Position numbers and translations under genes: made by a program
The notes under the pieces: model-generated
The model's database searches: none
Seen by the model: only the letters and a program-made list of their open reading frames with translations
Told to the model about the DNA's origin: nothing
IMG/VR virus record: IMGVR_UViG_3300013372_001213
From: an uncultured virus (IMG/VR IMGVR_UViG_3300013372_001213)
Taxonomy: Duplodnaviria > Heunggongvirae > Uroviricota > Caudoviricetes
Strand: one strand, 5' to 3'
Length of the DNA: 56,307 bases
Shown: one piece after another, positions 1 through 56,307 of the stretch
Position numbering within the stretch: position 1 is the stretch's first letter
Layout: every line of letters starts with the position of its first letter

Positions 1-102
1 ATTTGATTCCATTCTTTAGGTAGACTAGCTCTAAGCTAATCTACCACAGTGAATGTTACTGGTGGGTTCTTACGAATGAAGTATACCCACAAAACCTTAT
101 GC

Positions 103-157
103 ATTGCCTATATTTATTTCTAGGTATTTCGTCTCCTATAAGACTCATCAGGGCAAT
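103..157 (-). ncRNA. Type I hammerhead ribozyme
   Basis: Minus strand reads AUUGCC-CUGAUGA-GUCU(UAUAGG)AGAC-GAAA-UA(CCUAGAAAUAAA)UAUA/GGCAAU: intact core, 6-bp stem I, 4-5-bp stem II, short stem III, AUA cleavage triplet (cut between 109 and 108). Confidence 0.85.
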
Positions 158-432
158 TAGATTAGACCATAATCTTCAGGATTCTCCAACATATTCATGC
201 CCATATAGTAGGCTACTTGTTGGTTGATATCATTAATTGCCTTATCTTGTAAAGCAACTAACTCTTCTCTGATTCTTGTGGTTAGTATGAGGTCACCTGT
301 ATTCATAAATCCTTTTCTTAGGACAGTACCAACAGGTGGTATCTCAATTTGGTAAAGGTCAGCATCATGCTGTATACCTAAACATTTAAGAGCAGTGATA
401 GCTCTAACTGTTGCATCTTTAAAATCTTCCAT
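157..432 (-). CDS. Hypothetical protein (MEDFKDATV...)
   Basis: Track ORF 157..522; start moved to ATG at 432, which follows an AACCAA-rich leader and avoids the structured element at 476-561. Confidence 0.75.
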   Translation of the reverse strand: MEDFKDATVRAITALKCLGIQHDADLYQIEIPPVGTVLRKGFMNTGDLILTTRIREELVALQDKAINDINQQVAYYMGMNMLENPEDYGLI

Positions 433-475
433 TTCTTTTGAGTTGGTTTTTAGATTGGTTAAACTTATATAAATT

Positions 476-561
476 ATCCTAAGCACTTGGTTGTAACCTG
501 TGTTTGTTATACAGGAAGTCATTGCTTTTATATAGCATTTACAACCTTGTGCATTAGGAAT
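476..561 (-). ncRNA. Structured element copy A (three-way junction)
   Basis: AUUCCUAAUGCACAAGG-UUGUAA...UUACAA-CCAAGUGCUUAGGAU closing stem with two internal hairpins (UGCU/AGCA, CCUGU/ACAGG). Confidence 0.7.
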
Positions 562-620
562 TTAAATCTATACTCTTTCTTTGTTCTTTGGTATGTATTG
601 ATTAGTATTTCACCAGTTTT

Positions 621-733
621 ATCCTAAGCACTTGGCTATAATTGCCTATACAGATTAATTTCTGTAGGATAGGTTTCATATACCACGCTTGGTATACTAC
701 TTTTTTACAATCATAGCCTTGTGCATTAGGAAT
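621..733 (-). ncRNA. Structured element copy B (three-way junction)
   Basis: Same 17-nt and 15-nt ends as copy A; different inner stem (CUAUGAUUG/CAAUUAUAG) and different hairpins (UAUACCA/UGGUAUA, UACAGA/UCUGUA). Confidence 0.7.
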
Positions 734-734
734 G

Positions 735-1046
735 TTATTCATACCCTTGATTATCAGGGATATTTTCTCCATGAAAGTCATCATATTCTTTTAACTTTTC
801 AGGAGATATAGTAGCTCTATGCTCTTTAATCTGTTTTTCTAATGAACAGATAAGAGCTCTTTGTTCATCAACCCACCATCTATATTCAAGATTTTCTTGA
901 TAACTATCAGATACATCTTCTATATCTTCCGAAGATAACTGAGGCGGTCCTGTCATTATTAACTCTGATATAGCTGTGCTTAATTCAGAGTTTAATCCAT
1001 CTAACCAAGTTAGTGGGTGTGATTCAGCTGTGATTTCTATTTCCAT
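735..1046 (-). CDS. Hypothetical protein
   Basis: 103-aa ORF with AACCAA/A-rich leader. Confidence 0.8.
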   Translation of the reverse strand: MEIEITAESHPLTWLDGLNSELSTAISELIMTGPPQLSSEDIEDVSDSYQENLEYRWWVDEQRALICSLEKQIKEHRATISPEKLKEYDDFHGENIPDNQGYE

Positions 1047-1082
1047 TTTTTTTAATTGGTTTTTGGGTTGGTTAGTATTATA

Positions 1083-1160
1083 TTACTTATCTCCTATATT
1101 AGGCATAAAGATAGATTCATCATCTTGCCATATATAGTCTTCTAAATATTCTTCATCCAT
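1083..1160 (-). CDS. Small acidic peptide (MDEEYLEDYIWQDDESIFMPNIGDK)
   Basis: 25-aa ORF filling the gap between two co-oriented genes, with an A-rich leader; not in the ORF track. Confidence 0.5.
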   Translation of the reverse strand: MDEEYLEDYIWQDDESIFMPNIGDK

Positions 1161-1171
1161 TGTTTTAAGAT

Positions 1172-1363
1172 TTAAAGGGTTTTTAACTGTTTTTTTAAAA
1201 ATTCATAGTACAATGTCTTTGGTATGAAGTAGGCTGAGTTACCAAACTTAGCAAAGTCTGCTAAGCTTGTATGTTTATCAAACCAAGGTTCATCCATAAT
1301 TTCCTGAGTTTCAGGCCATTGAACTAATACATATTCAAAATGTGTTGGGTCATCTACTTGCAT
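1172..1363 (-). CDS. Hypothetical phage protein (LVQWPETQEIM..PWF motif)
   Basis: 63-aa ORF with A-rich leader. Confidence 0.75.
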   Translation of the reverse strand: MQVDDPTHFEYVLVQWPETQEIMDEPWFDKHTSLADFAKFGNSAYFIPKTLYYEFLKKQLKTL

Positions 1364-1399
1364 AGTTTATAATTTAAAAGATTAGTATTCAGTAAATTG

Positions 1400-1522
1400 T
1401 TATAACAAGACAGGAGTTAGTTCAGAGGTTTGGTAGAGATAGTATAATGACTATTCATTGTTAACCCAATTAGATGAGTTTAACCCTATGGAACATAACT
1501 AACTCAAGGTGTCTTATTATAA
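1400..1522 (-). ncRNA. Candidate structured RNA / leader
   Basis: 13-bp outer stem UUAUAAUAAGACA/UGUCUUGUUAUAA (G-U pair on minus strand) plus 9-bp GAGUUAGUU/AACUAACUC. Confidence 0.5.
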
Positions 1523-1557
1523 ATTTCAAAGCTGCGGTTTCTCTCCTATTGACACAT

Positions 1558-2104
1558 CTATATATAGTATCCTATATAGTAATAGATATAATAGTAAAGA
1601 TAGTAATAGTATAGGAGAGAGATATGGGGTATAAGTCTTTAGCTATATTAACCCCTGTTGAAGACTGAATGTATTAATTTGAGGGTTATATGTTGGTAAT
1701 GAAGGAGTTAGAGGTAGGACAGTCCCACTCAATGACCCTTTCTTTTATATATTTTGGGTATAATTACCTTTAATGTTGGTTATCCTACCCACCCTTATAG
1801 TCTCTTTATACCTATATATATAGTATAATACCCTATATAGTATATAAGATAACATTTATAGGTAGAGACATATACCATCAAAGACTTAACTAACTGATAA
1901 TCAGCACTAGACCTGATACCCCTTCGGGGCTTAGTATCAATTATCTACATATATAGTATATAGTAAAGTGCTACTTGTCCACCGGTGGGAGACAAACCTA
2001 TATTTCTTAACTCATTGATTATTAATCAGTTAATTTTTATTGGTCTACTTTCTCCACAGGCTGGAGACAACTTTTATCAGCTAGTCCTGTTGCCCCTTCG
2101 GGGC
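1558..2104. repeat. Non-coding repeat-rich region, possible replication origin or control region
   Basis: Several TATATAGTA-type repeats, two CCCCTTCGGGG hairpins (about 1919 and 2093), imperfect direct repeat 1971-1995 / 2045-2070, palindrome CTGATAATCAG near 1895. Confidence 0.45.
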
Positions 2105-2130
2105 CACAATCTTTTAACCACAGTATAAGT

Positions 2131-2169
2131 AAAAAAAAAAACAACAGAGGTATTAACCCCTGCTGTTTT
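2131..2169 (-). terminator. Intrinsic terminator
   Basis: AACAGCAGGGG/CCUCUGUUGUU hairpin followed by a U tract, downstream of 2178..2495. Confidence 0.85.
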
Positions 2170-2177
2170 ATATTCTA

Positions 2178-2495
2178 TTAGAATACATCTACCTTTGCTA
2201 AGTCTGCAAAGCTCAATGTGCTCACAGTCTTATCAGTATACACACCTGTCTTATGTACCATCTTAAACTCCGGTGCACCATCATTGGGTGTAAAGTCACT
2301 GATACTAAGACCTTCAATGTTGTCCATACCAATGTTGGTAATGCCTGTGGCTAAGACATATCTCTTGTCTTTGGTGTCTACACCAAAATACTTACCTGTC
2401 TTGTCTGTGTTATCAATTACTTTAATGATAACTTTGTTTTCAATCATATAGTTTGCTAATGATTGGGTGTTTGCGAATGAGCCTGTATTTGCCAT
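2178..2495 (-). CDS. Hypothetical protein (cassette 7)
   Basis: 105-aa ORF between promoter motif and terminator. Confidence 0.85.
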   Translation of the reverse strand: MANTGSFANTQSLANYMIENKVIIKVIDNTDKTGKYFGVDTKDKRYVLATGITNIGMDNIEGLSISDFTPNDGAPEFKMVHKTGVYTDKTVSTLSFADLAKVDVF

Positions 2496-2565
2496 TTGAG
2501 TAGGTGATAATGTATTTTACATAATATACAACCTTGTATATTAATTAACATTATCAATCTAAAAA

Positions 2566-2605
2566 ATGGGTTACAAAAAGAAATCAGGTTAAAAAAAGAA
2601 ATCAG
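2566..2605 (-). promoter_or_regulatory. Repeated cassette promoter motif (doubled)
   Basis: CTGATTTCTTTTTGTAACCCAT at 2566-2587 plus a second partial copy at 2587-2605. Confidence 0.7.
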
Positions 2606-2646
2606 TAAGGAGCAACAGTCCATGTCCATGTCCATGTCTATAAAGA

Positions 2647-2679
2647 AAAAAAAGAAGAGGCTATAAGCCCCTGTCTTTT
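2647..2679 (-). terminator. Intrinsic terminator
   Basis: AAGACAGGGGC/GCCUCUUCUU hairpin plus U tract. Confidence 0.75.
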
Positions 2680-2681
2680 AG

Positions 2682-3005
2682 TTAGATACAATCCACAGTT
2701 TCTTTGGGTACATCAAATTTTCCCCAGTCTTCATTAGCACAAGCTTCTATCAAAAACCTTTCCTGTATAAATTCTATACAAGCTTCAACAGCATCAGCTG
2801 AGGTTTTGTCTGTGCTCTGTGCTATCTTTAATAACTGGTTTACCAAAGGGTCTACCACATTATATGTAGAAGCATAAACTAATTTCTTAGCATAATCATT
2901 TAGCAATTTCTTTGCTAAGCTAGCAGGCATTACTGCTAAGTCTTGGTTTTCTACAACAAAGTCCATTGCCTTGTTAACTGTAAAGTCTAATGTTACATTT
3001 TTCAT
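2682..3005 (-). CDS. Hypothetical protein (cassette 6)
   Basis: 107-aa ORF between promoter motif and terminator. Confidence 0.85.
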   Translation of the reverse strand: MKNVTLDFTVNKAMDFVVENQDLAVMPASLAKKLLNDYAKKLVYASTYNVVDPLVNQLLKIAQSTDKTSADAVEACIEFIQERFLIEACANEDWGKFDVPKETVDCI

Positions 3006-3033
3006 AATAGATAGTTTTTAAGTTTGAGATTAA

Positions 3034-3057
3034 TAATGGGTTACAAAAAGAAATCAG
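3034..3057 (-). promoter_or_regulatory. Repeated cassette promoter motif
   Basis: CTGATTTCTTTTTGTAACCCATTA, 28 nt upstream of the ATG at 3005. Confidence 0.7.
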
Positions 3058-3088
3058 AAAAGAAAAGACAGAGCTATTGCTCTGTCTG
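3058..3088 (-). terminator. Intrinsic terminator overlapping stop codon
   Basis: AGACAGAGC/GCUCUGUCU hairpin plus UUUCUUUU. Confidence 0.8.
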
Positions 3089-3283
3089 GTTCTCTGCTGC
3101 ACTTAGTTGATCTTCAATGTAGCTTTGAAGATAGTCTCTGAATTTTTCAAGACCCCAAGATTCATTGCCTATAGCCTGTGCAGTTTCAAAACTCAATGTG
3201 CTATCATTTCTGATAGTTTCAGAGTTCATACTGATTTCAGCATCAAGCATCTTGATGATTTGCATTACTGTTGTTGTGTCCAT
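3074..3283 (-). CDS. Hypothetical protein (cassette 5)
   Basis: 69-aa ORF between promoter motif and terminator. Confidence 0.8.
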   Translation of the reverse strand: MDTTTVMQIIKMLDAEISMNSETIRNDSTLSFETAQAIGNESWGLEKFRDYLQSYIEDQLSAAENQTEQ

Positions 3284-3304
3284 AGTTTATATATTTAAAG
3301 TTAA

Positions 3305-3327
3305 TAATGGGTTAAGATAGAAATCAG
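3305..3327 (-). promoter_or_regulatory. Repeated cassette promoter motif
   Basis: CTGATTTCTATCTTAACCCATTA. Confidence 0.7.
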
Positions 3328-3357
3328 AAAAAAAAGAGAGATATACTCTCTCTTTTT
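3328..3357 (-). terminator. Intrinsic terminator
   Basis: AAAGAGAGA/UCUCUCUUU hairpin plus U tract. Confidence 0.75.
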
Positions 3358-3358
3358 A

Positions 3359-3565
3359 TTACAGTTCATATCTACTGTTGAACTGTTCTTGTGTAACCTG
3401 GTCTGTAGGTATACACAAGTTAAAAGCAACTTCTTCCACAAACTCCTGATTATCAGGGTTATGGATATTGTCAGCCCATTTGGGGCATGCATCTACACTA
3501 ATGTGTTTTCCTACTGAGCAACTAGCTAGTGTAAGAGCTGTTGCAATGATTAGTAATTGTTTCAT
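3359..3565 (-). CDS. Small lipoprotein (cassette 4)
   Basis: MKQLLIIATALTLASC signal peptide with lipobox. Confidence 0.8.
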   Translation of the reverse strand: MKQLLIIATALTLASCSVGKHISVDACPKWADNIHNPDNQEFVEEVAFNLCIPTDQVTQEQFNSRYEL

Positions 3566-3585
3566 AATATATAGTTTAAGTTAAA

Positions 3586-3606
3586 TGATGGGTTATAAGA
3601 AATCAG
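3586..3606 (-). promoter_or_regulatory. Repeated cassette promoter motif
   Basis: CTGATTTCTTATAACCCATCA. Confidence 0.65.
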
Positions 3607-3611
3607 ATTAC

Positions 3612-3645
3612 AAAAAAAGATAAAGGGCATAAAGCCCTATATCTT
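3612..3645 (-). terminator. Intrinsic terminator
   Basis: AAGAUAUAGGGC/GCCCUUUAUCUU hairpin plus U tract. Confidence 0.8.
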
Positions 3646-3835
3646 ATTCCAAATGTCCATTGGGTTTATCATAGTCCCAATTGTTTCTTTCTATAATAGA
3701 ACCATTAGGTGCCATTACATATGTTCCTTCACACTTATATACATAAGGTACATATTGTTTAACAGATGCTTCAACTATGTTACTATTGTTCACATAGTTA
3801 GGTGCTTGCACAAACCCAAAGATTTTATTTTCCAT
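3644..3835 (-). CDS. Hypothetical protein (cassette 3)
   Basis: 63-aa ORF between promoter motif and terminator. Confidence 0.8.
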   Translation of the reverse strand: MENKIFGFVQAPNYVNNSNIVEASVKQYVPYVYKCEGTYVMAPNGSIIERNNWDYDKPNGHLE

Positions 3836-3852
3836 TGATAGTTTAGGTTCAA

Positions 3853-3876
3853 TAGTGGTCTAAAAAAAGAAATCAG
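3853..3876 (-). promoter_or_regulatory. Repeated cassette promoter motif
   Basis: CTGATTTCTTTTTTTAGACCACTA. Confidence 0.65.
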
Positions 3877-3891
3877 AAACACACAGTAGAT

Positions 3892-3920
3892 AAAAAAAAT
3901 AAGGGGATAACCCCTTATTT
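3892..3920 (-). terminator. Intrinsic terminator overlapping stop codon
   Basis: AAAUAAGGGG/CCCCUUAUUU hairpin plus U tract. Confidence 0.85.
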
Positions 3921-4202
3921 ATGCTTGGCAATTAGGTCATAGAGATAGTTCTTAACTCTTGAGTTAAGAGTAAATCTACCACCAAACAGAACTCTGGTTT
4001 CTTCCTTATTAACGTGGAAGGCTAAGTCTTCCTTTAAGTCAGGTAAAACCTTTCTGAACTCCATTACAATCTTTCTTGCAGAATCTATCTTGCAAGAAAA
4101 TTTAATATCATAATAGTCAGTGTCTTTAATAGGTAATGCTTTACCATAAGCTTCAATTGAATTAAAATATTCAAGAGCTGTGTTGTGATTGTAAGTTTTC
4201 AT
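3915..4202 (-). CDS. Hypothetical protein (cassette 2)
   Basis: 95-aa ORF between promoter motif and terminator. Confidence 0.85.
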   Translation of the reverse strand: MKTYNHNTALEYFNSIEAYGKALPIKDTDYYDIKFSCKIDSARKIVMEFRKVLPDLKEDLAFHVNKEETRVLFGGRFTLNSRVKNYLYDLIAKHK

Positions 4203-4230
4203 AAGTTTAGGTTTTAAGGTTTAATGTCAA

Positions 4231-4254
4231 TAAGGGTCTATAAAAAGAAATCAG
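4231..4254 (-). promoter_or_regulatory. Repeated cassette promoter motif
   Basis: CTGATTTCTTTTTATAGACCCTTA. Confidence 0.65.
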
Positions 4255-4268
4255 ATTACATAGTAGAT

Positions 4269-4299
4269 AAAAAAAAGAACAAGCCTAAGCTTGCTCTTT
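4269..4299 (-). terminator. Intrinsic terminator overlapping stop codon
   Basis: AAAGAGCAAGC/GCUUGUUCUUU hairpin plus U tract. Confidence 0.8.
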
Positions 4300-4554
4300 A
4301 TTTTTATTGTTAAGTACATATATAGGTATCAAGTATCTAACAATCATTCTATGATCATCATTAGTACTATATATATCACCATCCATAAAGTATGGAACAA
4401 AGGAGAACTTAACAGCTACACTATCTATCATCACAATACCTTTTATACCTTTACAGTCTTGGATATTGTTGATGATATAAGGACTTGCTTCAAAGCAAGT
4501 CATACCAGTTGTTACTTCATTGATGTTGTCACACAAGATTACTTCTATTTTCAT
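4285..4554 (-). CDS. Hypothetical protein (cassette 1; MKIEVILCD...)
   Basis: Track ORF 4285..4617; start moved to ATG at 4554, downstream of the promoter motif as in the other cassettes. Confidence 0.8.
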   Translation of the reverse strand: MKIEVILCDNINEVTTGMTCFEASPYIINNIQDCKGIKGIVMIDSVAVKFSFVPYFMDGDIYSTNDDHRMIVRYLIPIYVLNNKNKEQA

Positions 4555-4581
4555 AAGTTTAGTTTTTAAGTTTGATGTCAA

Positions 4582-4605
4582 TGATGGTCTAGAAAAAGAA
4601 ATCAG
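4582..4605 (-). promoter_or_regulatory. Repeated cassette promoter motif
   Basis: CTGATTTCTTTTTCTAGACCATCA. Confidence 0.65.
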
Positions 4606-4932
4606 AACACACAGCATGTTCTTCTGTGAGAAAAATCTTTTTTTGTAGCCTAGTTTTGGAAATGCTAGCTCAGAGCATGGGGGGTAGGGGCTTCAGGCAC
4701 TGGACCCGGGGGGGTTGTTTTATAAGACCCCACTCCTTCTCACATATATATTCCAACCCCCACCTATATATTTACTCCCCCACCCAAAGTCTTCCTCCCC
4801 CAAGATTGTAACCCACAAACTATTGTTGAAAACTTTATGATTGTTTCTCTACATACCTATGAGATCTTGTTGTATCTTTATATCCAGATTGTTTGATTGC
4901 TCTCTGATTGTTTTGATTTCAAGGTTCACATC

Positions 4933-4959
4933 AACCCCTATAGAAATGTAGGGGTTTTT
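4933..4959 (+). terminator. Intrinsic terminator
   Basis: AACCCCUAU/GUAGGGGUU hairpin plus U tract. Confidence 0.65.
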
Positions 4960-4990
4960 GTTTTATATATATATTATGTGTATATTAGTA
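4957..4990 (+). promoter_or_regulatory. Bacteroidota-like promoter variant
   Basis: TTTG(4957)-N20-TATATTAGTA(4981) upstream of the amidase. Confidence 0.55.
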
Positions 4991-5009
4991 GCAACTAAAA
5001 AACTTATAT

Positions 5010-5699
5010 ATGGAAATTAAGAAAGTACCATTAGAAAAAGATGAATACTATAATGAGATCTTTGAGAAAGATACTATATATATTCATCATACTGCAGGTA
5101 GCCACCGGCCAGATTGGACAGTTGCCTGTTGGGAACATGATAAGAATAAACAAGGTTTAATATTAAAGGTTGCCACAGCTTATGTTATTGGAGGAATATC
5201 TACCAGAGATTCTAAAGATGTTGCATGGGATGGAGTAATAGTAAATTGCTTTGATGATAAGTTATGGGCCCATCATTTAGGAAGTACCACAGCCAATAAC
5301 TCAATACTAAATAAGAAGTCAGTTGCCATTGAGGTTTGTAACTATGGTCCTTTGGTAAAAGGTAAGGATGGTAACTTCTATAACTATGTTAAAGGTATTG
5401 TACCTAAAGAACAAGTGACTACTTTAGATAAACCTTTTAGAGGACATATATATTATCATTCATACACTACCAAACAGATTGAAAGTTTAAAATGGTTGTT
5501 ACAAGATATTGCTAGAAGAAATCCTAAGATTAATCTTAAGAAAGGATTGCAAGAGTTATTAGGAAATGATGATGCTTTTGAACTTAACCAAGCTGCATTA
5601 AAAGGTTATCCTGGTTTATGGAATCACACCAACATAAGAAAAGATAAATCAGATATGTACCCACATCCTGAATTATTAAAAATGATAGCAGGTTTATAG
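5010..5699 (+). CDS. N-acetylmuramoyl-L-alanine amidase (endolysin, Amidase_2-like)
   Basis: IYIHHTAG, WAHHLG, N..SVAIEVCN and WNH...KDKSD zinc-amidase motifs. Confidence 0.9.
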   Translation: MEIKKVPLEKDEYYNEIFEKDTIYIHHTAGSHRPDWTVACWEHDKNKQGLILKVATAYVIGGISTRDSKDVAWDGVIVNCFDDKLWAHHLGSTTANNSILNKKSVAIEVCNYGPLVKGKDGNFYNYVKGIVPKEQVTTLDKPFRGHIYYHSYTTKQIESLKWLLQDIARRNPKINLKKGLQELLGNDDAFELNQAALKGYPGLWNHTNIRKDKSDMYPHPELLKMIAGL

Positions 5700-5701
5700 T
5701 T

Positions 5702-5998
5702 ATGGAATTTACACAACAAGGAACATTAGGATCAGGTAGTACTATATTATATACTTGTCCTGTAGGAAAAACTGCTAGGGTATATCTTAAGTTTAATAAT
5801 CCGGCAGCTAACATTATCACCCTTTCTAAGTATGATGCTGTTCTAATGATAACTACTCCTATATATACTTTTAGCTTAGATGCTGGAGATTATTTAGCAG
5901 ATAATAATTATTACTTATTGCAAGAAAATGATTACTTGACAGTGAATTGCTCAGCAGCTGGTACTAATTATTTAAACAATATATACGAAGCTCCATAA
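5702..5998 (+). CDS. Small beta-rich putative virion protein
   Basis: LYTCPVGKTA N-terminus; lies in the fibre cluster. Confidence 0.7.
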   Translation: MEFTQQGTLGSGSTILYTCPVGKTARVYLKFNNPAANIITLSKYDAVLMITTPIYTFSLDAGDYLADNNYYLLQENDYLTVNCSAAGTNYLNNIYEAP

Positions 5999-7002
5999 TG
6001 CAAGTAGTAGATAATAATGGTAATGTATTTGGTACACCAAATATAGAAATAATTGGTCCTGATGGTAAACCAAAAAATCCTGGGACAGCTTTACCTACTG
6101 GTCCGGCAGGAGGAGATCTTACAGGAACATATCCTAACCCAAACGTAATATGGTCAAATGGATATCCAACTTATGATATTAGATATGCTCCTATAGATGG
6201 TGTAAACTTTGGACAAACACAATGGTCAAGAACATTAGCTGCTCCTGTTGCTTTAAATAATGGATTAACAGCTAATGGTTTTACATTTTTTACAAATGCT
6301 GATAAAGTAGCAAATGGTACTACAGCTTATGATGAATATAACCAATACTATGGTAGACAAATAACTTTATCTGGTACTACTGGCACAGCTAATATAAATG
6401 TAAATGGCGTTAACTACTTAGCCACTTTTACTACTAATCTTTTTACTACTGCTCAAAACTGGGTTACAGCTAATCAAGCTGCTTTATTACTTTTAGGTAT
6501 TAATGTTTTTGCTTTAGGTTCTGTTGCTGATGGAAGAATAAGATTTAGTAGGAGTAGTAATCTTATTCTTGATACAATAACAATAACAAATGTTTCAGGT
6601 ACTCTTAATGGAACTATTGCTAATCCATTTACAGGAACAGCTGCTTCTTCTTTAGATCACATAATTATTCCTTATACAGGAACTCCTTATGTAGGGCAAA
6701 GATTAACTCATAATTTTAGAGTTAATTTTAGTATTTCTACAGGTACAGATCAAACTCTTGCTTTATCTTTAAGAAGATATTCAGATGATTCTATTATAGG
6801 CAGTGAAATTCAAGTTAATAGAAATGCTGATGTTGCTGGACAACAATATAATTTTTTATCATATACATCAGGACCTTTAGATCCTTTTGTAACAGGAGGG
6901 TTTTATTTTGCTCTTAGAAACAATTCTGGTTCAAATGTTAGTATTGAGTCTAATGTAGGAATATTAATAATTACTAATTATCAAAAGCCTACAGATTTTT
7001 AA
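5998..7002 (+). CDS. Putative fibre/decoration protein
   Basis: GPAGGDLTGTYPNP fibre motif; T/N/G-rich. Confidence 0.7.
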   Translation: MQVVDNNGNVFGTPNIEIIGPDGKPKNPGTALPTGPAGGDLTGTYPNPNVIWSNGYPTYDIRYAPIDGVNFGQTQWSRTLAAPVALNNGLTANGFTFFTNADKVANGTTAYDEYNQYYGRQITLSGTTGTANINVNGVNYLATFTTNLFTTAQNWVTANQAALLLLGINVFALGSVADGRIRFSRSSNLILDTITITNVSGTLNGTIANPFTGTAASSLDHIIIPYTGTPYVGQRLTHNFRVNFSISTGTDQTLALSLRRYSDDSIIGSEIQVNRNADVAGQQYNFLSYTSGPLDPFVTGGFYFALRNNSGSNVSIESNVGILIITNYQKPTDF

Positions 7003-7068
7003 GTTATATAAATTGTTTATTTATAAAAATTTATTTGTATATTTATAACTTTATTTGTATATTGTATT

Positions 7069-7986
7069 ATGGACATAGTAAACTTTGATGCTTTAAAAGC
7101 ACAGAACAGGATTATAGATCCTTCACAAGTAGACCCAGAAGAGGATTACTTTATACTTGGTAAGTATACTAATCATTACACAACTAATAGCATGAAGTAT
7201 ACTAAGTATCCTGTATTTGCTATTAAGGCTGGTGATGTAATGGGAGGAAGTCTTGGTGTTCAATCTGTAACAGGATTAAACACTGACAATACAGATCCTT
7301 TAAATCCAATAGTTGAAATATCGGTAGATGGTGTAACAATAACTGGAGATGGAACTCCAGGAGATCCTTTAGTTTCGGTAAGCACGATTCCTACTTTACA
7401 ACAAGTTCTTGATAATAATCATGACTTAGTTAATGGTAATAACTTCCAAGGAACTAATGCAGGGATTAATGCAACAGGTATATCAAACTCTATTTTTTTT
7501 GGAGACACCGCTGGTGAAAATGCTGATAATGCATATAGTTCTAATTTTTTAGGAGGTAGTTCTGGTGTTAATGCAATTGGTTCTAGAGGTTCTAATTTTC
7601 TTGGATATTTTTCTGGTAATGGTGCAACTAATGCAATTTTTTCTAATTTTTTAGGTGCAGGTGCAGGTGCTAATACAACAAATGTTTATCAATGTAATTT
7701 TTTAGGAGCAGACGCTGGTAGAAACTCTACCGGAAATGATGTAAATGCTATGGGAATTAATGCATCTAAAAATAACACAGGTAATAATGTTAATACTTTT
7801 GGTAATGGAGCTGGTTTAGGAAATACTTTATCAGGTATGACTATATTTTCAAATGCTTCAATGCCTAGTTATGCAGATTTCACTGCGGCCTCTGCGGCTA
7901 TTACTGTAGGTCTTGGAGCAACAGCAGGATGTACTTATTTATACCATGATCAAGCAACAAATTCAATAGGAGCAGTAAGACTTTAA
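7069..7986 (+). CDS. Putative fibre protein with 14-residue SNFLG..AG repeats
   Basis: PTLQQVLDN motif followed by Gly/Asn beta-roll-like repeats. Confidence 0.75.
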   Translation: MDIVNFDALKAQNRIIDPSQVDPEEDYFILGKYTNHYTTNSMKYTKYPVFAIKAGDVMGGSLGVQSVTGLNTDNTDPLNPIVEISVDGVTITGDGTPGDPLVSVSTIPTLQQVLDNNHDLVNGNNFQGTNAGINATGISNSIFFGDTAGENADNAYSSNFLGGSSGVNAIGSRGSNFLGYFSGNGATNAIFSNFLGAGAGANTTNVYQCNFLGADAGRNSTGNDVNAMGINASKNNTGNNVNTFGNGAGLGNTLSGMTIFSNASMPSYADFTAASAAITVGLGATAGCTYLYHDQATNSIGAVRL

Positions 7987-8009
7987 TTAATAATATAAAA
8001 CATAAAACA

Positions 8010-8474
8010 ATGCAAGAATTTAAACTACCAATAAAGTTTTATGGTCAATTAGCTAATCAGCCAATTGTACATAACCAAGGAATATTACTACTAGCTGTAC
8101 AAACAGTAAACTTAAATACTACTGTAGAGCAACCCATTAAATTAAATGGAGGAAGTAAGTTTGTACTAACAGGATCTATTGCTACTAACCTTCAAGGTAC
8201 TTGTAATAATGTTGATTATAGCAAGATTTATTCAAAACCTAACCCTATTGCAACAGCTTGTGATCTACTTATTGAATATAGTATTACATCTTTTGGCTCT
8301 CCTCTTCTTGTTACACCAGATGATTATATAGATGGAAGTGTAAATGTTGGAGGATGCCTATCACCACCACCACCAAAACCATTAACTGGAGATACTGTTT
8401 ATCTTAATGTTAATACACCTGAAGGATCTCTATCAACAGTAGACTTATACATATACGGATATATAATTAAATAA
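8010..8474 (+). CDS. Putative virion protein (MQEFKLP...)
   Basis: 154-aa ORF in fibre cluster. Confidence 0.7.
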   Translation: MQEFKLPIKFYGQLANQPIVHNQGILLLAVQTVNLNTTVEQPIKLNGGSKFVLTGSIATNLQGTCNNVDYSKIYSKPNPIATACDLLIEYSITSFGSPLLVTPDDYIDGSVNVGGCLSPPPPKPLTGDTVYLNVNTPEGSLSTVDLYIYGYIIK

Positions 8475-8485
8475 AACATAAAACA

Positions 8486-8893
8486 ATGCAAGAATTTAAA
8501 CTACCCAAGGTATTTAACTGGCAGACTGCTAGTGATAAAATAGTAAAAAAATATGTAGCTGATTTATATCAGACAAGTACTGATGCTCCAGTAGTAACAG
8601 AATTATTTAACAATACAGGTATAGCCTTTACTTATGAGTATATAAGTCCGGGTGTATATGCTGTAATTGCAAATAAGAATTTATTTATTAATTACACTGG
8701 TCAAAAGGTACAAGCTACTATTACCAATGCTAGTTTTATTTATGATATAACAGGGCCTACTGGTCAGAGTGTTACTATATTTCCAGTGTTTTATAATGTA
8801 ATGATTATTCTTACAACAAATCTTACTCTTGAAGTAGATAATATTTTGGGTAATAATGCTCAGAATGCAATAGAAATAACAATATACCCATAA
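8486..8893 (+). CDS. Putative virion protein (MQEFKLP...KYVADLYQTSTDAP...IEITIYP)
   Basis: 135-aa ORF resembling a fibre C-terminal beta domain. Confidence 0.7.
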   Translation: MQEFKLPKVFNWQTASDKIVKKYVADLYQTSTDAPVVTELFNNTGIAFTYEYISPGVYAVIANKNLFINYTGQKVQATITNASFIYDITGPTGQSVTIFPVFYNVMIILTTNLTLEVDNILGNNAQNAIEITIYP

Positions 8894-8910
8894 TCTTAAA
8901 ATCTAAAACA

Positions 8911-9012
8911 ATGGAAAATACAGAGCTTTTAAATAAACTTATTGCTAAACTAGGACAAGAAGCTGGTCAAGCTGCTTATGATAAAATCATGGCTTTAACT
9001 ACTAAAAAATAA
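8911..9012 (+). CDS. Small protein (MENTELLNKLIAKLGQEAGQAAYDKIMALTTKK)
   Basis: 33-aa ORF with AAAACA leader filling an intergenic gap; not in the track. Confidence 0.6.
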   Translation: MENTELLNKLIAKLGQEAGQAAYDKIMALTTKK

Positions 9013-9015
9013 ATC

Positions 9016-10218
9016 ATGGACATAGTTAAGATCCAAACTCTTATTGCTCAAGGTAGAGTAGTAGAACTTACTGATATAGACCCTACACAATCTTTTGTGC
9101 AGATAGGTATATACCAGCCAGACAATAGGAAGATTGGATCAGCTAACAGTGCATATCCTTCTTTTGTAATTCCTTTAAGTGAACTTACAAGTGGTGGTGC
9201 ATGGGGAACTATCACTGGACTCTTATCTAATCAATTAGATTTACAAGCTGCTTTAGATGCAAAGTATGATATAACCAATCCTGATAGTTTTATAGATATT
9301 ACAGCACTAGCTCCTTATCAATTAGCTTTAGGATTTACTCCAGAAGATGTAGCTAATAAAGATATAGATGGAACCTTAGCTGCAAATAGCAATACATTAT
9401 ATTCTTCACAAAGAGCAGTTAAAACTTATGTTGATGCTTCTGTTACTGGTGTCTTAGATGACAGAGGTAACTGGGATGCTTCTACTAACTTGTTTCCAAC
9501 TACAGGAGGATCAGGTCCATTAGGTACTATTCTTAAAGGAGACTTATGGTTTGTATCAGTACCAGGAACACTTGGTGGAAATCCAGTAGTAGTAGGTAGT
9601 AACTTTAGAGCATTAAAAGATAACCCAGTTCTTTCTACAGATTGGAACATACTCAACTCTGGTGTAGGTTATATCCCAGAAAATTCAATCAATAAAGGTA
9701 TACCTAATGGTTATGCTGAATTAGATGCAACAGGTAAAGTACCAGCATCTCAAATAAGATATAAAACTTTACATACTCATGGTTTTGCAGCAAGTACTCT
9801 TGGTGCAACATCTAGTAGATATTATTTAATAGGTCAGCAACTTAGTCAAGTTATTACTTCTTTTGGTGCTGCAGCTAATCCAGGAATAACAAATACTAAA
9901 AATTCTGGTCTAATACCAAAAACAGGTACTATAACAGGAGCAAAAATTTCATGGACTCTAACTGGAGGAACATCTAATTTAAACTTTGCATTTACTTTTA
10001 GAAATAAAACAACAGGTCTTATATCAAGTATTACACCGGCAGTAGCAATAGGAGGTGCATCAATAGTTTCAAAAACTTTTATTGTTATTGGTTTAGCTAT
10101 ACCTGTAACAGAAAATGATTCTGTATTTACAGTAATTCAATCTCCTGCAATTCCAGCTTCACCTGCTGGTCAAACTCCAACTGGTGTAACAATGATTATA
10201 GATTATATAATAGAATAA
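9016..10218 (+). CDS. Putative tail fibre protein
   Basis: WGTITG.LSNQ.DLQAALD, GNWDASTN and GYAELDATGKVPASQ fibre motifs. Confidence 0.8.
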   Translation: MDIVKIQTLIAQGRVVELTDIDPTQSFVQIGIYQPDNRKIGSANSAYPSFVIPLSELTSGGAWGTITGLLSNQLDLQAALDAKYDITNPDSFIDITALAPYQLALGFTPEDVANKDIDGTLAANSNTLYSSQRAVKTYVDASVTGVLDDRGNWDASTNLFPTTGGSGPLGTILKGDLWFVSVPGTLGGNPVVVGSNFRALKDNPVLSTDWNILNSGVGYIPENSINKGIPNGYAELDATGKVPASQIRYKTLHTHGFAASTLGATSSRYYLIGQQLSQVITSFGAAANPGITNTKNSGLIPKTGTITGAKISWTLTGGTSNLNFAFTFRNKTTGLISSITPAVAIGGASIVSKTFIVIGLAIPVTENDSVFTVIQSPAIPASPAGQTPTGVTMIIDYIIE

Positions 10219-10232
10219 TAAAACAATATAAC

Positions 10233-11120
10233 ATGTCAATAGGAAATTTAAAAGACCAAGGTAACAAGGGTAACAACTTCCCTTACCAACTAAAAACATT
10301 ACAACTATTAGGAGCTATTAATGCTAGCATTGCAGCTTTACCTGGTGTAGACTATGAAACTAGAACTACAACTTATCAAGCAATAAGTAATGGTACAGGT
10401 TATTTTACAGGTAATATCATTGTAAGATATGATATTATATCAATGACTCCTCCAAATGCTATGACTACTTTGTGGTTTAATCAAACTTTACAAACTACAA
10501 TAGCAACACCTACTCTAGGAACTATAGAACCTTATAATGCACCTAGTGCTGTAACTGTTATAAATGGAAATGGTTTTGATGCTGTAACTATTCAAGATGG
10601 TGGTAACTCTATTACTATAGATGCTACATCATTACCTCTACCTACAGGTGCAGCTACTGAAACTACTTTAGCAACAATATTAGCTGATGCTACTTTTACA
10701 GGAAGAATAAATACTTTAGGTCAAAAAGCTATGGTTGCAAGTACACCTGTGGTATTAGCTTCTGATCAATCAACATTAAATGTTACACAAGTAGAAAGAA
10801 CAGGTGTATCAGGTTATACTGCACCTATTACAGATTTAATAGCAAGAGATGTTATTGTAGCACCAGGTGCTGGATTATTTACTTATGTAACTCAAATCTT
10901 AGTTACTAACTCTCATGCTGGAATAGGAACATTAGTTACTATTCAAACAGAAGATGGTACTGGATTATATGCAGGATTTGCTGCATCGGCAGGTGGTGGT
11001 TTTTCAGTATCTTTTACTGTACCTATCAAGATGCCTGTGGCTAATAAAAAACTACAAGCTATTTGTGGAACCACAGGAGCAAATGTTTATGTATCTGCTT
11101 CTGGTTATAAAGCTGCATAA
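10233..11120 (+). CDS. Putative virion/fibre protein
   Basis: LPLPTGAATETTL and LGQK.M..S.PVVLASDQ fibre-type motifs. Confidence 0.7.
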   Translation: MSIGNLKDQGNKGNNFPYQLKTLQLLGAINASIAALPGVDYETRTTTYQAISNGTGYFTGNIIVRYDIISMTPPNAMTTLWFNQTLQTTIATPTLGTIEPYNAPSAVTVINGNGFDAVTIQDGGNSITIDATSLPLPTGAATETTLATILADATFTGRINTLGQKAMVASTPVVLASDQSTLNVTQVERTGVSGYTAPITDLIARDVIVAPGAGLFTYVTQILVTNSHAGIGTLVTIQTEDGTGLYAGFAASAGGGFSVSFTVPIKMPVANKKLQAICGTTGANVYVSASGYKAA

Positions 11121-11122
11121 TT

Positions 11123-11950
11123 ATGGGATCTATACTACTAATGGGTGCTGGTCTTCAGACTACAGTAACTGGACCAACCTATGATCCAGATGCTCAACTA
11201 TTTTTTAATGCTCAAACAACAGCAGGAGTAACTCTTACTACTACTCAAAAAAATGCTGTTAATCAATGGGTAGTAGATAGCAAAGCAGCTAACATTTGGA
11301 CTAAGTTTAAAGCTATTTATCCAATGGTAGGAGGAACTGCAACCTCTCATAAATTCAACCTTAAAAATCCTTTAGATACCAATGCAGCCTTTAGATTGGC
11401 TTTTGTAGGTGGTGGCACTCATAGTTCAAATGGCTATCAACCAAATGGGGTTAATGCCTATGCAAATACTTTTTGTGGAACAAGTAATATGCTATTAAAT
11501 TCAGCACATATTTCTTATTATTCAAGAACTAATACTACCTCTAATACAGGAACAGAATTTACTTCTTATAATTCAGCAGTTCCAAGTAATTCTGAATTAA
11601 GTATTAAGCAAGGTAGTACTGTTGGTTATGCAAGAATAAATCAGAGTGGTGCAATAAGTGGAATAGCTGTTGCTAATTCATCTGGTCTTTTTATGTCTAA
11701 TAGAACAGCATCTAATGTTACTAAATTTATTAGAAATGCAGTCAGTTTAAATACTTATACAAATGCAAGTACAGGAATTAGTACATTACCTTTTTTCTTG
11801 GGTGCAGGTAATAATGGTGGAACTCCTTTTAGTTATTCAAGTTTACAATGTGCATTTGCCTCAATAGGTGATGGCTTAACTGATGCTGAAGCCTTAGCGT
11901 TTTACAATGCAGTTAATGCCTTCCAAGTAACCTTAGCTAGAAATGTTTAA
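11123..11950 (+). CDS. Putative receptor-binding beta-sandwich (ConA/LamG-like) protein
   Basis: IWTK.KAIYPMVGG...HKFNLK and ASIGDGLTD motifs; S/T/N/G-rich. Confidence 0.65.
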   Translation: MGSILLMGAGLQTTVTGPTYDPDAQLFFNAQTTAGVTLTTTQKNAVNQWVVDSKAANIWTKFKAIYPMVGGTATSHKFNLKNPLDTNAAFRLAFVGGGTHSSNGYQPNGVNAYANTFCGTSNMLLNSAHISYYSRTNTTSNTGTEFTSYNSAVPSNSELSIKQGSTVGYARINQSGAISGIAVANSSGLFMSNRTASNVTKFIRNAVSLNTYTNASTGISTLPFFLGAGNNGGTPFSYSSLQCAFASIGDGLTDAEALAFYNAVNAFQVTLARNV

Positions 11951-11962
11951 AAAATAAAAACT

Positions 11963-12223
11963 ATGAAACTAACAGATATAACAAGAGCAGAATATACTAC
12001 TTATGTAGGACTTCTAACAGTAGAACAAAAAGATGAATTAGTAGGGCAGATGTATGCTCCAGATTGCTATTTTAATCCTATACAGGATAATGCAGATAAT
12101 TGGGTCATCTCTGTTGAGGAGATGGAATATTGCACCAATGAATTATTCTTATGGGTTAAAGATTTAGATTTAATAGTCTATGTACCTAAAGAAAATCCTT
12201 TTCCTCCAATAGGTGAAAATTAA
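11963..12223 (+). CDS. Small acidic protein, possible fibre chaperone
   Basis: YFNPIQD...WVIS.EE; directly follows the candidate receptor-binding gene. Confidence 0.65.
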   Translation: MKLTDITRAEYTTYVGLLTVEQKDELVGQMYAPDCYFNPIQDNADNWVISVEEMEYCTNELFLWVKDLDLIVYVPKENPFPPIGEN

Positions 12224-12258
12224 TTTGGTGAACTAGTAATTTTTTAGTATATTATTAC

Positions 12259-12681
12259 ATGGATGCAACTGAAATAACCTTTGGAGCCAAAGATGTAGCA
12301 GCAATTATAGTTGCTCTTACCAGTATCTTAGGCTTTTTATATGCTCTCAAAAGAAATGGTGATAAAGCAACTGAGAATGCAGCACTAATAAAAAAAGATC
12401 TTGAAGACTTTAAGGCTTCTACAAATGAAAAATTTATACATGGTAAGAACTCTAAAAAAGCTAACATTCAATATATTATGGATTCAATACAGAAAAGCAA
12501 AGATGAGGTTGATAAAAAAGAATCTCAGATCTACACTAGAATTGGTGAGTTAAAAAAAGAACAACAAGATGCTCATGAAAAACTTTGGTTAAAACTGGAT
12601 ACTGTAGAGACCATGCAGAGAGATATGAGTAATGCATTAGCTGAATTAACAGGATACTTAAAAGCTAAAAAAGAAATATGA
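12259..12681 (+). CDS. Membrane-anchored coiled-coil protein (holin/antiholin-like)
   Basis: One N-terminal hydrophobic helix then a coiled coil; TTTG(12224)-N20-TATATT(12248) upstream. Confidence 0.65.
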   Translation: MDATEITFGAKDVAAIIVALTSILGFLYALKRNGDKATENAALIKKDLEDFKASTNEKFIHGKNSKKANIQYIMDSIQKSKDEVDKKESQIYTRIGELKKEQQDAHEKLWLKLDTVETMQRDMSNALAELTGYLKAKKEI

Positions 12682-12908
12682 AGACCTTAAAAAATTATTA
12701 TAAACCTACTCCTAAGAAGTGGAGAAAACTAGGTGATGCTTTATTAGCATGTGCCGGTATAGTAGGTGGTGGTGGAATCCTAGCTTATGATCAGCTAAAA
12801 GATTTATATACCCCTAAAGAATTAAAGATATTTATTGGTGCTGCTCTAGTAGTAGGTATAGCTGGTAAATTCTTAACCAACTTCTTCACAGATGAAAAAC
12901 CTGATTAA
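12678..12908 (+). CDS. Putative holin
   Basis: PTPKKWRKLGD motif and two hydrophobic segments in 76 aa. Confidence 0.7.
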   Translation: MKTLKNYYKPTPKKWRKLGDALLACAGIVGGGGILAYDQLKDLYTPKELKIFIGAALVVGIAGKFLTNFFTDEKPD

Positions 12909-13440
12909 ATTATTAATAGTCCTAACAATATTTAGTAGTTGTGTGCTTACCAAAAAGCAGAAGAACAACTTCTTAGATAAATACTGTGAGAGAAAAGACA
13001 GCTTAATTTATATCAAGAAAGACTCTATAGTCTTTAAAGATACTACTATATATGTTCCTACCATTGTTAATACTCCTATCTACCTAGAAAATCCATGCAA
13101 GTTATTATGTGATTCATTGGGTAATCTTAAGCCTTTTACTAAGACTGAGAAAAAGAATGGGTTAAAAAGTACTGTTAAGTCAGTAGGAAATGTACTAGTA
13201 GTAGAGTGTGAAACAGACTCCTTAAAAGCAAAAATCCAATATCTTGAACATCATATAATTGATATAGAGAAAAGTCACACAGAAAATACCGTGCAAAAAC
13301 CTTGTGAACTTGAGCATAGAACCAAGTTTGATGGCTTTACCTGGTGGTGGTTTTGGATTACTGCAAGTATATTAGTTCTGTGGATTTTAATCAAATTAGG
13401 TAAAACCTACCTTAAAACCTACCTACCTTTTATAAAATAA
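12892..13440 (+). CDS. Putative unimolecular spanin
   Basis: N-terminal lipobox (IFSSC) plus C-terminal transmembrane helix. Confidence 0.65.
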   Translation: MKNLIKLLIVLTIFSSCVLTKKQKNNFLDKYCERKDSLIYIKKDSIVFKDTTIYVPTIVNTPIYLENPCKLLCDSLGNLKPFTKTEKKNGLKSTVKSVGNVLVVECETDSLKAKIQYLEHHIIDIEKSHTENTVQKPCELEHRTKFDGFTWWWFWITASILVLWILIKLGKTYLKTYLPFIK

Positions 13441-13442
13441 AT

Positions 13443-13473
13443 TTTGAAAGTTTAAAACTTTAAAGTATATTTG
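13443..13473 (+). promoter_or_regulatory. Bacteroidota primary-sigma promoter
   Basis: TTTG(13443)-N19-TATATTTG(13466) matches the -33 TTTG / -7 TAnnTTTG consensus. Confidence 0.75.
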
Positions 13474-13499
13474 CATATAACTTTAAAAATTTAAACAAC

Positions 13500-13808
13500 A
13501 TGTCACAAGAAACCAACCAAGAGACAGCTGTACAACTTACTCCTGAACAGCTTAAAAAAAGAAGAGATGAGCTAATTGCTTATTACAAAAATCAAACCTC
13601 TGTACTAGAAGCTCAACTTAAGTATGAGTGTGTAATGGCTGATATTGAAGAAGCTAGAGTAAAGAGAATGACTATGATCATGAGACAAGCTCAGATGGCA
13701 GCACCTGAACAAGAGGAAGAGGAAGAAGAAACTTTAAATGAGACTCCAACTCCTACACCAGAACCAGAGCCTGCACAAACCAAAGAAAGAAAATTAAAAA
13801 CTTCTTAA
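13500..13808 (+). CDS. Hypothetical coiled-coil protein with acidic tail
   Basis: 102-aa ORF downstream of a consensus promoter. Confidence 0.8.
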   Translation: MSQETNQETAVQLTPEQLKKRRDELIAYYKNQTSVLEAQLKYECVMADIEEARVKRMTMIMRQAQMAAPEQEEEEEETLNETPTPTPEPEPAQTKERKLKTS

Positions 13809-13830
13809 TTAACTAAGTCAATAAACCAAC

Positions 13831-14244
13831 ATGGCAAAGGTTAATAAAGTAGATAAAAAGGTCAGCATGACCTTAGAGGAGATTATTAAGTTTCAGATAG
13901 TCACTTATTGTTATATTAATAAAATAACTATAAGTGAATCTGAGCTTAGTTGTCTGACTCTTCTTGGCTTAAATATAAAGGCTGAGTTATCAGATTTTTG
14001 TAATGCTTGTTGTGACCCTGATAATAAAGATAAAGATTCTACACTTACTCATACTAAGGCTATATTTAAAACACCTCAGACTGTAAGGAATTCTTTAGCT
14101 AAATTATCTAACCATAATATCATAAGTAAAAATGGTCTTGGTCATAATAAAACAATAGAGTTAAACAAAGATCTTAAGATTCAAACTGAAGGTAATGTAT
14201 TATTAGATTATAAATTTTTTCACATTGGTACCCAAGAAAGCTAA
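13831..14244 (+). CDS. Hypothetical protein, possible winged HTH
   Basis: FKTPQTVRNSLAKL...IISK pattern resembles a recognition helix plus wing. Confidence 0.55.
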   Translation: MAKVNKVDKKVSMTLEEIIKFQIVTYCYINKITISESELSCLTLLGLNIKAELSDFCNACCDPDNKDKDSTLTHTKAIFKTPQTVRNSLAKLSNHNIISKNGLGHNKTIELNKDLKIQTEGNVLLDYKFFHIGTQES

Positions 14245-14698
14245 AGAGTTTATAAAACCAACAATTGAGGATACAGGTTATCCTCAAGAATTGGTTAGTT
14301 CATTGATAGATTTTTATTGGTCTAAAATTAGAAAAAATATGTCAGATTTGGTACACCCATCTATACATGTACCCAATTTGGGAACCTTTAAAATAAAGCA
14401 TTGGAAACTAGATGAAACTAAAGAGCACTATGAGAAAATTCTAAACAGAATTGAGGGTAAATTCTCTAAGTATAAAATGTACAAGGCTATCAATGATAAA
14501 GTAGAAAGGATAGATCTAATAAAAGAACTAGTAATTAAAGATAAAGAAAGATTAAGTAAAATAAAAGAATTAAAGAAAAATGAAAGCATTAATGAAAATA
14601 TGGAAGAGCAAGTCTCAGATATGGGAGGGGTTCAAGAACAAGATCTTCAAGAAAACTCCAGTGGAGAAGTTATACCAAAAGAGAATGGAGATATGTAA
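14225..14698 (+). CDS. HU/IHF-like DNA-binding protein
   Basis: IHVPNLGTFKIK motif after two helices; crAss-like phages carry IHF-like genes. Confidence 0.7.
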   Translation: MVPKKAKEFIKPTIEDTGYPQELVSSLIDFYWSKIRKNMSDLVHPSIHVPNLGTFKIKHWKLDETKEHYEKILNRIEGKFSKYKMYKAINDKVERIDLIKELVIKDKERLSKIKELKKNESINENMEEQVSDMGGVQEQDLQENSSGEVIPKENGDM

Positions 14699-14858
14699 AG
14701 CATGTCCTCTTATTGATTTAGTAGGAACTAAATGTATGATAGTAGGAACACATCCTTGTTGTGGAGAATGTGGTTGTAGCTTATCACTTAAGCTAAGATC
14801 ACCAGAATCAGAATGTGTTCACCCTGATGGACCTAGATGGAAAGAAGTTATATTATAA
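14580..14858 (+). CDS. Small Cys-rich zinc-binding protein
   Basis: R..IC..CP, CGECGC.L.LK.RS...C...W motifs. Confidence 0.8.
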   Translation: MKALMKIWKSKSQIWEGFKNKIFKKTPVEKLYQKRMEICKACPLIDLVGTKCMIVGTHPCCGECGCSLSLKLRSPESECVHPDGPRWKEVIL

Positions 14859-14893
14859 CAATCTAATAAAAGCAACTCAAAAAACAATCCAAA

Positions 14894-15718
14894 ATGGCAG
14901 TAACCTTTCAAGCAGAGAATCATAAGTATCAAAGTCTTGATCCTGATGACAGAATAGAGTGGACTAGTGTAACTAGTTTTGTGGCTATGTTCAAACAAAA
15001 GTTTGATCCTGTATCCCAATCTATTAAGTCTTCTCAAAATAAAAGATCTAAGTGGTATGGAATGGATCCTAAAGAAATCCAAGCTCATTGGACTAGTGAA
15101 ACAGATAGAGCAATAACTGCCGGCTCTTGGTATCATGATCAAAGAGAATCAGATCTTATGAGCATTGATACTCTTCAAAGACAAGGTATTAATATCCCTA
15201 TTATCAAACCTATATGGGAAGGCACTGTTAAAAGAGCTCCTGTACAAAGACTTACTGAGGGAATTTACCCTGAGCATTTTGTTTACTTAAAGTCTGCAGG
15301 TGTATGTGGCCAGTCTGATAGAGTTGAGGTTGTAAAAGATATTATAGATATTATTGACTATAAGACTAATAAAGAGATTAAGCTAACAAGTTTTGTAAAT
15401 TGGGAAGGTAAATCTGTAAAAATGAGTGGACCTTGTTCACATCTTGATGACTGTAATTTTAATCATTATGCCTTACAACTCAGTATTTATATGTATATTA
15501 TACTAAAGCATAACCCAAGATATAAACCAGGTAAGCTTATGTTGCATCATGTAATCTTTGAAAAACAAGGAGAAGATAAATTTGGTAACCCAATTGCTAA
15601 AAAAGATGGTGATGGTAACCCAATAGTTAAAACAGTTGTACCATATGAAGCACCTTATATGAAGTCTGAAGTTATTGCTATGATTAATTATTTAACTGAT
15701 AATAAAAAGAAACTATGA
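14894..15718 (+). CDS. PD-(D/E)xK nuclease
   Basis: SVTS, G...H, GQSD, IIDYKTN and HYALQLSIY motifs. Confidence 0.85.
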   Translation: MAVTFQAENHKYQSLDPDDRIEWTSVTSFVAMFKQKFDPVSQSIKSSQNKRSKWYGMDPKEIQAHWTSETDRAITAGSWYHDQRESDLMSIDTLQRQGINIPIIKPIWEGTVKRAPVQRLTEGIYPEHFVYLKSAGVCGQSDRVEVVKDIIDIIDYKTNKEIKLTSFVNWEGKSVKMSGPCSHLDDCNFNHYALQLSIYMYIILKHNPRYKPGKLMLHHVIFEKQGEDKFGNPIAKKDGDGNPIVKTVVPYEAPYMKSEVIAMINYLTDNKKKL

Positions 15719-15975
15719 GAAAAGTAGTAATGGTTGAGTTTAATTTAGTTCTAGAGAATAGTAAACTAAAAGAAGATTTAGGTATAGAGAACTTGCATTT
15801 TTCTAAATGTACTTTTAATATTGCTAATATTGAATATTTTAGAGAATCTTTAAATGGAGATGGTGAAGCAGAACCTTACACTGTAGCTATCCTAGATACC
15901 GGCTCAATCTTATGTTTAGATATAACTTATGAAGATTTTAAAAAATTATATAGAAAAAGTATAGTAAATGAGTAA
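15715..15975 (+). CDS. Hypothetical protein
   Basis: 86-aa ORF with ATGA coupling to the upstream gene. Confidence 0.75.
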   Translation: MRKVVMVEFNLVLENSKLKEDLGIENLHFSKCTFNIANIEYFRESLNGDGEAEPYTVAILDTGSILCLDITYEDFKKLYRKSIVNE

Positions 15976-16150
15976 TGATGAATACCAACAACAAAACTAT
16001 TGGGTATCTAATAGTAGTGTAACATGGCTACAAGAACAAGAGAAAAAAACATTATTAAAGATAAATAAAGATCTTGAAAAATTCTTTTATTCTACAAGTC
16101 CTTGTCCAACAAAACTAAAATTAATATTAAAAGATGATAAAGCTATTTGA
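15968..16150 (+). CDS. Hypothetical protein
   Basis: 60-aa ORF with short overlaps to both neighbours. Confidence 0.55.
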   Translation: MSNDEYQQQNYWVSNSSVTWLQEQEKKTLLKINKDLEKFFYSTSPCPTKLKLILKDDKAI

Positions 16151-16646
16151 TTTACAAAATGGACAAGTGATTCCTACTGAACACTGTTACACTATAGGAT
16201 ATTTAAAAGATATTATAGAGGGATACCCTGAGGATTATACATCTGTATATGCTTTCTTATTTTATATGACATGTCCTAATGAGGATCTTAATCCTTACTT
16301 TAACATAAAAGAAGATGATAAAGAAGAACTTATATTAAATGACTTAAGAGCTAACTTTACTACTGAAGATCCTTTAGTAATTACAGCTTTAACTGGTATC
16401 AAAGAATTATTTGAAACTCCTACCTCAAGAGCTTTTAGAGGAATAAAGATAGCACTTGATAATATGGCTGATGTAATGTCAGAAACAAAACCTACCTTTG
16501 GTAGAGATGGATCTGCTACAGCTTTATTAAGAATAGCAAAAGATTTTGATGATGTAAGACAGTCTTACAAAGGAGTATATAAAGATTTACAAGATGAACA
16601 ATCAACTAGAACAAGAGGTGGAGGCTCTTTAGCTTATGATCAATAA
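16134..16646 (+). CDS. Helical protein upstream of TerL, possible small terminase subunit
   Basis: Position and size (170 aa), C-terminal RTRGG; function inferred only. Confidence 0.55.
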   Translation: MIKLFDLQNGQVIPTEHCYTIGYLKDIIEGYPEDYTSVYAFLFYMTCPNEDLNPYFNIKEDDKEELILNDLRANFTTEDPLVITALTGIKELFETPTSRAFRGIKIALDNMADVMSETKPTFGRDGSATALLRIAKDFDDVRQSYKGVYKDLQDEQSTRTRGGGSLAYDQ

Positions 16647-16848
16647 AGATAACTTATATGACTGGTTATTTCACTATAACCATTACACTAGTATGTGGAA
16701 TGCTTTTAAGAGAGATGATCTTAATAAGTATTTTAATGGGGAATTAGAAATTGCATTATCTTCAAAAAAGCATAGTACTTTGGTAGATATCATTGAGAAG
16801 ACTGGTGGAGATGAGACCAAGATCAAGAAGCTATTAAAGAATGGATAA
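16636..16848 (+). CDS. Hypothetical protein
   Basis: 70-aa ORF coupled to TerL. Confidence 0.75.
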   Translation: MINKDNLYDWLFHYNHYTSMWNAFKRDDLNKYFNGELEIALSSKKHSTLVDIIEKTGGDETKIKKLLKNG

Positions 16849-19042
16849 GTTTTTTTATACTGATATTCCTACTTGGGACAATGGTACATGGACTGTAACA
16901 TCTTTTGAGACTAGAACAGAGTTTAGAGATTTTGTACTAGCACTATTTAAAGAACCAGGTAAATATGAGTTTGATGAAACAGCTTATGTATTTAATGAAG
17001 AAGCTAGGAAATACAACAAAGATAAAGTCTATTGTGTAGCTCCTGTAAAAAGTAAAGATTTTATTACCTATTGGGATGACCAAAAAACCAAATGTAGAAA
17101 AGGTGTTATTTATAAAAACAAAGATAAGACTTGGTATCTCAGTAGAGAATACTACATGTGGCTTAACTTCTTACCTATTAACAATAAAGAGATAAGAAGA
17201 TTCTCTTTCCCGGATATTAGAGATGCTCAATATCACATGGCTCTATATGAGGTCCTTGCAGAGCTTTTCTACAAACATGCTGCAATCTTAAAGAAAAGAC
17301 AGATAGCTTCCTCTTATTTTCATGCAGCTAAACTAATCAACTGTATATGGTTTGAGGAAACTCCTATCCTAAAAATAGGTGCCAGTCTTAAAACTTATGT
17401 AGCAGATACTTGGAGATTCTTAAATGAATATAGAAACTTCTTAGATGATAACACTGCATGGTATAGACCAATGAACCCAGGAAAAGTTCTTGATTGGCAA
17501 CAGCAGATTGAGACCTCAGTTCCTGGTCAAAACAGAAAGACTAATAAAGGTTTAAAAGGAGTTCTTAAAGGAACATCTTTTGAGAAAGATCCTACTGCAG
17601 GTGTCGGTGGACCATGCACCTACTTCTTCCATGAAGAGGCAGGTATTGCTCCTAAGATGAATGAGACTTTTGGATATATGAAGCCTGCTTTAAAATCAGG
17701 TATGATTACTACAGGTACTTTTATTGCTGCAGGCTCCGTGGGTGATCTTGATCAATGTGATCCATTAAGGAAAATGATTCTACATCCTGAGGCTAATGAT
17801 ATCTTTTATGTAGAGTCTACTTTACTTGATGATAAAGGTACATTTAGTAAATCTGGATTATTTATTCCTGAACAATGGTCAATGCCACCATGTGTAGATA
17901 AGTATGGTAACTCTCAAGTAGAAGAAGCTTTAAAAATGCTTGATGAATACTTTGAGAAAAAGAAAAAAGATCTTGCTCCAGAAGAATACCAGCTAGAGTT
18001 ATCTCAGCACCCTAGAAATATTGAAGAAGCCTTTGCTACTAGAACAGTATCTATATTCCCTAGTCATTTAGTGGCAGCTCAAAAAAGAAGGATTGAAGAA
18101 AAGGAATATCCTATAGAGTATATAGACCTTAGTAAAAATGCTGATGGTACTTTTATAGCAGAAAAGAGTAGGAAGATTCCTATCTTTGAGTTTCCTATAA
18201 CCAAGAGTACTGAGGATAAAACCGGTGTCATAGTCATTTATGAGAGACCAATTAAGGATGCTAAATGGGGAACTTATTATGCATCTATTGACCCTGTGGC
18301 ACAAGGTAAGACTACTACTTCAGACTCTTTGTGTTCAATTTATGTATACAAGATTCCCATTGAAGTAACTAGAAAAGATGCTGTAGATGTAACCACTTTT
18401 ATAGAGCAGGATAAGATTGTAGCATCTTGGTGTGGAAGATTTGATGATGTTAATAAAACTCATGAGAGACTTGAACACATAATTGAGTGGTATAATGCAT
18501 GGACATTAGTAGAAAGTAATGTTCCTGGTTTTCTTACTCACATGATGAAGAAGAGAAAACAGAAATATTTAGTTCCTAAAAGTCAGATTACCTTTAGAAA
18601 AAATGTAGAGTACTCCCAACATGGGCCTGAAGAGTATGGATGGAGAAACACAGGCACTGTCTTTTCAGCTAATATCTTACCCTACCTAGTAGATTACTGT
18701 AGAGAAGAACTAGATATTGAGACTGGTGATGATGGAAAAGTTTATAAAACAACTTATGGAATAGAGAGAATCCCTGATGTAATGGCCATGGTAGAGATGC
18801 AACATTATAGAGAAGGACTCAATGTGGATAGATTAATAGCCTTAGGTGCACTTATTGCTTTTGCTAAAGTGCAGGAAGCTAATAGAGGTATTATGAAAAG
18901 ATTTGAAGATACAGGTAAAAAAAGCTTGGATAATTCAAAAAATTTATATAAATTTACTAACAGCCCATTCCGACATATAGGGATGGGCCAAGGATCATTG
19001 GATAGAAAACCTCCAAGAAATCCTTATAAAAACTTAAGATAA
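16841..19042 (+). CDS. terL: Terminase large subunit
   Basis: Walker A-like LKKRQIASSY, Walker B FFHEEAG, nuclease YASIDP, VESN and NVDRL motifs. Confidence 0.93.
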   Translation: MDKFFYTDIPTWDNGTWTVTSFETRTEFRDFVLALFKEPGKYEFDETAYVFNEEARKYNKDKVYCVAPVKSKDFITYWDDQKTKCRKGVIYKNKDKTWYLSREYYMWLNFLPINNKEIRRFSFPDIRDAQYHMALYEVLAELFYKHAAILKKRQIASSYFHAAKLINCIWFEETPILKIGASLKTYVADTWRFLNEYRNFLDDNTAWYRPMNPGKVLDWQQQIETSVPGQNRKTNKGLKGVLKGTSFEKDPTAGVGGPCTYFFHEEAGIAPKMNETFGYMKPALKSGMITTGTFIAAGSVGDLDQCDPLRKMILHPEANDIFYVESTLLDDKGTFSKSGLFIPEQWSMPPCVDKYGNSQVEEALKMLDEYFEKKKKDLAPEEYQLELSQHPRNIEEAFATRTVSIFPSHLVAAQKRRIEEKEYPIEYIDLSKNADGTFIAEKSRKIPIFEFPITKSTEDKTGVIVIYERPIKDAKWGTYYASIDPVAQGKTTTSDSLCSIYVYKIPIEVTRKDAVDVTTFIEQDKIVASWCGRFDDVNKTHERLEHIIEWYNAWTLVESNVPGFLTHMMKKRKQKYLVPKSQITFRKNVEYSQHGPEEYGWRNTGTVFSANILPYLVDYCREELDIETGDDGKVYKTTYGIERIPDVMAMVEMQHYREGLNVDRLIALGALIAFAKVQEANRGIMKRFEDTGKKSLDNSKNLYKFTNSPFRHIGMGQGSLDRKPPRNPYKNLR

Positions 19043-19048
19043 GAAGAT

Positions 19049-21817
19049 ATGCAAGTATTAAATGCAATGCAAATGAAATCTGGCAAGAAGGCCGAGTATA
19101 ATAGAATGGGTTCTATTACACAGCCTCTGCAATTTTTACCAAAAAAAGAAAAAGATGCTGAATGGACAGCCTGGAATCTTGACTGGTTAGAATGGAATGG
19201 TCTTAAGCAAATTAGAAGAAATGCTAGGAGATTAATGAAAAACTATAAACTAGCTAAAGGTACTATTGATAAGACTGACTATGTAGTTGAAGCTGATAAT
19301 GAGATGAGGGAGATTGTTGATACATTAGGTCAAGAAGATGTCAGTGCATTAGAACTTAAGTTTTATCCCATTATTCCTAATGTGGTAAATGTAATGGTTG
19401 CAGAATTTGCTAAAAGAAATACTAAAATCACTTTTAGAGGGGTAGATGAATATTCTTATAATGAACAATTAGAAGAAAAAAGAAACCAGGTTGAGCAAGT
19501 ATTATTGCAAAAAGCTGAGCAAAAAATGATGGCTAAGTTACTAGAGCAGGGAATGGATCCTGAAGATCCTGAAGTTCAACAGCAAATGCAAGAACAAATG
19601 TCTCCAGAAAAAATGAAGACTTTACCTGAGATTCAAACCTTCTTTGATAAAGATTACAGGAGCATGTGTGAGCAATGGGCTATTCATCAGTTTAAGATTG
19701 ATGAAGATAGGTTCAAAATGGATGAGTTAGAAGAAAGAGCTTTCAGAGATATGCTTATTACTGATAGAGAGTTCTGGCACATGAAGATGAATGAAGATGA
19801 TTATGATATTGAGTTATGGAATCCTGTAACTACCTTCTACCATAAATCACCTGAAGCAAGATATATTTCCCAAGGTAATTGGGTAGGTAAAATAGAAATG
19901 CTAACCATTGCTGATGTCATTGACAAGTATGGTTATATGATGACTCAAGAACAGTTAGAATCTATTGAAGCTATTTATCCTGTAAGATCAGCTGGTTATC
20001 CACTACAAGGTTACCAAAATGATGGTTCTTACTATGATGCTACCAAGTCTCATGAGTGGAATACTAATATGCCGGGTCTTGCCTACAGACAATTTGTATC
20101 TATGTATGATAATTTTATCTACAATGGTGGAGATATCATCAACTGGATCATGGCAGAAAATGAAGACTATGCTCCTATGGGTGCGGCATTTTTATTAAGA
20201 GCTACTACAGCATATTGGAAGTCTCAAAGAAAAGTAGGACACTTAACTAAAATTTCTGAAGAGGGAGAAGTTACTACTGATATTATCAGTGAGGACTATA
20301 AAGTAACTGATAAACCTATCTATGATACTACATTAATTAAAAATAAAACTAAAGATAACTTAATCTTTGGAGAGCACATTGATTGGATCTGGATTAATCA
20401 AGTATGGGGAGGTGTAAAAATAGGACCTAATCACCCTTCCTTCTGGGGTATGAATAATCCAGGAGGTATTAACCCAATGTACTTGGGTATTGATCAAAAT
20501 ACAATGGGACCATTAAAGTTCCAATTTAAAGGGGATAGTACTCTTTATGGTTGTAAACTTCCAGTAGAAGGAGCTGTGTTTAATGATAGAAACACAAGAT
20601 CTACTTCTATGGTAGATTTAATGAAACCATTTCAGATTGGATACAATATTGTTAATAATCAGATAGCTGATATCTTAGTAGATGAGTTAGGTACAGTGAT
20701 CATGTTAGATCAAAATGCATTACCTCAAAAATCATTAGGTGAAGACTGGGGTAAGAACAACTTGGCCAAAGCCTATGTTGCTATGAAGAACTTCCAGATG
20801 TTACCTCTAGATACTAGTATAACCAATACAGAGAATGCTTTAAATTTTCAGCATTTCCAAGTAATGAACTTAGAACAAACCCAAAGAATGTTATCTAGGA
20901 TTCAAATGGCAAACTACTTTAAACAACAAGCCTTTGAAGTTATTGGTATTACACCACAAAGATTAGGTCAACAGTTAGGTCAAACAGATACTGCAAAAGG
21001 GGTAGAACAAGCAGTAGCTGGTTCTTATGCTCAGACTGAAGTATACTTTATGCAACACTCTGATTACTTAATGCCAAGAGTACATCAAATGAGAACAGAT
21101 CTAGCTCAATATTATCACTCTAAAAAACCATCATTAAGACTTCAGTATATGACTTCTAATGATGAGAAAGTAAACTTTGAGATGAATGGTACTGACTTAT
21201 TATTAAGAGACATCAATATTTACTGTACAACTAAAGCTAACCAGAGAGCTATCTTAGAGCAAATGAAACAATTGGCTGTCTCTAATAACACAGCAGGAGC
21301 TTCTATATATGATCTTGGTAATATCATGCAAACTGAATCATTAGGAGAACTTACAGTGGCCATGAAAGGTATTGAGAGAAAAGCTAATGAGAAAGTTCAA
21401 GAAGAAAGAGCTTCTCAAGAGAAAATGCACCAGGAAGAAATGCAAACTAGAATCCAAGAAAAACAACTTGAGCTTGATTCTAAAATGCAAGAGGCTGAGA
21501 AAGATAGAAGAAAAGATATCCTTGTTGCTGAGATTAAAGCTGCAGGTTATGGATCTATGGCTGATATCAATGAGAATAAACAGTCTGACTACATGGATGT
21601 ATTAGGTCAGATTCAAAAGTCTGAGCAGTTCCAAGAAACTATGAATATGCAGAACTCTAAAGAGACTAATAGAACTCAAAATGATAGAGAAAAAGCTCAG
21701 ATAGAAAGAGAAAAAATGCAAGCAGATATGAGAATGAAGCAGATGGATTTAGATATTGCTAGAGAAAATAAGAACAAATTTGATGTAAAATCAAAAAATG
21801 ACAAGAAAAAGAAATAG
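19049..21817 (+). CDS. Portal protein
   Basis: 922 aa after TerL; YPIIPNVVN, MKPFQIGYN and GITPQRLGQ motifs; C-terminal coiled coil. Confidence 0.9.
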   Translation: MQVLNAMQMKSGKKAEYNRMGSITQPLQFLPKKEKDAEWTAWNLDWLEWNGLKQIRRNARRLMKNYKLAKGTIDKTDYVVEADNEMREIVDTLGQEDVSALELKFYPIIPNVVNVMVAEFAKRNTKITFRGVDEYSYNEQLEEKRNQVEQVLLQKAEQKMMAKLLEQGMDPEDPEVQQQMQEQMSPEKMKTLPEIQTFFDKDYRSMCEQWAIHQFKIDEDRFKMDELEERAFRDMLITDREFWHMKMNEDDYDIELWNPVTTFYHKSPEARYISQGNWVGKIEMLTIADVIDKYGYMMTQEQLESIEAIYPVRSAGYPLQGYQNDGSYYDATKSHEWNTNMPGLAYRQFVSMYDNFIYNGGDIINWIMAENEDYAPMGAAFLLRATTAYWKSQRKVGHLTKISEEGEVTTDIISEDYKVTDKPIYDTTLIKNKTKDNLIFGEHIDWIWINQVWGGVKIGPNHPSFWGMNNPGGINPMYLGIDQNTMGPLKFQFKGDSTLYGCKLPVEGAVFNDRNTRSTSMVDLMKPFQIGYNIVNNQIADILVDELGTVIMLDQNALPQKSLGEDWGKNNLAKAYVAMKNFQMLPLDTSITNTENALNFQHFQVMNLEQTQRMLSRIQMANYFKQQAFEVIGITPQRLGQQLGQTDTAKGVEQAVAGSYAQTEVYFMQHSDYLMPRVHQMRTDLAQYYHSKKPSLRLQYMTSNDEKVNFEMNGTDLLLRDINIYCTTKANQRAILEQMKQLAVSNNTAGASIYDLGNIMQTESLGELTVAMKGIERKANEKVQEERASQEKMHQEEMQTRIQEKQLELDSKMQEAEKDRRKDILVAEIKAAGYGSMADINENKQSDYMDVLGQIQKSEQFQETMNMQNSKETNRTQNDREKAQIEREKMQADMRMKQMDLDIARENKNKFDVKSKNDKKKK

Positions 21818-21930
21818 GGTCTAGCCATATACTGCCAATTATTTTAATATATAACTAAGAAAAATTATAATTTTTAAAGTTTATATCTGTAAATTTGCTT
21901 ATATTAGTATAGTCAATTAAACCAACACAT

Positions 21931-23193
21931 ATGACAAATAAAAATGAAACAACAACAGTTCAAGAAGTAGATATAAATCTAGATGAATTGTTAGGTACAC
22001 CAGGTGCTGAAAACATTGTGGTACCAGAAAGTGAAGCTAAACCTTCTATGTTTTCTAGAAGAGAAAATGTAGATTTATCGTTCCTTGATAAAGATGAAGA
22101 AAAATCTGATGACACCCAGTCAAAGGGAAAAGATGCAGGAGATGATGACTCTGCAGAAGAGAATGGCAAAGGTAAAAGTAAAATCACAAAGGATGAGTTT
22201 GAAGAAATTATCAACTCTAATACTGAAGAAGATAATGATACTCCTAAAAAAGGTGGTAGACCTAGTGGCTTAGTAGAATTAACTAACAAGTTAATTGAAA
22301 AAGGTTTAATAGTTCCTTTTGAAGGAGATGAGAATGTAGACAAATATACTCTTAAAGACTTTGAAGAGTTATTTGAAGCTAATACAAAAGATAAAGCTGC
22401 TAAAACCCAAGAAGAGGTTTCTGCACAATTCTTTGAATCTCTACCTGAAGAACTACAAGTAGCTGCACATTATGTAGCTAATGGTGGTAATGATCTTAAA
22501 AGCTTGTTTAGATCTCTAGCAGCTGTAGAAGAAATTAGAGAATTAGATGTAGATGATGAAGATAGTCAAGAGCAAATTGTAAGAAGCTATTTACATGCTA
22601 CCCAATTTGGTAATGCTGATGAGATAGAAGAAGAGATTGAAGCTTGGAAAGATAGAGATGAATTAGGTAATAAAGCTAAGAAATTTAAACCTAAGTTAGA
22701 TGCTATGCAAGAGCAAATTGTTGCAAGACAATTACAGCAACAAGAAGGTATGAGAAAACAGCAACAACAACAAGCTGCTATCTACACTGATAATATCTAT
22801 AAAGCTCTAGAGCCAGGTGAATTAAATGGATTAAAACTTGATAAGAAAACCCAAAGTGAATTATTTGGTGGATTAACTCAAGCTAATTATCCATCTATGT
22901 CAGGTAGACCTACTAACTTACTTGGGCATTTATTAGAGAAATACCAATATGCTGAACCAAACCATGCTTTAATTAGTGAGGCTTTATGGTTACTAAAAGA
23001 TCCTACAGGATATAGAAACAAAGTTAGAGAAATGGGTAAGAAAGAAGCAGTAGTTGAAACAGTAAGACAATTAAAAACAGAGCAGAGTAACAAGATTACA
23101 TCTAATACTTCTACTCCAGATGATGATAATAATAGTAGAAAAAAACCAGGAGGTGTACCTAGACCAGCAGGTGGTAGCTTCTTTAAAAGATAA
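21931..23193 (+). CDS. Acidic scaffold-like protein
   Basis: Very D/E-rich with coiled coil; lies between portal and capsid as in crAss-like phages. Confidence 0.75.
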   Translation: MTNKNETTTVQEVDINLDELLGTPGAENIVVPESEAKPSMFSRRENVDLSFLDKDEEKSDDTQSKGKDAGDDDSAEENGKGKSKITKDEFEEIINSNTEEDNDTPKKGGRPSGLVELTNKLIEKGLIVPFEGDENVDKYTLKDFEELFEANTKDKAAKTQEEVSAQFFESLPEELQVAAHYVANGGNDLKSLFRSLAAVEEIRELDVDDEDSQEQIVRSYLHATQFGNADEIEEEIEAWKDRDELGNKAKKFKPKLDAMQEQIVARQLQQQEGMRKQQQQQAAIYTDNIYKALEPGELNGLKLDKKTQSELFGGLTQANYPSMSGRPTNLLGHLLEKYQYAEPNHALISEALWLLKDPTGYRNKVREMGKKEAVVETVRQLKTEQSNKITSNTSTPDDDNNSRKKPGGVPRPAGGSFFKR

Positions 23194-23240
23194 ATAAACA
23201 AACAATAAATTAATAACTTAAAACAAAAAACAAAAACAAA

Positions 23241-24875
23241 ATGGCAACTCCAGTATTAAACAACGGTATATTTCTGAGAGATACTAACTACCAAGCTAGT
23301 TCTCATGTAGATTCTTACCACTTAGTAAACATGTTAAAGGATGCAGAACCTATGGATTTAGGTCCTGTAGACATTTGGGCAATGTCCCAAAAAGTTGAAA
23401 TGCCTTTATACCAATTATCATCTTTTGGTGGTAAAAACATTATCATGGTAGACAATGCAAGAGGTGAGTACAAATGGCAAACTCCAGTTTCCCAAGACTT
23501 ACCTTACATTGTTAATGATATTGAAGATCCTAATTCAGTATTAGGTCTTGATGGTACAACCTTCAAAATCAAAATCAACAAAAGAGAATTTGGACATGGT
23601 GATATCATCACTTATGACAAATACAATGGTGTTGAGATGTACATTACTGCAGATGATATCTTACCAATGGGTGATGGTTTTATCTACACAGTTCAGTTAG
23701 TAAACAATGACAACTACAGATTCTTAGAACATAAATATTTAGTTCCTCAAACTAAGTTATTTAGAAAAGGTTCTGCTAGAGGTGAATATGGTGAGAGATT
23801 CTCTGATATTCAAACTAGATCAGGTTTCCGTGAATTCTATAACTTTGTAGGTGGTGCAGAAGCTCATGTACATTATTCAGTATCTTCTAGAGCTGACTTA
23901 ATGTTAAAAGGTGGAATGAATGCAGATGGTACAGTTCCTGTAACTGAGATCTGGAGAAACTTTGACAAGAATGTAGATCCAGCAATTTCTAAAATTGAGG
24001 ATATTGCATCTAAGATGGGTAAAGACTACTTAAAAAGAGCAGTAGGGAATGGTACTTTAACAAGAACTTTCTTAACTAGCATGGAGTCAGCTCACTTAAC
24101 TAAAATTGCTACTGACATTGAGACTTACTTAATGTGGGGTCATGGTGGTAGATTAAAGCAAGATGGTCCAGATGATATGAGATTATCTGTAGGTTTATGG
24201 AAACAGTTAGATAACTCTTACAAGAGAGTTTATAACAAGATAAACTTCAGCTTAGAATTATTCAGATCAGAGTTATATAACTTCTATGCAGGTCGTGTTG
24301 AGTTCCAAGGTCCAGATCCTAAGAGACAATTAATTGTTCAAACAGGTATGGGTGGAATGAGATTAGTAAATGAAGCTATTAAGAGAGAAGCAGTTAATTC
24401 AGGTTTAGTTACAGTTACAGGTTCTTCTAATACAGGAATTGGTAATGCAATTAATGGATCAAGTGCAATGGACTTAAACTTTGGATTTGCTTTCACTAGT
24501 TATGTAATTCCTTTCTTAGCTAATGTTAAGTTTGTACTTAACCCAGCTTTTGATAACTTACATACTAATGATATTGAGAACCCAATCATTGATGGTAATC
24601 CATTATCATCTTATTCATTTGTTATCTTTGATATCACTGATACAGGAAATGACAACATCTACATGTTGAAATTATCTTGGGATAATCAATTAAAATGGTG
24701 GTACCAAAATGGTACTATGGACTACATGGGAAGAACTCAAGGGTTCCAATCATCTGGCCAGTTTAATGGTTACCGTGTAATGATGACTCAAACAATGCCA
24801 GCTATCTGGGTTAAAGATCCTACCAAGGTTCTTAAGATTGTTATGAGAAATCCAGTTACTGGAGGATCATTCTAA
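23241..24875 (+). CDS. Major capsid protein
   Basis: 544 aa; position in head module, LMWG..G, GLWKQL and TGMGGM motifs, C-ending codon bias typical of high expression. Confidence 0.9.
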   Translation: MATPVLNNGIFLRDTNYQASSHVDSYHLVNMLKDAEPMDLGPVDIWAMSQKVEMPLYQLSSFGGKNIIMVDNARGEYKWQTPVSQDLPYIVNDIEDPNSVLGLDGTTFKIKINKREFGHGDIITYDKYNGVEMYITADDILPMGDGFIYTVQLVNNDNYRFLEHKYLVPQTKLFRKGSARGEYGERFSDIQTRSGFREFYNFVGGAEAHVHYSVSSRADLMLKGGMNADGTVPVTEIWRNFDKNVDPAISKIEDIASKMGKDYLKRAVGNGTLTRTFLTSMESAHLTKIATDIETYLMWGHGGRLKQDGPDDMRLSVGLWKQLDNSYKRVYNKINFSLELFRSELYNFYAGRVEFQGPDPKRQLIVQTGMGGMRLVNEAIKREAVNSGLVTVTGSSNTGIGNAINGSSAMDLNFGFAFTSYVIPFLANVKFVLNPAFDNLHTNDIENPIIDGNPLSSYSFVIFDITDTGNDNIYMLKLSWDNQLKWWYQNGTMDYMGRTQGFQSSGQFNGYRVMMTQTMPAIWVKDPTKVLKIVMRNPVTGGSF

Positions 24876-24880
24876 TACTT

Positions 24881-24986
24881 GTACCAAAAGGAAGTAAGAG
24901 TATCCATAGTACTTTTACTTCCTTAACTGGTACCTTTCACCCCTGATGATTATGAATCATAATGAGAGCAAAACTCAAATCAGGGG
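24881..24986 (+). other. Structured intergenic RNA after capsid gene
   Basis: Long hairpin 24881-24933, then CCCCUGAU/AUCAGGGG stem enclosing two hairpins (24940-24986). Confidence 0.55.
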
Positions 24987-25054
24987 CAAAACTTGTAAAC
25001 ATAAAATTTAATTTATAAATTTACAAGAATTATAAACCAACAAAAAACCAACAT

Positions 25055-26071
25055 ATGAATTACTCAATTGTGTCCCTAGCTGAAACAGCTAAATCTGGCA
25101 GTATATCTGTCAAACCGTTCTTTGATCCCAATAGATCTAATCTAGGCCTAGAAAAATATGGTATGTCCTTATTTGATGGGGTGTTTCATGAAGAACAACT
25201 TGCATGTCTAGATAGAAATGGTATCAGAAGATACTTAACAGGATTAAATGAATTTGCTCCAGAAGTTAAGTTAATTAAAGACCCTCAGGAAAGAGAAGCT
25301 AAGATCCAAGAAATTAGAAAAGTAGTTTCTGAACTTGAAAGAGATTTAGCTGCTAATATGATTGATCCTAAAGACCCAGATTTTTGGAATAAAGTAACAG
25401 TGTTACAACCAAACAATGATGACTTCTGGAGTAAGATTACACTTAGATGTGGTAATGAGCCATTATACTTAGATCCTACTAAAGATGCACATGATTTAAT
25501 TAAAATCTATGCAATTGAAAGTGGTGGATTTTCAATGGTAGCTAAAAGCTATGATGATGCAAGAAGTAGAGCAGTACCTCCTAAATTTTATTTAGATAAG
25601 TATGTAGAGACAGTATCTACTAAAACAGAACTTAGTAAACTTAGAAATAAAGCTATATCTGAACTTACCAAATTATTTGATAAGAACCAGAACAAGTTAT
25701 TATATGTTGCTAAGGTTGTTGATGGTAACAGTGTTCAGTATAAAAAGTCTACTCCTAATGATGTTGTTTATGATAACATGGATAAGTTTATCAGAGGAGA
25801 AGGTATTGAGAACAGTGTTAAAAGAGCATCTCAAATGTTCTTAGATGCAGTGGCTATGGATATGGAAACTTTAAAAATTAAGTCAATTATAAAAGATTGT
25901 ACTTATTACAAGTTTATTACTCCTAAATCTGATGGCTTTATCTACCACACAGACAGTTCTTCACTAATGGGTAGAAATGCAGCAGACTGTTTAGAGTTCT
26001 TAAAGAATCCGTTAAATGATAATATCTTATTAGATCTTACTAAAAAGGTAGAAAAATATTGGAATGTTTAA
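25055..26071 (+). CDS. Head-module protein following the capsid gene
   Basis: 338 aa; position conserved in crAss-like phages. Confidence 0.75.
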   Translation: MNYSIVSLAETAKSGSISVKPFFDPNRSNLGLEKYGMSLFDGVFHEEQLACLDRNGIRRYLTGLNEFAPEVKLIKDPQEREAKIQEIRKVVSELERDLAANMIDPKDPDFWNKVTVLQPNNDDFWSKITLRCGNEPLYLDPTKDAHDLIKIYAIESGGFSMVAKSYDDARSRAVPPKFYLDKYVETVSTKTELSKLRNKAISELTKLFDKNQNKLLYVAKVVDGNSVQYKKSTPNDVVYDNMDKFIRGEGIENSVKRASQMFLDAVAMDMETLKIKSIIKDCTYYKFITPKSDGFIYHTDSSSLMGRNAADCLEFLKNPLNDNILLDLTKKVEKYWNV

Positions 26072-26092
26072 AATTAATAACTATATTATATC

Positions 26093-26371
26093 ATGAAAAA
26101 ACTAGTAAAAAAACAAACAGGAGGTTCTGCAAAAAAACCAGTAACTGTAAATAAATTTAATGCTTTAGCAAAATTAAATGATGCAATGGAAGATAGTGCT
26201 ATGGCAAATGAACTATCAAATTATAGAAAAAATGCTCCTAAAAGGATGCTCCAGAATAATAGAGAAAGAATGCAAGAATTAGATTCAGTTATGAAAGTTC
26301 CTTCTAAAGTTAGAAAAGGTATAATAACTAAAAAAACTGGTGGTACAATTAAAACTAAAACTAAAAAATAA
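26093..26371 (+). CDS. Small basic GG-motif protein
   Basis: KKQTGG at start, KKTGGTIKTKTKK at end. Confidence 0.8.
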   Translation: MKKLVKKQTGGSAKKPVTVNKFNALAKLNDAMEDSAMANELSNYRKNAPKRMLQNNRERMQELDSVMKVPSKVRKGIITKKTGGTIKTKTKK

Positions 26372-26376
26372 ATACA

Positions 26377-26550
26377 ATGGCTGGACAAATGAAAACCGCA
26401 AATAGTTTTCCTGTAGTGGTTACAAACCCTACAAGATACACAGGAGGTATGAATACATACCCAACAGTAGTAACTAACCCAACAAGATACACTGGTGGCT
26501 TAAACAAAGCTGCATGTGAAGTACCTCTTTGTTGTGTATCTAAAAAATAA
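26377..26550 (+). CDS. 57-aa peptide with tandem P.VVTNPTRYTGG repeat
   Basis: Hand-translated; not in the track. Confidence 0.75.
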   Translation: MAGQMKTANSFPVVVTNPTRYTGGMNTYPTVVTNPTRYTGGLNKAACEVPLCCVSKK

Positions 26551-26555
26551 TAATC

Positions 26556-26981
26556 ATGGCAAAACTAATGAAAGCTCAAATGGGTAAAATAGTTAAAGGT
26601 GCTATTAAAGCTGTAGCTAAAGAAGCAAAGCCTGTAGTTAAGGCTGTAAAAAAACCTTCTTTTATGGATTTTAGAACAACTGATACTAAAAATACAATGA
26701 AAGAGGCTCTTGGAAAATATGAACAAATGCAAGAAAGAGCTAGATTAAAAGCACATCTTGAATCTTTATCTAAGAAACAAATGGGAGGTAGTTCTAAACC
26801 AACACCATCTAAACCTATTAATTTTAAAGAAGCTAAAGCTAAAGCTAAATATAATCCTAACCTTATTGAGGAAAAAGAAAGAGCTATTAAAAATTCTCCT
26901 AAATATAAAATAGAAAATTATAAACCTTATAAACCAATGGTTGCTAAAAATGGTGGTATTATAAAAACTAAAAAGAAATAA
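26556..26981 (+). CDS. Small basic GG-motif protein
   Basis: KAQMGKIVKG, KKQMGG and AKNGGIIKTKKK. Confidence 0.8.
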   Translation: MAKLMKAQMGKIVKGAIKAVAKEAKPVVKAVKKPSFMDFRTTDTKNTMKEALGKYEQMQERARLKAHLESLSKKQMGGSSKPTPSKPINFKEAKAKAKYNPNLIEEKERAIKNSPKYKIENYKPYKPMVAKNGGIIKTKKK

Positions 26982-26983
26982 TC

Positions 26984-27163
26984 ATGAAAGATATCAAAGC
27001 TAAAGTAGTTACAAAACCTACAGGTAAAACAGGTGGTACTAATGGTACTGCTAAAGTACAAACTGGTATTAAAGCTAAACCTTCTGGTAAAGTTAATACT
27101 CCACCAAAAGGAGCTATACCTATGAAAAAAATGGGTGGTATGTATTCTAAAAAATCTTGTTAA
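26984..27163 (+). CDS. 59-aa basic GG-motif peptide
   Basis: Hand-translated MKDIKAKVVTKPTGKTGG...MKKMGGMYSKKSC; not in the track. Confidence 0.75.
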   Translation: MKDIKAKVVTKPTGKTGGTNGTAKVQTGIKAKPSGKVNTPPKGAIPMKKMGGMYSKKSC

Positions 27164-27181
27164 TTAAATTAAAAAAATACT

Positions 27182-27769
27182 ATGAAAAAAACAGTAAAAA
27201 AATATTCAGATGGTGGTGGAACAAAAGGTTCTGCTAGATCATCTATGTTATCTAACAAAGTTAGTAGATTAGGTAAACTTGAAAAAGCTATGGCTCAAGA
27301 CACTGGTAAAGGTGACATGGATCAAATGAGTAGATATAATACAGTAGTAAAAAAATTAAATAAAGCTACAGGTAAATTAGTTAATAGTGTTCCAGCTCCT
27401 CCAGTTAAGAAAGCTTCTAATAGCAAGACTTCTTTTAAAATGGGTGGATCTTTATCTAAAAGACAAGATGGTGGGCCTGCAGAAGATAGAATAGATAGAA
27501 TGAGATCTATAAGAGAAGCTTCTAGAAAATCTGTAGGATCTACAGGATATAAAGTACCTGTTAAAGGAACTTTTGTAGCAGCTACAGATAGTAGTAGAAA
27601 AGCATTTATGGATAAATATAAAGATACTCTTACTAAAAAATCAACTCAAGATACTTCTAAAGTTATGAAAAAAACAGGTGGTGCTACATCTGCATTTGCT
27701 AAGTTAGCTCCTCCATATAATAAAGCAACATTTGCAGATAAAATTGCAGGTGCTAAAAAGAAAAAGTAA
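27182..27769 (+). CDS. Basic GG-motif protein
   Basis: KYSDGG, FKMGG, RQDGG and MKKTGG. Confidence 0.8.
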   Translation: MKKTVKKYSDGGGTKGSARSSMLSNKVSRLGKLEKAMAQDTGKGDMDQMSRYNTVVKKLNKATGKLVNSVPAPPVKKASNSKTSFKMGGSLSKRQDGGPAEDRIDRMRSIREASRKSVGSTGYKVPVKGTFVAATDSSRKAFMDKYKDTLTKKSTQDTSKVMKKTGGATSAFAKLAPPYNKATFADKIAGAKKKK

Positions 27770-27771
27770 TC

Positions 27772-27930
27772 ATGGCTGATAAAAATTGGATACAAAAAGC
27801 AACAGCCTCTATTAAAAGAAGAGGAACTGAAGGCAAGTGTACACCGATTAGTAAACCAGGTTGCACAGGTAAGGCAAAAGCTTTGGCTTTAACATTTAAG
27901 AAAATTGCTAAATCTAATAAGAAAAAGTAA
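27772..27930 (+). CDS. 52-aa basic protein (MADKNWIQKA...ALALTFKK)
   Basis: Hand-translated; TAATG coupling to the next gene. Confidence 0.75.
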   Translation: MADKNWIQKATASIKRRGTEGKCTPISKPGCTGKAKALALTFKKIAKSNKKK

Positions 27931-28241
27931 TGATTGATAAGGGTAAACTTAAAAAAATAAAAAAGCAAAATGAGCTTAACAATGCTAAGATAAAAAGCAT
28001 GGGTAATGATAGTTCACAAATTTATAAATTTAAGATTGCCCAATTAAAAAATGAAAAAGCTGAAAGAAATAAGTATGGGTATGGTCTATATAGTACACAA
28101 AAAGAAATAGAAAATATCCAAGCTAAATTAGAAGCTTTTGAAAACAGAGTTAATGAACAAAGAAATAAAGAAGAGCTAGGTAAAAAATTTGTTATACAAA
28201 ATAATAAAAAAGGTGGTATAGTTAAAACTAAAAGAAAATGA
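27930..28241 (+). CDS. Small basic GG-motif protein
   Basis: Ends KKGGIVKTKRK. Confidence 0.8.
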   Translation: MIDKGKLKKIKKQNELNNAKIKSMGNDSSQIYKFKIAQLKNEKAERNKYGYGLYSTQKEIENIQAKLEAFENRVNEQRNKEELGKKFVIQNNKKGGIVKTKRK

Positions 28242-28531
28242 AAAAAGTTAAGTTATCTACTAATGGAGAAAAACATGTAGTATATAAAAAGACTACTAAA
28301 AGAGGTGAAGGAAAAGTTGGTGATATCATGGTTAATCACACAAATAAGAATAAAGGGTCTTATGATACTATTAGTTTAACCAGAACAGCTAAAGCTAAAA
28401 CAGTTGCTCAAGGAGTTGCTGCTGAAAAGAAATGGCATAAACAAAATCCTATGATACCTAAAGGTTCTCATAAAATGCCTAATGGTAAAATTATGAAAGA
28501 TAGTGCTCATAAAAAAACTAAAAAAAAGTAA
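28238..28531 (+). CDS. Small basic protein
   Basis: PKGSHKMPNGKIMKDSAH motif; translational coupling on both sides. Confidence 0.8.
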   Translation: MKKVKLSTNGEKHVVYKKTTKRGEGKVGDIMVNHTNKNKGSYDTISLTRTAKAKTVAQGVAAEKKWHKQNPMIPKGSHKMPNGKIMKDSAHKKTKKK

Positions 28532-28680
28532 TGGCTAAACAGATGTTAAAAAGAAAAGATGGTAGTGTTTCTCAAAGAGGTCTTTGGGATAATGTTAGAG
28601 CTGCTAAAGGCTCTGGTAAAAAACCTACTACTGAAATGCTTAAACAAGAAAAAAAGATTAAAGCTAAAACTAAGAAATAA
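28531..28680 (+). CDS. 49-aa basic protein (MAKQMLKRKDGSVSQRGLWDNVR...)
   Basis: Hand-translated; TAATG coupling on both sides. Confidence 0.75.
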   Translation: MAKQMLKRKDGSVSQRGLWDNVRAAKGSGKKPTTEMLKQEKKIKAKTKK

Positions 28681-29030
28681 TGAAAACTTTAAAAAAAGCA
28701 AAAGCAGGTGGTCCTAATGTAACAAAAAATGATGATAAAAAAAAATATCAAGAACAATATAATCATCTTAAAGAAGCAAGAAATGCTATTGGAAAAAATG
28801 ATAAAAAAAAGTTATCAGAATTAGGATTAAATAAATCTTATAATTCTAATGATTTAGCTAAAGATTATTCAAAAGCACAAGCTCTTAGAAAAAAAGCAGG
28901 ATTAGGACTTAGTGAAGAAATTAAACTTTCATTTCCACAAGTTGGTCAACAAATAAGAGGTGCTGTTAATAGAATAGCTGGTACAAATCTTAAAAAAGGT
29001 GGATCTGTAAAATCTAAAAAGAAAAAATAA
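28680..29030 (+). CDS. Small basic GG-motif protein
   Basis: KKAKAGG at start, KKGGSVKSKKKK at end. Confidence 0.8.
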   Translation: MKTLKKAKAGGPNVTKNDDKKKYQEQYNHLKEARNAIGKNDKKKLSELGLNKSYNSNDLAKDYSKAQALRKKAGLGLSEEIKLSFPQVGQQIRGAVNRIAGTNLKKGGSVKSKKKK

Positions 29031-29305
29031 TGGCAAAGACTGCTGCATGGACCAGAAAAGAGGGTAAGAATCCTTCTGGTGGTTTAAATAAAAAAGGTGT
29101 TGCTTCTTACAGAGCAGCAAATCCTGGTAGTAAGTTACAAACAGCTGTTACTACCAAACCTTCTAAACTTAATCCTGAAAGTAAAGATGCTAAAAGGAGA
29201 AAGTCTTTTTGTGCAAGATCTGCAGGACAAATGGCTAATTTTCCAAAAGCTGCAAAAGATCCAAATAGTAGATTAAGATTAGCAAGAAAAAAATGGAATT
29301 GTTAA
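29030..29305 (+). CDS. Small basic phage protein (DUF6321-like)
   Basis: AW.RKEGKNP.GGLN.KG, RRKSFCAR and SR...ARKKWNC motifs. Confidence 0.75.
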   Translation: MAKTAAWTRKEGKNPSGGLNKKGVASYRAANPGSKLQTAVTTKPSKLNPESKDAKRRKSFCARSAGQMANFPKAAKDPNSRLRLARKKWNC

Positions 29306-29724
29306 TTAAAAAATGTAGTAAGTGTAAAATAGAAAAACCTTTAGATAGTATTTATTTTAGACTTAATAAATATAAAAAATCAGGTTTAGATAGTTGGTGT
29401 AGAGATTGTGCTAATAACTACAGAAACAATAGAAGAAAAACAGTACCTCCTAAAGAGTGGGGTATAACAGGTATAGAAGTTGAAAGATTTATAGATGCAA
29501 AACAAGAAGAAGAATGTGTTATATGTGGTGAATTGGCAGAAGTAGTAGACCATGATCATGTAACAGGAAGAATAAGAGGTGCTTTATGTCATAGATGTAA
29601 TATGGGATTAGGACATTTTAGAGATAATCCTTTGTTACTTCAACAAGCTTCACTATATTTACAAGGGCAATGTTCTTGTGGAGAATGTGAAATAAAGTGG
29701 GGAGGAGAAATTAATATAAATTAA
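29293..29724 (+). CDS. Endonuclease VII-family HNH nuclease
   Basis: CVICG, VDHDHVTGRIRGALCHRCNMGLG; N-terminal CxxC zinc finger. Confidence 0.88.
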   Translation: MELLIKKCSKCKIEKPLDSIYFRLNKYKKSGLDSWCRDCANNYRNNRRKTVPPKEWGITGIEVERFIDAKQEEECVICGELAEVVDHDHVTGRIRGALCHRCNMGLGHFRDNPLLLQQASLYLQGQCSCGECEIKWGGEININ

Positions 29725-29729
29725 AAAAT

Positions 29730-30098
29730 ATGAAAAAAACAACTAACTCAAACCCATTAAAGTATTTTAATGATGCTGCAGCTGCCAGAGCAAAATCTGT
29801 TATTGCAGGTAATAATAAATTAATGAAAGCTCAAGATGGTATTGTACAAGGACCTTTTCAAAAATCTACTACAGATAGATTAGATAAAAAATATCCTGGA
29901 ACAGCTTTTACTCCTCCTAAAGGGCCTTATTCTGCAACAGTTTTGCAAAATATGAAAGAAAATGTAGCTAGACCTAGATCTTATGGTTGGAGTAATCCAG
30001 CAGATCTAGAAAAAAGAGATAGAGAAAATGAAGAAACTGATATTAGAGAAGAAGGTAGATTTAAAAAAGGTGGAGCAGTAAAATCTAAAAAGAAATAA
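29730..30098 (+). CDS. Small GG-motif protein
   Basis: KLMKAQDG and FKKGGAVKSKKK. Confidence 0.8.
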   Translation: MKKTTNSNPLKYFNDAAAARAKSVIAGNNKLMKAQDGIVQGPFQKSTTDRLDKKYPGTAFTPPKGPYSATVLQNMKENVARPRSYGWSNPADLEKRDRENEETDIREEGRFKKGGAVKSKKK

Positions 30099-30099
30099 T

Positions 30100-30273
30100 A
30101 TGGCAACATTAAAAAAAGGTGCAGTAAAAAGTAAAAACATTGATGCTAAAAATAATGAGATTATTAAGATCATCAATGATAGAAATGATAAAAACAAAAA
30201 ATATAGAGTAGAGGTAGAACAAGAGTTCAATCCTCCTATGTCTAAAAAAGCTATGCAAAAAATTAAACCATAA
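30100..30273 (+). CDS. 57-aa basic protein (MATLKKGAVKSK...)
   Basis: Hand-translated; TAATG coupling to 30273. Confidence 0.65.
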   Translation: MATLKKGAVKSKNIDAKNNEIIKIINDRNDKNKKYRVEVEQEFNPPMSKKAMQKIKP

Positions 30274-30977
30274 TGTTAAATTCAGCTATTCTCATAAAGG
30301 TAAAAAACCGCTTAAATAAGCTGGCCAGTAACGATTATGATAACATAGAATCATGGCAGATTACTGAAGCTTTTAATAAAGCTCAGGTAGATTGGTGCAG
30401 AAGAAACCTTCATGGTGTAAATACCAAACAAGAAGGAGATGAGCAGTCTACCCGGAGAATAGATGATTTGCAGGTATTGCTTAGTAATGTTCTTTTAAAC
30501 ATGAATAACAAGCAAACCTATTATGAAAGTGTAAACTTTCCTACTAACTACTTACAGTGGAAAAGAATTTCTACAAAAGCTAAGAGTGATTGTTGTCCTG
30601 ACCCTAAACCTATGGTTGTGTATTTAGGAGAGGTTGCCAATGTAGATGAGTTGCTTAGAGATAAGAATAAAAAGCCTAGCTTTGAGTGGGCTGAAACTTT
30701 TGCTACTATATCTAATAACCAGATTCAAGTTTATACTAACCAAGAATTTGATATAGTACAAACTACATTATACTTTTATAGACAACCAAGACATATTGAA
30801 ATAGCAGGTATAGTAGATCCTTATACAGGACTAACTCCCTCAGTAGATGTAAACTCAGAATTTAAAGATGACTTAGTAGAGCTCTTTATTGATGAAGCTG
30901 TTAAAATAATAGCAGGAGATATTGAATCAATGACTCAGTATCAAAGAATGACCCAATCTGTAGAGAATAACAACTAG
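30273..30977 (+). CDS. Putative head-tail ring/adaptor protein
   Basis: I...FNKAQ, RRIDDLQ.L, YRQP and DEAV motifs; position as in crAss-like phages. Confidence 0.75.
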   Translation: MLNSAILIKVKNRLNKLASNDYDNIESWQITEAFNKAQVDWCRRNLHGVNTKQEGDEQSTRRIDDLQVLLSNVLLNMNNKQTYYESVNFPTNYLQWKRISTKAKSDCCPDPKPMVVYLGEVANVDELLRDKNKKPSFEWAETFATISNNQIQVYTNQEFDIVQTTLYFYRQPRHIEIAGIVDPYTGLTPSVDVNSEFKDDLVELFIDEAVKIIAGDIESMTQYQRMTQSVENNN

Positions 30978-30984
30978 AAAGATA

Positions 30985-31431
30985 ATGGAAAAGAGATTTT
31001 TAAAAAGAGATGGTAGTTCAGCTGCTAACTATAGTGCTCCAACAACAGGATCAGTAGATTCCATGACAGCTGCATGTGTATCAGAATTAATGAATGCTGC
31101 AACTGCCATCCACAAATTACACCTAAAAGTAACAGGTGTAGGATCTCATGCTGCTCATACAGCATTAAAAGAGATTTATGATGCTCTACCTGATCATGCT
31201 GATGACTTAGCTGAAGGATTCCAAGGAGCTTGTGAAAAGCTTTTAACATATAAAGAAGTAGCCCCAAAAACTTTAAATACAGTAGCTGAAGCTATTGATT
31301 ATTTAAGAGAGATGTCTGAGATGGTAACAGGATTACAAGAAAAAATGCCTTACTCAGAAATAGTAAATGACTTAGATATGATTAAGTCAACAATTAACTC
31401 AGGTAAATATAAATTAATTTTCTTAAAATAA
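30985..31431 (+). CDS. Dps/ferritin-like four-helix protein
   Basis: HKLHLKVTG...HTAL..IYD....ADDLAE ferroxidase-type pattern; ends YKL.FL. Confidence 0.8.
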   Translation: MEKRFLKRDGSSAANYSAPTTGSVDSMTAACVSELMNAATAIHKLHLKVTGVGSHAAHTALKEIYDALPDHADDLAEGFQGACEKLLTYKEVAPKTLNTVAEAIDYLREMSEMVTGLQEKMPYSEIVNDLDMIKSTINSGKYKLIFLK

Positions 31432-31432
31432 A

Positions 31433-31466
31433 TTTGGAAAATTAAATATAATTACATATATTAGTA
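31433..31466 (+). promoter_or_regulatory. Bacteroidota-like promoter variant
   Basis: TTTG(31433)-N20-TATATTAGTA(31457). Confidence 0.6.
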
Positions 31467-31505
31467 CTATATTTTTATTTATAAACTCAAAAAACAAAAA
31501 ACAAA

Positions 31506-32915
31506 ATGGCTTATTTTAATCATGCCTTCTCCAAGATGTTCTTGGGAACAGGTGCAACCAGAGCAGTATCTCCAGTAACAGTTGGAGGATTTATTACCAC
31601 ACCAGGTATCCCAACAGGTTCAATTGACAACACTACTAATGTTCCAGTAGGAACTATAGCAGCTTCATTGTCTAACTTACCTGTAGGTTACTTTGGATTC
31701 TTTGACAAAGAATACAATTCAATTAATAATGATACTGTCACAAATCCTGCTTACAAATGTTGTCCAGTTTATGTAGCTAGTTCTTCAATGCTAACTAATG
31801 ACAAAATTGGATCTTTTCATGGTGGGTACAAAGAGACTAACAAGTCTAAATTAATCAACCCTAAGTATGTACAAGCTGCTTATTCAGTAGATTCATGTAC
31901 TCCTAAACAAGCAATTGTTTCTGTAGGAGCAACACCTCAAACTTATGGAGTAAATGCTGACACAGTTCCTGAAGGTTTCCAAGGTGGGACTACTGATGCA
32001 ACTTGTTGCTATGAGTTCTTATGTGGTGAGACTTACTACTTAAGAATTGATGTTAAAGGTTCTCCAGCATTAAGAACATTAAATCACAATGCTTACCAAA
32101 CATTATCTGCTTATACAGGATGTTGTTCTGACCAAATTGCTCCAATTGTTCCAACTTTAGTAGATTCAACAATTGTAATGATTGAGTGGGCTAAGGCTTT
32201 AATTATCAATAACTACTTAAAACCATTTGTGTTACCAGTAGTATTTGATGAAACAGGTGTTGCTTGGTATGCTCCAGGAACTACTGTAGATCCTATTGAT
32301 CCTTTATTACCTGTAACTTCAGCTCAATGGTGGGATGCTTATCCAGTTACAGCTCATATTCCAGGTGCATGTGCAGGTTTAAGATTATTTGGTGCTTATG
32401 TAGGAACAGTATTTGGAGATTGTACTTTCCAATTAACTGACTTCTTTGAAAGAGAGCCAGTTAAAATCTATGCTTCATTAGTTGATTACAATGGAGATCC
32501 TTGTGTATTTGAAGGAATCTGTGTATATAATGACTGTTTAGGTTTACAAGGAATGGGCTTTGGAGATACAGTTTTAAAAGATTTTGTTAGAGCTCAATCT
32601 TATTTACAAAACTTCTTCCACTCAGACTTCAGGATTCGTGAGATTACTCAAGGGTATGACATGAGTACTGCTATTCCAAGAGATGTATTATATAAGAGAT
32701 ACTATATCTTACACAGTGTACCTAGATTTAACAATCCAAGTGGTACATTTGATAATGATAGATACATGATAGAGATTATCACTCCAGCTGCAGGTAATGC
32801 AACTTTAGATACTTTCTTAACAAATTGGTTAGGTGCATGTGTAGGATGTGTTGATTTTGTAGAAAATCCATGCCCAGAGTGTACACCAGTACCTAATATA
32901 GAAGTTGTACCATAA
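31506..32915 (+). CDS. Putative abundant structural protein (auxiliary capsid-like)
   Basis: Own promoter and terminator; AAAAACAAAAACAAAAATGGC-type leader like the capsid gene; high-expression codon bias. Confidence 0.7.
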   Translation: MAYFNHAFSKMFLGTGATRAVSPVTVGGFITTPGIPTGSIDNTTNVPVGTIAASLSNLPVGYFGFFDKEYNSINNDTVTNPAYKCCPVYVASSSMLTNDKIGSFHGGYKETNKSKLINPKYVQAAYSVDSCTPKQAIVSVGATPQTYGVNADTVPEGFQGGTTDATCCYEFLCGETYYLRIDVKGSPALRTLNHNAYQTLSAYTGCCSDQIAPIVPTLVDSTIVMIEWAKALIINNYLKPFVLPVVFDETGVAWYAPGTTVDPIDPLLPVTSAQWWDAYPVTAHIPGACAGLRLFGAYVGTVFGDCTFQLTDFFEREPVKIYASLVDYNGDPCVFEGICVYNDCLGLQGMGFGDTVLKDFVRAQSYLQNFFHSDFRIREITQGYDMSTAIPRDVLYKRYYILHSVPRFNNPSGTFDNDRYMIEIITPAAGNATLDTFLTNWLGACVGCVDFVENPCPECTPVPNIEVVP

Positions 32916-32936
32916 TTAATTTCATTAACTTAGTAT

Positions 32937-32966
32937 AAAAAGGAGGGGGAAACTCCTCCTTTTTTT
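32937..32966 (+). terminator. Intrinsic terminator
   Basis: AAAAGGAGGGG-GAAA-CUCCUCCUUUUUUU; a TATATTTG -7 box follows at 32969. Confidence 0.85.
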
Positions 32967-32983
32967 CTTATATTTGTAACAAT

Positions 32984-33547
32984 ATGTCAAAACATGTATT
33001 AAGTCTGGAGATTCCAGATACAATGAATAAATGTATACTAAGAGTAGTTGATACTAGTGTATATGCTGAAGGCATAACAGTAACTTGCCCATTATTACAA
33101 ATAACATCTCCCGGTTATATTCACCCTGTAAACTTTTCTACTCCTGAGATAGAACCTGGGTTTACTCATAACTTTACAGCATGTGATCTAGAGTTACAAA
33201 ATTATAACTGTGGAACAGAATTTACAGATATACCAGATGGTATATATATTATAAAATACAGTGTAGAGCCAAAAGAATATGTGTATGTAGAGTATAACCA
33301 TTTAAGGACTACTTGTGCACAAGCAAAAATAAAAGCTATTTACTGTGACTTGCAATTAGGAGCATGTGATCCTCCATCAAGTATAAAAGATAAACTGAAT
33401 CAGATTAGATTGATTCAACAATATTTATATGCTGCTAAAGCATATGTAGAAGATTGTAGAGACCCAAAAAGAGGAATGGAATTGTATAAATATGCAGTAT
33501 CATTACTTGATAAAATGAGTTGCTCTACAGGATGCAAAACCTGTTAA
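32984..33547 (+). CDS. Putative tail hub/structural protein
   Basis: DTSVY, LQITSPG and IPDGIY.IKYSV.P motifs. Confidence 0.7.
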   Translation: MSKHVLSLEIPDTMNKCILRVVDTSVYAEGITVTCPLLQITSPGYIHPVNFSTPEIEPGFTHNFTACDLELQNYNCGTEFTDIPDGIYIIKYSVEPKEYVYVEYNHLRTTCAQAKIKAIYCDLQLGACDPPSSIKDKLNQIRLIQQYLYAAKAYVEDCRDPKRGMELYKYAVSLLDKMSCSTGCKTC

Positions 33548-33567
33548 ACCAATAAAACCAACATAAA

Positions 33568-33759
33568 ATGAGTGCTTGTCTAAACTGTGGAACTAAATTA
33601 TCATGTGGATGTCAAAAGAGAGTAGCATCAGATAAAAAATCTGTTTGTGGTACATGTCTATCTTCATATGAAACATCTCTTAAAAGTGGGATACCCTACA
33701 CACCAGTACAAAAAATAAACCCAACATCAAAAGTTTTTAGAAAACCAAATTCATTGTAA
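33568..33759 (+). CDS. Small Cys-rich protein
   Basis: CLNCGTKLSCGCQKR...CGTC. Confidence 0.75.
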   Translation: MSACLNCGTKLSCGCQKRVASDKKSVCGTCLSSYETSLKSGIPYTPVQKINPTSKVFRKPNSL

Positions 33760-33765
33760 CTTAAT

Positions 33766-35616
33766 ATGGCTAATACAATTCCAGTAAACACTACTTGTTA
33801 TATTTTAAGATCTTGCACTACTGGAAATACTATTGTATTAGTTACAAGTGTTTCAGGATCACCTTTATTAACTCCATATTATGTTTTAGGTCAACATATA
33901 CAAATAGATGGTTATGGTGATACTTGCTTTTCTATAGAGTTAAGTGAATCTGGATGTATTAATTGTGCTAACTCTATTCCTTTAGTTCCTATTAAAACAG
34001 CTCCTAATCCTGTATGTGAGTGTGATACATTAATAAGGTATTTTCTTTTAGAACCATGTATTGAATCACTTCCAAGTTTTTATACTCAACAAAATTTATA
34101 TCCTTATGAAGGAACTAGTATAACATTTTTTGGACAAGGTGGTAATTGTTATAATGTAAAAGGTGTTACTGGAGAACCTCTTCCTCCTCCTGAGTCAGGT
34201 ATAAATTTAATAACAGTAGATTGTCCTGAACCATGTAACTGTACAGATCAACCAGATGCATGGGAAATAACTTTTTGTGATGGTACAGGATTAGATCCTA
34301 TTATTACTAGTACTGATTTAGATCAGTATATAGGTGCAGTTTTTATTATAACTTATACTGATGGTGAAGATATTATATCTGGATGTGGTAGTGTAACTAA
34401 AATTTTAGGTCAAGTAGCTCCAGCATTTACAGGTACATTTTCTTCAGTGTTTTATGATTGCTGTGAAAAATGTACTCAAGTATGTTACTTATTAGAAGAT
34501 TGTCAAGGTGCTGTTGATCCTATCATTACATGTACAGATCTTTCTAACTATGTAAACCAAATTGTAAAACTTAGCAATTGTGGAGATATATGTTGGAAAG
34601 TATCATTATCTGAAACTTGTGATGAATCTATACTATTAGGTACTGTAATTGAAAACTTTATACCTGATGTTATTGAAGGTAAAGTTTGTATATATGAAAC
34701 AAATATAAGTCCTGAATTTGTAACCTTTGCTAGTTTACAAATAACTATAAATAATACTTTATATGTTATAGATTTTGTAAACTTTGGTCAGGTATTTACT
34801 GATTTAAATGGTCTTGGTTTAGGTAATTTTAGCTTATCAGGAAGTTATCTTTCTGTTGCAGGTAATGAAAATTATGGTTTAATGTGTCTTATAAGAACAG
34901 GTAAACCTAAATTATGCATTGAACCTGTTTGCTCTACTTATATAAAATACTGTACTTATAAACCAATTAGATTAACTGCTGCTCCTGATTATAAAATACC
35001 TTTTTTTACTTTTACTATAATTATAAATGGTATAACTTATACTGGAAATATTCCTTCTCAAAGTGTAAATGATTTTTTTACATACTTAAATTCTTTAAAT
35101 TTAGGAGTATTTGTAAGAGTATTTTCAGCTCCTACATCTCTTATAATTAAAGTATATGGTAATGAGAATTATGGAAACATTCAATTTGGTGGATTAATAT
35201 CAGATAATACTTGTGTTGAAAATGAAAATTTAGATTTTGCTCAAGCTTGTGCTGATTGTTTACCTCCATTACCACCTGAACCAGTATTAGATCTACATAT
35301 TAGAAGAATCAAACCAGGTTATTTTAGTCCTAACTCTTGTATTACTACAGAGTATATGGATAGAGTAAACTGTAATTTTGCTAAGCAAGTATATGATGCT
35401 ATGCTTATTAAAAGATATGGTATTACAGTTTGTTGTGATCATGATGTAGATACATGGGATGTTAGAAAACAAGTACTTGATTTTGAACTATTAACAGATC
35501 CTACTTTATGTCAATCTACTTTATGTCATTGTCCGGCTCCTTGTTTAATAGGAGCTTTTATAACTGTTAATCCAACTTGTATAAAACCTAATTTAATATC
35601 AGCAACCATAGACTAG
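33766..35616 (+). CDS. Cys-rich putative virion protein with internal repeats
   Basis: Repeated Y.L..C......I.T..DL..Y.G units. Confidence 0.75.
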   Translation: MANTIPVNTTCYILRSCTTGNTIVLVTSVSGSPLLTPYYVLGQHIQIDGYGDTCFSIELSESGCINCANSIPLVPIKTAPNPVCECDTLIRYFLLEPCIESLPSFYTQQNLYPYEGTSITFFGQGGNCYNVKGVTGEPLPPPESGINLITVDCPEPCNCTDQPDAWEITFCDGTGLDPIITSTDLDQYIGAVFIITYTDGEDIISGCGSVTKILGQVAPAFTGTFSSVFYDCCEKCTQVCYLLEDCQGAVDPIITCTDLSNYVNQIVKLSNCGDICWKVSLSETCDESILLGTVIENFIPDVIEGKVCIYETNISPEFVTFASLQITINNTLYVIDFVNFGQVFTDLNGLGLGNFSLSGSYLSVAGNENYGLMCLIRTGKPKLCIEPVCSTYIKYCTYKPIRLTAAPDYKIPFFTFTIIINGITYTGNIPSQSVNDFFTYLNSLNLGVFVRVFSAPTSLIIKVYGNENYGNIQFGGLISDNTCVENENLDFAQACADCLPPLPPEPVLDLHIRRIKPGYFSPNSCITTEYMDRVNCNFAKQVYDAMLIKRYGITVCCDHDVDTWDVRKQVLDFELLTDPTLCQSTLCHCPAPCLIGAFITVNPTCIKPNLISATID

Positions 35617-35676
35617 TACTATAAATAAACTTGTAAATAAGATAAAAAAATTGTATATTAATAATAAATTTGTAAC

Positions 35677-37158
35677 ATGAAACCATTAAACATAGATAAA
35701 TCAGGGTGTTCAAATACATCATCTAATTGTGTAGTTTGGCAAGGTCCAAACATTGAGTGTATTGATCTTTGTAAAGGTGACTCTATAACAGAAGTTGTAT
35801 ATAAACTAGCTGTAGAATTATGTGTTATAATGGATACATTTAATTTAGATAACTATGATCTAAAATGTTTTGCAGGTGGTGCTTGTAAACCTACAGATTT
35901 TAAAGAATTTATACAGTTAGTTATCAACAAGATATGTTATGTACAATCATGTTCTGGTTGTTTAAATAGCTGTGATCCTTGTGATACTACATCTCCTTCT
36001 ACCAATGTACCTGTTACAGGTGGTACTAAAGAAGTAATAGTACCAATAGCACCAGTATTTTATTATACTAATCCTCAGGGAGATCTTGTAACTACAATGA
36101 CAGTTCCTGAATATGCTGTAACTATTGGAAATAGAGTTAATAATATATCAACTACTATTACAGCTATTAATCTTACATTAGTTGATCATGGTATTAGAAT
36201 TACAGCATTAGAATTAGCTCCTCCTCCAGTATTTGTTTTACCAGATATCACACCTGTGTGTGTATCTCCAGCTGTTCCTACTGCAATAGATTTTGTATTA
36301 GCATCATTAGAACAACAGTTTTGTGAACTAAGAGTAGCTACAGGAACTCCTAACAACATATTTACAGCTTTAGGAAATCAACCAGCTGGTTTAGCAAGTG
36401 CACCAGCATTAGCAAATCCTTTAACTATAATGTCTGCATTACCAGGTTTTGTTAGTACTGTACAAAATGAAGCAAACTCTATATCTAATCTATGGGTTAC
36501 TATAGCTGATATGAGATTAGCTATACAAAACATTATAACTAATTACTTACCTAGTGACTGTTCAGGTATTGATTTAACAATCCTTGTTACATATACTGCA
36601 CCAAATGTTACTATTTATGTAAATGGTACTATACCTGTAACTTTTCTTAATACATTTCCTGCAGGTACATTGTTTACAATTGCAGATTCTTTTGGAGCAA
36701 GTACTCAATTTAATATTAATATATTAAGTATAATAAATACATTAGGTGGATTTGTATTTGATATTACACCAACACCTTTAAATGGTGCATCTAACTTATT
36801 TATTAGTGCATCTCCTAGCTTTACTAGTACTACAACAGGTTCTCAGTGTCAATCATTGTTAAACTTTACACTTCAAAATACAGCTAACTGTCCTGTTGTA
36901 ACTTATACAACACCAACTTCTACTGAAATAGACTTTACATTTACAACAGCTGCAATAGTTGATTTCTACAAAATAGAATGTTGGGAAGCTCTTACAAATA
37001 CATTATTATTTGTTAATACATATGTAGGTGGAACAGTAACCACTTATTCTGATACATTTACTGGATTAACAACTTTAACTACTTACAAGTTAAGAGCTAT
37101 AATTCAAATAAATTTAGTAAATACTTATTGTGACTTTACATTAGTAACAACACCTTAA
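35677..37158 (+). CDS. Cys-rich putative virion protein with C-terminal FN3-like domain
   Basis: SSNCVVWQG..IEC N-terminus; FTGLT..TTY.LR C-terminus. Confidence 0.75.
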   Translation: MKPLNIDKSGCSNTSSNCVVWQGPNIECIDLCKGDSITEVVYKLAVELCVIMDTFNLDNYDLKCFAGGACKPTDFKEFIQLVINKICYVQSCSGCLNSCDPCDTTSPSTNVPVTGGTKEVIVPIAPVFYYTNPQGDLVTTMTVPEYAVTIGNRVNNISTTITAINLTLVDHGIRITALELAPPPVFVLPDITPVCVSPAVPTAIDFVLASLEQQFCELRVATGTPNNIFTALGNQPAGLASAPALANPLTIMSALPGFVSTVQNEANSISNLWVTIADMRLAIQNIITNYLPSDCSGIDLTILVTYTAPNVTIYVNGTIPVTFLNTFPAGTLFTIADSFGASTQFNINILSIINTLGGFVFDITPTPLNGASNLFISASPSFTSTTTGSQCQSLLNFTLQNTANCPVVTYTTPTSTEIDFTFTTAAIVDFYKIECWEALTNTLLFVNTYVGGTVTTYSDTFTGLTTLTTYKLRAIIQINLVNTYCDFTLVTTP

Positions 37159-37169
37159 AATTAATTAAA

Positions 37170-38621
37170 ATGAATAATTGTCCAAATTGTAATCAAAGCT
37201 GTAATAATGGAGATTGTGGTTGTATCCCTCAGGGAATGACAACTCCTAACTATTGTCCTGCAGATTTACCTATCTGTCCAGATCCAAGTCCTTGTAATGA
37301 GACCTTTGATGCTCAATGTGTATACTATACAGGAGTAGGTAATGAATGTGTTGGATTAGAAAATGGCCAAACAGTAGAAGAATCACTTGAGGCTATCTCT
37401 ACTGCACTTAACCCTTTCTTTTGTTTAGAGTGTATTAACTTTGCATTACCAGCTAATGCTGCTACTAATGTACCAGTTAACCAAGTAATAACATGGAACA
37501 TGGTTCCTAGTGCTACTTGTTATGATGTATATTTAGGAACTAGTTCTACTACTTTGGTATTAGTATCATTAGGTCAGATCTTAACAACTTATACACCTCC
37601 TGCACCTTTATTAGAAGGTATAAATTATTACTGGCAGGTAGTACCTAGAAATGATGCCGGTATTCCAAAAGTAGATTGTCCTATTTTTACTTTTACTACA
37701 TTTAAGTTTGTATGTACTAATCCTATTACTTATATTTTAGAACTTGTAGAATCACAAGCTCAAGATTTAACAGATCCTACTCTTGTTATAGAAGCTATGG
37801 CTGGTATTTTACAAAATGGTTTATTAGTAACAAATTGTGATTTATGTTGTCCTGATTGTACAGAAACTAATAGATATGTATTAGCATCTGTAGAAACTTA
37901 TGCTACCTATTATTCTGCTGTTTATTCAGAAACTTGTTTACCTCCTTGTTGTATAGAAATAGATGCTTCATTAGAAGTTTATACAGGTGGAGTTGTTGCA
38001 CAACAAGTTGGAGAAATAGGAGTAATGGCTAGTGTTAGTTTATTTCAATTATTTCAAACTATACCTCCTCCAACAAATTGTTGTAATACTAATTTTAAAG
38101 AATGTTCTCAAAGAATTAAAACTTTATTAGGACCAAATGTAAATAACATTTATAATAAATTTGGTATAGTAGAAGAATCTACATTTAATGGTGTTACTAC
38201 TTTATGTATATTTGCAGACTTTTTAGAAAGTTTACCAGCTGCATGGACTTTTCAAGATAAAGAAGACTTTTTATCTGCTATTTTAGATAGAGGTTTGGTA
38301 ATAGATTGCAGACCAGAAGGAACAGTAATAAGTAATATTGGAAATTATATTGGTTATTTAGAACTTGTACTTGATGTTAATTGTCTTTGTTATAAACCTT
38401 GTACTTGTACATGTTATGAAGTAGAAATTATAGGTGATACAGGAGCATTAATAACTTATTTTAATTGTGAAACACAAGAAACTGTATTTGATGAATCTTT
38501 TATTGCTGGTATATACTATATATGTTCTGGAATATTTCCTTTAGTAGAGTCAATTGAAATAGTAAATATTACATCTTTACCTAATGATTGTGCTGCAGGA
38601 GATTGTATAGCACCAGTATAA
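37170..38621 (+). CDS. Cys-rich putative virion protein with FN3-like domain
   Basis: CVYYTG...EC motif related to the previous gene; PANAATNV...TW....AT.YDVYLG...YYWQVVP.N. Confidence 0.75.
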   Translation: MNNCPNCNQSCNNGDCGCIPQGMTTPNYCPADLPICPDPSPCNETFDAQCVYYTGVGNECVGLENGQTVEESLEAISTALNPFFCLECINFALPANAATNVPVNQVITWNMVPSATCYDVYLGTSSTTLVLVSLGQILTTYTPPAPLLEGINYYWQVVPRNDAGIPKVDCPIFTFTTFKFVCTNPITYILELVESQAQDLTDPTLVIEAMAGILQNGLLVTNCDLCCPDCTETNRYVLASVETYATYYSAVYSETCLPPCCIEIDASLEVYTGGVVAQQVGEIGVMASVSLFQLFQTIPPPTNCCNTNFKECSQRIKTLLGPNVNNIYNKFGIVEESTFNGVTTLCIFADFLESLPAAWTFQDKEDFLSAILDRGLVIDCRPEGTVISNIGNYIGYLELVLDVNCLCYKPCTCTCYEVEIIGDTGALITYFNCETQETVFDESFIAGIYYICSGIFPLVESIEIVNITSLPNDCAAGDCIAPV

Positions 38622-38643
38622 ATAAAAATTAAAAAATAGAAAT

Positions 38644-39375
38644 ATGTTAACATCAGCAACAATAACAGTAGATTTTTTAGGTAATTATGCTGGCCCACAT
38701 AGAGTATGTTGGAGAGTTCAGGGTTCAGGTAATCCTTATGTATGTACTAACTTAGTTACATGTGTAGGTGGGGGTAATCCTTGCCAAGCTCTTATCAATG
38801 TAATGATAGATCCAGAATCTTGTGAAGATATTATCTTTGAAGGATATATCCAAGCAGCCTGTCAAGTAGAAGGTTCTACTATTGATAGAGTACCTTTTAC
38901 AGTAACATATACCCCAACTCCTTCTTGTAATATGTATACTTTAACAAATAATACAGGAGCTGATTATGCTTTTATAAGTTCTAAATTAGGAGTTAATTGT
39001 GATGGTACTATAAGACCTGGAATGACAGTTCTTGATGGTGCTAGTATTGCTTTATGTGGAATAGTAGGAATGCCTCAAAATATAATTGATGATTTTAATG
39101 TAATTCCTACTCCAAATTCTTGTTGTACTACTTGTCAAAATTATTCATTTGATATATATATTCCTGGTAAATGTCTTGGACAACTTATTATAACTTATAT
39201 AAACCCAACAACTGGTATTTTAACAGAATATCCTATTTCATACCCACCTCCTGCACCAGATGGATCTATTTCTTTTTCAGTTTCTATTAATGCAGCTTTA
39301 GGTAGTTTAAATATATATAATGTTTCATGTATAATTATAACTACACCTATTGTAACAGATTGTGTAGTTATTTAA
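38644..39375 (+). CDS. Cys-rich putative virion protein
   Basis: 243-aa beta-rich ORF. Confidence 0.7.
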   Translation: MLTSATITVDFLGNYAGPHRVCWRVQGSGNPYVCTNLVTCVGGGNPCQALINVMIDPESCEDIIFEGYIQAACQVEGSTIDRVPFTVTYTPTPSCNMYTLTNNTGADYAFISSKLGVNCDGTIRPGMTVLDGASIALCGIVGMPQNIIDDFNVIPTPNSCCTTCQNYSFDIYIPGKCLGQLIITYINPTTGILTEYPISYPPPAPDGSISFSVSINAALGSLNIYNVSCIIITTPIVTDCVVI

Positions 39376-39422
39376 AATACTGTATAGGCCATGCTTTGTT
39401 GGTTTAAACATGGCTAACAGGT

Positions 39423-39455
39423 AAAGTCCTCAGTTAAATTATACTGGGGACTTTT
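39423..39455 (+). terminator. Intrinsic terminator
   Basis: AAAGUCCUCAGU/ACUGGGGACUUU hairpin plus U-rich tail. Confidence 0.7.
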
Positions 39456-39536
39456 AATATATAACCTTTGGAAGTTAAACAATAAAAGTTTATTTTTAAA
39501 GTTTAAAAATATTTTGTATATTTATAGGTAAAAGGT

Positions 39537-40130
39537 ATGATAAAAGAATTCAGAAAACCAGATTTAAAAGCACCTAGATGTAGACAAAGTATTCATACTG
39601 TGCTTAATAAAAAGTTTGTAGAAGAGTTCATAACTAAGTACCCAAAGTATAAAGACCTGGAAATGAAGGATATAAAAAAAATATTAAACACTTTTCACGG
39701 TAAATTATGGGATCATGCTTTACATAATAGAGATGGTGTTGAGTTACCTGATAGTTTAGGTTTTGTTTTTATAGGTACTTGCTTTAGTCCAAAGAAATAT
39801 AATACAGATTTTGGAGGGTCAATAAAAGGTGAGGTTACTATTAGACATAGAAATTTTGAATCAGATAATTTTCTAGCTAAAATATTCTACACCAATTATG
39901 CTAACAAATACAAGTTTAAAAACAGGGAACTGTGGAATTTTTCCGGTATAAGAGATTTTAAAAGAGGTGTTGCTAAAGTATATCCTGAAAAATGGAAAAT
40001 GTATCTACAGGTAGAAAGTGGTAAACATATAACTAAGTATTTAAAAAATGCTAGAAAAAATGAATGGTTTAAAACTACTAGTGAAAACTTTGTTGTTGAT
40101 CCATTGTATAATGAATTTGACATAAATTAA
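39537..40130 (+). CDS. IHF/HU-like basic protein
   Basis: GVELPDSLGFVFI motif; precedes ring genes as in crAss-like phages. Confidence 0.65.
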   Translation: MIKEFRKPDLKAPRCRQSIHTVLNKKFVEEFITKYPKYKDLEMKDIKKILNTFHGKLWDHALHNRDGVELPDSLGFVFIGTCFSPKKYNTDFGGSIKGEVTIRHRNFESDNFLAKIFYTNYANKYKFKNRELWNFSGIRDFKRGVAKVYPEKWKMYLQVESGKHITKYLKNARKNEWFKTTSENFVVDPLYNEFDIN

Positions 40131-40134
40131 TAAA

Positions 40135-40806
40135 ATGACAACTATAGAAGAAACAATATCTAGAGTAAGAAATGTAGTTAAAGGGGTTAAGGAAGATGCC
40201 TTTTTAACTGATAGATTTATTTACTCTCTTGTTTTAAAATATGCTAAGATGCTTATTAGAAGACAAGATAATGAAAACAAAATTATGAGGTTTCAAAGTT
40301 TGTTTGAGAAGTTACCTTGTGTTGAACTTATTGAAGTAGATAGAATAGAAGCATGCTGTGGTGGTATAAAATCTAATTGTACTATCATGAGAACTAAGAA
40401 TAAATTACCTAATGTATTAGAAGGAGCTTATGGACCATTATTTAGAACTATTAGTTCTATTGATGGATCTATTCAAGTATATAAAACATATCCTAATATT
40501 TATACTAATATGGCCAACCTGCCTACCTTTAAGTATAACAAGAATAAATACTACTGGTATTTAGGTGGTTACTTATACTTTCCTAATATAGTTTGGGAAT
40601 CAATATCTATTGAAGGTTTATGGGATGAAAGCATTGCTATGTATATTTGTGATGGTGATTCATGCAAACCAAGACAACTAGATGATACTCATATACCTGA
40701 ATACCTATTTGCTGAAATGGAGCAAATGGTAGCAAAAGATTTATTAACCATGATTCAGATTTCTGTTGAGAATAATGATGATAACCAAAACCCTCTTAGA
40801 AGCTAG
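40135..40806 (+). CDS. Putative tail ring (tubular) protein
   Basis: LPCVELIEVD, RTK.KLP and YYWY..GYLYF motifs. Confidence 0.75.
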   Translation: MTTIEETISRVRNVVKGVKEDAFLTDRFIYSLVLKYAKMLIRRQDNENKIMRFQSLFEKLPCVELIEVDRIEACCGGIKSNCTIMRTKNKLPNVLEGAYGPLFRTISSIDGSIQVYKTYPNIYTNMANLPTFKYNKNKYYWYLGGYLYFPNIVWESISIEGLWDESIAMYICDGDSCKPRQLDDTHIPEYLFAEMEQMVAKDLLTMIQISVENNDDNQNPLRS

Positions 40807-40811
40807 AAATT

Positions 40812-41834
40812 ATGGGATTTAACTACACACTAAAATATAGAACCTTTGATCAATTACTTGATGATGTTCAAGTAGATTTTCAAAACCTAACATTGCAAAA
40901 TATGATAGAACCTCAACAACTTATTAAGGTTGTTAAAAGAGTCAGTAATGATTTAGGTTTAAGAATCTTTATGACTAAAGAAACTTTACTTGAGGTTAAT
41001 AAAGGTAGAGTAAAACTTCCTGATAGTTTCCATGTATTAAACTATGCATTAGTTTGTGATGATGTAGTAGTAAATGAACCAGTTATTCAAGGTACTAATA
41101 TTCAAGAAATAAATGTAATACCTACTTACAAAGAAACTCCTGCAATTATTGATGTATGTACACCCCCTACTGTTAATTGTAGATCTTGTGGTGTACCTAC
41201 TAATACATGTGCATGTCAAACTAATCCTTCTAATTGTGAAGTATTACCTTCTGGTCAACAGTACTGCTCTAAACCAAGATTACAGATGAACTGTAAAGGA
41301 GATGTTTATGAGTTAGTTCAGGTAGTTAAATCTCAAGAAAGAACCTTTAGAAGATTATGGCCATTACAATTACTTACTAATGACCAGACTATAGATTGTG
41401 GTTGCCCTAACTTATACATAAAGACTCCTCAACAAGCTTGGATTAGAGATAACTATTTTTATACAAACTTTGATGATGCTAAAATCTATATTAGTTACCA
41501 AAGTACATTAGAAGATGATGAAGGTAACTTACTAGTAGTTGATCATGATCAGATTAATGAGTACTATGAGTATGCTGTAAAAGAAAGAATACTTGAGAAC
41601 TTGTTTATGAATGATGAGAATGTTTCAGCTAAGTTACAACTAGTTCAACAGAAACTAAGAGTAGCAAGAAACTATGCTAAGTCTTATGTTAATACTCCTA
41701 ACTTTATGGAGATGAAACAGTTATGGCAAGCTAATAGAAAAGCTCAGTATGGTAAGTACTATGATCAGTTTAAATCATATCCTTGGAATCAAGCTTTTAA
41801 TATTAATGTAGAAGGTCAAATGAATAGATACTAA
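40812..41834 (+). CDS. Putative tail ring (tubular) protein with Cys-rich insertion
   Basis: KLP..F, YFYTNF..A.IYISY and D.EG.LLV motifs. Confidence 0.75.
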   Translation: MGFNYTLKYRTFDQLLDDVQVDFQNLTLQNMIEPQQLIKVVKRVSNDLGLRIFMTKETLLEVNKGRVKLPDSFHVLNYALVCDDVVVNEPVIQGTNIQEINVIPTYKETPAIIDVCTPPTVNCRSCGVPTNTCACQTNPSNCEVLPSGQQYCSKPRLQMNCKGDVYELVQVVKSQERTFRRLWPLQLLTNDQTIDCGCPNLYIKTPQQAWIRDNYFYTNFDDAKIYISYQSTLEDDEGNLLVVDHDQINEYYEYAVKERILENLFMNDENVSAKLQLVQQKLRVARNYAKSYVNTPNFMEMKQLWQANRKAQYGKYYDQFKSYPWNQAFNINVEGQMNRY

Positions 41835-44800
41835 TGGCACAAGAAGAACAAAATACCAGCAGTGGTCAAGTAAGAAGTTTTGATAAAGCTTTAAATGAAG
41901 ATGTTAATGATTTTCATTTACCTTCCAATGAATGGACCCAGGCAAGGAATGCTATTAATAATTCTGTAACTGGTGATTTAGGAAAACTTGGTAATGAACC
42001 TGCTAATCTTAAATGTGTTGAGATAGATTACCCAATCATAGGTACTATTCATGTCATTGAAGATAAATGGTTATTGTACTCTACAGACTCTCTAGGTAAT
42101 TGTGAGATAGGTTTATTTAAGGAATCAACATGTTTATATGAACCACTTACTATTGATCCATGTCTTGGTTTTAAATTAGAAAATTTAATCATTGGTGTAT
42201 GTAGACCAACAAGTACTTGTACCTATATAGCATATTGGGATGATGGTATAAATCCATCAAGAAGAATGGAATTTGATGCTGACTTTATTGATAATATTCC
42301 TATAATAAATCCTAACCTATCTACTGATCCTAACAGTACATTACCTTGGGTACAAATAGATACAACACCTTTAGGTCCTTGTCATACTTTTGAAAACACT
42401 CCTGTTCTAGATTGTGATAAATTAAGATTAGCTTTATTCATGGACCCAATATGTCCAAGAGTTGAAAAAGGTGTTAGTGGGGGTAACTTACTTAATGGTT
42501 CTTACTTAGTAGCAATGGCCTATGCAATCAATGGTCAGAAAATAAGTGATTGGTATGTATCAAATGCTCAAGGATTATTTGATCATAATAATAGTGCATC
42601 ATCATTAGATGTATTTATTGATAGTATAGATAATAGATATGATGAAATTATAGTAGCTACCATTGCAATTATAAATCAACAAACAGTTGTAAGACAAGCT
42701 GGTTATTATAGTACAAGACAAACTAGATTAAGTTTTGATACAATATTTGATACATGGCCTGCTATTCCTATTGAGCAAATTCCTATCATGACTCCTATAG
42801 TAGATAAGTCTGATGCTATGTACAATGTAGGAGATTACTTGTTAAGGGTTGGTCCTACCTCAAAGTTTGATTTTAACTATCAACCATTAGCTAACCAGAT
42901 AGTAACCAAATGGCAATCTATAGAATACCCTGCTGACTACTATAAAAAAGGCGGTAATCAAGTAGGATACATGAGAGATGAAGTATATGCTTTCTTTATT
43001 CAATGGATCTATGATACAGGTGATAAGTCTGCTTCATATCATATACCAGGAAGACCTCCTTTAGTTTATGCTCCCTTAGCACCTCTTGTAGACAATAGTC
43101 CTTTTTTTGGAACTAACTCTTTACCTGGAGACTCAATGGTATTTGAAACATTTAATACAGCTCAAGCAATAGGTGGAACTTTATCTATTCCTCAACCAGA
43201 TGGAGGGGTTTTAATCAGAGAAGGTTTAATGGGATATTGGCAATCTACTGAAATTTACCCAGATAACAAATCAGAAATATGGAATGCTAGTGATCCTTCT
43301 CATCCATGGAGTGCAGTAACCGGAGCACCTCCTTATAGTACTACTAGTATTTTAGATTATGATCTTTGTGGTAAACCTATCAGACATCATAAATTTCCTG
43401 AAGATGTTTTAGCTGGTGCTAGTGAAACTAGATTATTTAATTCTGGTTCTGGAAACAGTATCAGAATAATGGGTGTTAAGTTTGAAAACATAAGAGCTCC
43501 TAAAGATAATGATGGAAATACTATTACTAATATTGTAGGATACAGAATATTAAGAAGTACTAGAAATGGTAATAAAACAATTATTGCCAAAGGTATAATT
43601 AATAATATGGGTAGATATCCTATACCAGGTAGTACTAAAGAAAGTTTATATCCTAATTATCCATATAATGATCTTCAACCAGATCCATTTTTAACACAAA
43701 ATGAAACACATACAAATGGTTTTGCTCAAGTTGTAGGGGGAGGTAATTCATTACAAAATTTTCAACAAAAATATTTAACTTTTCATTCACCTGATACAAA
43801 CTTTAATAATCCTTTTTTAGCTACTAAAGAATTAAAAATCTATGGTAATGTTTGGGGAGGTGTAGATGGTAAATATGATTTAGTTGAAAAACATCCTAAA
43901 GAAAAACTTATTACAAATCTAACTTTTATTATTGCTGGTATAGCTGGTATTGGTATAGCAGGTTTAGCAGCTAATGGTAAAAAAAGAACAACATATGCAA
44001 CTGCAAAAAGTAGTGGTGTAAGTGCTAGTATGGTACTAGCAGCAGGTAATGGTACACTTGTTCAACCAGATATTCTTACTGGTCAAGCTCTTATATATAA
44101 TTCACTTATGTTAGCAATATTAGGAACACTAAATACTGCTGATGCTGCTGCAAATGCTGGTGGTCTTGATACTTTATCAGCTGCTGGAGGAGTATCCTCT
44201 ACTGCTAGACTTAGAGCTCAATTACTTACTGCTGCAGGTACAGCTGCCGGTCTTCTTAATGGTACAGGAATTGATTATAAAGTTGAACAAGAAGATGGTT
44301 ATTTAGCAGGTTTAGGTGGAACATTAGGTGGGTTTGCTGGTATTCCTTTATTTTTAAATTATTTTACTGATGGTACTGATAGTATAATTAGGTTAGTAAA
44401 AGCTATTATTAGATATAGAGATTTTGCTATAAGATATCATTCTCATGGTTATTATAATAATTTTGATGGACCTCCCCCTAATTTTAGATTTAGTATAGAT
44501 AAACAAATATATGTTAATCCTGAAATAGCTGAGTTTGAACCAAATTTGCAAATTAATAATTTATATAGAAATAGAACTGTAGTTTTAAATACTGCAGGAT
44601 CAGTTCCTCCTCCTGCTAAAACAGATCTTACAAGATATGATTCTACTAAAATACTTACTGGATTTTGGCCTACAGATCCCATTACAGGTGTACCTAGAAT
44701 TACTATAGATGATTTTTGTTCTAAATATATAAAAGGAACTGATACAGTAGATGGTGCTAATGGTCAAATATGCTCTTCACATTATACAGGAATAAAAGTT

Positions 44801-46969
44801 AGAATAAAAAATCAATATAGTCAACTAGCTAATATTGTTCAGTTACCTACTGATTCATGTTATGAATCTGTAGTATTTAATAACCTAGGTGAATTTGTAG
44901 ATATTAATAATCCAAGCACTGTTTTACAAAGTGTTTCTACAAAACCTTTATTTGGAGGTGATGTTTATATAAACAGATATACTGAAAAAAATACTTTTTT
45001 ATTTTTCTATGATTGGTTAGAAGGACAACCTGATGGTGCACAATTTAACTACCTTCAACATAAAATGGCTCCTTACCCTAAATACTGGGCTAATTTTAAT
45101 GACTTTCAAACTAGTGATTTTACAACAAGTTTTATTAATACAGTTTTAAATCCTTCAGCATGGTCTTCTATTTTTACTAGCCCTGGACAAATACTTACTC
45201 CTAGTGATTTTTATGCTTTAGACGGACCTTCTTTTGCAGCAAATATAACCAATATAAGATTTGATGTTAGAGGTTGGTTTTATTTATTTAATTCTGGTGT
45301 AAGAGATTTCTTTGTAGAATCAGAAATCAATGTAGCTAATAGAGATTATGGTGAATTACAAGCTGAAAGATTTTATGATCCATATCAAGGAGGTGATACC
45401 AAAACTTTATTTGATACTGCTATTATCAAGTCTGGTAACTATTATAAATATGATATATCATTAAGTACAACTAAACTGTTTACTAATTATACATCATGGG
45501 GTGCTACACAATCTCCTCAGTATAATCCTTATATAGCAGATACTTGTTTTATATACCAACCTAAAAAAGTAATTTACTCTTTACCTTCACAATTTGAAGG
45601 TCTTAAAGATGGGTGGAGAATCTTTTTAACCAATAACTATTATAACTTTTTAAATATTGTAACTTGTATTAAACCTATTAATAAAAGTGGTGCTTTAATC
45701 TTTTTTGATTCTGCTAGCCCTGTACAGTTCCAAGGTACTGACCAATTACAAACAGGTCTAGGTACCAAACTTACTATTGGAGATGGTGGTTTATTTTCTC
45801 AACCAGTACAAGCTGTAGTTAATGTAGAGGCATCTCATGAATATGGATCTTGCCAAAATAGATTAAGTGTTATTAATAGTCCTGCAGGTGTATATTGGAT
45901 AAGTCAAAACCAAGGTAAAATCTTTACATTAAGTGGAGAAGGTATTAAAGAACTATCTACTGTTAATATGAAATGGTGGTTTGCTAGTTACCTACCTTAT
46001 CAGATTGTTAAAGACTTTCCTAATTTTAGTTTACTTGATAATCCTGTTATAGGAGTTAGTTGTCAATCAGTATATGATAACCAAAATGGTTTATTGTACT
46101 TCTGTAAAAAAGATTATAGTCTTAAAAAAGATGTTGATGAAACATTACAATATATACCAGGAACTAATAAGTTTTTAGTATTCCCTATGCAGACTACTGT
46201 TGAACTAGGAGATCCTTTATATTTTGAAGATGCCTCTTGGACTGTAAGCTTTGACCCTAAAACAAATGCTTGGTTATCTTATCATGATTGGCACCCAACA
46301 TTTAACATGCCGGGTAAAAATACCTTTATGACAGTTAGCCCTGATGATAAAAAAAGTATATGGATTCATAATGAAAGATGTGATTTTTATTGCAACTATT
46401 ATGATAAAGATTATCCTTTTGAAGTAGAGTTTACTGTTAACACTATTCAAGATGTTAATTCTTTAAGAAGTATTCAGTATATAATGGAGTGTTATAAATA
46501 TGCTCCTAATTGTTATGATAGATTCCATGTGTTAGATTATAACTTTGATGAGGCTACTATCTATAACACAGAACAAACTTCTGGGTTATTAAAACTTGTG
46601 GTAAATCCAAAAGAAAATCCTAATGCTATATTGCAGTATCCTATTATTAATCCTACAAACATTAATATACTTTTCTCTAAAGAAGAAAACAAGTATAGAT
46701 TTAATCAGTTCTGGGATGTTACAGATGATAGAGGAGAATACTATAATCCATTAATTCCTGGCTTTGCTGAAAGAGCAGTTTGGGATACACAACCTAATGG
46801 GTATGTAAGAATACTTAATGCTAATAACTTAAACTATGATAAAGAACAACTGCAAAGAAAGAAGTTCAGGCATTACACTGTCTCTGTTCTACTAAGAAAA
46901 CTAGTCTCTGGCAATAGAAAGATGATGGTAATGTTAGCAGATGTTAAAAACCTTTTATCCCCAAGATAA
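41834..46969 (+). CDS. Tail stabilization / muzzle protein
   Basis: 1711 aa; LGNEPAN, GYMRDEVYAF, FGGDVYI.RY, YGSCQ and WTVSFDP....WLSYHDW.P motifs. Confidence 0.85.
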   Translation: MAQEEQNTSSGQVRSFDKALNEDVNDFHLPSNEWTQARNAINNSVTGDLGKLGNEPANLKCVEIDYPIIGTIHVIEDKWLLYSTDSLGNCEIGLFKESTCLYEPLTIDPCLGFKLENLIIGVCRPTSTCTYIAYWDDGINPSRRMEFDADFIDNIPIINPNLSTDPNSTLPWVQIDTTPLGPCHTFENTPVLDCDKLRLALFMDPICPRVEKGVSGGNLLNGSYLVAMAYAINGQKISDWYVSNAQGLFDHNNSASSLDVFIDSIDNRYDEIIVATIAIINQQTVVRQAGYYSTRQTRLSFDTIFDTWPAIPIEQIPIMTPIVDKSDAMYNVGDYLLRVGPTSKFDFNYQPLANQIVTKWQSIEYPADYYKKGGNQVGYMRDEVYAFFIQWIYDTGDKSASYHIPGRPPLVYAPLAPLVDNSPFFGTNSLPGDSMVFETFNTAQAIGGTLSIPQPDGGVLIREGLMGYWQSTEIYPDNKSEIWNASDPSHPWSAVTGAPPYSTTSILDYDLCGKPIRHHKFPEDVLAGASETRLFNSGSGNSIRIMGVKFENIRAPKDNDGNTITNIVGYRILRSTRNGNKTIIAKGIINNMGRYPIPGSTKESLYPNYPYNDLQPDPFLTQNETHTNGFAQVVGGGNSLQNFQQKYLTFHSPDTNFNNPFLATKELKIYGNVWGGVDGKYDLVEKHPKEKLITNLTFIIAGIAGIGIAGLAANGKKRTTYATAKSSGVSASMVLAAGNGTLVQPDILTGQALIYNSLMLAILGTLNTADAAANAGGLDTLSAAGGVSSTARLRAQLLTAAGTAAGLLNGTGIDYKVEQEDGYLAGLGGTLGGFAGIPLFLNYFTDGTDSIIRLVKAIIRYRDFAIRYHSHGYYNNFDGPPPNFRFSIDKQIYVNPEIAEFEPNLQINNLYRNRTVVLNTAGSVPPPAKTDLTRYDSTKILTGFWPTDPITGVPRITIDDFCSKYIKGTDTVDGANGQICSSHYTGIKVRIKNQYSQLANIVQLPTDSCYESVVFNNLGEFVDINNPSTVLQSVSTKPLFGGDVYINRYTEKNTFLFFYDWLEGQPDGAQFNYLQHKMAPYPKYWANFNDFQTSDFTTSFINTVLNPSAWSSIFTSPGQILTPSDFYALDGPSFAANITNIRFDVRGWFYLFNSGVRDFFVESEINVANRDYGELQAERFYDPYQGGDTKTLFDTAIIKSGNYYKYDISLSTTKLFTNYTSWGATQSPQYNPYIADTCFIYQPKKVIYSLPSQFEGLKDGWRIFLTNNYYNFLNIVTCIKPINKSGALIFFDSASPVQFQGTDQLQTGLGTKLTIGDGGLFSQPVQAVVNVEASHEYGSCQNRLSVINSPAGVYWISQNQGKIFTLSGEGIKELSTVNMKWWFASYLPYQIVKDFPNFSLLDNPVIGVSCQSVYDNQNGLLYFCKKDYSLKKDVDETLQYIPGTNKFLVFPMQTTVELGDPLYFEDASWTVSFDPKTNAWLSYHDWHPTFNMPGKNTFMTVSPDDKKSIWIHNERCDFYCNYYDKDYPFEVEFTVNTIQDVNSLRSIQYIMECYKYAPNCYDRFHVLDYNFDEATIYNTEQTSGLLKLVVNPKENPNAILQYPIINPTNINILFSKEENKYRFNQFWDVTDDRGEYYNPLIPGFAERAVWDTQPNGYVRILNANNLNYDKEQLQRKKFRHYTVSVLLRKLVSGNRKMMVMLADVKNLLSPR

Positions 46970-49900
46970 TGAATAACGGTAAAGATATAAGAAAAGCTCA
47001 AAGGAATATTAAAGCAGGCAAACCTGTTTCTAATCCTTATAAAGATGATGTAATCTATAGTAATCTTGGTCAGTGGAAGTATCCAGGCCAGGTAACTAGA
47101 ATTCCTAGTAATCAAATTACTATGCAAGGTGTTCCTTATCCTGTACAAGGTGTAGATGATACAGGTTATTCTCAGATGATGTACCCGGGTATGGACTATC
47201 AGTTTCCTGGTCAGTATGTTACAGAGTATCCTATGGCTAGATATGGAGGAGGTTTACCTAGAGCACAAGATGGTTTTAATAATTATGAAGCTGATCTTAT
47301 ATCTAAAGTATTAATGAATAGAAACAAAGATAAAGACTTTGTTAAAAGAGCTTATGATGTAGGAGCTTATCCAGATTCTAATATGTTTACTAGACTAGAT
47401 GATAATGAGTTTGGTCAAAGAAATTCTCATCTAATGGAATGGGGAGAAGATGATTCTGGACAAGCTTGGATGTATCCAAGTGTAATGAATCCAACAAATG
47501 AAGCTATAAAAGTTCCTAATCAATATGCAGATTATATATCTTCTGAAGGATATAAAAAAGCTACAGGAATGATTCCTGAAAAACCTTTTGGAGGACAGAA
47601 TACTAAGACTCATACTCACATGGCTAATGGAGGATGGTTAGATCAATATCAACCAGGTGGTACACCAAAAACTAGAACAGATATTTATACAGATAAAGAT
47701 TTATATGATAAAGCTTATAAAGCTGAACAAGATAGTGCAAAGTTATATGAGGGATATCTTAAAAATATTGAAGGTAAAAAGAAGACTTACTTTGAACCGC
47801 CTCATATGAAGCCTCAGCTGGTAGAGACAGGTAAAATGAAAAATGGGTTGCCTGTACTAAAAGAGATTCGTCAAAGTAGTATATGGGGTCATGAAAATGA
47901 CAAAATAAAACCTATAGGTACACAATGGGTTAGTGAAAAGTATAATGACATAATAGGTTATGATGAAAATGGTAATCAGATAGGAGGACTAAGTGTGTCT
48001 AATGAAGCTGGTTATAATGCATATAAAAAACCAGTAGTACATAATGTATATCAACCACCTCCACCAGAAGAAGAACCTATTAAAGATACTATCCCATATA
48101 AACCCAAACCAAAGTCAATTAAATCAGATACCATAAGACAATGGAACTTTAATGGTCCTAATCCTGTAATGGAATATTATGATAAAGCAGGTAAACCTTT
48201 ATATCAAGAATATTTTAAAGATATGAATGATTTTGCAAAAGGTAAAAAAATAGAACCTATTATTATAAATAATCAAACATCTAAAAAAGTTGAAGCAAAA
48301 CTTGTTAATAAAAAAGAAGGTGGATGGTTAGATGAATTACCTGAAGCTCAACTAGGAAAAATTGTTAAGGCTGGTTTAAAAGGTGTTAAAAAATTAAATC
48401 CTGTTAGAATTGCTGATAAGGTAGTTCCACAAGTAGGAGGATTATTAAATCCTGCTGTATTAATGGGAGTGGAAGATATGAATGCAATGAGCATGAGTCC
48501 TTTAAATTGGATTCCTGGATATGGAAAAAAATTAAAAGGAGAAGGACAAGCTTTTAGAAAATTTGGTAATGATTTACAACATGTTAAAGATGCACAAGTA
48601 TTAAGTCCTGCAGGAGGTTCTAAATTAAGAATAGGTAGAGATCAAATAGTAAGTGAAGGTAATTGGGCACAACCTAATCAAGTAAATAACTCATATCCTG
48701 GTGTATTTGAAGCAACAATAAATCCACAAGTAAAAGGTACTAATTTAAATTATAAAGCCATACATAATAGAAATGGTGTTCTTATAACAGATGCAAAAGG
48801 TCAAAATTTACCTGAAATTCCTATTAGTGATCCAGGACTTTCTTTTAATAGAAGATTACCTTTTTCTAATAGATATGTACCTATTAATAAAGAAAAATTA
48901 ATTAAAAAAGAATTTGATTTAGCAAGAACTGCACCCCATCTTCAAAGCTTAGCTGAAAAAGCATTAGGTGCTGCAGGTGTAATAGCTGTTCATGATTACA
49001 TACAAGGAGATGATAAATCTGATTGGTTCCCACAAATTAAAAATCAATTAGATAAATCTTATAATAAAGTTAGTAAGTATGTAGGACCTTATCTACCTAA
49101 AGAAGAAGATGGAGGAAATATACAACAAGCTCAAATAGGTGCTATAGTTAAAGCAGGATTAAAAAAAGTTATTAAAAGTCAAAAACCTGTTATAAAAAAG
49201 ACTATTGTTAATAAAAAATATGTAATGCCTTCTAAAGAAAAAATAAAAGATTTACATGGATTTATACCAAGAAGACAGTTTGTAAAAGAAATACAAAAAG
49301 AAGGTTTAATTGGTAAAGATTTTAAAGATTTAAATTATGCAGCTAGCTCTACAGAAAAAACAAATGCTTTAACAAAACTAGCTTTAAATAGAGATGCTAC
49401 ACGTTATAGAGGGGTAGCTGGTAGTGTTCCTGAGAATGGTATTTATCAACAACAATCATCTCCTTATGGAACATTTGATATGACAAAACCTGGATATGGT
49501 AATGATATATCAGCATTTGAACATATGAAAAATGCTGGAGTAGATCTTAATGATCCTATATCAATTGCAAAGTATCAAGCAAGTCATATACCTATGCATA
49601 AGTATGAATATAGATCTGGTATGCCTCGCATGAATAATGTAGATGCTTTATATTCTGGACATGCTCCAACAGGCTATGGTAATTATCAAATTAAAATGAC
49701 TTCTCCCAGAGATTATAGTGAAGGTAATTATATAGATTGGGTTAAAAAATATCATAATCCTAAAAATAATCTTCAAGATTTAGCTGTAAAAGATGGATAT
49801 TATATAAAAGATTTTGTACCTAATACTTCTTATGAAATGCCTATTGGATTAAGTAAAACTGATTTAACTACTGTAGTAGGAAAAAGAGGTCAAAAAATGT

Positions 49901-52467
49901 TTGATGTTGATGATACTTTTCCTTTTATGAATTATAAAAAATTAAATCCAAAACAAGAATTAGAATTTAAAGATTATGTAAAAGGATTAGCAGAAGATTA
50001 TAATACAGGATGGAAAGGTAAATATAAAAAAGGAGGTTGGTTAGATGAAATGCAAGAAGGAGGGTATAAATCTGAAGGAGATTATCAAGCACATTTATTA
50101 GATCCTTATTCAGCAGAAAAAAGAGCTGCTCAAGTAGCTTGGTTAAAACAAAAAAAGAATAATAGTTTAAGAAGTGAAATGTCTAGAGATAACACTTCTG
50201 TAAGAAAACCTAATATTTTAAGTGCCAGTGAGTTAGCATATGCTATACCTCATCAAAAGCTATCTAAGGAAGATCAAATGGCAATGTATGTAGATTCTGC
50301 CATTGCTAATAGACAACCTGATGAATTAAGAAAAACAAAAAAACAAGGAATGAGTAGTAAAGCTCATGACGTTGTTATGAACCCTTTTAAAGCAGCTGGA
50401 TACTTATCTAAATATGGCAGATTACCTGATAACTTTACTGAAGATGGTGAAACTAATGCATTAGATTTTGCTCCAATGGCTATTAACCCTCTTACTTATT
50501 TAGAAGCTAGTTATAATACAGGAAAGGCTCTTTTTGATCCTGAAACTTATAAAGACCTAGTTAAAACTGCTGGACTTGGAGTAAATGCTTTAGCTGGAGA
50601 CCAATCTCCTGATGAATGGAAACAAGCAGGACTTAATACTTTATTTAAAGGATTAGATGCTAGTATGGTAAAAGGTGCAGGAAAAATGATTGGTAAAAAT
50701 GCTAAAAAAATTATAAATACAAACATTAATAAAACCTCAAAAAATATACAAAAAGGTTTAGATGAACAAGCTAGTAGATATTATCAAAATACACCAGGTA
50801 AAAGTCCAGTAGTTAATCATCCTACAGGTAAGATGGAAGGTATAGGAGATATAAAAGATATTAAAAGATCTCTTATGAAAGAAGATCAATATTTAAAACC
50901 ATCTGAATATAATAGTAAAGCTATACCTTTTTCATCTTATAAACCTCAAGCAGGAGGATACACAGATGTACCTCAGTTTAACAAACAAATTCAAGATTTA
51001 AAAACTCAAGCTGAGTTTGGTAAAAGACCTTTAGGTAAAAATGTAAAAACTAATCCTGCAACTAGTAAAAATGCTTTAATGGAAGCTTTAGATAATGCAA
51101 GATATGAAGAAGGTATGACTGATTTATTACCTATGCAATATATGAAACAAGCTAAAATTCCTTATAACACAAAAAAAGCTTTTCAAAATATTCAACCAAA
51201 TAAATATGGTGGAGATCTTCAACAAGCTCAATGGGGTAAAATTGTTAAAGCAGGTGCTAAAGCAATTTCAAAACCTGTAGTTAAAGTAATGAAACCTGTA
51301 GTTAAACCTATATTAAAAGTTCTTGATAAAGGTCTTACACATGGAGTAAATGCTATTAGAAAAGTTGATGAAAAAGTAGTAATTCCTATTCAGTTTAGAA
51401 AGGATATAAAAAAGGTAAAACAAAGTGCTGCAAAACAACATGAGTATTTTCAAAAACCTGAAGTTGAAAAAAAATTAAAAAGTATAGGAGCTAGCCCAAT
51501 AGCTATAAGAGCTTTACAAACACCTAATCAAGTTGATTTAACTTTTAAACCTAACATTGGTAGTCATTTTGATCAAATTCCTGGTATAATAAACATAGAT
51601 ATGAGACAGATGAAAGAGGCTGCTAAGAGATTTGATATGACACCACAACAAGTCTATGAACATGAGTTGGGTCATCAAATACAACAATATATTAATATAG
51701 GTTCTCCTGAGTTTCAACAATCATATGCTAAATATGTAAAAGACCTTGAAGACTATAATCTTAGAAAAGGGATTAGTAAAAGAGTAGAAGGTAAGAGTAC
51801 TAATTTAAACCCTATGGCTGTAAGAAGTAAACCAGACTTTTTAGTTAATTGGAATATGCCTGAAGCTCCTATGAGATTATCTAGACCAACTATTTTAGAT
51901 AAACAAGCTGCGGGTATGCTTAGACTTAAATCAAAAGATAAAAAGATTATGACACCAGAAGAATTAAATAGTCTTTATTATTATCATTCTGAAGTTCCTG
52001 CTGATGGTATATCAAAAATAGGATATGATATTGAAACAGGTACAGAAAGACTTCCTCACTTAAGAGAAATGAGACAGTCTATGATTGATAAGGGTTATAT
52101 TCCTGATGCTACAAGTACTATTACAGAAGATGTTATAAAAAGGTTTATTAAAGAAAATCCTAAAAATAGAATAGCTTCTATAGTAGATCCTACTTTTCAA
52201 ACTAATTATAAAAAATTAGTTAAAACATTTAAACATTTACCAGCAGTTTTACCTATAGGTTTAGGAACAGCAGCAGCTTTACAAAATGAAGAATATAGAA
52301 GAGGTGGTCAGAAAGGTTTAAAGAAATATACTTCTAAAAATATTGCTACTAGTGTTAATGATTTGTTTAGAAGAAATGAAACTTTATTTGGACCTGCTGG
52401 TAAGAAGAGATATAAACCGGGATTAAAATATAAATCAGGTGGTGGTTGGCTTGATAATTTGCATTAA
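46969..52467 (+). CDS. Modular cargo (internal virion) protein, GG-segmented, with zincin HExxH module
   Basis: Follows the muzzle gene; IPSN.ITM.GV.YPV N-terminal domain; repeated GGWLD / GG..AQxGKIVKAG linkers; HELGH at 51661. Confidence 0.8.
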   Translation: MNNGKDIRKAQRNIKAGKPVSNPYKDDVIYSNLGQWKYPGQVTRIPSNQITMQGVPYPVQGVDDTGYSQMMYPGMDYQFPGQYVTEYPMARYGGGLPRAQDGFNNYEADLISKVLMNRNKDKDFVKRAYDVGAYPDSNMFTRLDDNEFGQRNSHLMEWGEDDSGQAWMYPSVMNPTNEAIKVPNQYADYISSEGYKKATGMIPEKPFGGQNTKTHTHMANGGWLDQYQPGGTPKTRTDIYTDKDLYDKAYKAEQDSAKLYEGYLKNIEGKKKTYFEPPHMKPQLVETGKMKNGLPVLKEIRQSSIWGHENDKIKPIGTQWVSEKYNDIIGYDENGNQIGGLSVSNEAGYNAYKKPVVHNVYQPPPPEEEPIKDTIPYKPKPKSIKSDTIRQWNFNGPNPVMEYYDKAGKPLYQEYFKDMNDFAKGKKIEPIIINNQTSKKVEAKLVNKKEGGWLDELPEAQLGKIVKAGLKGVKKLNPVRIADKVVPQVGGLLNPAVLMGVEDMNAMSMSPLNWIPGYGKKLKGEGQAFRKFGNDLQHVKDAQVLSPAGGSKLRIGRDQIVSEGNWAQPNQVNNSYPGVFEATINPQVKGTNLNYKAIHNRNGVLITDAKGQNLPEIPISDPGLSFNRRLPFSNRYVPINKEKLIKKEFDLARTAPHLQSLAEKALGAAGVIAVHDYIQGDDKSDWFPQIKNQLDKSYNKVSKYVGPYLPKEEDGGNIQQAQIGAIVKAGLKKVIKSQKPVIKKTIVNKKYVMPSKEKIKDLHGFIPRRQFVKEIQKEGLIGKDFKDLNYAASSTEKTNALTKLALNRDATRYRGVAGSVPENGIYQQQSSPYGTFDMTKPGYGNDISAFEHMKNAGVDLNDPISIAKYQASHIPMHKYEYRSGMPRMNNVDALYSGHAPTGYGNYQIKMTSPRDYSEGNYIDWVKKYHNPKNNLQDLAVKDGYYIKDFVPNTSYEMPIGLSKTDLTTVVGKRGQKMFDVDDTFPFMNYKKLNPKQELEFKDYVKGLAEDYNTGWKGKYKKGGWLDEMQEGGYKSEGDYQAHLLDPYSAEKRAAQVAWLKQKKNNSLRSEMSRDNTSVRKPNILSASELAYAIPHQKLSKEDQMAMYVDSAIANRQPDELRKTKKQGMSSKAHDVVMNPFKAAGYLSKYGRLPDNFTEDGETNALDFAPMAINPLTYLEASYNTGKALFDPETYKDLVKTAGLGVNALAGDQSPDEWKQAGLNTLFKGLDASMVKGAGKMIGKNAKKIINTNINKTSKNIQKGLDEQASRYYQNTPGKSPVVNHPTGKMEGIGDIKDIKRSLMKEDQYLKPSEYNSKAIPFSSYKPQAGGYTDVPQFNKQIQDLKTQAEFGKRPLGKNVKTNPATSKNALMEALDNARYEEGMTDLLPMQYMKQAKIPYNTKKAFQNIQPNKYGGDLQQAQWGKIVKAGAKAISKPVVKVMKPVVKPILKVLDKGLTHGVNAIRKVDEKVVIPIQFRKDIKKVKQSAAKQHEYFQKPEVEKKLKSIGASPIAIRALQTPNQVDLTFKPNIGSHFDQIPGIINIDMRQMKEAAKRFDMTPQQVYEHELGHQIQQYINIGSPEFQQSYAKYVKDLEDYNLRKGISKRVEGKSTNLNPMAVRSKPDFLVNWNMPEAPMRLSRPTILDKQAAGMLRLKSKDKKIMTPEELNSLYYYHSEVPADGISKIGYDIETGTERLPHLREMRQSMIDKGYIPDATSTITEDVIKRFIKENPKNRIASIVDPTFQTNYKKLVKTFKHLPAVLPIGLGTAAALQNEEYRRGGQKGLKKYTSKNIATSVNDLFRRNETLFGPAGKKRYKPGLKYKSGGGWLDNLH

Positions 52468-52485
52468 TTTTTGTATATTTGTATT

Positions 52486-54969
52486 ATGACTAAAGAAGAA
52501 ATTTTAAATGGTATGTCAGAAGAAGAGTTCTATGACATGTATCCAGATCAAGAAAGTTGGGAGAACACTCAACAAATGAAACTTGGTGGTTTAAGTGGTG
52601 CCCCACATAATGGTCAACCTACTGCAAGACAGTTCTTTAATTATGGTTCTCATGTTAATGATGGTTTAAATATACCAATGAGTAATCCTTTTTATTTAGC
52701 TCATGGTGGAACTTACTATGGAGGTCCTACTAGACCTTATGATATGGGTGGTAATACAGCTTCTCCTATGAACTATGGAGCATTTAGTATACCAATGCAA
52801 TATGGTGGGTATGAACAAGAATATGGTGGAGTAATAGATCCAGGTAATAACCAAGATTATCCAATACTAGAACAAGGTGGTAAAGCTGCATTAATGAGTA
52901 TTATTAAAGCTCATTCTAAAAAAATGAAAAATGCTTATAAGAATGGTGGTGACACAGTCATGCAAGGAGGTAACTCTGATGATTATCCTACTACCCTAAC
53001 AAATACTTTTAAAAACATTCTTAAGCAAAACATCCAAAATCATATGATCAATGAAGAAGAGAAAAACTTCTCTAATGAAATGATGCAGATGGGAGGATAC
53101 CAAGGCCAAGGTATGAATTATGGTGCTACTAATTTTAATGAAACTAATGCACAGAATGCATCTTTAGCAAATATGTACCAACAAAGAATAGGTGCTACCA
53201 AGGATAACTTAAGTAATGACTTTAGTAATTTAGGTAATGCTACTAGTTATTTAGGATATACTGCTAACCCTTATCAAAAGACTAGTGTTAAAGCAAAATA
53301 TGGTGCTATTTTACCTAAAGCTCAAAAGGGTCTTACTTCTCCTAATAAAGGAGAAACTCATTCTGAATGGGCTAAAAGAAATAACATACCTGGTGGAGGT
53401 TGGAATGGAGCTACTTTAGGTAATAAAACTTGGAATGGTACATCATGGGAAGGTGAAGATGATGCAAATACTACAAAAGATGACTCTGAATATAATAAAT
53501 ACTTTGGAGAAAATAGAACAAGTACAAGAGGTATGGATTATGCTCCTATGAATTATAATCCTTATAATAAGATATCTAAAGATGATGTAGCTAAATTAAA
53601 ACAAGTAGCAGCTACTCCTACTACTGGATGGAAACTTAAAGAGTTTAATCATAAACACTTTGGTCCATGGGGTAAAACTAATATGAAATTTGGGTATAAG
53701 GATATTTCAAATAAAGATTTTTATGAAGATAACATGAAGATGAAAGATATACCTGGTACAGAATCTAATTCCATGCAGAATAATAATAATCAAAGTAATG
53801 ATCAAGGTAATGACCCTTATGCTGATTATAAATATAACCCTTATAATCCTGCATCACAAAATCCTAGAAATACAGAATCATGGTTTAATAAAATGAAAAC
53901 TGTAATGGGGGATAAAAGAAATAATACTCCAAAAGAAGATTTTCAAGGAGAGTCTTGGTTTAGCAGATATAAAGGTATGAAAGCTGGGCAAAGAGAAGAC
54001 AGAAATAGATTAAAAAGATTAGAAGAACAAGATAGACAAGTAGGTCCTTATGTAAGTCCTGAAGAAGAAATGGCTTATGGAGGATTAACAAGAGCTCAAT
54101 ATGGTGTAGATCATAAAAGTACTAATCCAGCAGATGGTCTTTATGATAATGCTGGTAAAATGCTTGATAGTGAACCAAATAGTATGAACCCTGTTAAAAT
54201 GGAATCTATTAGTGCATTACCTGCATTTAGCAATTCTGTAAATGAACAAGGTCTTAAATTAAAAAAAGAACAAGAACATTTAAAAGATCCTGAAACTGGT
54301 TCTATGTACACAGGTCCTGATAAAGAATTAGATGTTACTACAAAAAATAGACCTGGGTTTGATAGAGAAGCCATGGCTAATTGGAGTATAGCAGGAATTA
54401 ATACATTAGCAGGTGGTCTTGAACAAGGTCAAAATGCTAAAAATCAAAAACAACTTTCTAACCTACAACTAGCAGATAATGCATTTATGGCTACTCCAGC
54501 TAATGCTCAAAGTAGAGGTGACTATGATCCTAACTCAGGAATGTTTAGAATGGATCAAATGAATCCTGTTCAATTCCCTGGAGGTATAGGGTATAGTGCT
54601 TATGGTGGGGCTATGTATCAAGAAGGTGGTATGCAAGAAGAAATGCAAGCTTCACCTCAACAAGCTCAACCAGATCCTCAACAAATTATGGAAGGTGTTG
54701 CTGCAATGTTACAACAAGGTGCACAACCTGAACAAATTGCTCAACAGTTAGTTGAAATGGGTATACCTCAAGAACAAGTAATGCAAATTATTCAAGCTGT
54801 AATGCAACAAATGCAAGGTGGTCAAGAACAAGCTATGCAACCAGCAATGAGATATGGTGGTTATGCTATGGGTGGTTATCAAGATGAAGATTCTTATGAA
54901 GATGATTTAGATGAAGATGAGATTGAAGAATTAAAAAGACAAGGTTATAATGTAGAATATTTAGATTAA
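52486..54969 (+). CDS. Low-complexity cargo protein rich in YGG/MGG motifs
   Basis: Start moved from TTG 52471 to ATG 52486, after a TATATTTG box at 52474; Q/M/G-rich with acidic C-terminus. Confidence 0.8.
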   Translation: MTKEEILNGMSEEEFYDMYPDQESWENTQQMKLGGLSGAPHNGQPTARQFFNYGSHVNDGLNIPMSNPFYLAHGGTYYGGPTRPYDMGGNTASPMNYGAFSIPMQYGGYEQEYGGVIDPGNNQDYPILEQGGKAALMSIIKAHSKKMKNAYKNGGDTVMQGGNSDDYPTTLTNTFKNILKQNIQNHMINEEEKNFSNEMMQMGGYQGQGMNYGATNFNETNAQNASLANMYQQRIGATKDNLSNDFSNLGNATSYLGYTANPYQKTSVKAKYGAILPKAQKGLTSPNKGETHSEWAKRNNIPGGGWNGATLGNKTWNGTSWEGEDDANTTKDDSEYNKYFGENRTSTRGMDYAPMNYNPYNKISKDDVAKLKQVAATPTTGWKLKEFNHKHFGPWGKTNMKFGYKDISNKDFYEDNMKMKDIPGTESNSMQNNNNQSNDQGNDPYADYKYNPYNPASQNPRNTESWFNKMKTVMGDKRNNTPKEDFQGESWFSRYKGMKAGQREDRNRLKRLEEQDRQVGPYVSPEEEMAYGGLTRAQYGVDHKSTNPADGLYDNAGKMLDSEPNSMNPVKMESISALPAFSNSVNEQGLKLKKEQEHLKDPETGSMYTGPDKELDVTTKNRPGFDREAMANWSIAGINTLAGGLEQGQNAKNQKQLSNLQLADNAFMATPANAQSRGDYDPNSGMFRMDQMNPVQFPGGIGYSAYGGAMYQEGGMQEEMQASPQQAQPDPQQIMEGVAAMLQQGAQPEQIAQQLVEMGIPQEQVMQIIQAVMQQMQGGQEQAMQPAMRYGGYAMGGYQDEDSYEDDLDEDEIEELKRQGYNVEYLD

Positions 54970-54973
54970 TACT

Positions 54974-56307
54974 ATGGCAAGAGTTAGAATAAGTAAAACA
55001 CCTAAAGCTCTATCAGGGCTTGAGATGAAAATGAGACCAGGATTATATGGTACTAATGGTAATAGACAGTTTACATTACCTAATCAAGTTAATAGTCAAA
55101 GATTCTCACAGCAACCTGTAGATGTAAGAGATACTCTACAACCGGTAGCTAGAGAAGGAGCTAACCTAGAAGCTGAAAAAGGAGAGACTGCTTTAGTAAA
55201 CATTGATGGTGTTCCTGCTCACTTTAAGATTGGTGGTAAAAGACATAGTAAAGGTGGTACTCCATTAAACCTTCCTGATAACTCTTTTATCTTTAGTGAT
55301 ACAGCTAAGATGAAGATTAAAGATCCTATTTTAATAGCACAGTTTGGAATGGTACCTAAAAAGGCAGGATACACTCCTGCTGAAATAGCTAAGAGATATG
55401 ATATAAATACTTTTAGAAAAATACTAGCAGATCCTAACTCTGAAGATGTAGAAAGAAAAACTGCAGAGATGATGATCTCTAACTATAATATGAAACTTGC
55501 TAAACTTGCTTTAGTACAAGAATCTACAAAAGGGTTTCCTCAAGGTATTCCTGCAGTAGCTATGCCTTATATTATGGCTAATGAAATAAATCCTGAAGAA
55601 CTTTTTGAAACACAAGGTCAAGAAGAACAACCTGATGCTGACATGGGTGTATCAAGATATGGTGGAATACCTAGAGCTCAAAAAGGATTAACACATAAAG
55701 ATAGTGTAAAACATCAAGCTAACAAAATATTAAAATATGAACAACTAAGAGGAGGACCTGGTGGAGCACCTCTTCCTTATTATTCTGACCCTAAATATAA
55801 TACAATGCTTATGGATAAAATACTTCCAGAAGTAAATAAAATAATGCCTAATGCTTCAGCTATGGAAAAAGGAGAAGCAATGGATCTTATTTTTAATTCA
55901 GGATGGGATAATAAAACTAGTAAAATAACTAAAGATCCTAGAGCGTTTGCTTTACAAGAATACTATAGAGAGAATGATGGATCTAAATTAGATGCTGATG
56001 GTAAGTGGCCAGGTAGAAAAAATGCACCATATTCATTTGATCAAGAGTATAATAATACAATAGGTAAACTTCCAGAAAATCAAAGAAGAATTTTAATGAA
56101 TAAAGGAAGAGATTGGTATTATCAAAATACAGCTCCTAAAGAATCTACTTGGGATTTAAAAACTCAAGGTGCTCATCCTGACTATAAAGACACATGGTAT
56201 GGTAGAATCTGGAATACAAATGACTTTAATGAATTTGATCCTAATAATCCAAACTTTACTCCTAAAAGATATGGTGGAAACATGGTATCTCAGTTCCCTA
56301 CTAAACA
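54974..56307 (+). CDS. Cargo protein, 3' truncated by window
   Basis: Open frame from ATG 54974 to the window end (absent from track); EAEKGE...GGKRHSKGG...FIFSD motif, then a GG-bracketed muramidase-like module. Confidence 0.85.
   Translation, partial: MARVRISKTPKALSGLEMKMRPGLYGTNGNRQFTLPNQVNSQRFSQQPVDVRDTLQPVAREGANLEAEKGETALVNIDGVPAHFKIGGKRHSKGGTPLNLPDNSFIFSDTAKMKIKDPILIAQFGMVPKKAGYTPAEIAKRYDINTFRKILADPNSEDVERKTAEMMISNYNMKLAKLALVQESTKGFPQGIPAVAMPYIMANEINPEELFETQGQEEQPDADMGVSRYGGIPRAQKGLTHKDSVKHQANKILKYEQLRGGPGGAPLPYYSDPKYNTMLMDKILPEVNKIMPNASAMEKGEAMDLIFNSGWDNKTSKITKDPRAFALQEYYRENDGSKLDADGKWPGRKNAPYSFDQEYNNTIGKLPENQRRILMNKGRDWYYQNTAPKESTWDLKTQGAHPDYKDTWYGRIWNTNDFNEFDPNNPNFTPKRYGGNMVSQFPTK

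Follow-up and report, generated by a model that had tools for sequence, protein, structure and literature searches.

A canonical type I hammerhead motif linked to a conserved, predicted pseudoknotted RNA in a crAss-like phage genome

The purpose of self-cleaving ribozymes in phages is described as an open question (PMC6765202), and several known systems offer points of comparison. Among the type I hammerheads reported by Perreault et al., weak stems III are very common, phage copies flanking variable genes cleave both in vitro and in E. coli, a halovirus copy maps to the 5' end of a phage transcript, and the processing of polycistronic RNA was proposed as a role (PMC3088659). Hammerheads that depend on dimerisation also exist (PMC6765202), for instance in Penelope-like elements, the newt and ASBVd, and these are characterised by tandem copies and by a stem III loop that is palindromic and extremely short (PMC6765202, PMC3088659). 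In gut phages, theta ribozymes are paired with tRNAs (PMC10879173).

Here we compare with these systems a locus in a 56,307-nucleotide stretch of DNA from an uncultured virus (IMG/VR record IMGVR_UViG_3300013372_001213; hereafter the window), which forms the second half of a virus record that is complete at 118,307 bases and has direct terminal repeats. Judged by its proteins, the source genome is that of a crAss-like phage, because its terminase shares 22-24% identity with those of the crAss-like phages cr1_1 and cr55_1 and of Flavobacterium phages, and because PHROGs matches were found for portal, major head and virion proteins; the host presumably belongs to the Bacteroidota. The sequencing runs that held at least half of the sampled words (7 of the 21 listed) were freshwater, lake or unlabelled metagenomes, a habitat reading that leaves out the low-share runs X17-X20. 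The surroundings of the hammerhead consist of small minus-strand genes, and a 40-base repeat occurs in eight copies at window positions 2551-4608, at a spacing of about 270-450 bases and each time before such a gene; these repeats are likely phage early promoters or leaders. There is no tRNA in the window. Approximately 4-6 kb downstream of the motif, one tRNA gene was found with Rfam (L001:11949-12022, minus strand), together with a 214-aa frame (L001:13137-13781, minus strand) whose product we take to resemble a GIY-YIG homing endonuclease.

Four distinct alleles of the cassette, i.e., the hammerhead and the RNA behind it, were compared, namely those of the window and of loci L044, L181 and L224, with repeated alleles counted once (L045, L180, L182 and L222 carry that of L044, and L225 that of L224). 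One core-pattern scan matched 12 loci, two of them the cassette (L057 and L059, on the contigs of L045 and L044) and ten unrelated, further scans returned the cassette at 2 of 38, 4 of 20 and 3 of 3 matched loci, and pattern scans of bacterial genomes and of cultured phages gave no match; on these yields, after merging of repeats, the cassette family comprises four distinct alleles. A descriptor match in L283 was dropped as a chance hit, having very long loops and stems of 3-4 bp. The loose core pattern was unspecific in five related genomes, in which it shows one stem-bearing copy in G001 and G002. The neighbouring genes of the alleles are 62-81% identical in protein.

The motif was delineated by descriptor, alignment and RNAalifold at positions 157-103 of the minus strand, the strand to which all window coordinates of the cassette refer. 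The 5' strand of stem I (157-152, positions 2.6-2.1) pairs with 108-103 over 6 bp, with one compensatory change in L224, and is followed by the catalytic core C3-A9 (CUGAUGA, 151-145), invariant in all four alleles. Stem-loop II (144-131) is closed by the G10.1-C11.1 pair and joins 144-141 to 134-131 in four base pairs plus a U-G; behind it stand G12-A13-A14-A15.1 (GAAA, 130-127), likewise invariant, and stem-loop III (127-110), a 7-bp hairpin with a GAAA loop at 120-117, whose positions 113-114 are mismatched in the window only. A15.1 and U16.1 form the pair 127/110. From the hammerhead consensus (PMC3088659), cleavage is predicted after A17 (H17 = A109), between 109 and 108, so that G108, with a 5'-OH, would be the first base of the 3' product.

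The complete CUGAUGA...GAAA core named in the original prediction is thus present and perfect. All positions of the core consensus taken from Perreault et al. (C3 U4 G5 A6 N7 G8 A9, G12 A13 A14 A15 and U16 H17; PMC3088659) agree in four of four alleles, and the pairs next to the core in the window are those required (G-C at 1.1-2.1, G-C at 10.1-11.1 and A-U at 15.1-16.1). L044 and L224 have U-U at 10.1/11.1, a variant reported as active, while the strain of run X2 has G-U in place of G-C (window 131; L001:18132), which adds a second weakening variant to the population. The type I descriptor has a single match in the whole 118,307-base genome, and none of 200 dinucleotide shuffles gave a match with equally long stems, a stem-length threshold that was chosen after the match had been seen; a looser descriptor found 0.09 matches per shuffled genome. 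Among the four alleles, which are 57-84% identical over the hammerhead, 5 of the 17 pairs of stems I-III have changed on both sides, with compensatory changes in all three stems, and RNAalifold finds the three-way junction unaided. Folded in isolation, the motif is no more stable than shuffled sequence (z 0.00).

The Rfam covariance search that had been proposed as a check gave no family at gathering score within the window and only sub-threshold matches at E up to 10, the best hammerhead match being a partial Hammerhead_3 (16.8 bits, E 1.2). A type III reading based on that partial match was rejected, as the stems of the alignment are mostly mismatched. Since Rfam models are family-specific, the miss excludes those Rfam families and not the ribozyme class. 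L181 aligns weakly to Hammerhead_HH9 (RF02275, 17.0 bits) and RAGATH-1-hammerhead (RF03152, 26.7 bits), far below the gathering scores of 52 and 56.3, and its stem I flanks UUAC / UGC line up with the HH9 internal loop; the UA that precedes stem I in the window (159-158) also matches an HH9-type stem I internal loop. Unlike in HH9, there is no conserved outer helix closing the internal loop, and the window copy gave no match to HH9 at E up to 10. Three helices surround the core, stem I is open and the arrangement is backed by covariation, and with the core consensus, the shuffle control and the compensatory changes across four alleles, both the hammerhead identity and the predicted cut site at 109/108 are supported. 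As far as sequence comparison reaches, the motif is a genuine but ordinary canonical type I hammerhead.

Compared with the hammerheads of Perreault et al., in the accessible part of that paper (PMC3088659), the locus shares the full core consensus, the open stem I, the position at a phage intergenic site by variable genes and the tolerance of U-U at 10.1/11.1. It differs in being a single copy, whereas those occur in clusters, in having no loop II pseudoknot with the 3' tail (here the tail is invariant and loop II varies), and in its fixed fusion to a conserved structured RNA of 100 bases, which that part of the paper does not describe. Four pairs between loop II and the 3' tail are possible in none of the four alleles; the 5' flank can form four pairs with loop II in three of the four, compared with about 30% for a random 7-mer against those loops, and no tertiary contact was pinned down in the four alleles.

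The RNA that cleavage would release had been singled out in the original prediction, and it is indeed the most conserved part of the cassette: identity among the four alleles is 76-96%, while the 5' flank reaches 23-46% and the four-fold sites in the neighbouring gene 46-72%. Recent exchange, rather than selection, could account for the 96% identity between the window and L181. The predicted product (108-9, approximately 100 bases) continues after stem I with a single-stranded tail (102-95) that is invariant in all four alleles, followed by hairpin 1 (90-62), which has a 6-bp stem, a 1x3 internal loop, a 3-bp top and a nearly invariant 7-base loop, and shows one compensatory change. Positions 61-10 are predicted to form an H-type pseudoknot, in which S1 pairs 61-58 with 50-47 and S2 pairs 55-51 with 14-10, and whose long loop holds a 12-bp hairpin (45-19; 100% paired, with three compensatory and three one-sided changes). 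S1 has one compensatory change, and S2 two changes from U-A to U-G and one broken pair (all in L224).

Taken over all parts of the cassette, pairing holds in 96.2% of 186 cells, and both sides have changed in 10 of 47 pairs; none of 500 column shuffles reached these values and slid partners paired at 36-44%, although the structure tested was derived from these same four sequences. In the 3' RNA, four of the five compensatory changes come from L224 alone, and variable columns are no rarer among the paired ones (16 of 60) than among the unpaired (7 of 34). With four alleles, changes weighted towards L224 and paired columns about as variable as the others, the pseudoknot stays a prediction; RNAalifold by itself picks its second helix. 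The 3' RNA matches no Rfam family, and its covariance model, run on 769 kb from 88 sources, matched only behind the hammerhead, with one copy in its own genome and presence in two of five related records. The preQ1-II riboswitch (RF01054) has a similar layout, with a hairpin at the 5' end and behind it an H-type pseudoknot in which a further hairpin is embedded; the likeness is topological only, and RF01054 had no match in the 3' RNA at E up to 10. Just past the predicted cut, an invariant 6-base palindrome AUGCAU with an AUG lies at window 104-99 in all four alleles. A short peptide beginning at the AUG four bases past the cut was considered and rejected, the frames being unconserved (22 codons in the window and 15, 15 and 5 in the other alleles).

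The 3' RNA stands behind the hammerhead in all four alleles, while the position of the whole cassette varies. The window and L044 share the order of a 103-aa, a 91-aa and a 306-aa gene, and the cassette occupies the second gap in the former and the first gap in the latter, directly behind a stop codon both times. In all four alleles, the distance from the predicted cut to the 306-aa coiled-coil gene downstream is 163-638 bases (172 in the window), with a different gene 139 bases on in L044 and about 640 mostly non-coding bases in L181. The coiled-coil gene, of no known family, is located just outside the window (L001:16620-17937, minus strand; genome approximately 60,620-61,936), and at least 113 relatives of it occur in viral contigs. 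The sequence behind it is conserved and structured and has phased UUUG hexamers, as also seen in L044-L047, and RNA contigs cover the gene and this sequence at a depth of 15-24. As only 4 of 80 examined loci of the coiled-coil gene have the cassette, the gene does not need it. Many of the 16 loci scanned have tRNA arrays upstream; hatchet ribozymes lie near homologues of the gene at L047:1299-1433 and L236:2306-2437, and a GOLLD RNA, a group I intron and a tmRNA near others (L228:6528-6942 and 5274-5461, L246:5950-6338). The region is a place where several RNA-processing elements alternate.

Further structured or coding elements were observed around these loci. The gap that holds the cassette in L044 is occupied in the window by two long hairpins that share their ends and differ in their interiors (474-733, minus strand), and L093 also has two such hairpins (1501-1612 and 1936-2103); the interior of the first hairpin ends in TAGGCAAT as the hammerhead does and has a GAAA junction without CUGAUGA. 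Hairpin-packed non-coding stretches lie beside the cassette in L181 (1890-2430, minus strand, about 540 bases) and L224 (3005-3790, about 780 bases, holding two hairpins with shared ends), neither with an Rfam match at E up to 2; Rfam likewise gave nothing over the 1 kb upstream in L224. The phage contig of L046 is 434 kb long and includes a tRNA array; behind the coiled-coil gene and its RNA it has a 526-aa gene (L046:4333-5913), whose product presumably resembles a TROVE/Ro60 protein.

Stem III of the window copy had been described as only three A-U pairs; it proves to be a 7-bp hairpin interrupted by C-A mismatches at 124/113 and 123/114. In the contigs of all three DNA runs that cover the site (X1, X2 and X3, from three studies; run X6 has no cover there), both 113 and 114 are G, which closes the stem, and the relatives have fully paired stems of 6-7 bp: L044 a 7-bp hairpin with a GAAA loop built from other base pairs, L181 the same 5' strand as the window with a fully matching 3' strand, and L224 a different 6-bp hairpin. 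The computed stem III energy is +3.6 kcal/mol in the window vs. -6.4, -6.1 and -4.8 in the relatives, and its pairing probability in minimal folds is about 0.01 vs. 0.98-1.0, the orphaned 5' strand of the window mispairing with loop II. In folds of 181 bases of context, stems I or II were often misfolded in L044 and L224. Under the inclusion rule of Perreault et al., which allows no multiple mispairs in short stems, the window copy with its two C-A mismatches would be left out, while the three covering runs and L044, L181 and L224 would be kept, which lowers the claim of activity for the window copy and not that of hammerhead identity for the lineage. Since the runs and relatives have the full stem and none of the data sets compared supports the letters of the window at 113-114, the window copy appears to be a private two-base variant or an assembly error, predicted to misfold and thus to be slow or dead. 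In plus-strand terms, CC has become TT in tandem. Such a change is the classic ultraviolet signature, and a single event proves nothing.

Transcripts were assessed in the contigs of four RNA runs, none of which spans the hammerhead core. Contigs from X15 and X16, both from one study, extend over the 3' RNA and end 16 and 12 bases before the predicted cut is reached, without a loose end at that point. The upstream gene has no RNA cover, to which no weight is given here. Because contigs cannot show ends and short ones (160-200 bases, depth 3-7) occur all along the region, these contig ends are only a weak hint of cleavage. A search for sigma-70 promoters and terminators on the cassette strand found nothing useful.

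The reading that we favour, with slightly more confidence than doubt, is that the alleles with a full stem III cut as monomers, and that the 5'-OH and the compact fold slow decay from the 5' end and uncouple the coiled-coil gene from the genes upstream. The portable hammerhead and 3' RNA cassette would cut a phage early transcript, in strains with a full stem III without a partner, so that the downstream message would start with a 5'-OH end and, behind it, the predicted pseudoknot. This RNA would then be guarded from decay that depends on a 5'-monophosphate, and the coiled-coil gene with its trailing RNA would be separated from the upstream genes. RNase E is less efficient on a 5'-hydroxylated substrate, while its direct entry bypasses the 5' end (PMC4191395); the decay argument derives from E. 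coli, whereas the host is presumably a member of the Bacteroidota.

The theta ribozyme-tRNA pairs of gut phages (PMC10879173) resemble the locus in that a small self-cleaving motif is fixed beside a structured RNA in a phage; they combine an HDV-like ribozyme with a tRNA cargo, and here a hammerhead is combined with an uncatalogued RNA that is predicted to be pseudoknotted. It is possible, and we put it forward tentatively, that the hammerhead is the dedicated 5' maturase of this RNA and that both act as a joint portable cassette which feeds or regulates the coiled-coil protein and the hexamer-repeat RNA. If true, this would be the hammerhead counterpart of a theta ribozyme-tRNA pair, with a new cargo RNA.

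A free small RNA of about 100-175 bases that acts alone, e.g., as a protein-binding decoy, with the hammerhead as its 5' maturase, seems rather improbable. The constancy of the 3' RNA behind the hammerhead, whatever the next gene, would suit such an RNA, and so would the near-identical CAUUC in two of its loops, but one CAUUC is taken up by the predicted pseudoknot. Similarly, the X15 and X16 contigs span nearly one and the same 160-base interval and end at the next start codon, as a released RNA might; these ends, however, coincide with a strain difference at L001:17933 and come from one study, and there is no terminator-like site behind the 3' RNA on this strand.

We consider it unlikely that the cassette is a largely neutral passenger, spread by recombination between A-rich early-gene spacers, with cleavage tolerated and copies decaying. 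Its patchy presence (4 of 80 loci) and changing gap, the predicted broken stem III of the window genome and the G-U closing pair of run X2, and the other ribozymes and tRNA arrays in the same region of other relatives are what one would expect of a passenger. Against this speak the compensatory changes in stems of seven to twelve bases and the invariant core, among neighbours that are only 62-81% identical, as well as the single copy and the lack of a mobility gene.

A translation-coupled switch, in which cleavage would be controlled by a ribosome that terminates on the UAA over stem I and thereby blocks or times the folding, is very unlikely. That stem I begins in the stop codon of the upstream gene is true of the window: the gene (432-157, minus strand; about 91 aa, no known family) was listed as a 121-aa ORF from 522, its L044 homologue begins at the equivalent of 432, and A157 is the last base of its UAA (159-157), so that positions 2.8-2.6 are part of the stop. 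Neither Pfam nor PHROGs gave a match for this gene, and none of 50 candidate relatives of the 121-aa frame in viral contigs was confirmed. The stop of L044 is placed three bases earlier and comes from another gene, and in L181 a 107-aa frame reads through the core and stops in loop II. This repeated proximity would favour a switch, as would the 17 of 33 unrelated phage type I motifs in which a frame of 45 codons or more has its stop ending 4-12 bases before C3 (42 unrelated viral loci with a similar core gave 35 distinct motifs, of which 33 fit type I, under a search pattern biased to GCC before the core). The register, however, differs in every allele, L224 has about 770 bases between the motif and the last credible gene, and L181 has UAC instead of a stop before stem I. 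In addition, UA(A/C) directly precedes stem I in 24 of the 33 unrelated motifs and matches the HH9-type internal loop. With 17 of 33 unrelated motifs having it and registers that differ among alleles, stop overlap is common in phage hammerheads and not conserved in register in this lineage; it may partly be a by-product of a structural UA motif and compact genomes.

Scarcely plausible, finally, is the original suggestion of a minimal stem III hammerhead that dimerises through a palindromic CUAG loop, to which the window copy lends its type I layout, three uninterrupted stem III pairs and a self-complementary CUAG (-4.4 kcal/mol), but which is countered by the full stem III of 6-7 bp in the three covering runs and three related alleles, by the single descriptor match in the complete 118-kb genome where dimer-dependent hammerheads occur in tandem, and by the CUAG itself (123-120), which consists of three bases of the stem III 5' strand and the first loop base, lies off-centre in the 18-base segment, forms a self-duplex of only 4 bp out of register with stem III, is missing from L044 and is of a kind found by chance (45% of genomic 12-mers hold a 4-base palindrome), so that no dimer is needed.

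What is new, in a modest sense and as read from the aligned alleles, is a conserved and covarying 3' RNA that is absent from Rfam and fixed to a hammerhead; a description of the cassette was not found in the literature searched, a scope that left subscription papers and motif supplements outside. The locus also carries a caution, since the striking weak stem of one assembly is a two-base private variant. Its value lies in the cargo, as a conserved structured 3' product occurs in four 5' contexts and with natural full-stem and broken-stem alleles, and the 150-base cassette would therefore be a small and cheap system in which to test a protected 5' end against the release of a functional RNA in phages.

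Follow-up and report, generated by a model that had tools for sequence, protein, structure and literature searches.

The early region of an uncultured viral genome encodes, on its minus strand, two tandem copies of a structured RNA element, which most likely derives from the twister ribozymes although it is not a member of that class, and which would work at the DNA level like the joints of the promoter-early stem-loop (PeSL) cassettes. Both copies lie between positions 476 and 733 of the IMG/VR record IMGVR_UViG_3300013372_001213, of which the whole stretch of 56,307 nucleotides that was analysed is referred to here as the window. Taken in its entirety, the reading that the element is a disarmed twister descendant which serves as a boundary stalk and as a crossover site is assigned a probability of about 0.6 on the basis of sequence comparisons. 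The purpose that self-cleaving ribozymes serve in the genomes of phages and bacteria is little understood. An intact form, intermediates and a disarmed yet selected form at the same gene positions would constitute a natural loss-of-catalysis series, which could allow the cut and the fold to be separated in the job of the ribozyme, and could show whether a protein nuclease took over the cut. It further suggests that early-gene shuffling in crAss-like phages has a driver so far overlooked, and that these phages carry a hypervariable RNA cargo; if the element is only a relic, the series would provide a neat example of ribozyme decay. No description of a disarmed phage twister was found in the literature searched, which was chiefly that available without subscription.

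Genomic setting and fold of the two copies

The window has a G + C content of 32 %, and a protein family scan identified a terminase, a portal and a major head protein among the proteins it encodes. The terminase shares 22–24 % identity with the terminases of Flavobacterium phages and of crAss-like phages from the gut, and the window appears to form part of an uncultured crAss-like phage with a host among the Bacteroidota. No tRNA or tmRNA was found in the window. Positions 1–4800 contain small minus-strand ORFs without a family match. The element is flanked by an upstream early ORF of 103 aa (735..1046, minus strand) and a downstream early ORF of 91 aa (157..432, minus strand), neither of which belongs to a known family. 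Copy A (619..733, minus strand), a closed stalk of 21 bp with 89 nt between its arms, starts 1 nt past the stop codon of the 103-aa ORF, and copy B (476..561, minus strand), with a closed stalk of 18 bp and 62 nt between its arms, ends approximately 45 nt ahead of the ATG of the 91-aa ORF. An in-frame upstream ATG inside copy B provides an alternative start for the latter, giving a 121-aa ORF (157–522). The end of the window lies 475 nt downstream of copy B. The 57-nt linker between the copies (562..618, minus strand) moves with copy A, as it is common to the related locus L333, where no second copy directly follows (window 735–561 corresponds to L333 2996–3168 at 95 %).

Both copies fold into a 6-bp helix, a bulged U, a 4-bp helix, an AA/AA loop, an inner stem of 11 bp (copy A) or 8 bp (copy B) and two inner hairpins. 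This is the fold proposed in a preliminary description made from the letters of the window, and its coordinates, minus strand and tandem arrangement are likewise confirmed. The predicted folding energies are -43.2 kcal/mol for copy A and -28.8 kcal/mol for copy B (z -6.78 and -5.33, respectively), and none of 200 shuffles folds as well as either copy on the minus strand. Copy B reaches a lower energy on the plus strand (-34.8) than on the minus strand.

By alignment with twisters, the 5′ arm of copy A (721..733, minus strand) corresponds to the 5′ strand of P1, the UAA cleavage loop and the 5′ strand of P2, and the 3′ arm (621..633, minus strand) to the 3′ strands of P2 and L1. The ancestral scissile U-A would lie at 728/727 (minus strand), as placed by analogy with the U-A site described in PMC5408937. 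The inner stem (634..718, minus strand; 718–708 paired with 644–634), the putative equivalent of twister P5, shows compensatory divergence and encloses a 63-nt interior with two hairpins. The same parts of copy B, all on the minus strand, comprise the 5′ arm (549..561; ancestral scissile U-A probably at 556/555), the 3′ arm (476..488), recognised by the arm match and the twister alignment, and the inner stem (489..546; 546–539 paired with 496–489), again equivalent to P5 and enclosing a 42-nt two-hairpin interior. It had been claimed that the inner stem differs entirely between the copies yet still pairs; the pairing stands, but five of the first eight positions are identical, with two pairs changed on both sides and one changed on one side. 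Each arm occurs exactly twice without mismatches in the 56 kb, all other matches having three mismatches, which is at chance level.

Comparison of the whole window against Rfam gave no match at the gathering score, and in the region 300–900 there were only chance matches (E 1.4 or worse). When the interiors were considered as guide or antisense sequences, the longest word in common with the rest of the window was 11–12 nt, and none was found outside the elements in the fetched loci. A hammerhead ribozyme in the interior of copy A was considered and rejected, there being no CUGANGA core before stem II.

Homologues and covariation of the closed form

Pattern scans of viral and metagenome contigs yielded twelve distinct elements of this closed form, including the two window copies, and L183 added two, so that fourteen distinct closed versions with nine interior types could be distinguished. 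The scans differed in yield: a loose 16-base pattern matched at least 119 loci in the viral contigs, with one real element among the 119 matches listed, two of the ten matches to a 21-base pattern were real, both in the same phage, and single-arm scans (104 and 11 loci) gained L184, L243 and later L183. The element was present in 0/80 terminase-linked loci, which lie far from the early region, and pattern searches of 50 whole records revealed no further closed form, the seven extra matches inspected being due to chance. Bacterial genomes gave no matches, then two partial matches without the stalk, and cultured phage records only 27-nt chance matches. Three loci (L332, L340 and L490) were considered as closed elements and rejected as chance matches or a CRISPR array. 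The array in L340 has about 70 repeats, and its likeness to the 5′ arm is judged a coincidence.

All stem cells of the twelve aligned elements are paired (207/207), and five pairs are changed on both sides: the inner stem accounts for three, and the other two are due to an indel in a single short variant. No shuffle matched this pairing and covariation (0/500), a count that is not to be read as a probability, since the aligned elements are related and the structure was derived from the same sequences. The inner strands of each element pair with one another at 8/8 positions versus a mean of 7.25 in 132 crossed combinations, of which 69 also reach eight. Covariation among homologues had been put forward as the check on the proposed structure, and it is what these elements display. 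On the gene strand, six G-U pairs versus no A-C pairs occur across the twelve elements, which points to the gene strand as the RNA strand. The original choice of the minus strand is thereby upheld, together with the direction of the genes; folding energy does not discriminate between the strands.

L183 (1915–2171) has two closed forms back to back. One is eroded, shares its interior with L335 and has compensatory changes, on both sides, at two positions of the 4-bp helix (P2); the other is long and lacks the bulged U. From the compensation in P2 and the loss of the bulge it follows that the duplex is kept, more than its exact letters. The conserved ends of the preliminary description are thus real as shared arms but are not invariant, with the L183 copies and the short L337 variant deviating. 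L333 and L338 contain, in other contexts, copies of 95–97 % identity to copy A, and a version with two differences from copy A is found, again in another context, in a freshwater metatranscriptome contig (run X1), which as an assembly is no proof of transcription; in the metatranscriptome of run X2 the element region is uncovered. The interior of copy B recurs in L341. These data support a conserved, covarying and strand-specific structured RNA without an Rfam family.

Behind the closed element of L184, three tRNA-like frames with acceptor-like and T-arm-like ends and different inserts were observed (1150–1280, 1435–1555 and 1645–1812). ARAGORN called no tRNA in L334, which overlaps these frames.

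A longer, twister-like form in related phages

Beside the closed element in L341 and L344 there is a longer, open form, which shares its UAAUGCAC start, inner stem and AGUGC with the closed one and has an additional hairpin as well as an AGAGGG tail, the two forms lying within a few hundred bases of each other. The open form recurs upstream of DUF2828 genes, and its loci comprise L424–L543, L345–L363, L341 and L344. Its layout matches that of the twister as set out in PMC5408937, with P1, a U-A step in L1, P2, P4 with L4, T1, T2 and an optional P5. The open form is of a twister-P1-like type that lacks P3 and carries a P5 insert that is large and hypervariable. A twister descriptor, the letters of which were in part presumed, gave 14 hits in 11/24 DUF2828 loci and one in eight element loci, with none in 80 terminase loci, in the window or in 554 kb of shuffles; of the eleven descriptor hits in 20 fetched regions, two were unrelated and due to chance. 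Four variants of the T1 pair occur (CCC/GGG, CAC/GTG, CCA/TGG and TCC/GGA), T1 pairing being demanded by the descriptor itself.

A scan with the 5′ half only recovered at least 120 open-form loci, and among the matches listed the unqueried 3′ half is present in 114/124 of the 5′ halves. P4 is fully paired (5/5) in 102 of the 107 distinct open forms among these matches, and P1 (3/3) in only 53/107. The inserts range from 17 to 313 nt (19 to 313 nt in the scan with the 5′ half) and, among the matches listed, are nearly all different, while the base of P5 is conserved in sequence. P1, P2, P4, L1, L4, T1 and T2 are all found in the open form, with compensatory changes. The putative identity of this parent as a twister draws on the partly presumed descriptor and on covariation; the Rfam twister models (RF03160) matched none of the supposed parent forms, including those of five records (0/5). 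Among annotated twisters, P3 is given as present in 78 % and P5 in 1 % (PMC6154101), and P5 is described as having no consensus (bioRxiv 10.1101/2024.07.11.603121). The absent P3 and long P5 may explain why the open form is missed by Rfam, and it may already figure among the natural twisters in the supplement of PMC11662667.

Likely descent of the closed form and loss of catalytic parts

An alignment of the window copies, an intermediate and two twisters is in register throughout, with one clean gap of 21–22 nt over P4/L4. Kept in the window element are UAAUGCAC, the P5 stem and the AGUGC of the open form, while UUAGG is found where the open form has AGAGGG. By this replacement, the UAA cleavage loop is paired off and the G after P2, which we take to be the twister general base, is replaced by U. 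In twister, G45 is described as the base and A7 as the acid (PMC6154101), and pseudoknot defects are reported to reduce cleavage (bioRxiv 10.1101/2024.07.11.603121). Of the twister parts, the window element has P1 and P2, with P1 lengthened by L1 pairing. There is no P4 with L4 (the gap, and no L4-like word), there are no T1 or T2 pseudoknots, both of which require L4, and the Rfam twister models give no match; L1 is not open, with the scissile U-A Watson-Crick paired and U at the position of the catalytic G. Judged by these features of its sequence, the window element fails as a member of the twister class. It resembles the type P1 twisters with optional P5 (RF03160; PMC5408937) in its frame of P1, UAA, P2 and P5, which has the same order and letters, and in its intergenic position on the gene strand. 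Unlike these it is without P4, L4, pseudoknots, an unpaired L1, the G after P2 and an Rfam match, and P5, which is given as present in 1 % of annotated twisters (PMC6154101), is the conserved part here.

Intermediates were found in L478 (3604–3724) and L358 (3144–3305), in which P4 is kept, L4 has collapsed to four bases and the tail is still open. The intermediates and the closed form have a TCC before TAA in common, which occurs in 0/121 open forms among the matches listed, and L478 also shares A for G before AGUGC, where 118/121 of the open forms among these matches have TGA. GGGAT is the commonest twister 3′ end (37/121 among the matches listed). Further copies in L358 and L359 are decayed twisters, with collapsed L4 or eroded 5′ side and an intact P5 stem.

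When the P5 strands, which had not been used in fishing, were scored with matrices from 107 open forms, both strands reached p < 0.01 in 6/12 closed elements, two scores that are not independent, the strands being complementary. These include copy B (p 0.0008 and 0.005), while the scores are poor for copy A (p 0.25 and 0.046) and for five further closed elements. The same genes are also found behind either form: the DUF2828 gene is preceded by the closed form in L341 and by a twister in L345, with DNA that is 91 % identical, and the 103-aa ORF is preceded by copy A in the X1 contig and by a degenerate twister in L341. Profile searches linked the forms in neither direction, as a profile HMM of 81 whole open twisters did not find the window copies and a covariance model of the closed form found no twister or intermediate in 99 loci. 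Among the 117 interiors in the matches listed, no closed-form interior matches an open-form one. On the basis of the alignment, motif scores and intermediates, the closed element very probably is a descendant of a phage twister-type ribozyme. The new ribozyme that had been suggested would instead be a known class minus its catalytic parts (gap over P4/L4, zipped L1). The earlier failure to match a known family holds in that the element is Rfam-negative and not a twister member, but its twister descent appears traceable.

Arms as putative recombination joints

Within the set of related loci, 12/36 alignment ends fall within 10 nt of an arm versus 2.2 % of the sequence, a count that is inflated by the choice of loci for containing the element. 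For example, the 5′ arm of copy A is where the window ceases to be homologous to L337 and L341. On the far side of this arm, L341 has the copy B interior ahead of another gene, an arrangement that recombination between the two 5′ arms would give. L337 and L342 have exactly the 89-nt element in common, at 100 % identity, with different directly flanking sequence on both sides, and the window and L338 have exactly copy A in common. The place of the 91-aa ORF is taken by other genes in L337, L341 and L342, and the 103-aa ORF lies upstream of an element in the window, L337 and L341 and downstream of copy A in the X1 contig. Single-linkage grouping of the 117 interiors of open, intermediate and closed forms among the matches listed gave 102 families, with none inverted.

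At the DNA level, the repeated arms would provide short-homology crossover sites, by which the interiors and neighbouring small genes are shuffled. It is likely, by analogy, that the arms act in this manner as do the PeSL cassettes of T4-type phages, which are described as shuffling genes in RB49/phi1 (PMC2839356). Both are repeated intergenic stem-loop units among small orphan early genes, with ends at gene insertions, deletions and replacements. Unlike PeSL, the element has neither a Bacteroidota-type promoter word nor a terminator U-tail, and combines a putative ribozyme ancestry with a large swappable structured interior. A promoter search at the element found no TAnnTTTG, phage-specific promoters lying outside the patterns used, and one 9/12 sigma-70-like match (738–710) that overlaps copy A, this count being below the shuffle mean. 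No terminator was called at the element.

Possible function of the stalk

The sequence comparisons show a duplex that is under selection at the RNA level, without the twister catalytic parts, at cistron boundaries and recombination joints. A twister-type ribozyme would have lost P4/L4 and had its cleavage loop zipped, leaving an irregular stalk of 18–30 bp with a variable top. This stalk is kept by compensatory changes on the transcribed strand, between small early genes. That the closed element no longer self-cleaves is highly probable in view of the parts it has lost. In the polycistronic early transcript, the stalk may still serve to mark a boundary. Its most likely role would be that of a substrate for host RNase III, with the cut placed in or close to the central AA/AA loop; the fallback would be a structure that stabilises an end.

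RNase III processes stalks between the early genes of T7-type phages. The closed element is like these in lying between cistrons and in forming an irregular duplex of some two helical turns, interrupted centrally by an internal loop, and unlike them in that it surrounds a multibranch top of 49–143 nt and is a predicted substrate. Across the twelve elements, the stalk measures 18–30 bp (median 21) and is broken by the bulge and a 2 × 2 loop, with 10 bp below and 8–11 bp above the central loop in 10/12; the stalks of copy B and L341 have just 18 bp. RNase III substrates are described as approximately 22 bp, with loops at the cut site permitting single-strand cuts (PMC3867540). Given a two-turn duplex with a loop at the cut site, the simplest story would be that a host nuclease now makes the former ribozyme cut. 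Cutting of the stalk by RNase III, for which the fit is one of geometry, is considered to have slightly less than an even chance. The processing site listed among the options of the preliminary description would thus be the leading functional guess, by geometric analogy.

Alternative explanations

A decaying ribozyme with no RNA-level job, in which the stem is the default fold of a twister derivative and repeat recombination spreads and homogenises the arms, would fit the frequency of twister decay in these phages (L358, L359 and L341), the rarity of the closed form (14 versions versus at least 120 twister loci) and its absence from bacterial genomes (two partial matches without the stalk) and cultured phage records. 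Such a relic is unlikely, as L1 could be closed only by coordinated substitutions, the changes that came later in P5 and P2 compensate one another, without a broken pair in 207 cells and with 6 G-U versus 0 A-C pairs, and the same stalk is found under nine unrelated interiors. There is also a small chance of an RNA-cassette system, in which a ribozyme-scaffold frame would display hypervariable structured cargo that is released from the early transcript, one lineage having switched from self-cleavage to a host double-strand nuclease; the closed form would then be an exapted ribozyme excising small cargo RNAs, possibly decoys for host RNA-sensing defence or ligands of a phage Ro60-like protein. 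The ancestral U-A step and its neighbours are conserved, and in L341 and L344 no more than a few hundred bases separate the closed form from a twister, which might reflect a novel type of active ribozyme or a split twister, of which the element would be one half and the other would be supplied in trans or by the core of a neighbouring twister. However, the U-A step is locked in a Watson-Crick helix, neither copy has an L4-like loop or AGAG tail, and no L4 word was found within one mismatch on the minus strand of window positions 1–5000, nor an exact one in four of four element-bearing records, which renders this very improbable. A partner could lie past the end of the window, 475 nt downstream of copy B. 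Hardly to be expected is an RNA anti-CRISPR that mimics a CRISPR repeat, or a DNA hairpin site of a dedicated recombinase. Of the first 13 nt of the L340 CRISPR repeat, 12 agree with the 5′ arm, but agreement falls to only 3–4 of the 16 positions that follow, the final 8 nt of the repeat have no counterpart, and twister descent would account for the same letters. The arms do mark rearrangement joints, but the single-stranded DNA recombination hairpin considered earlier is not supported as the site of a dedicated recombinase; against such a recombinase stand the lack of inverted interiors among the 117 in the matches listed and the lack of a recombinase among the 43 window proteins scanned, the window being part of a genome.

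With the disarmed twister descendant retained as the preferred reading, a ligand, gate or decoy akin to Y RNA would be a rather improbable role. The bulged basal helix would bind a phage Ro60-like (DUF2828/DUF7788) or host RNA-binding protein, and the top would be variable. Such a role is suggested by L341, where the element ends 35 nt before a DUF2828/DUF7788 gene, and where a model of the encoded protein (mean pLDDT 73) matches TROVE/Ro60 structures (Foldseek best E 2.6e-8). Y and YrlA-type RNAs, as described in PMC4201824, lie near Ro60 genes, and the element is like them in having ends paired into a bulged helix and a variable middle, with one copy beside a Ro60-fold gene. Unlike these RNAs, it has no GNCGAA motif in either copy, no tRNA-like domain and no consistent linkage to a Ro60-like gene: a same-strand Ro60 orthologue within 4 kb was found in L341 only, the window ending 475 nt downstream of the element. 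No DUF2828 match was obtained in four of four other element-bearing records (one 96 % complete and three fragments, in a search that gave no positive-control signal), and the closed form occurs in 0/24 DUF2828 loci, 20 of which have a different, Class-I-RNA-like hairpin. Furthermore, the bulge is missing in one L183 copy. The protein-binding decoy of the preliminary description may thus still apply, but is weakened by the variation in the bulge and in the sequence of the 4-bp helix, and by the 96 %-complete element genome without a Ro60-like match.

Other features of the loci and the window

In L345–L365 (e.g. L351, 3623–3731 and L355, 474–590), the stretch of approximately 500 nt upstream of the DUF2828/DUF7788 gene contains between one and three hairpins in which NNCAGCAA comes after a 6-bp stem. 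These resemble the Dictyostelium Class I RNA (RF01414) below the Rfam threshold (E 0.017–0.4), in features described in PMC7919456, where Class I RNAs are stated to be found in no organism other than Dictyostelium. The Class-I-like hairpins occur in 20/24 DUF2828 loci, 0/80 terminase loci and 0/15 element loci, and are likely to represent Y-like RNAs of the Ro60-like protein. In L350 (3116–3184), a Pistol ribozyme above the Rfam gathering score is found in the same leader as a twister-like RNA and a Ro60-like gene.

Within the window, positions 1400–2170 are poor in genes and contain recurring palindromes rich in TATA, together with a G + C-rich hairpin that is present twice (1907–1930 and 2081–2104). 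After these comes a strong terminator-like hairpin on the minus strand (2169–2138). Positions 41834–56305 are taken up by four ORFs of very large size (1711, 1832, 832 and at least 444 aa), and the first of these (1711 aa) is the only one with a PHROG match, to a virion structural protein.
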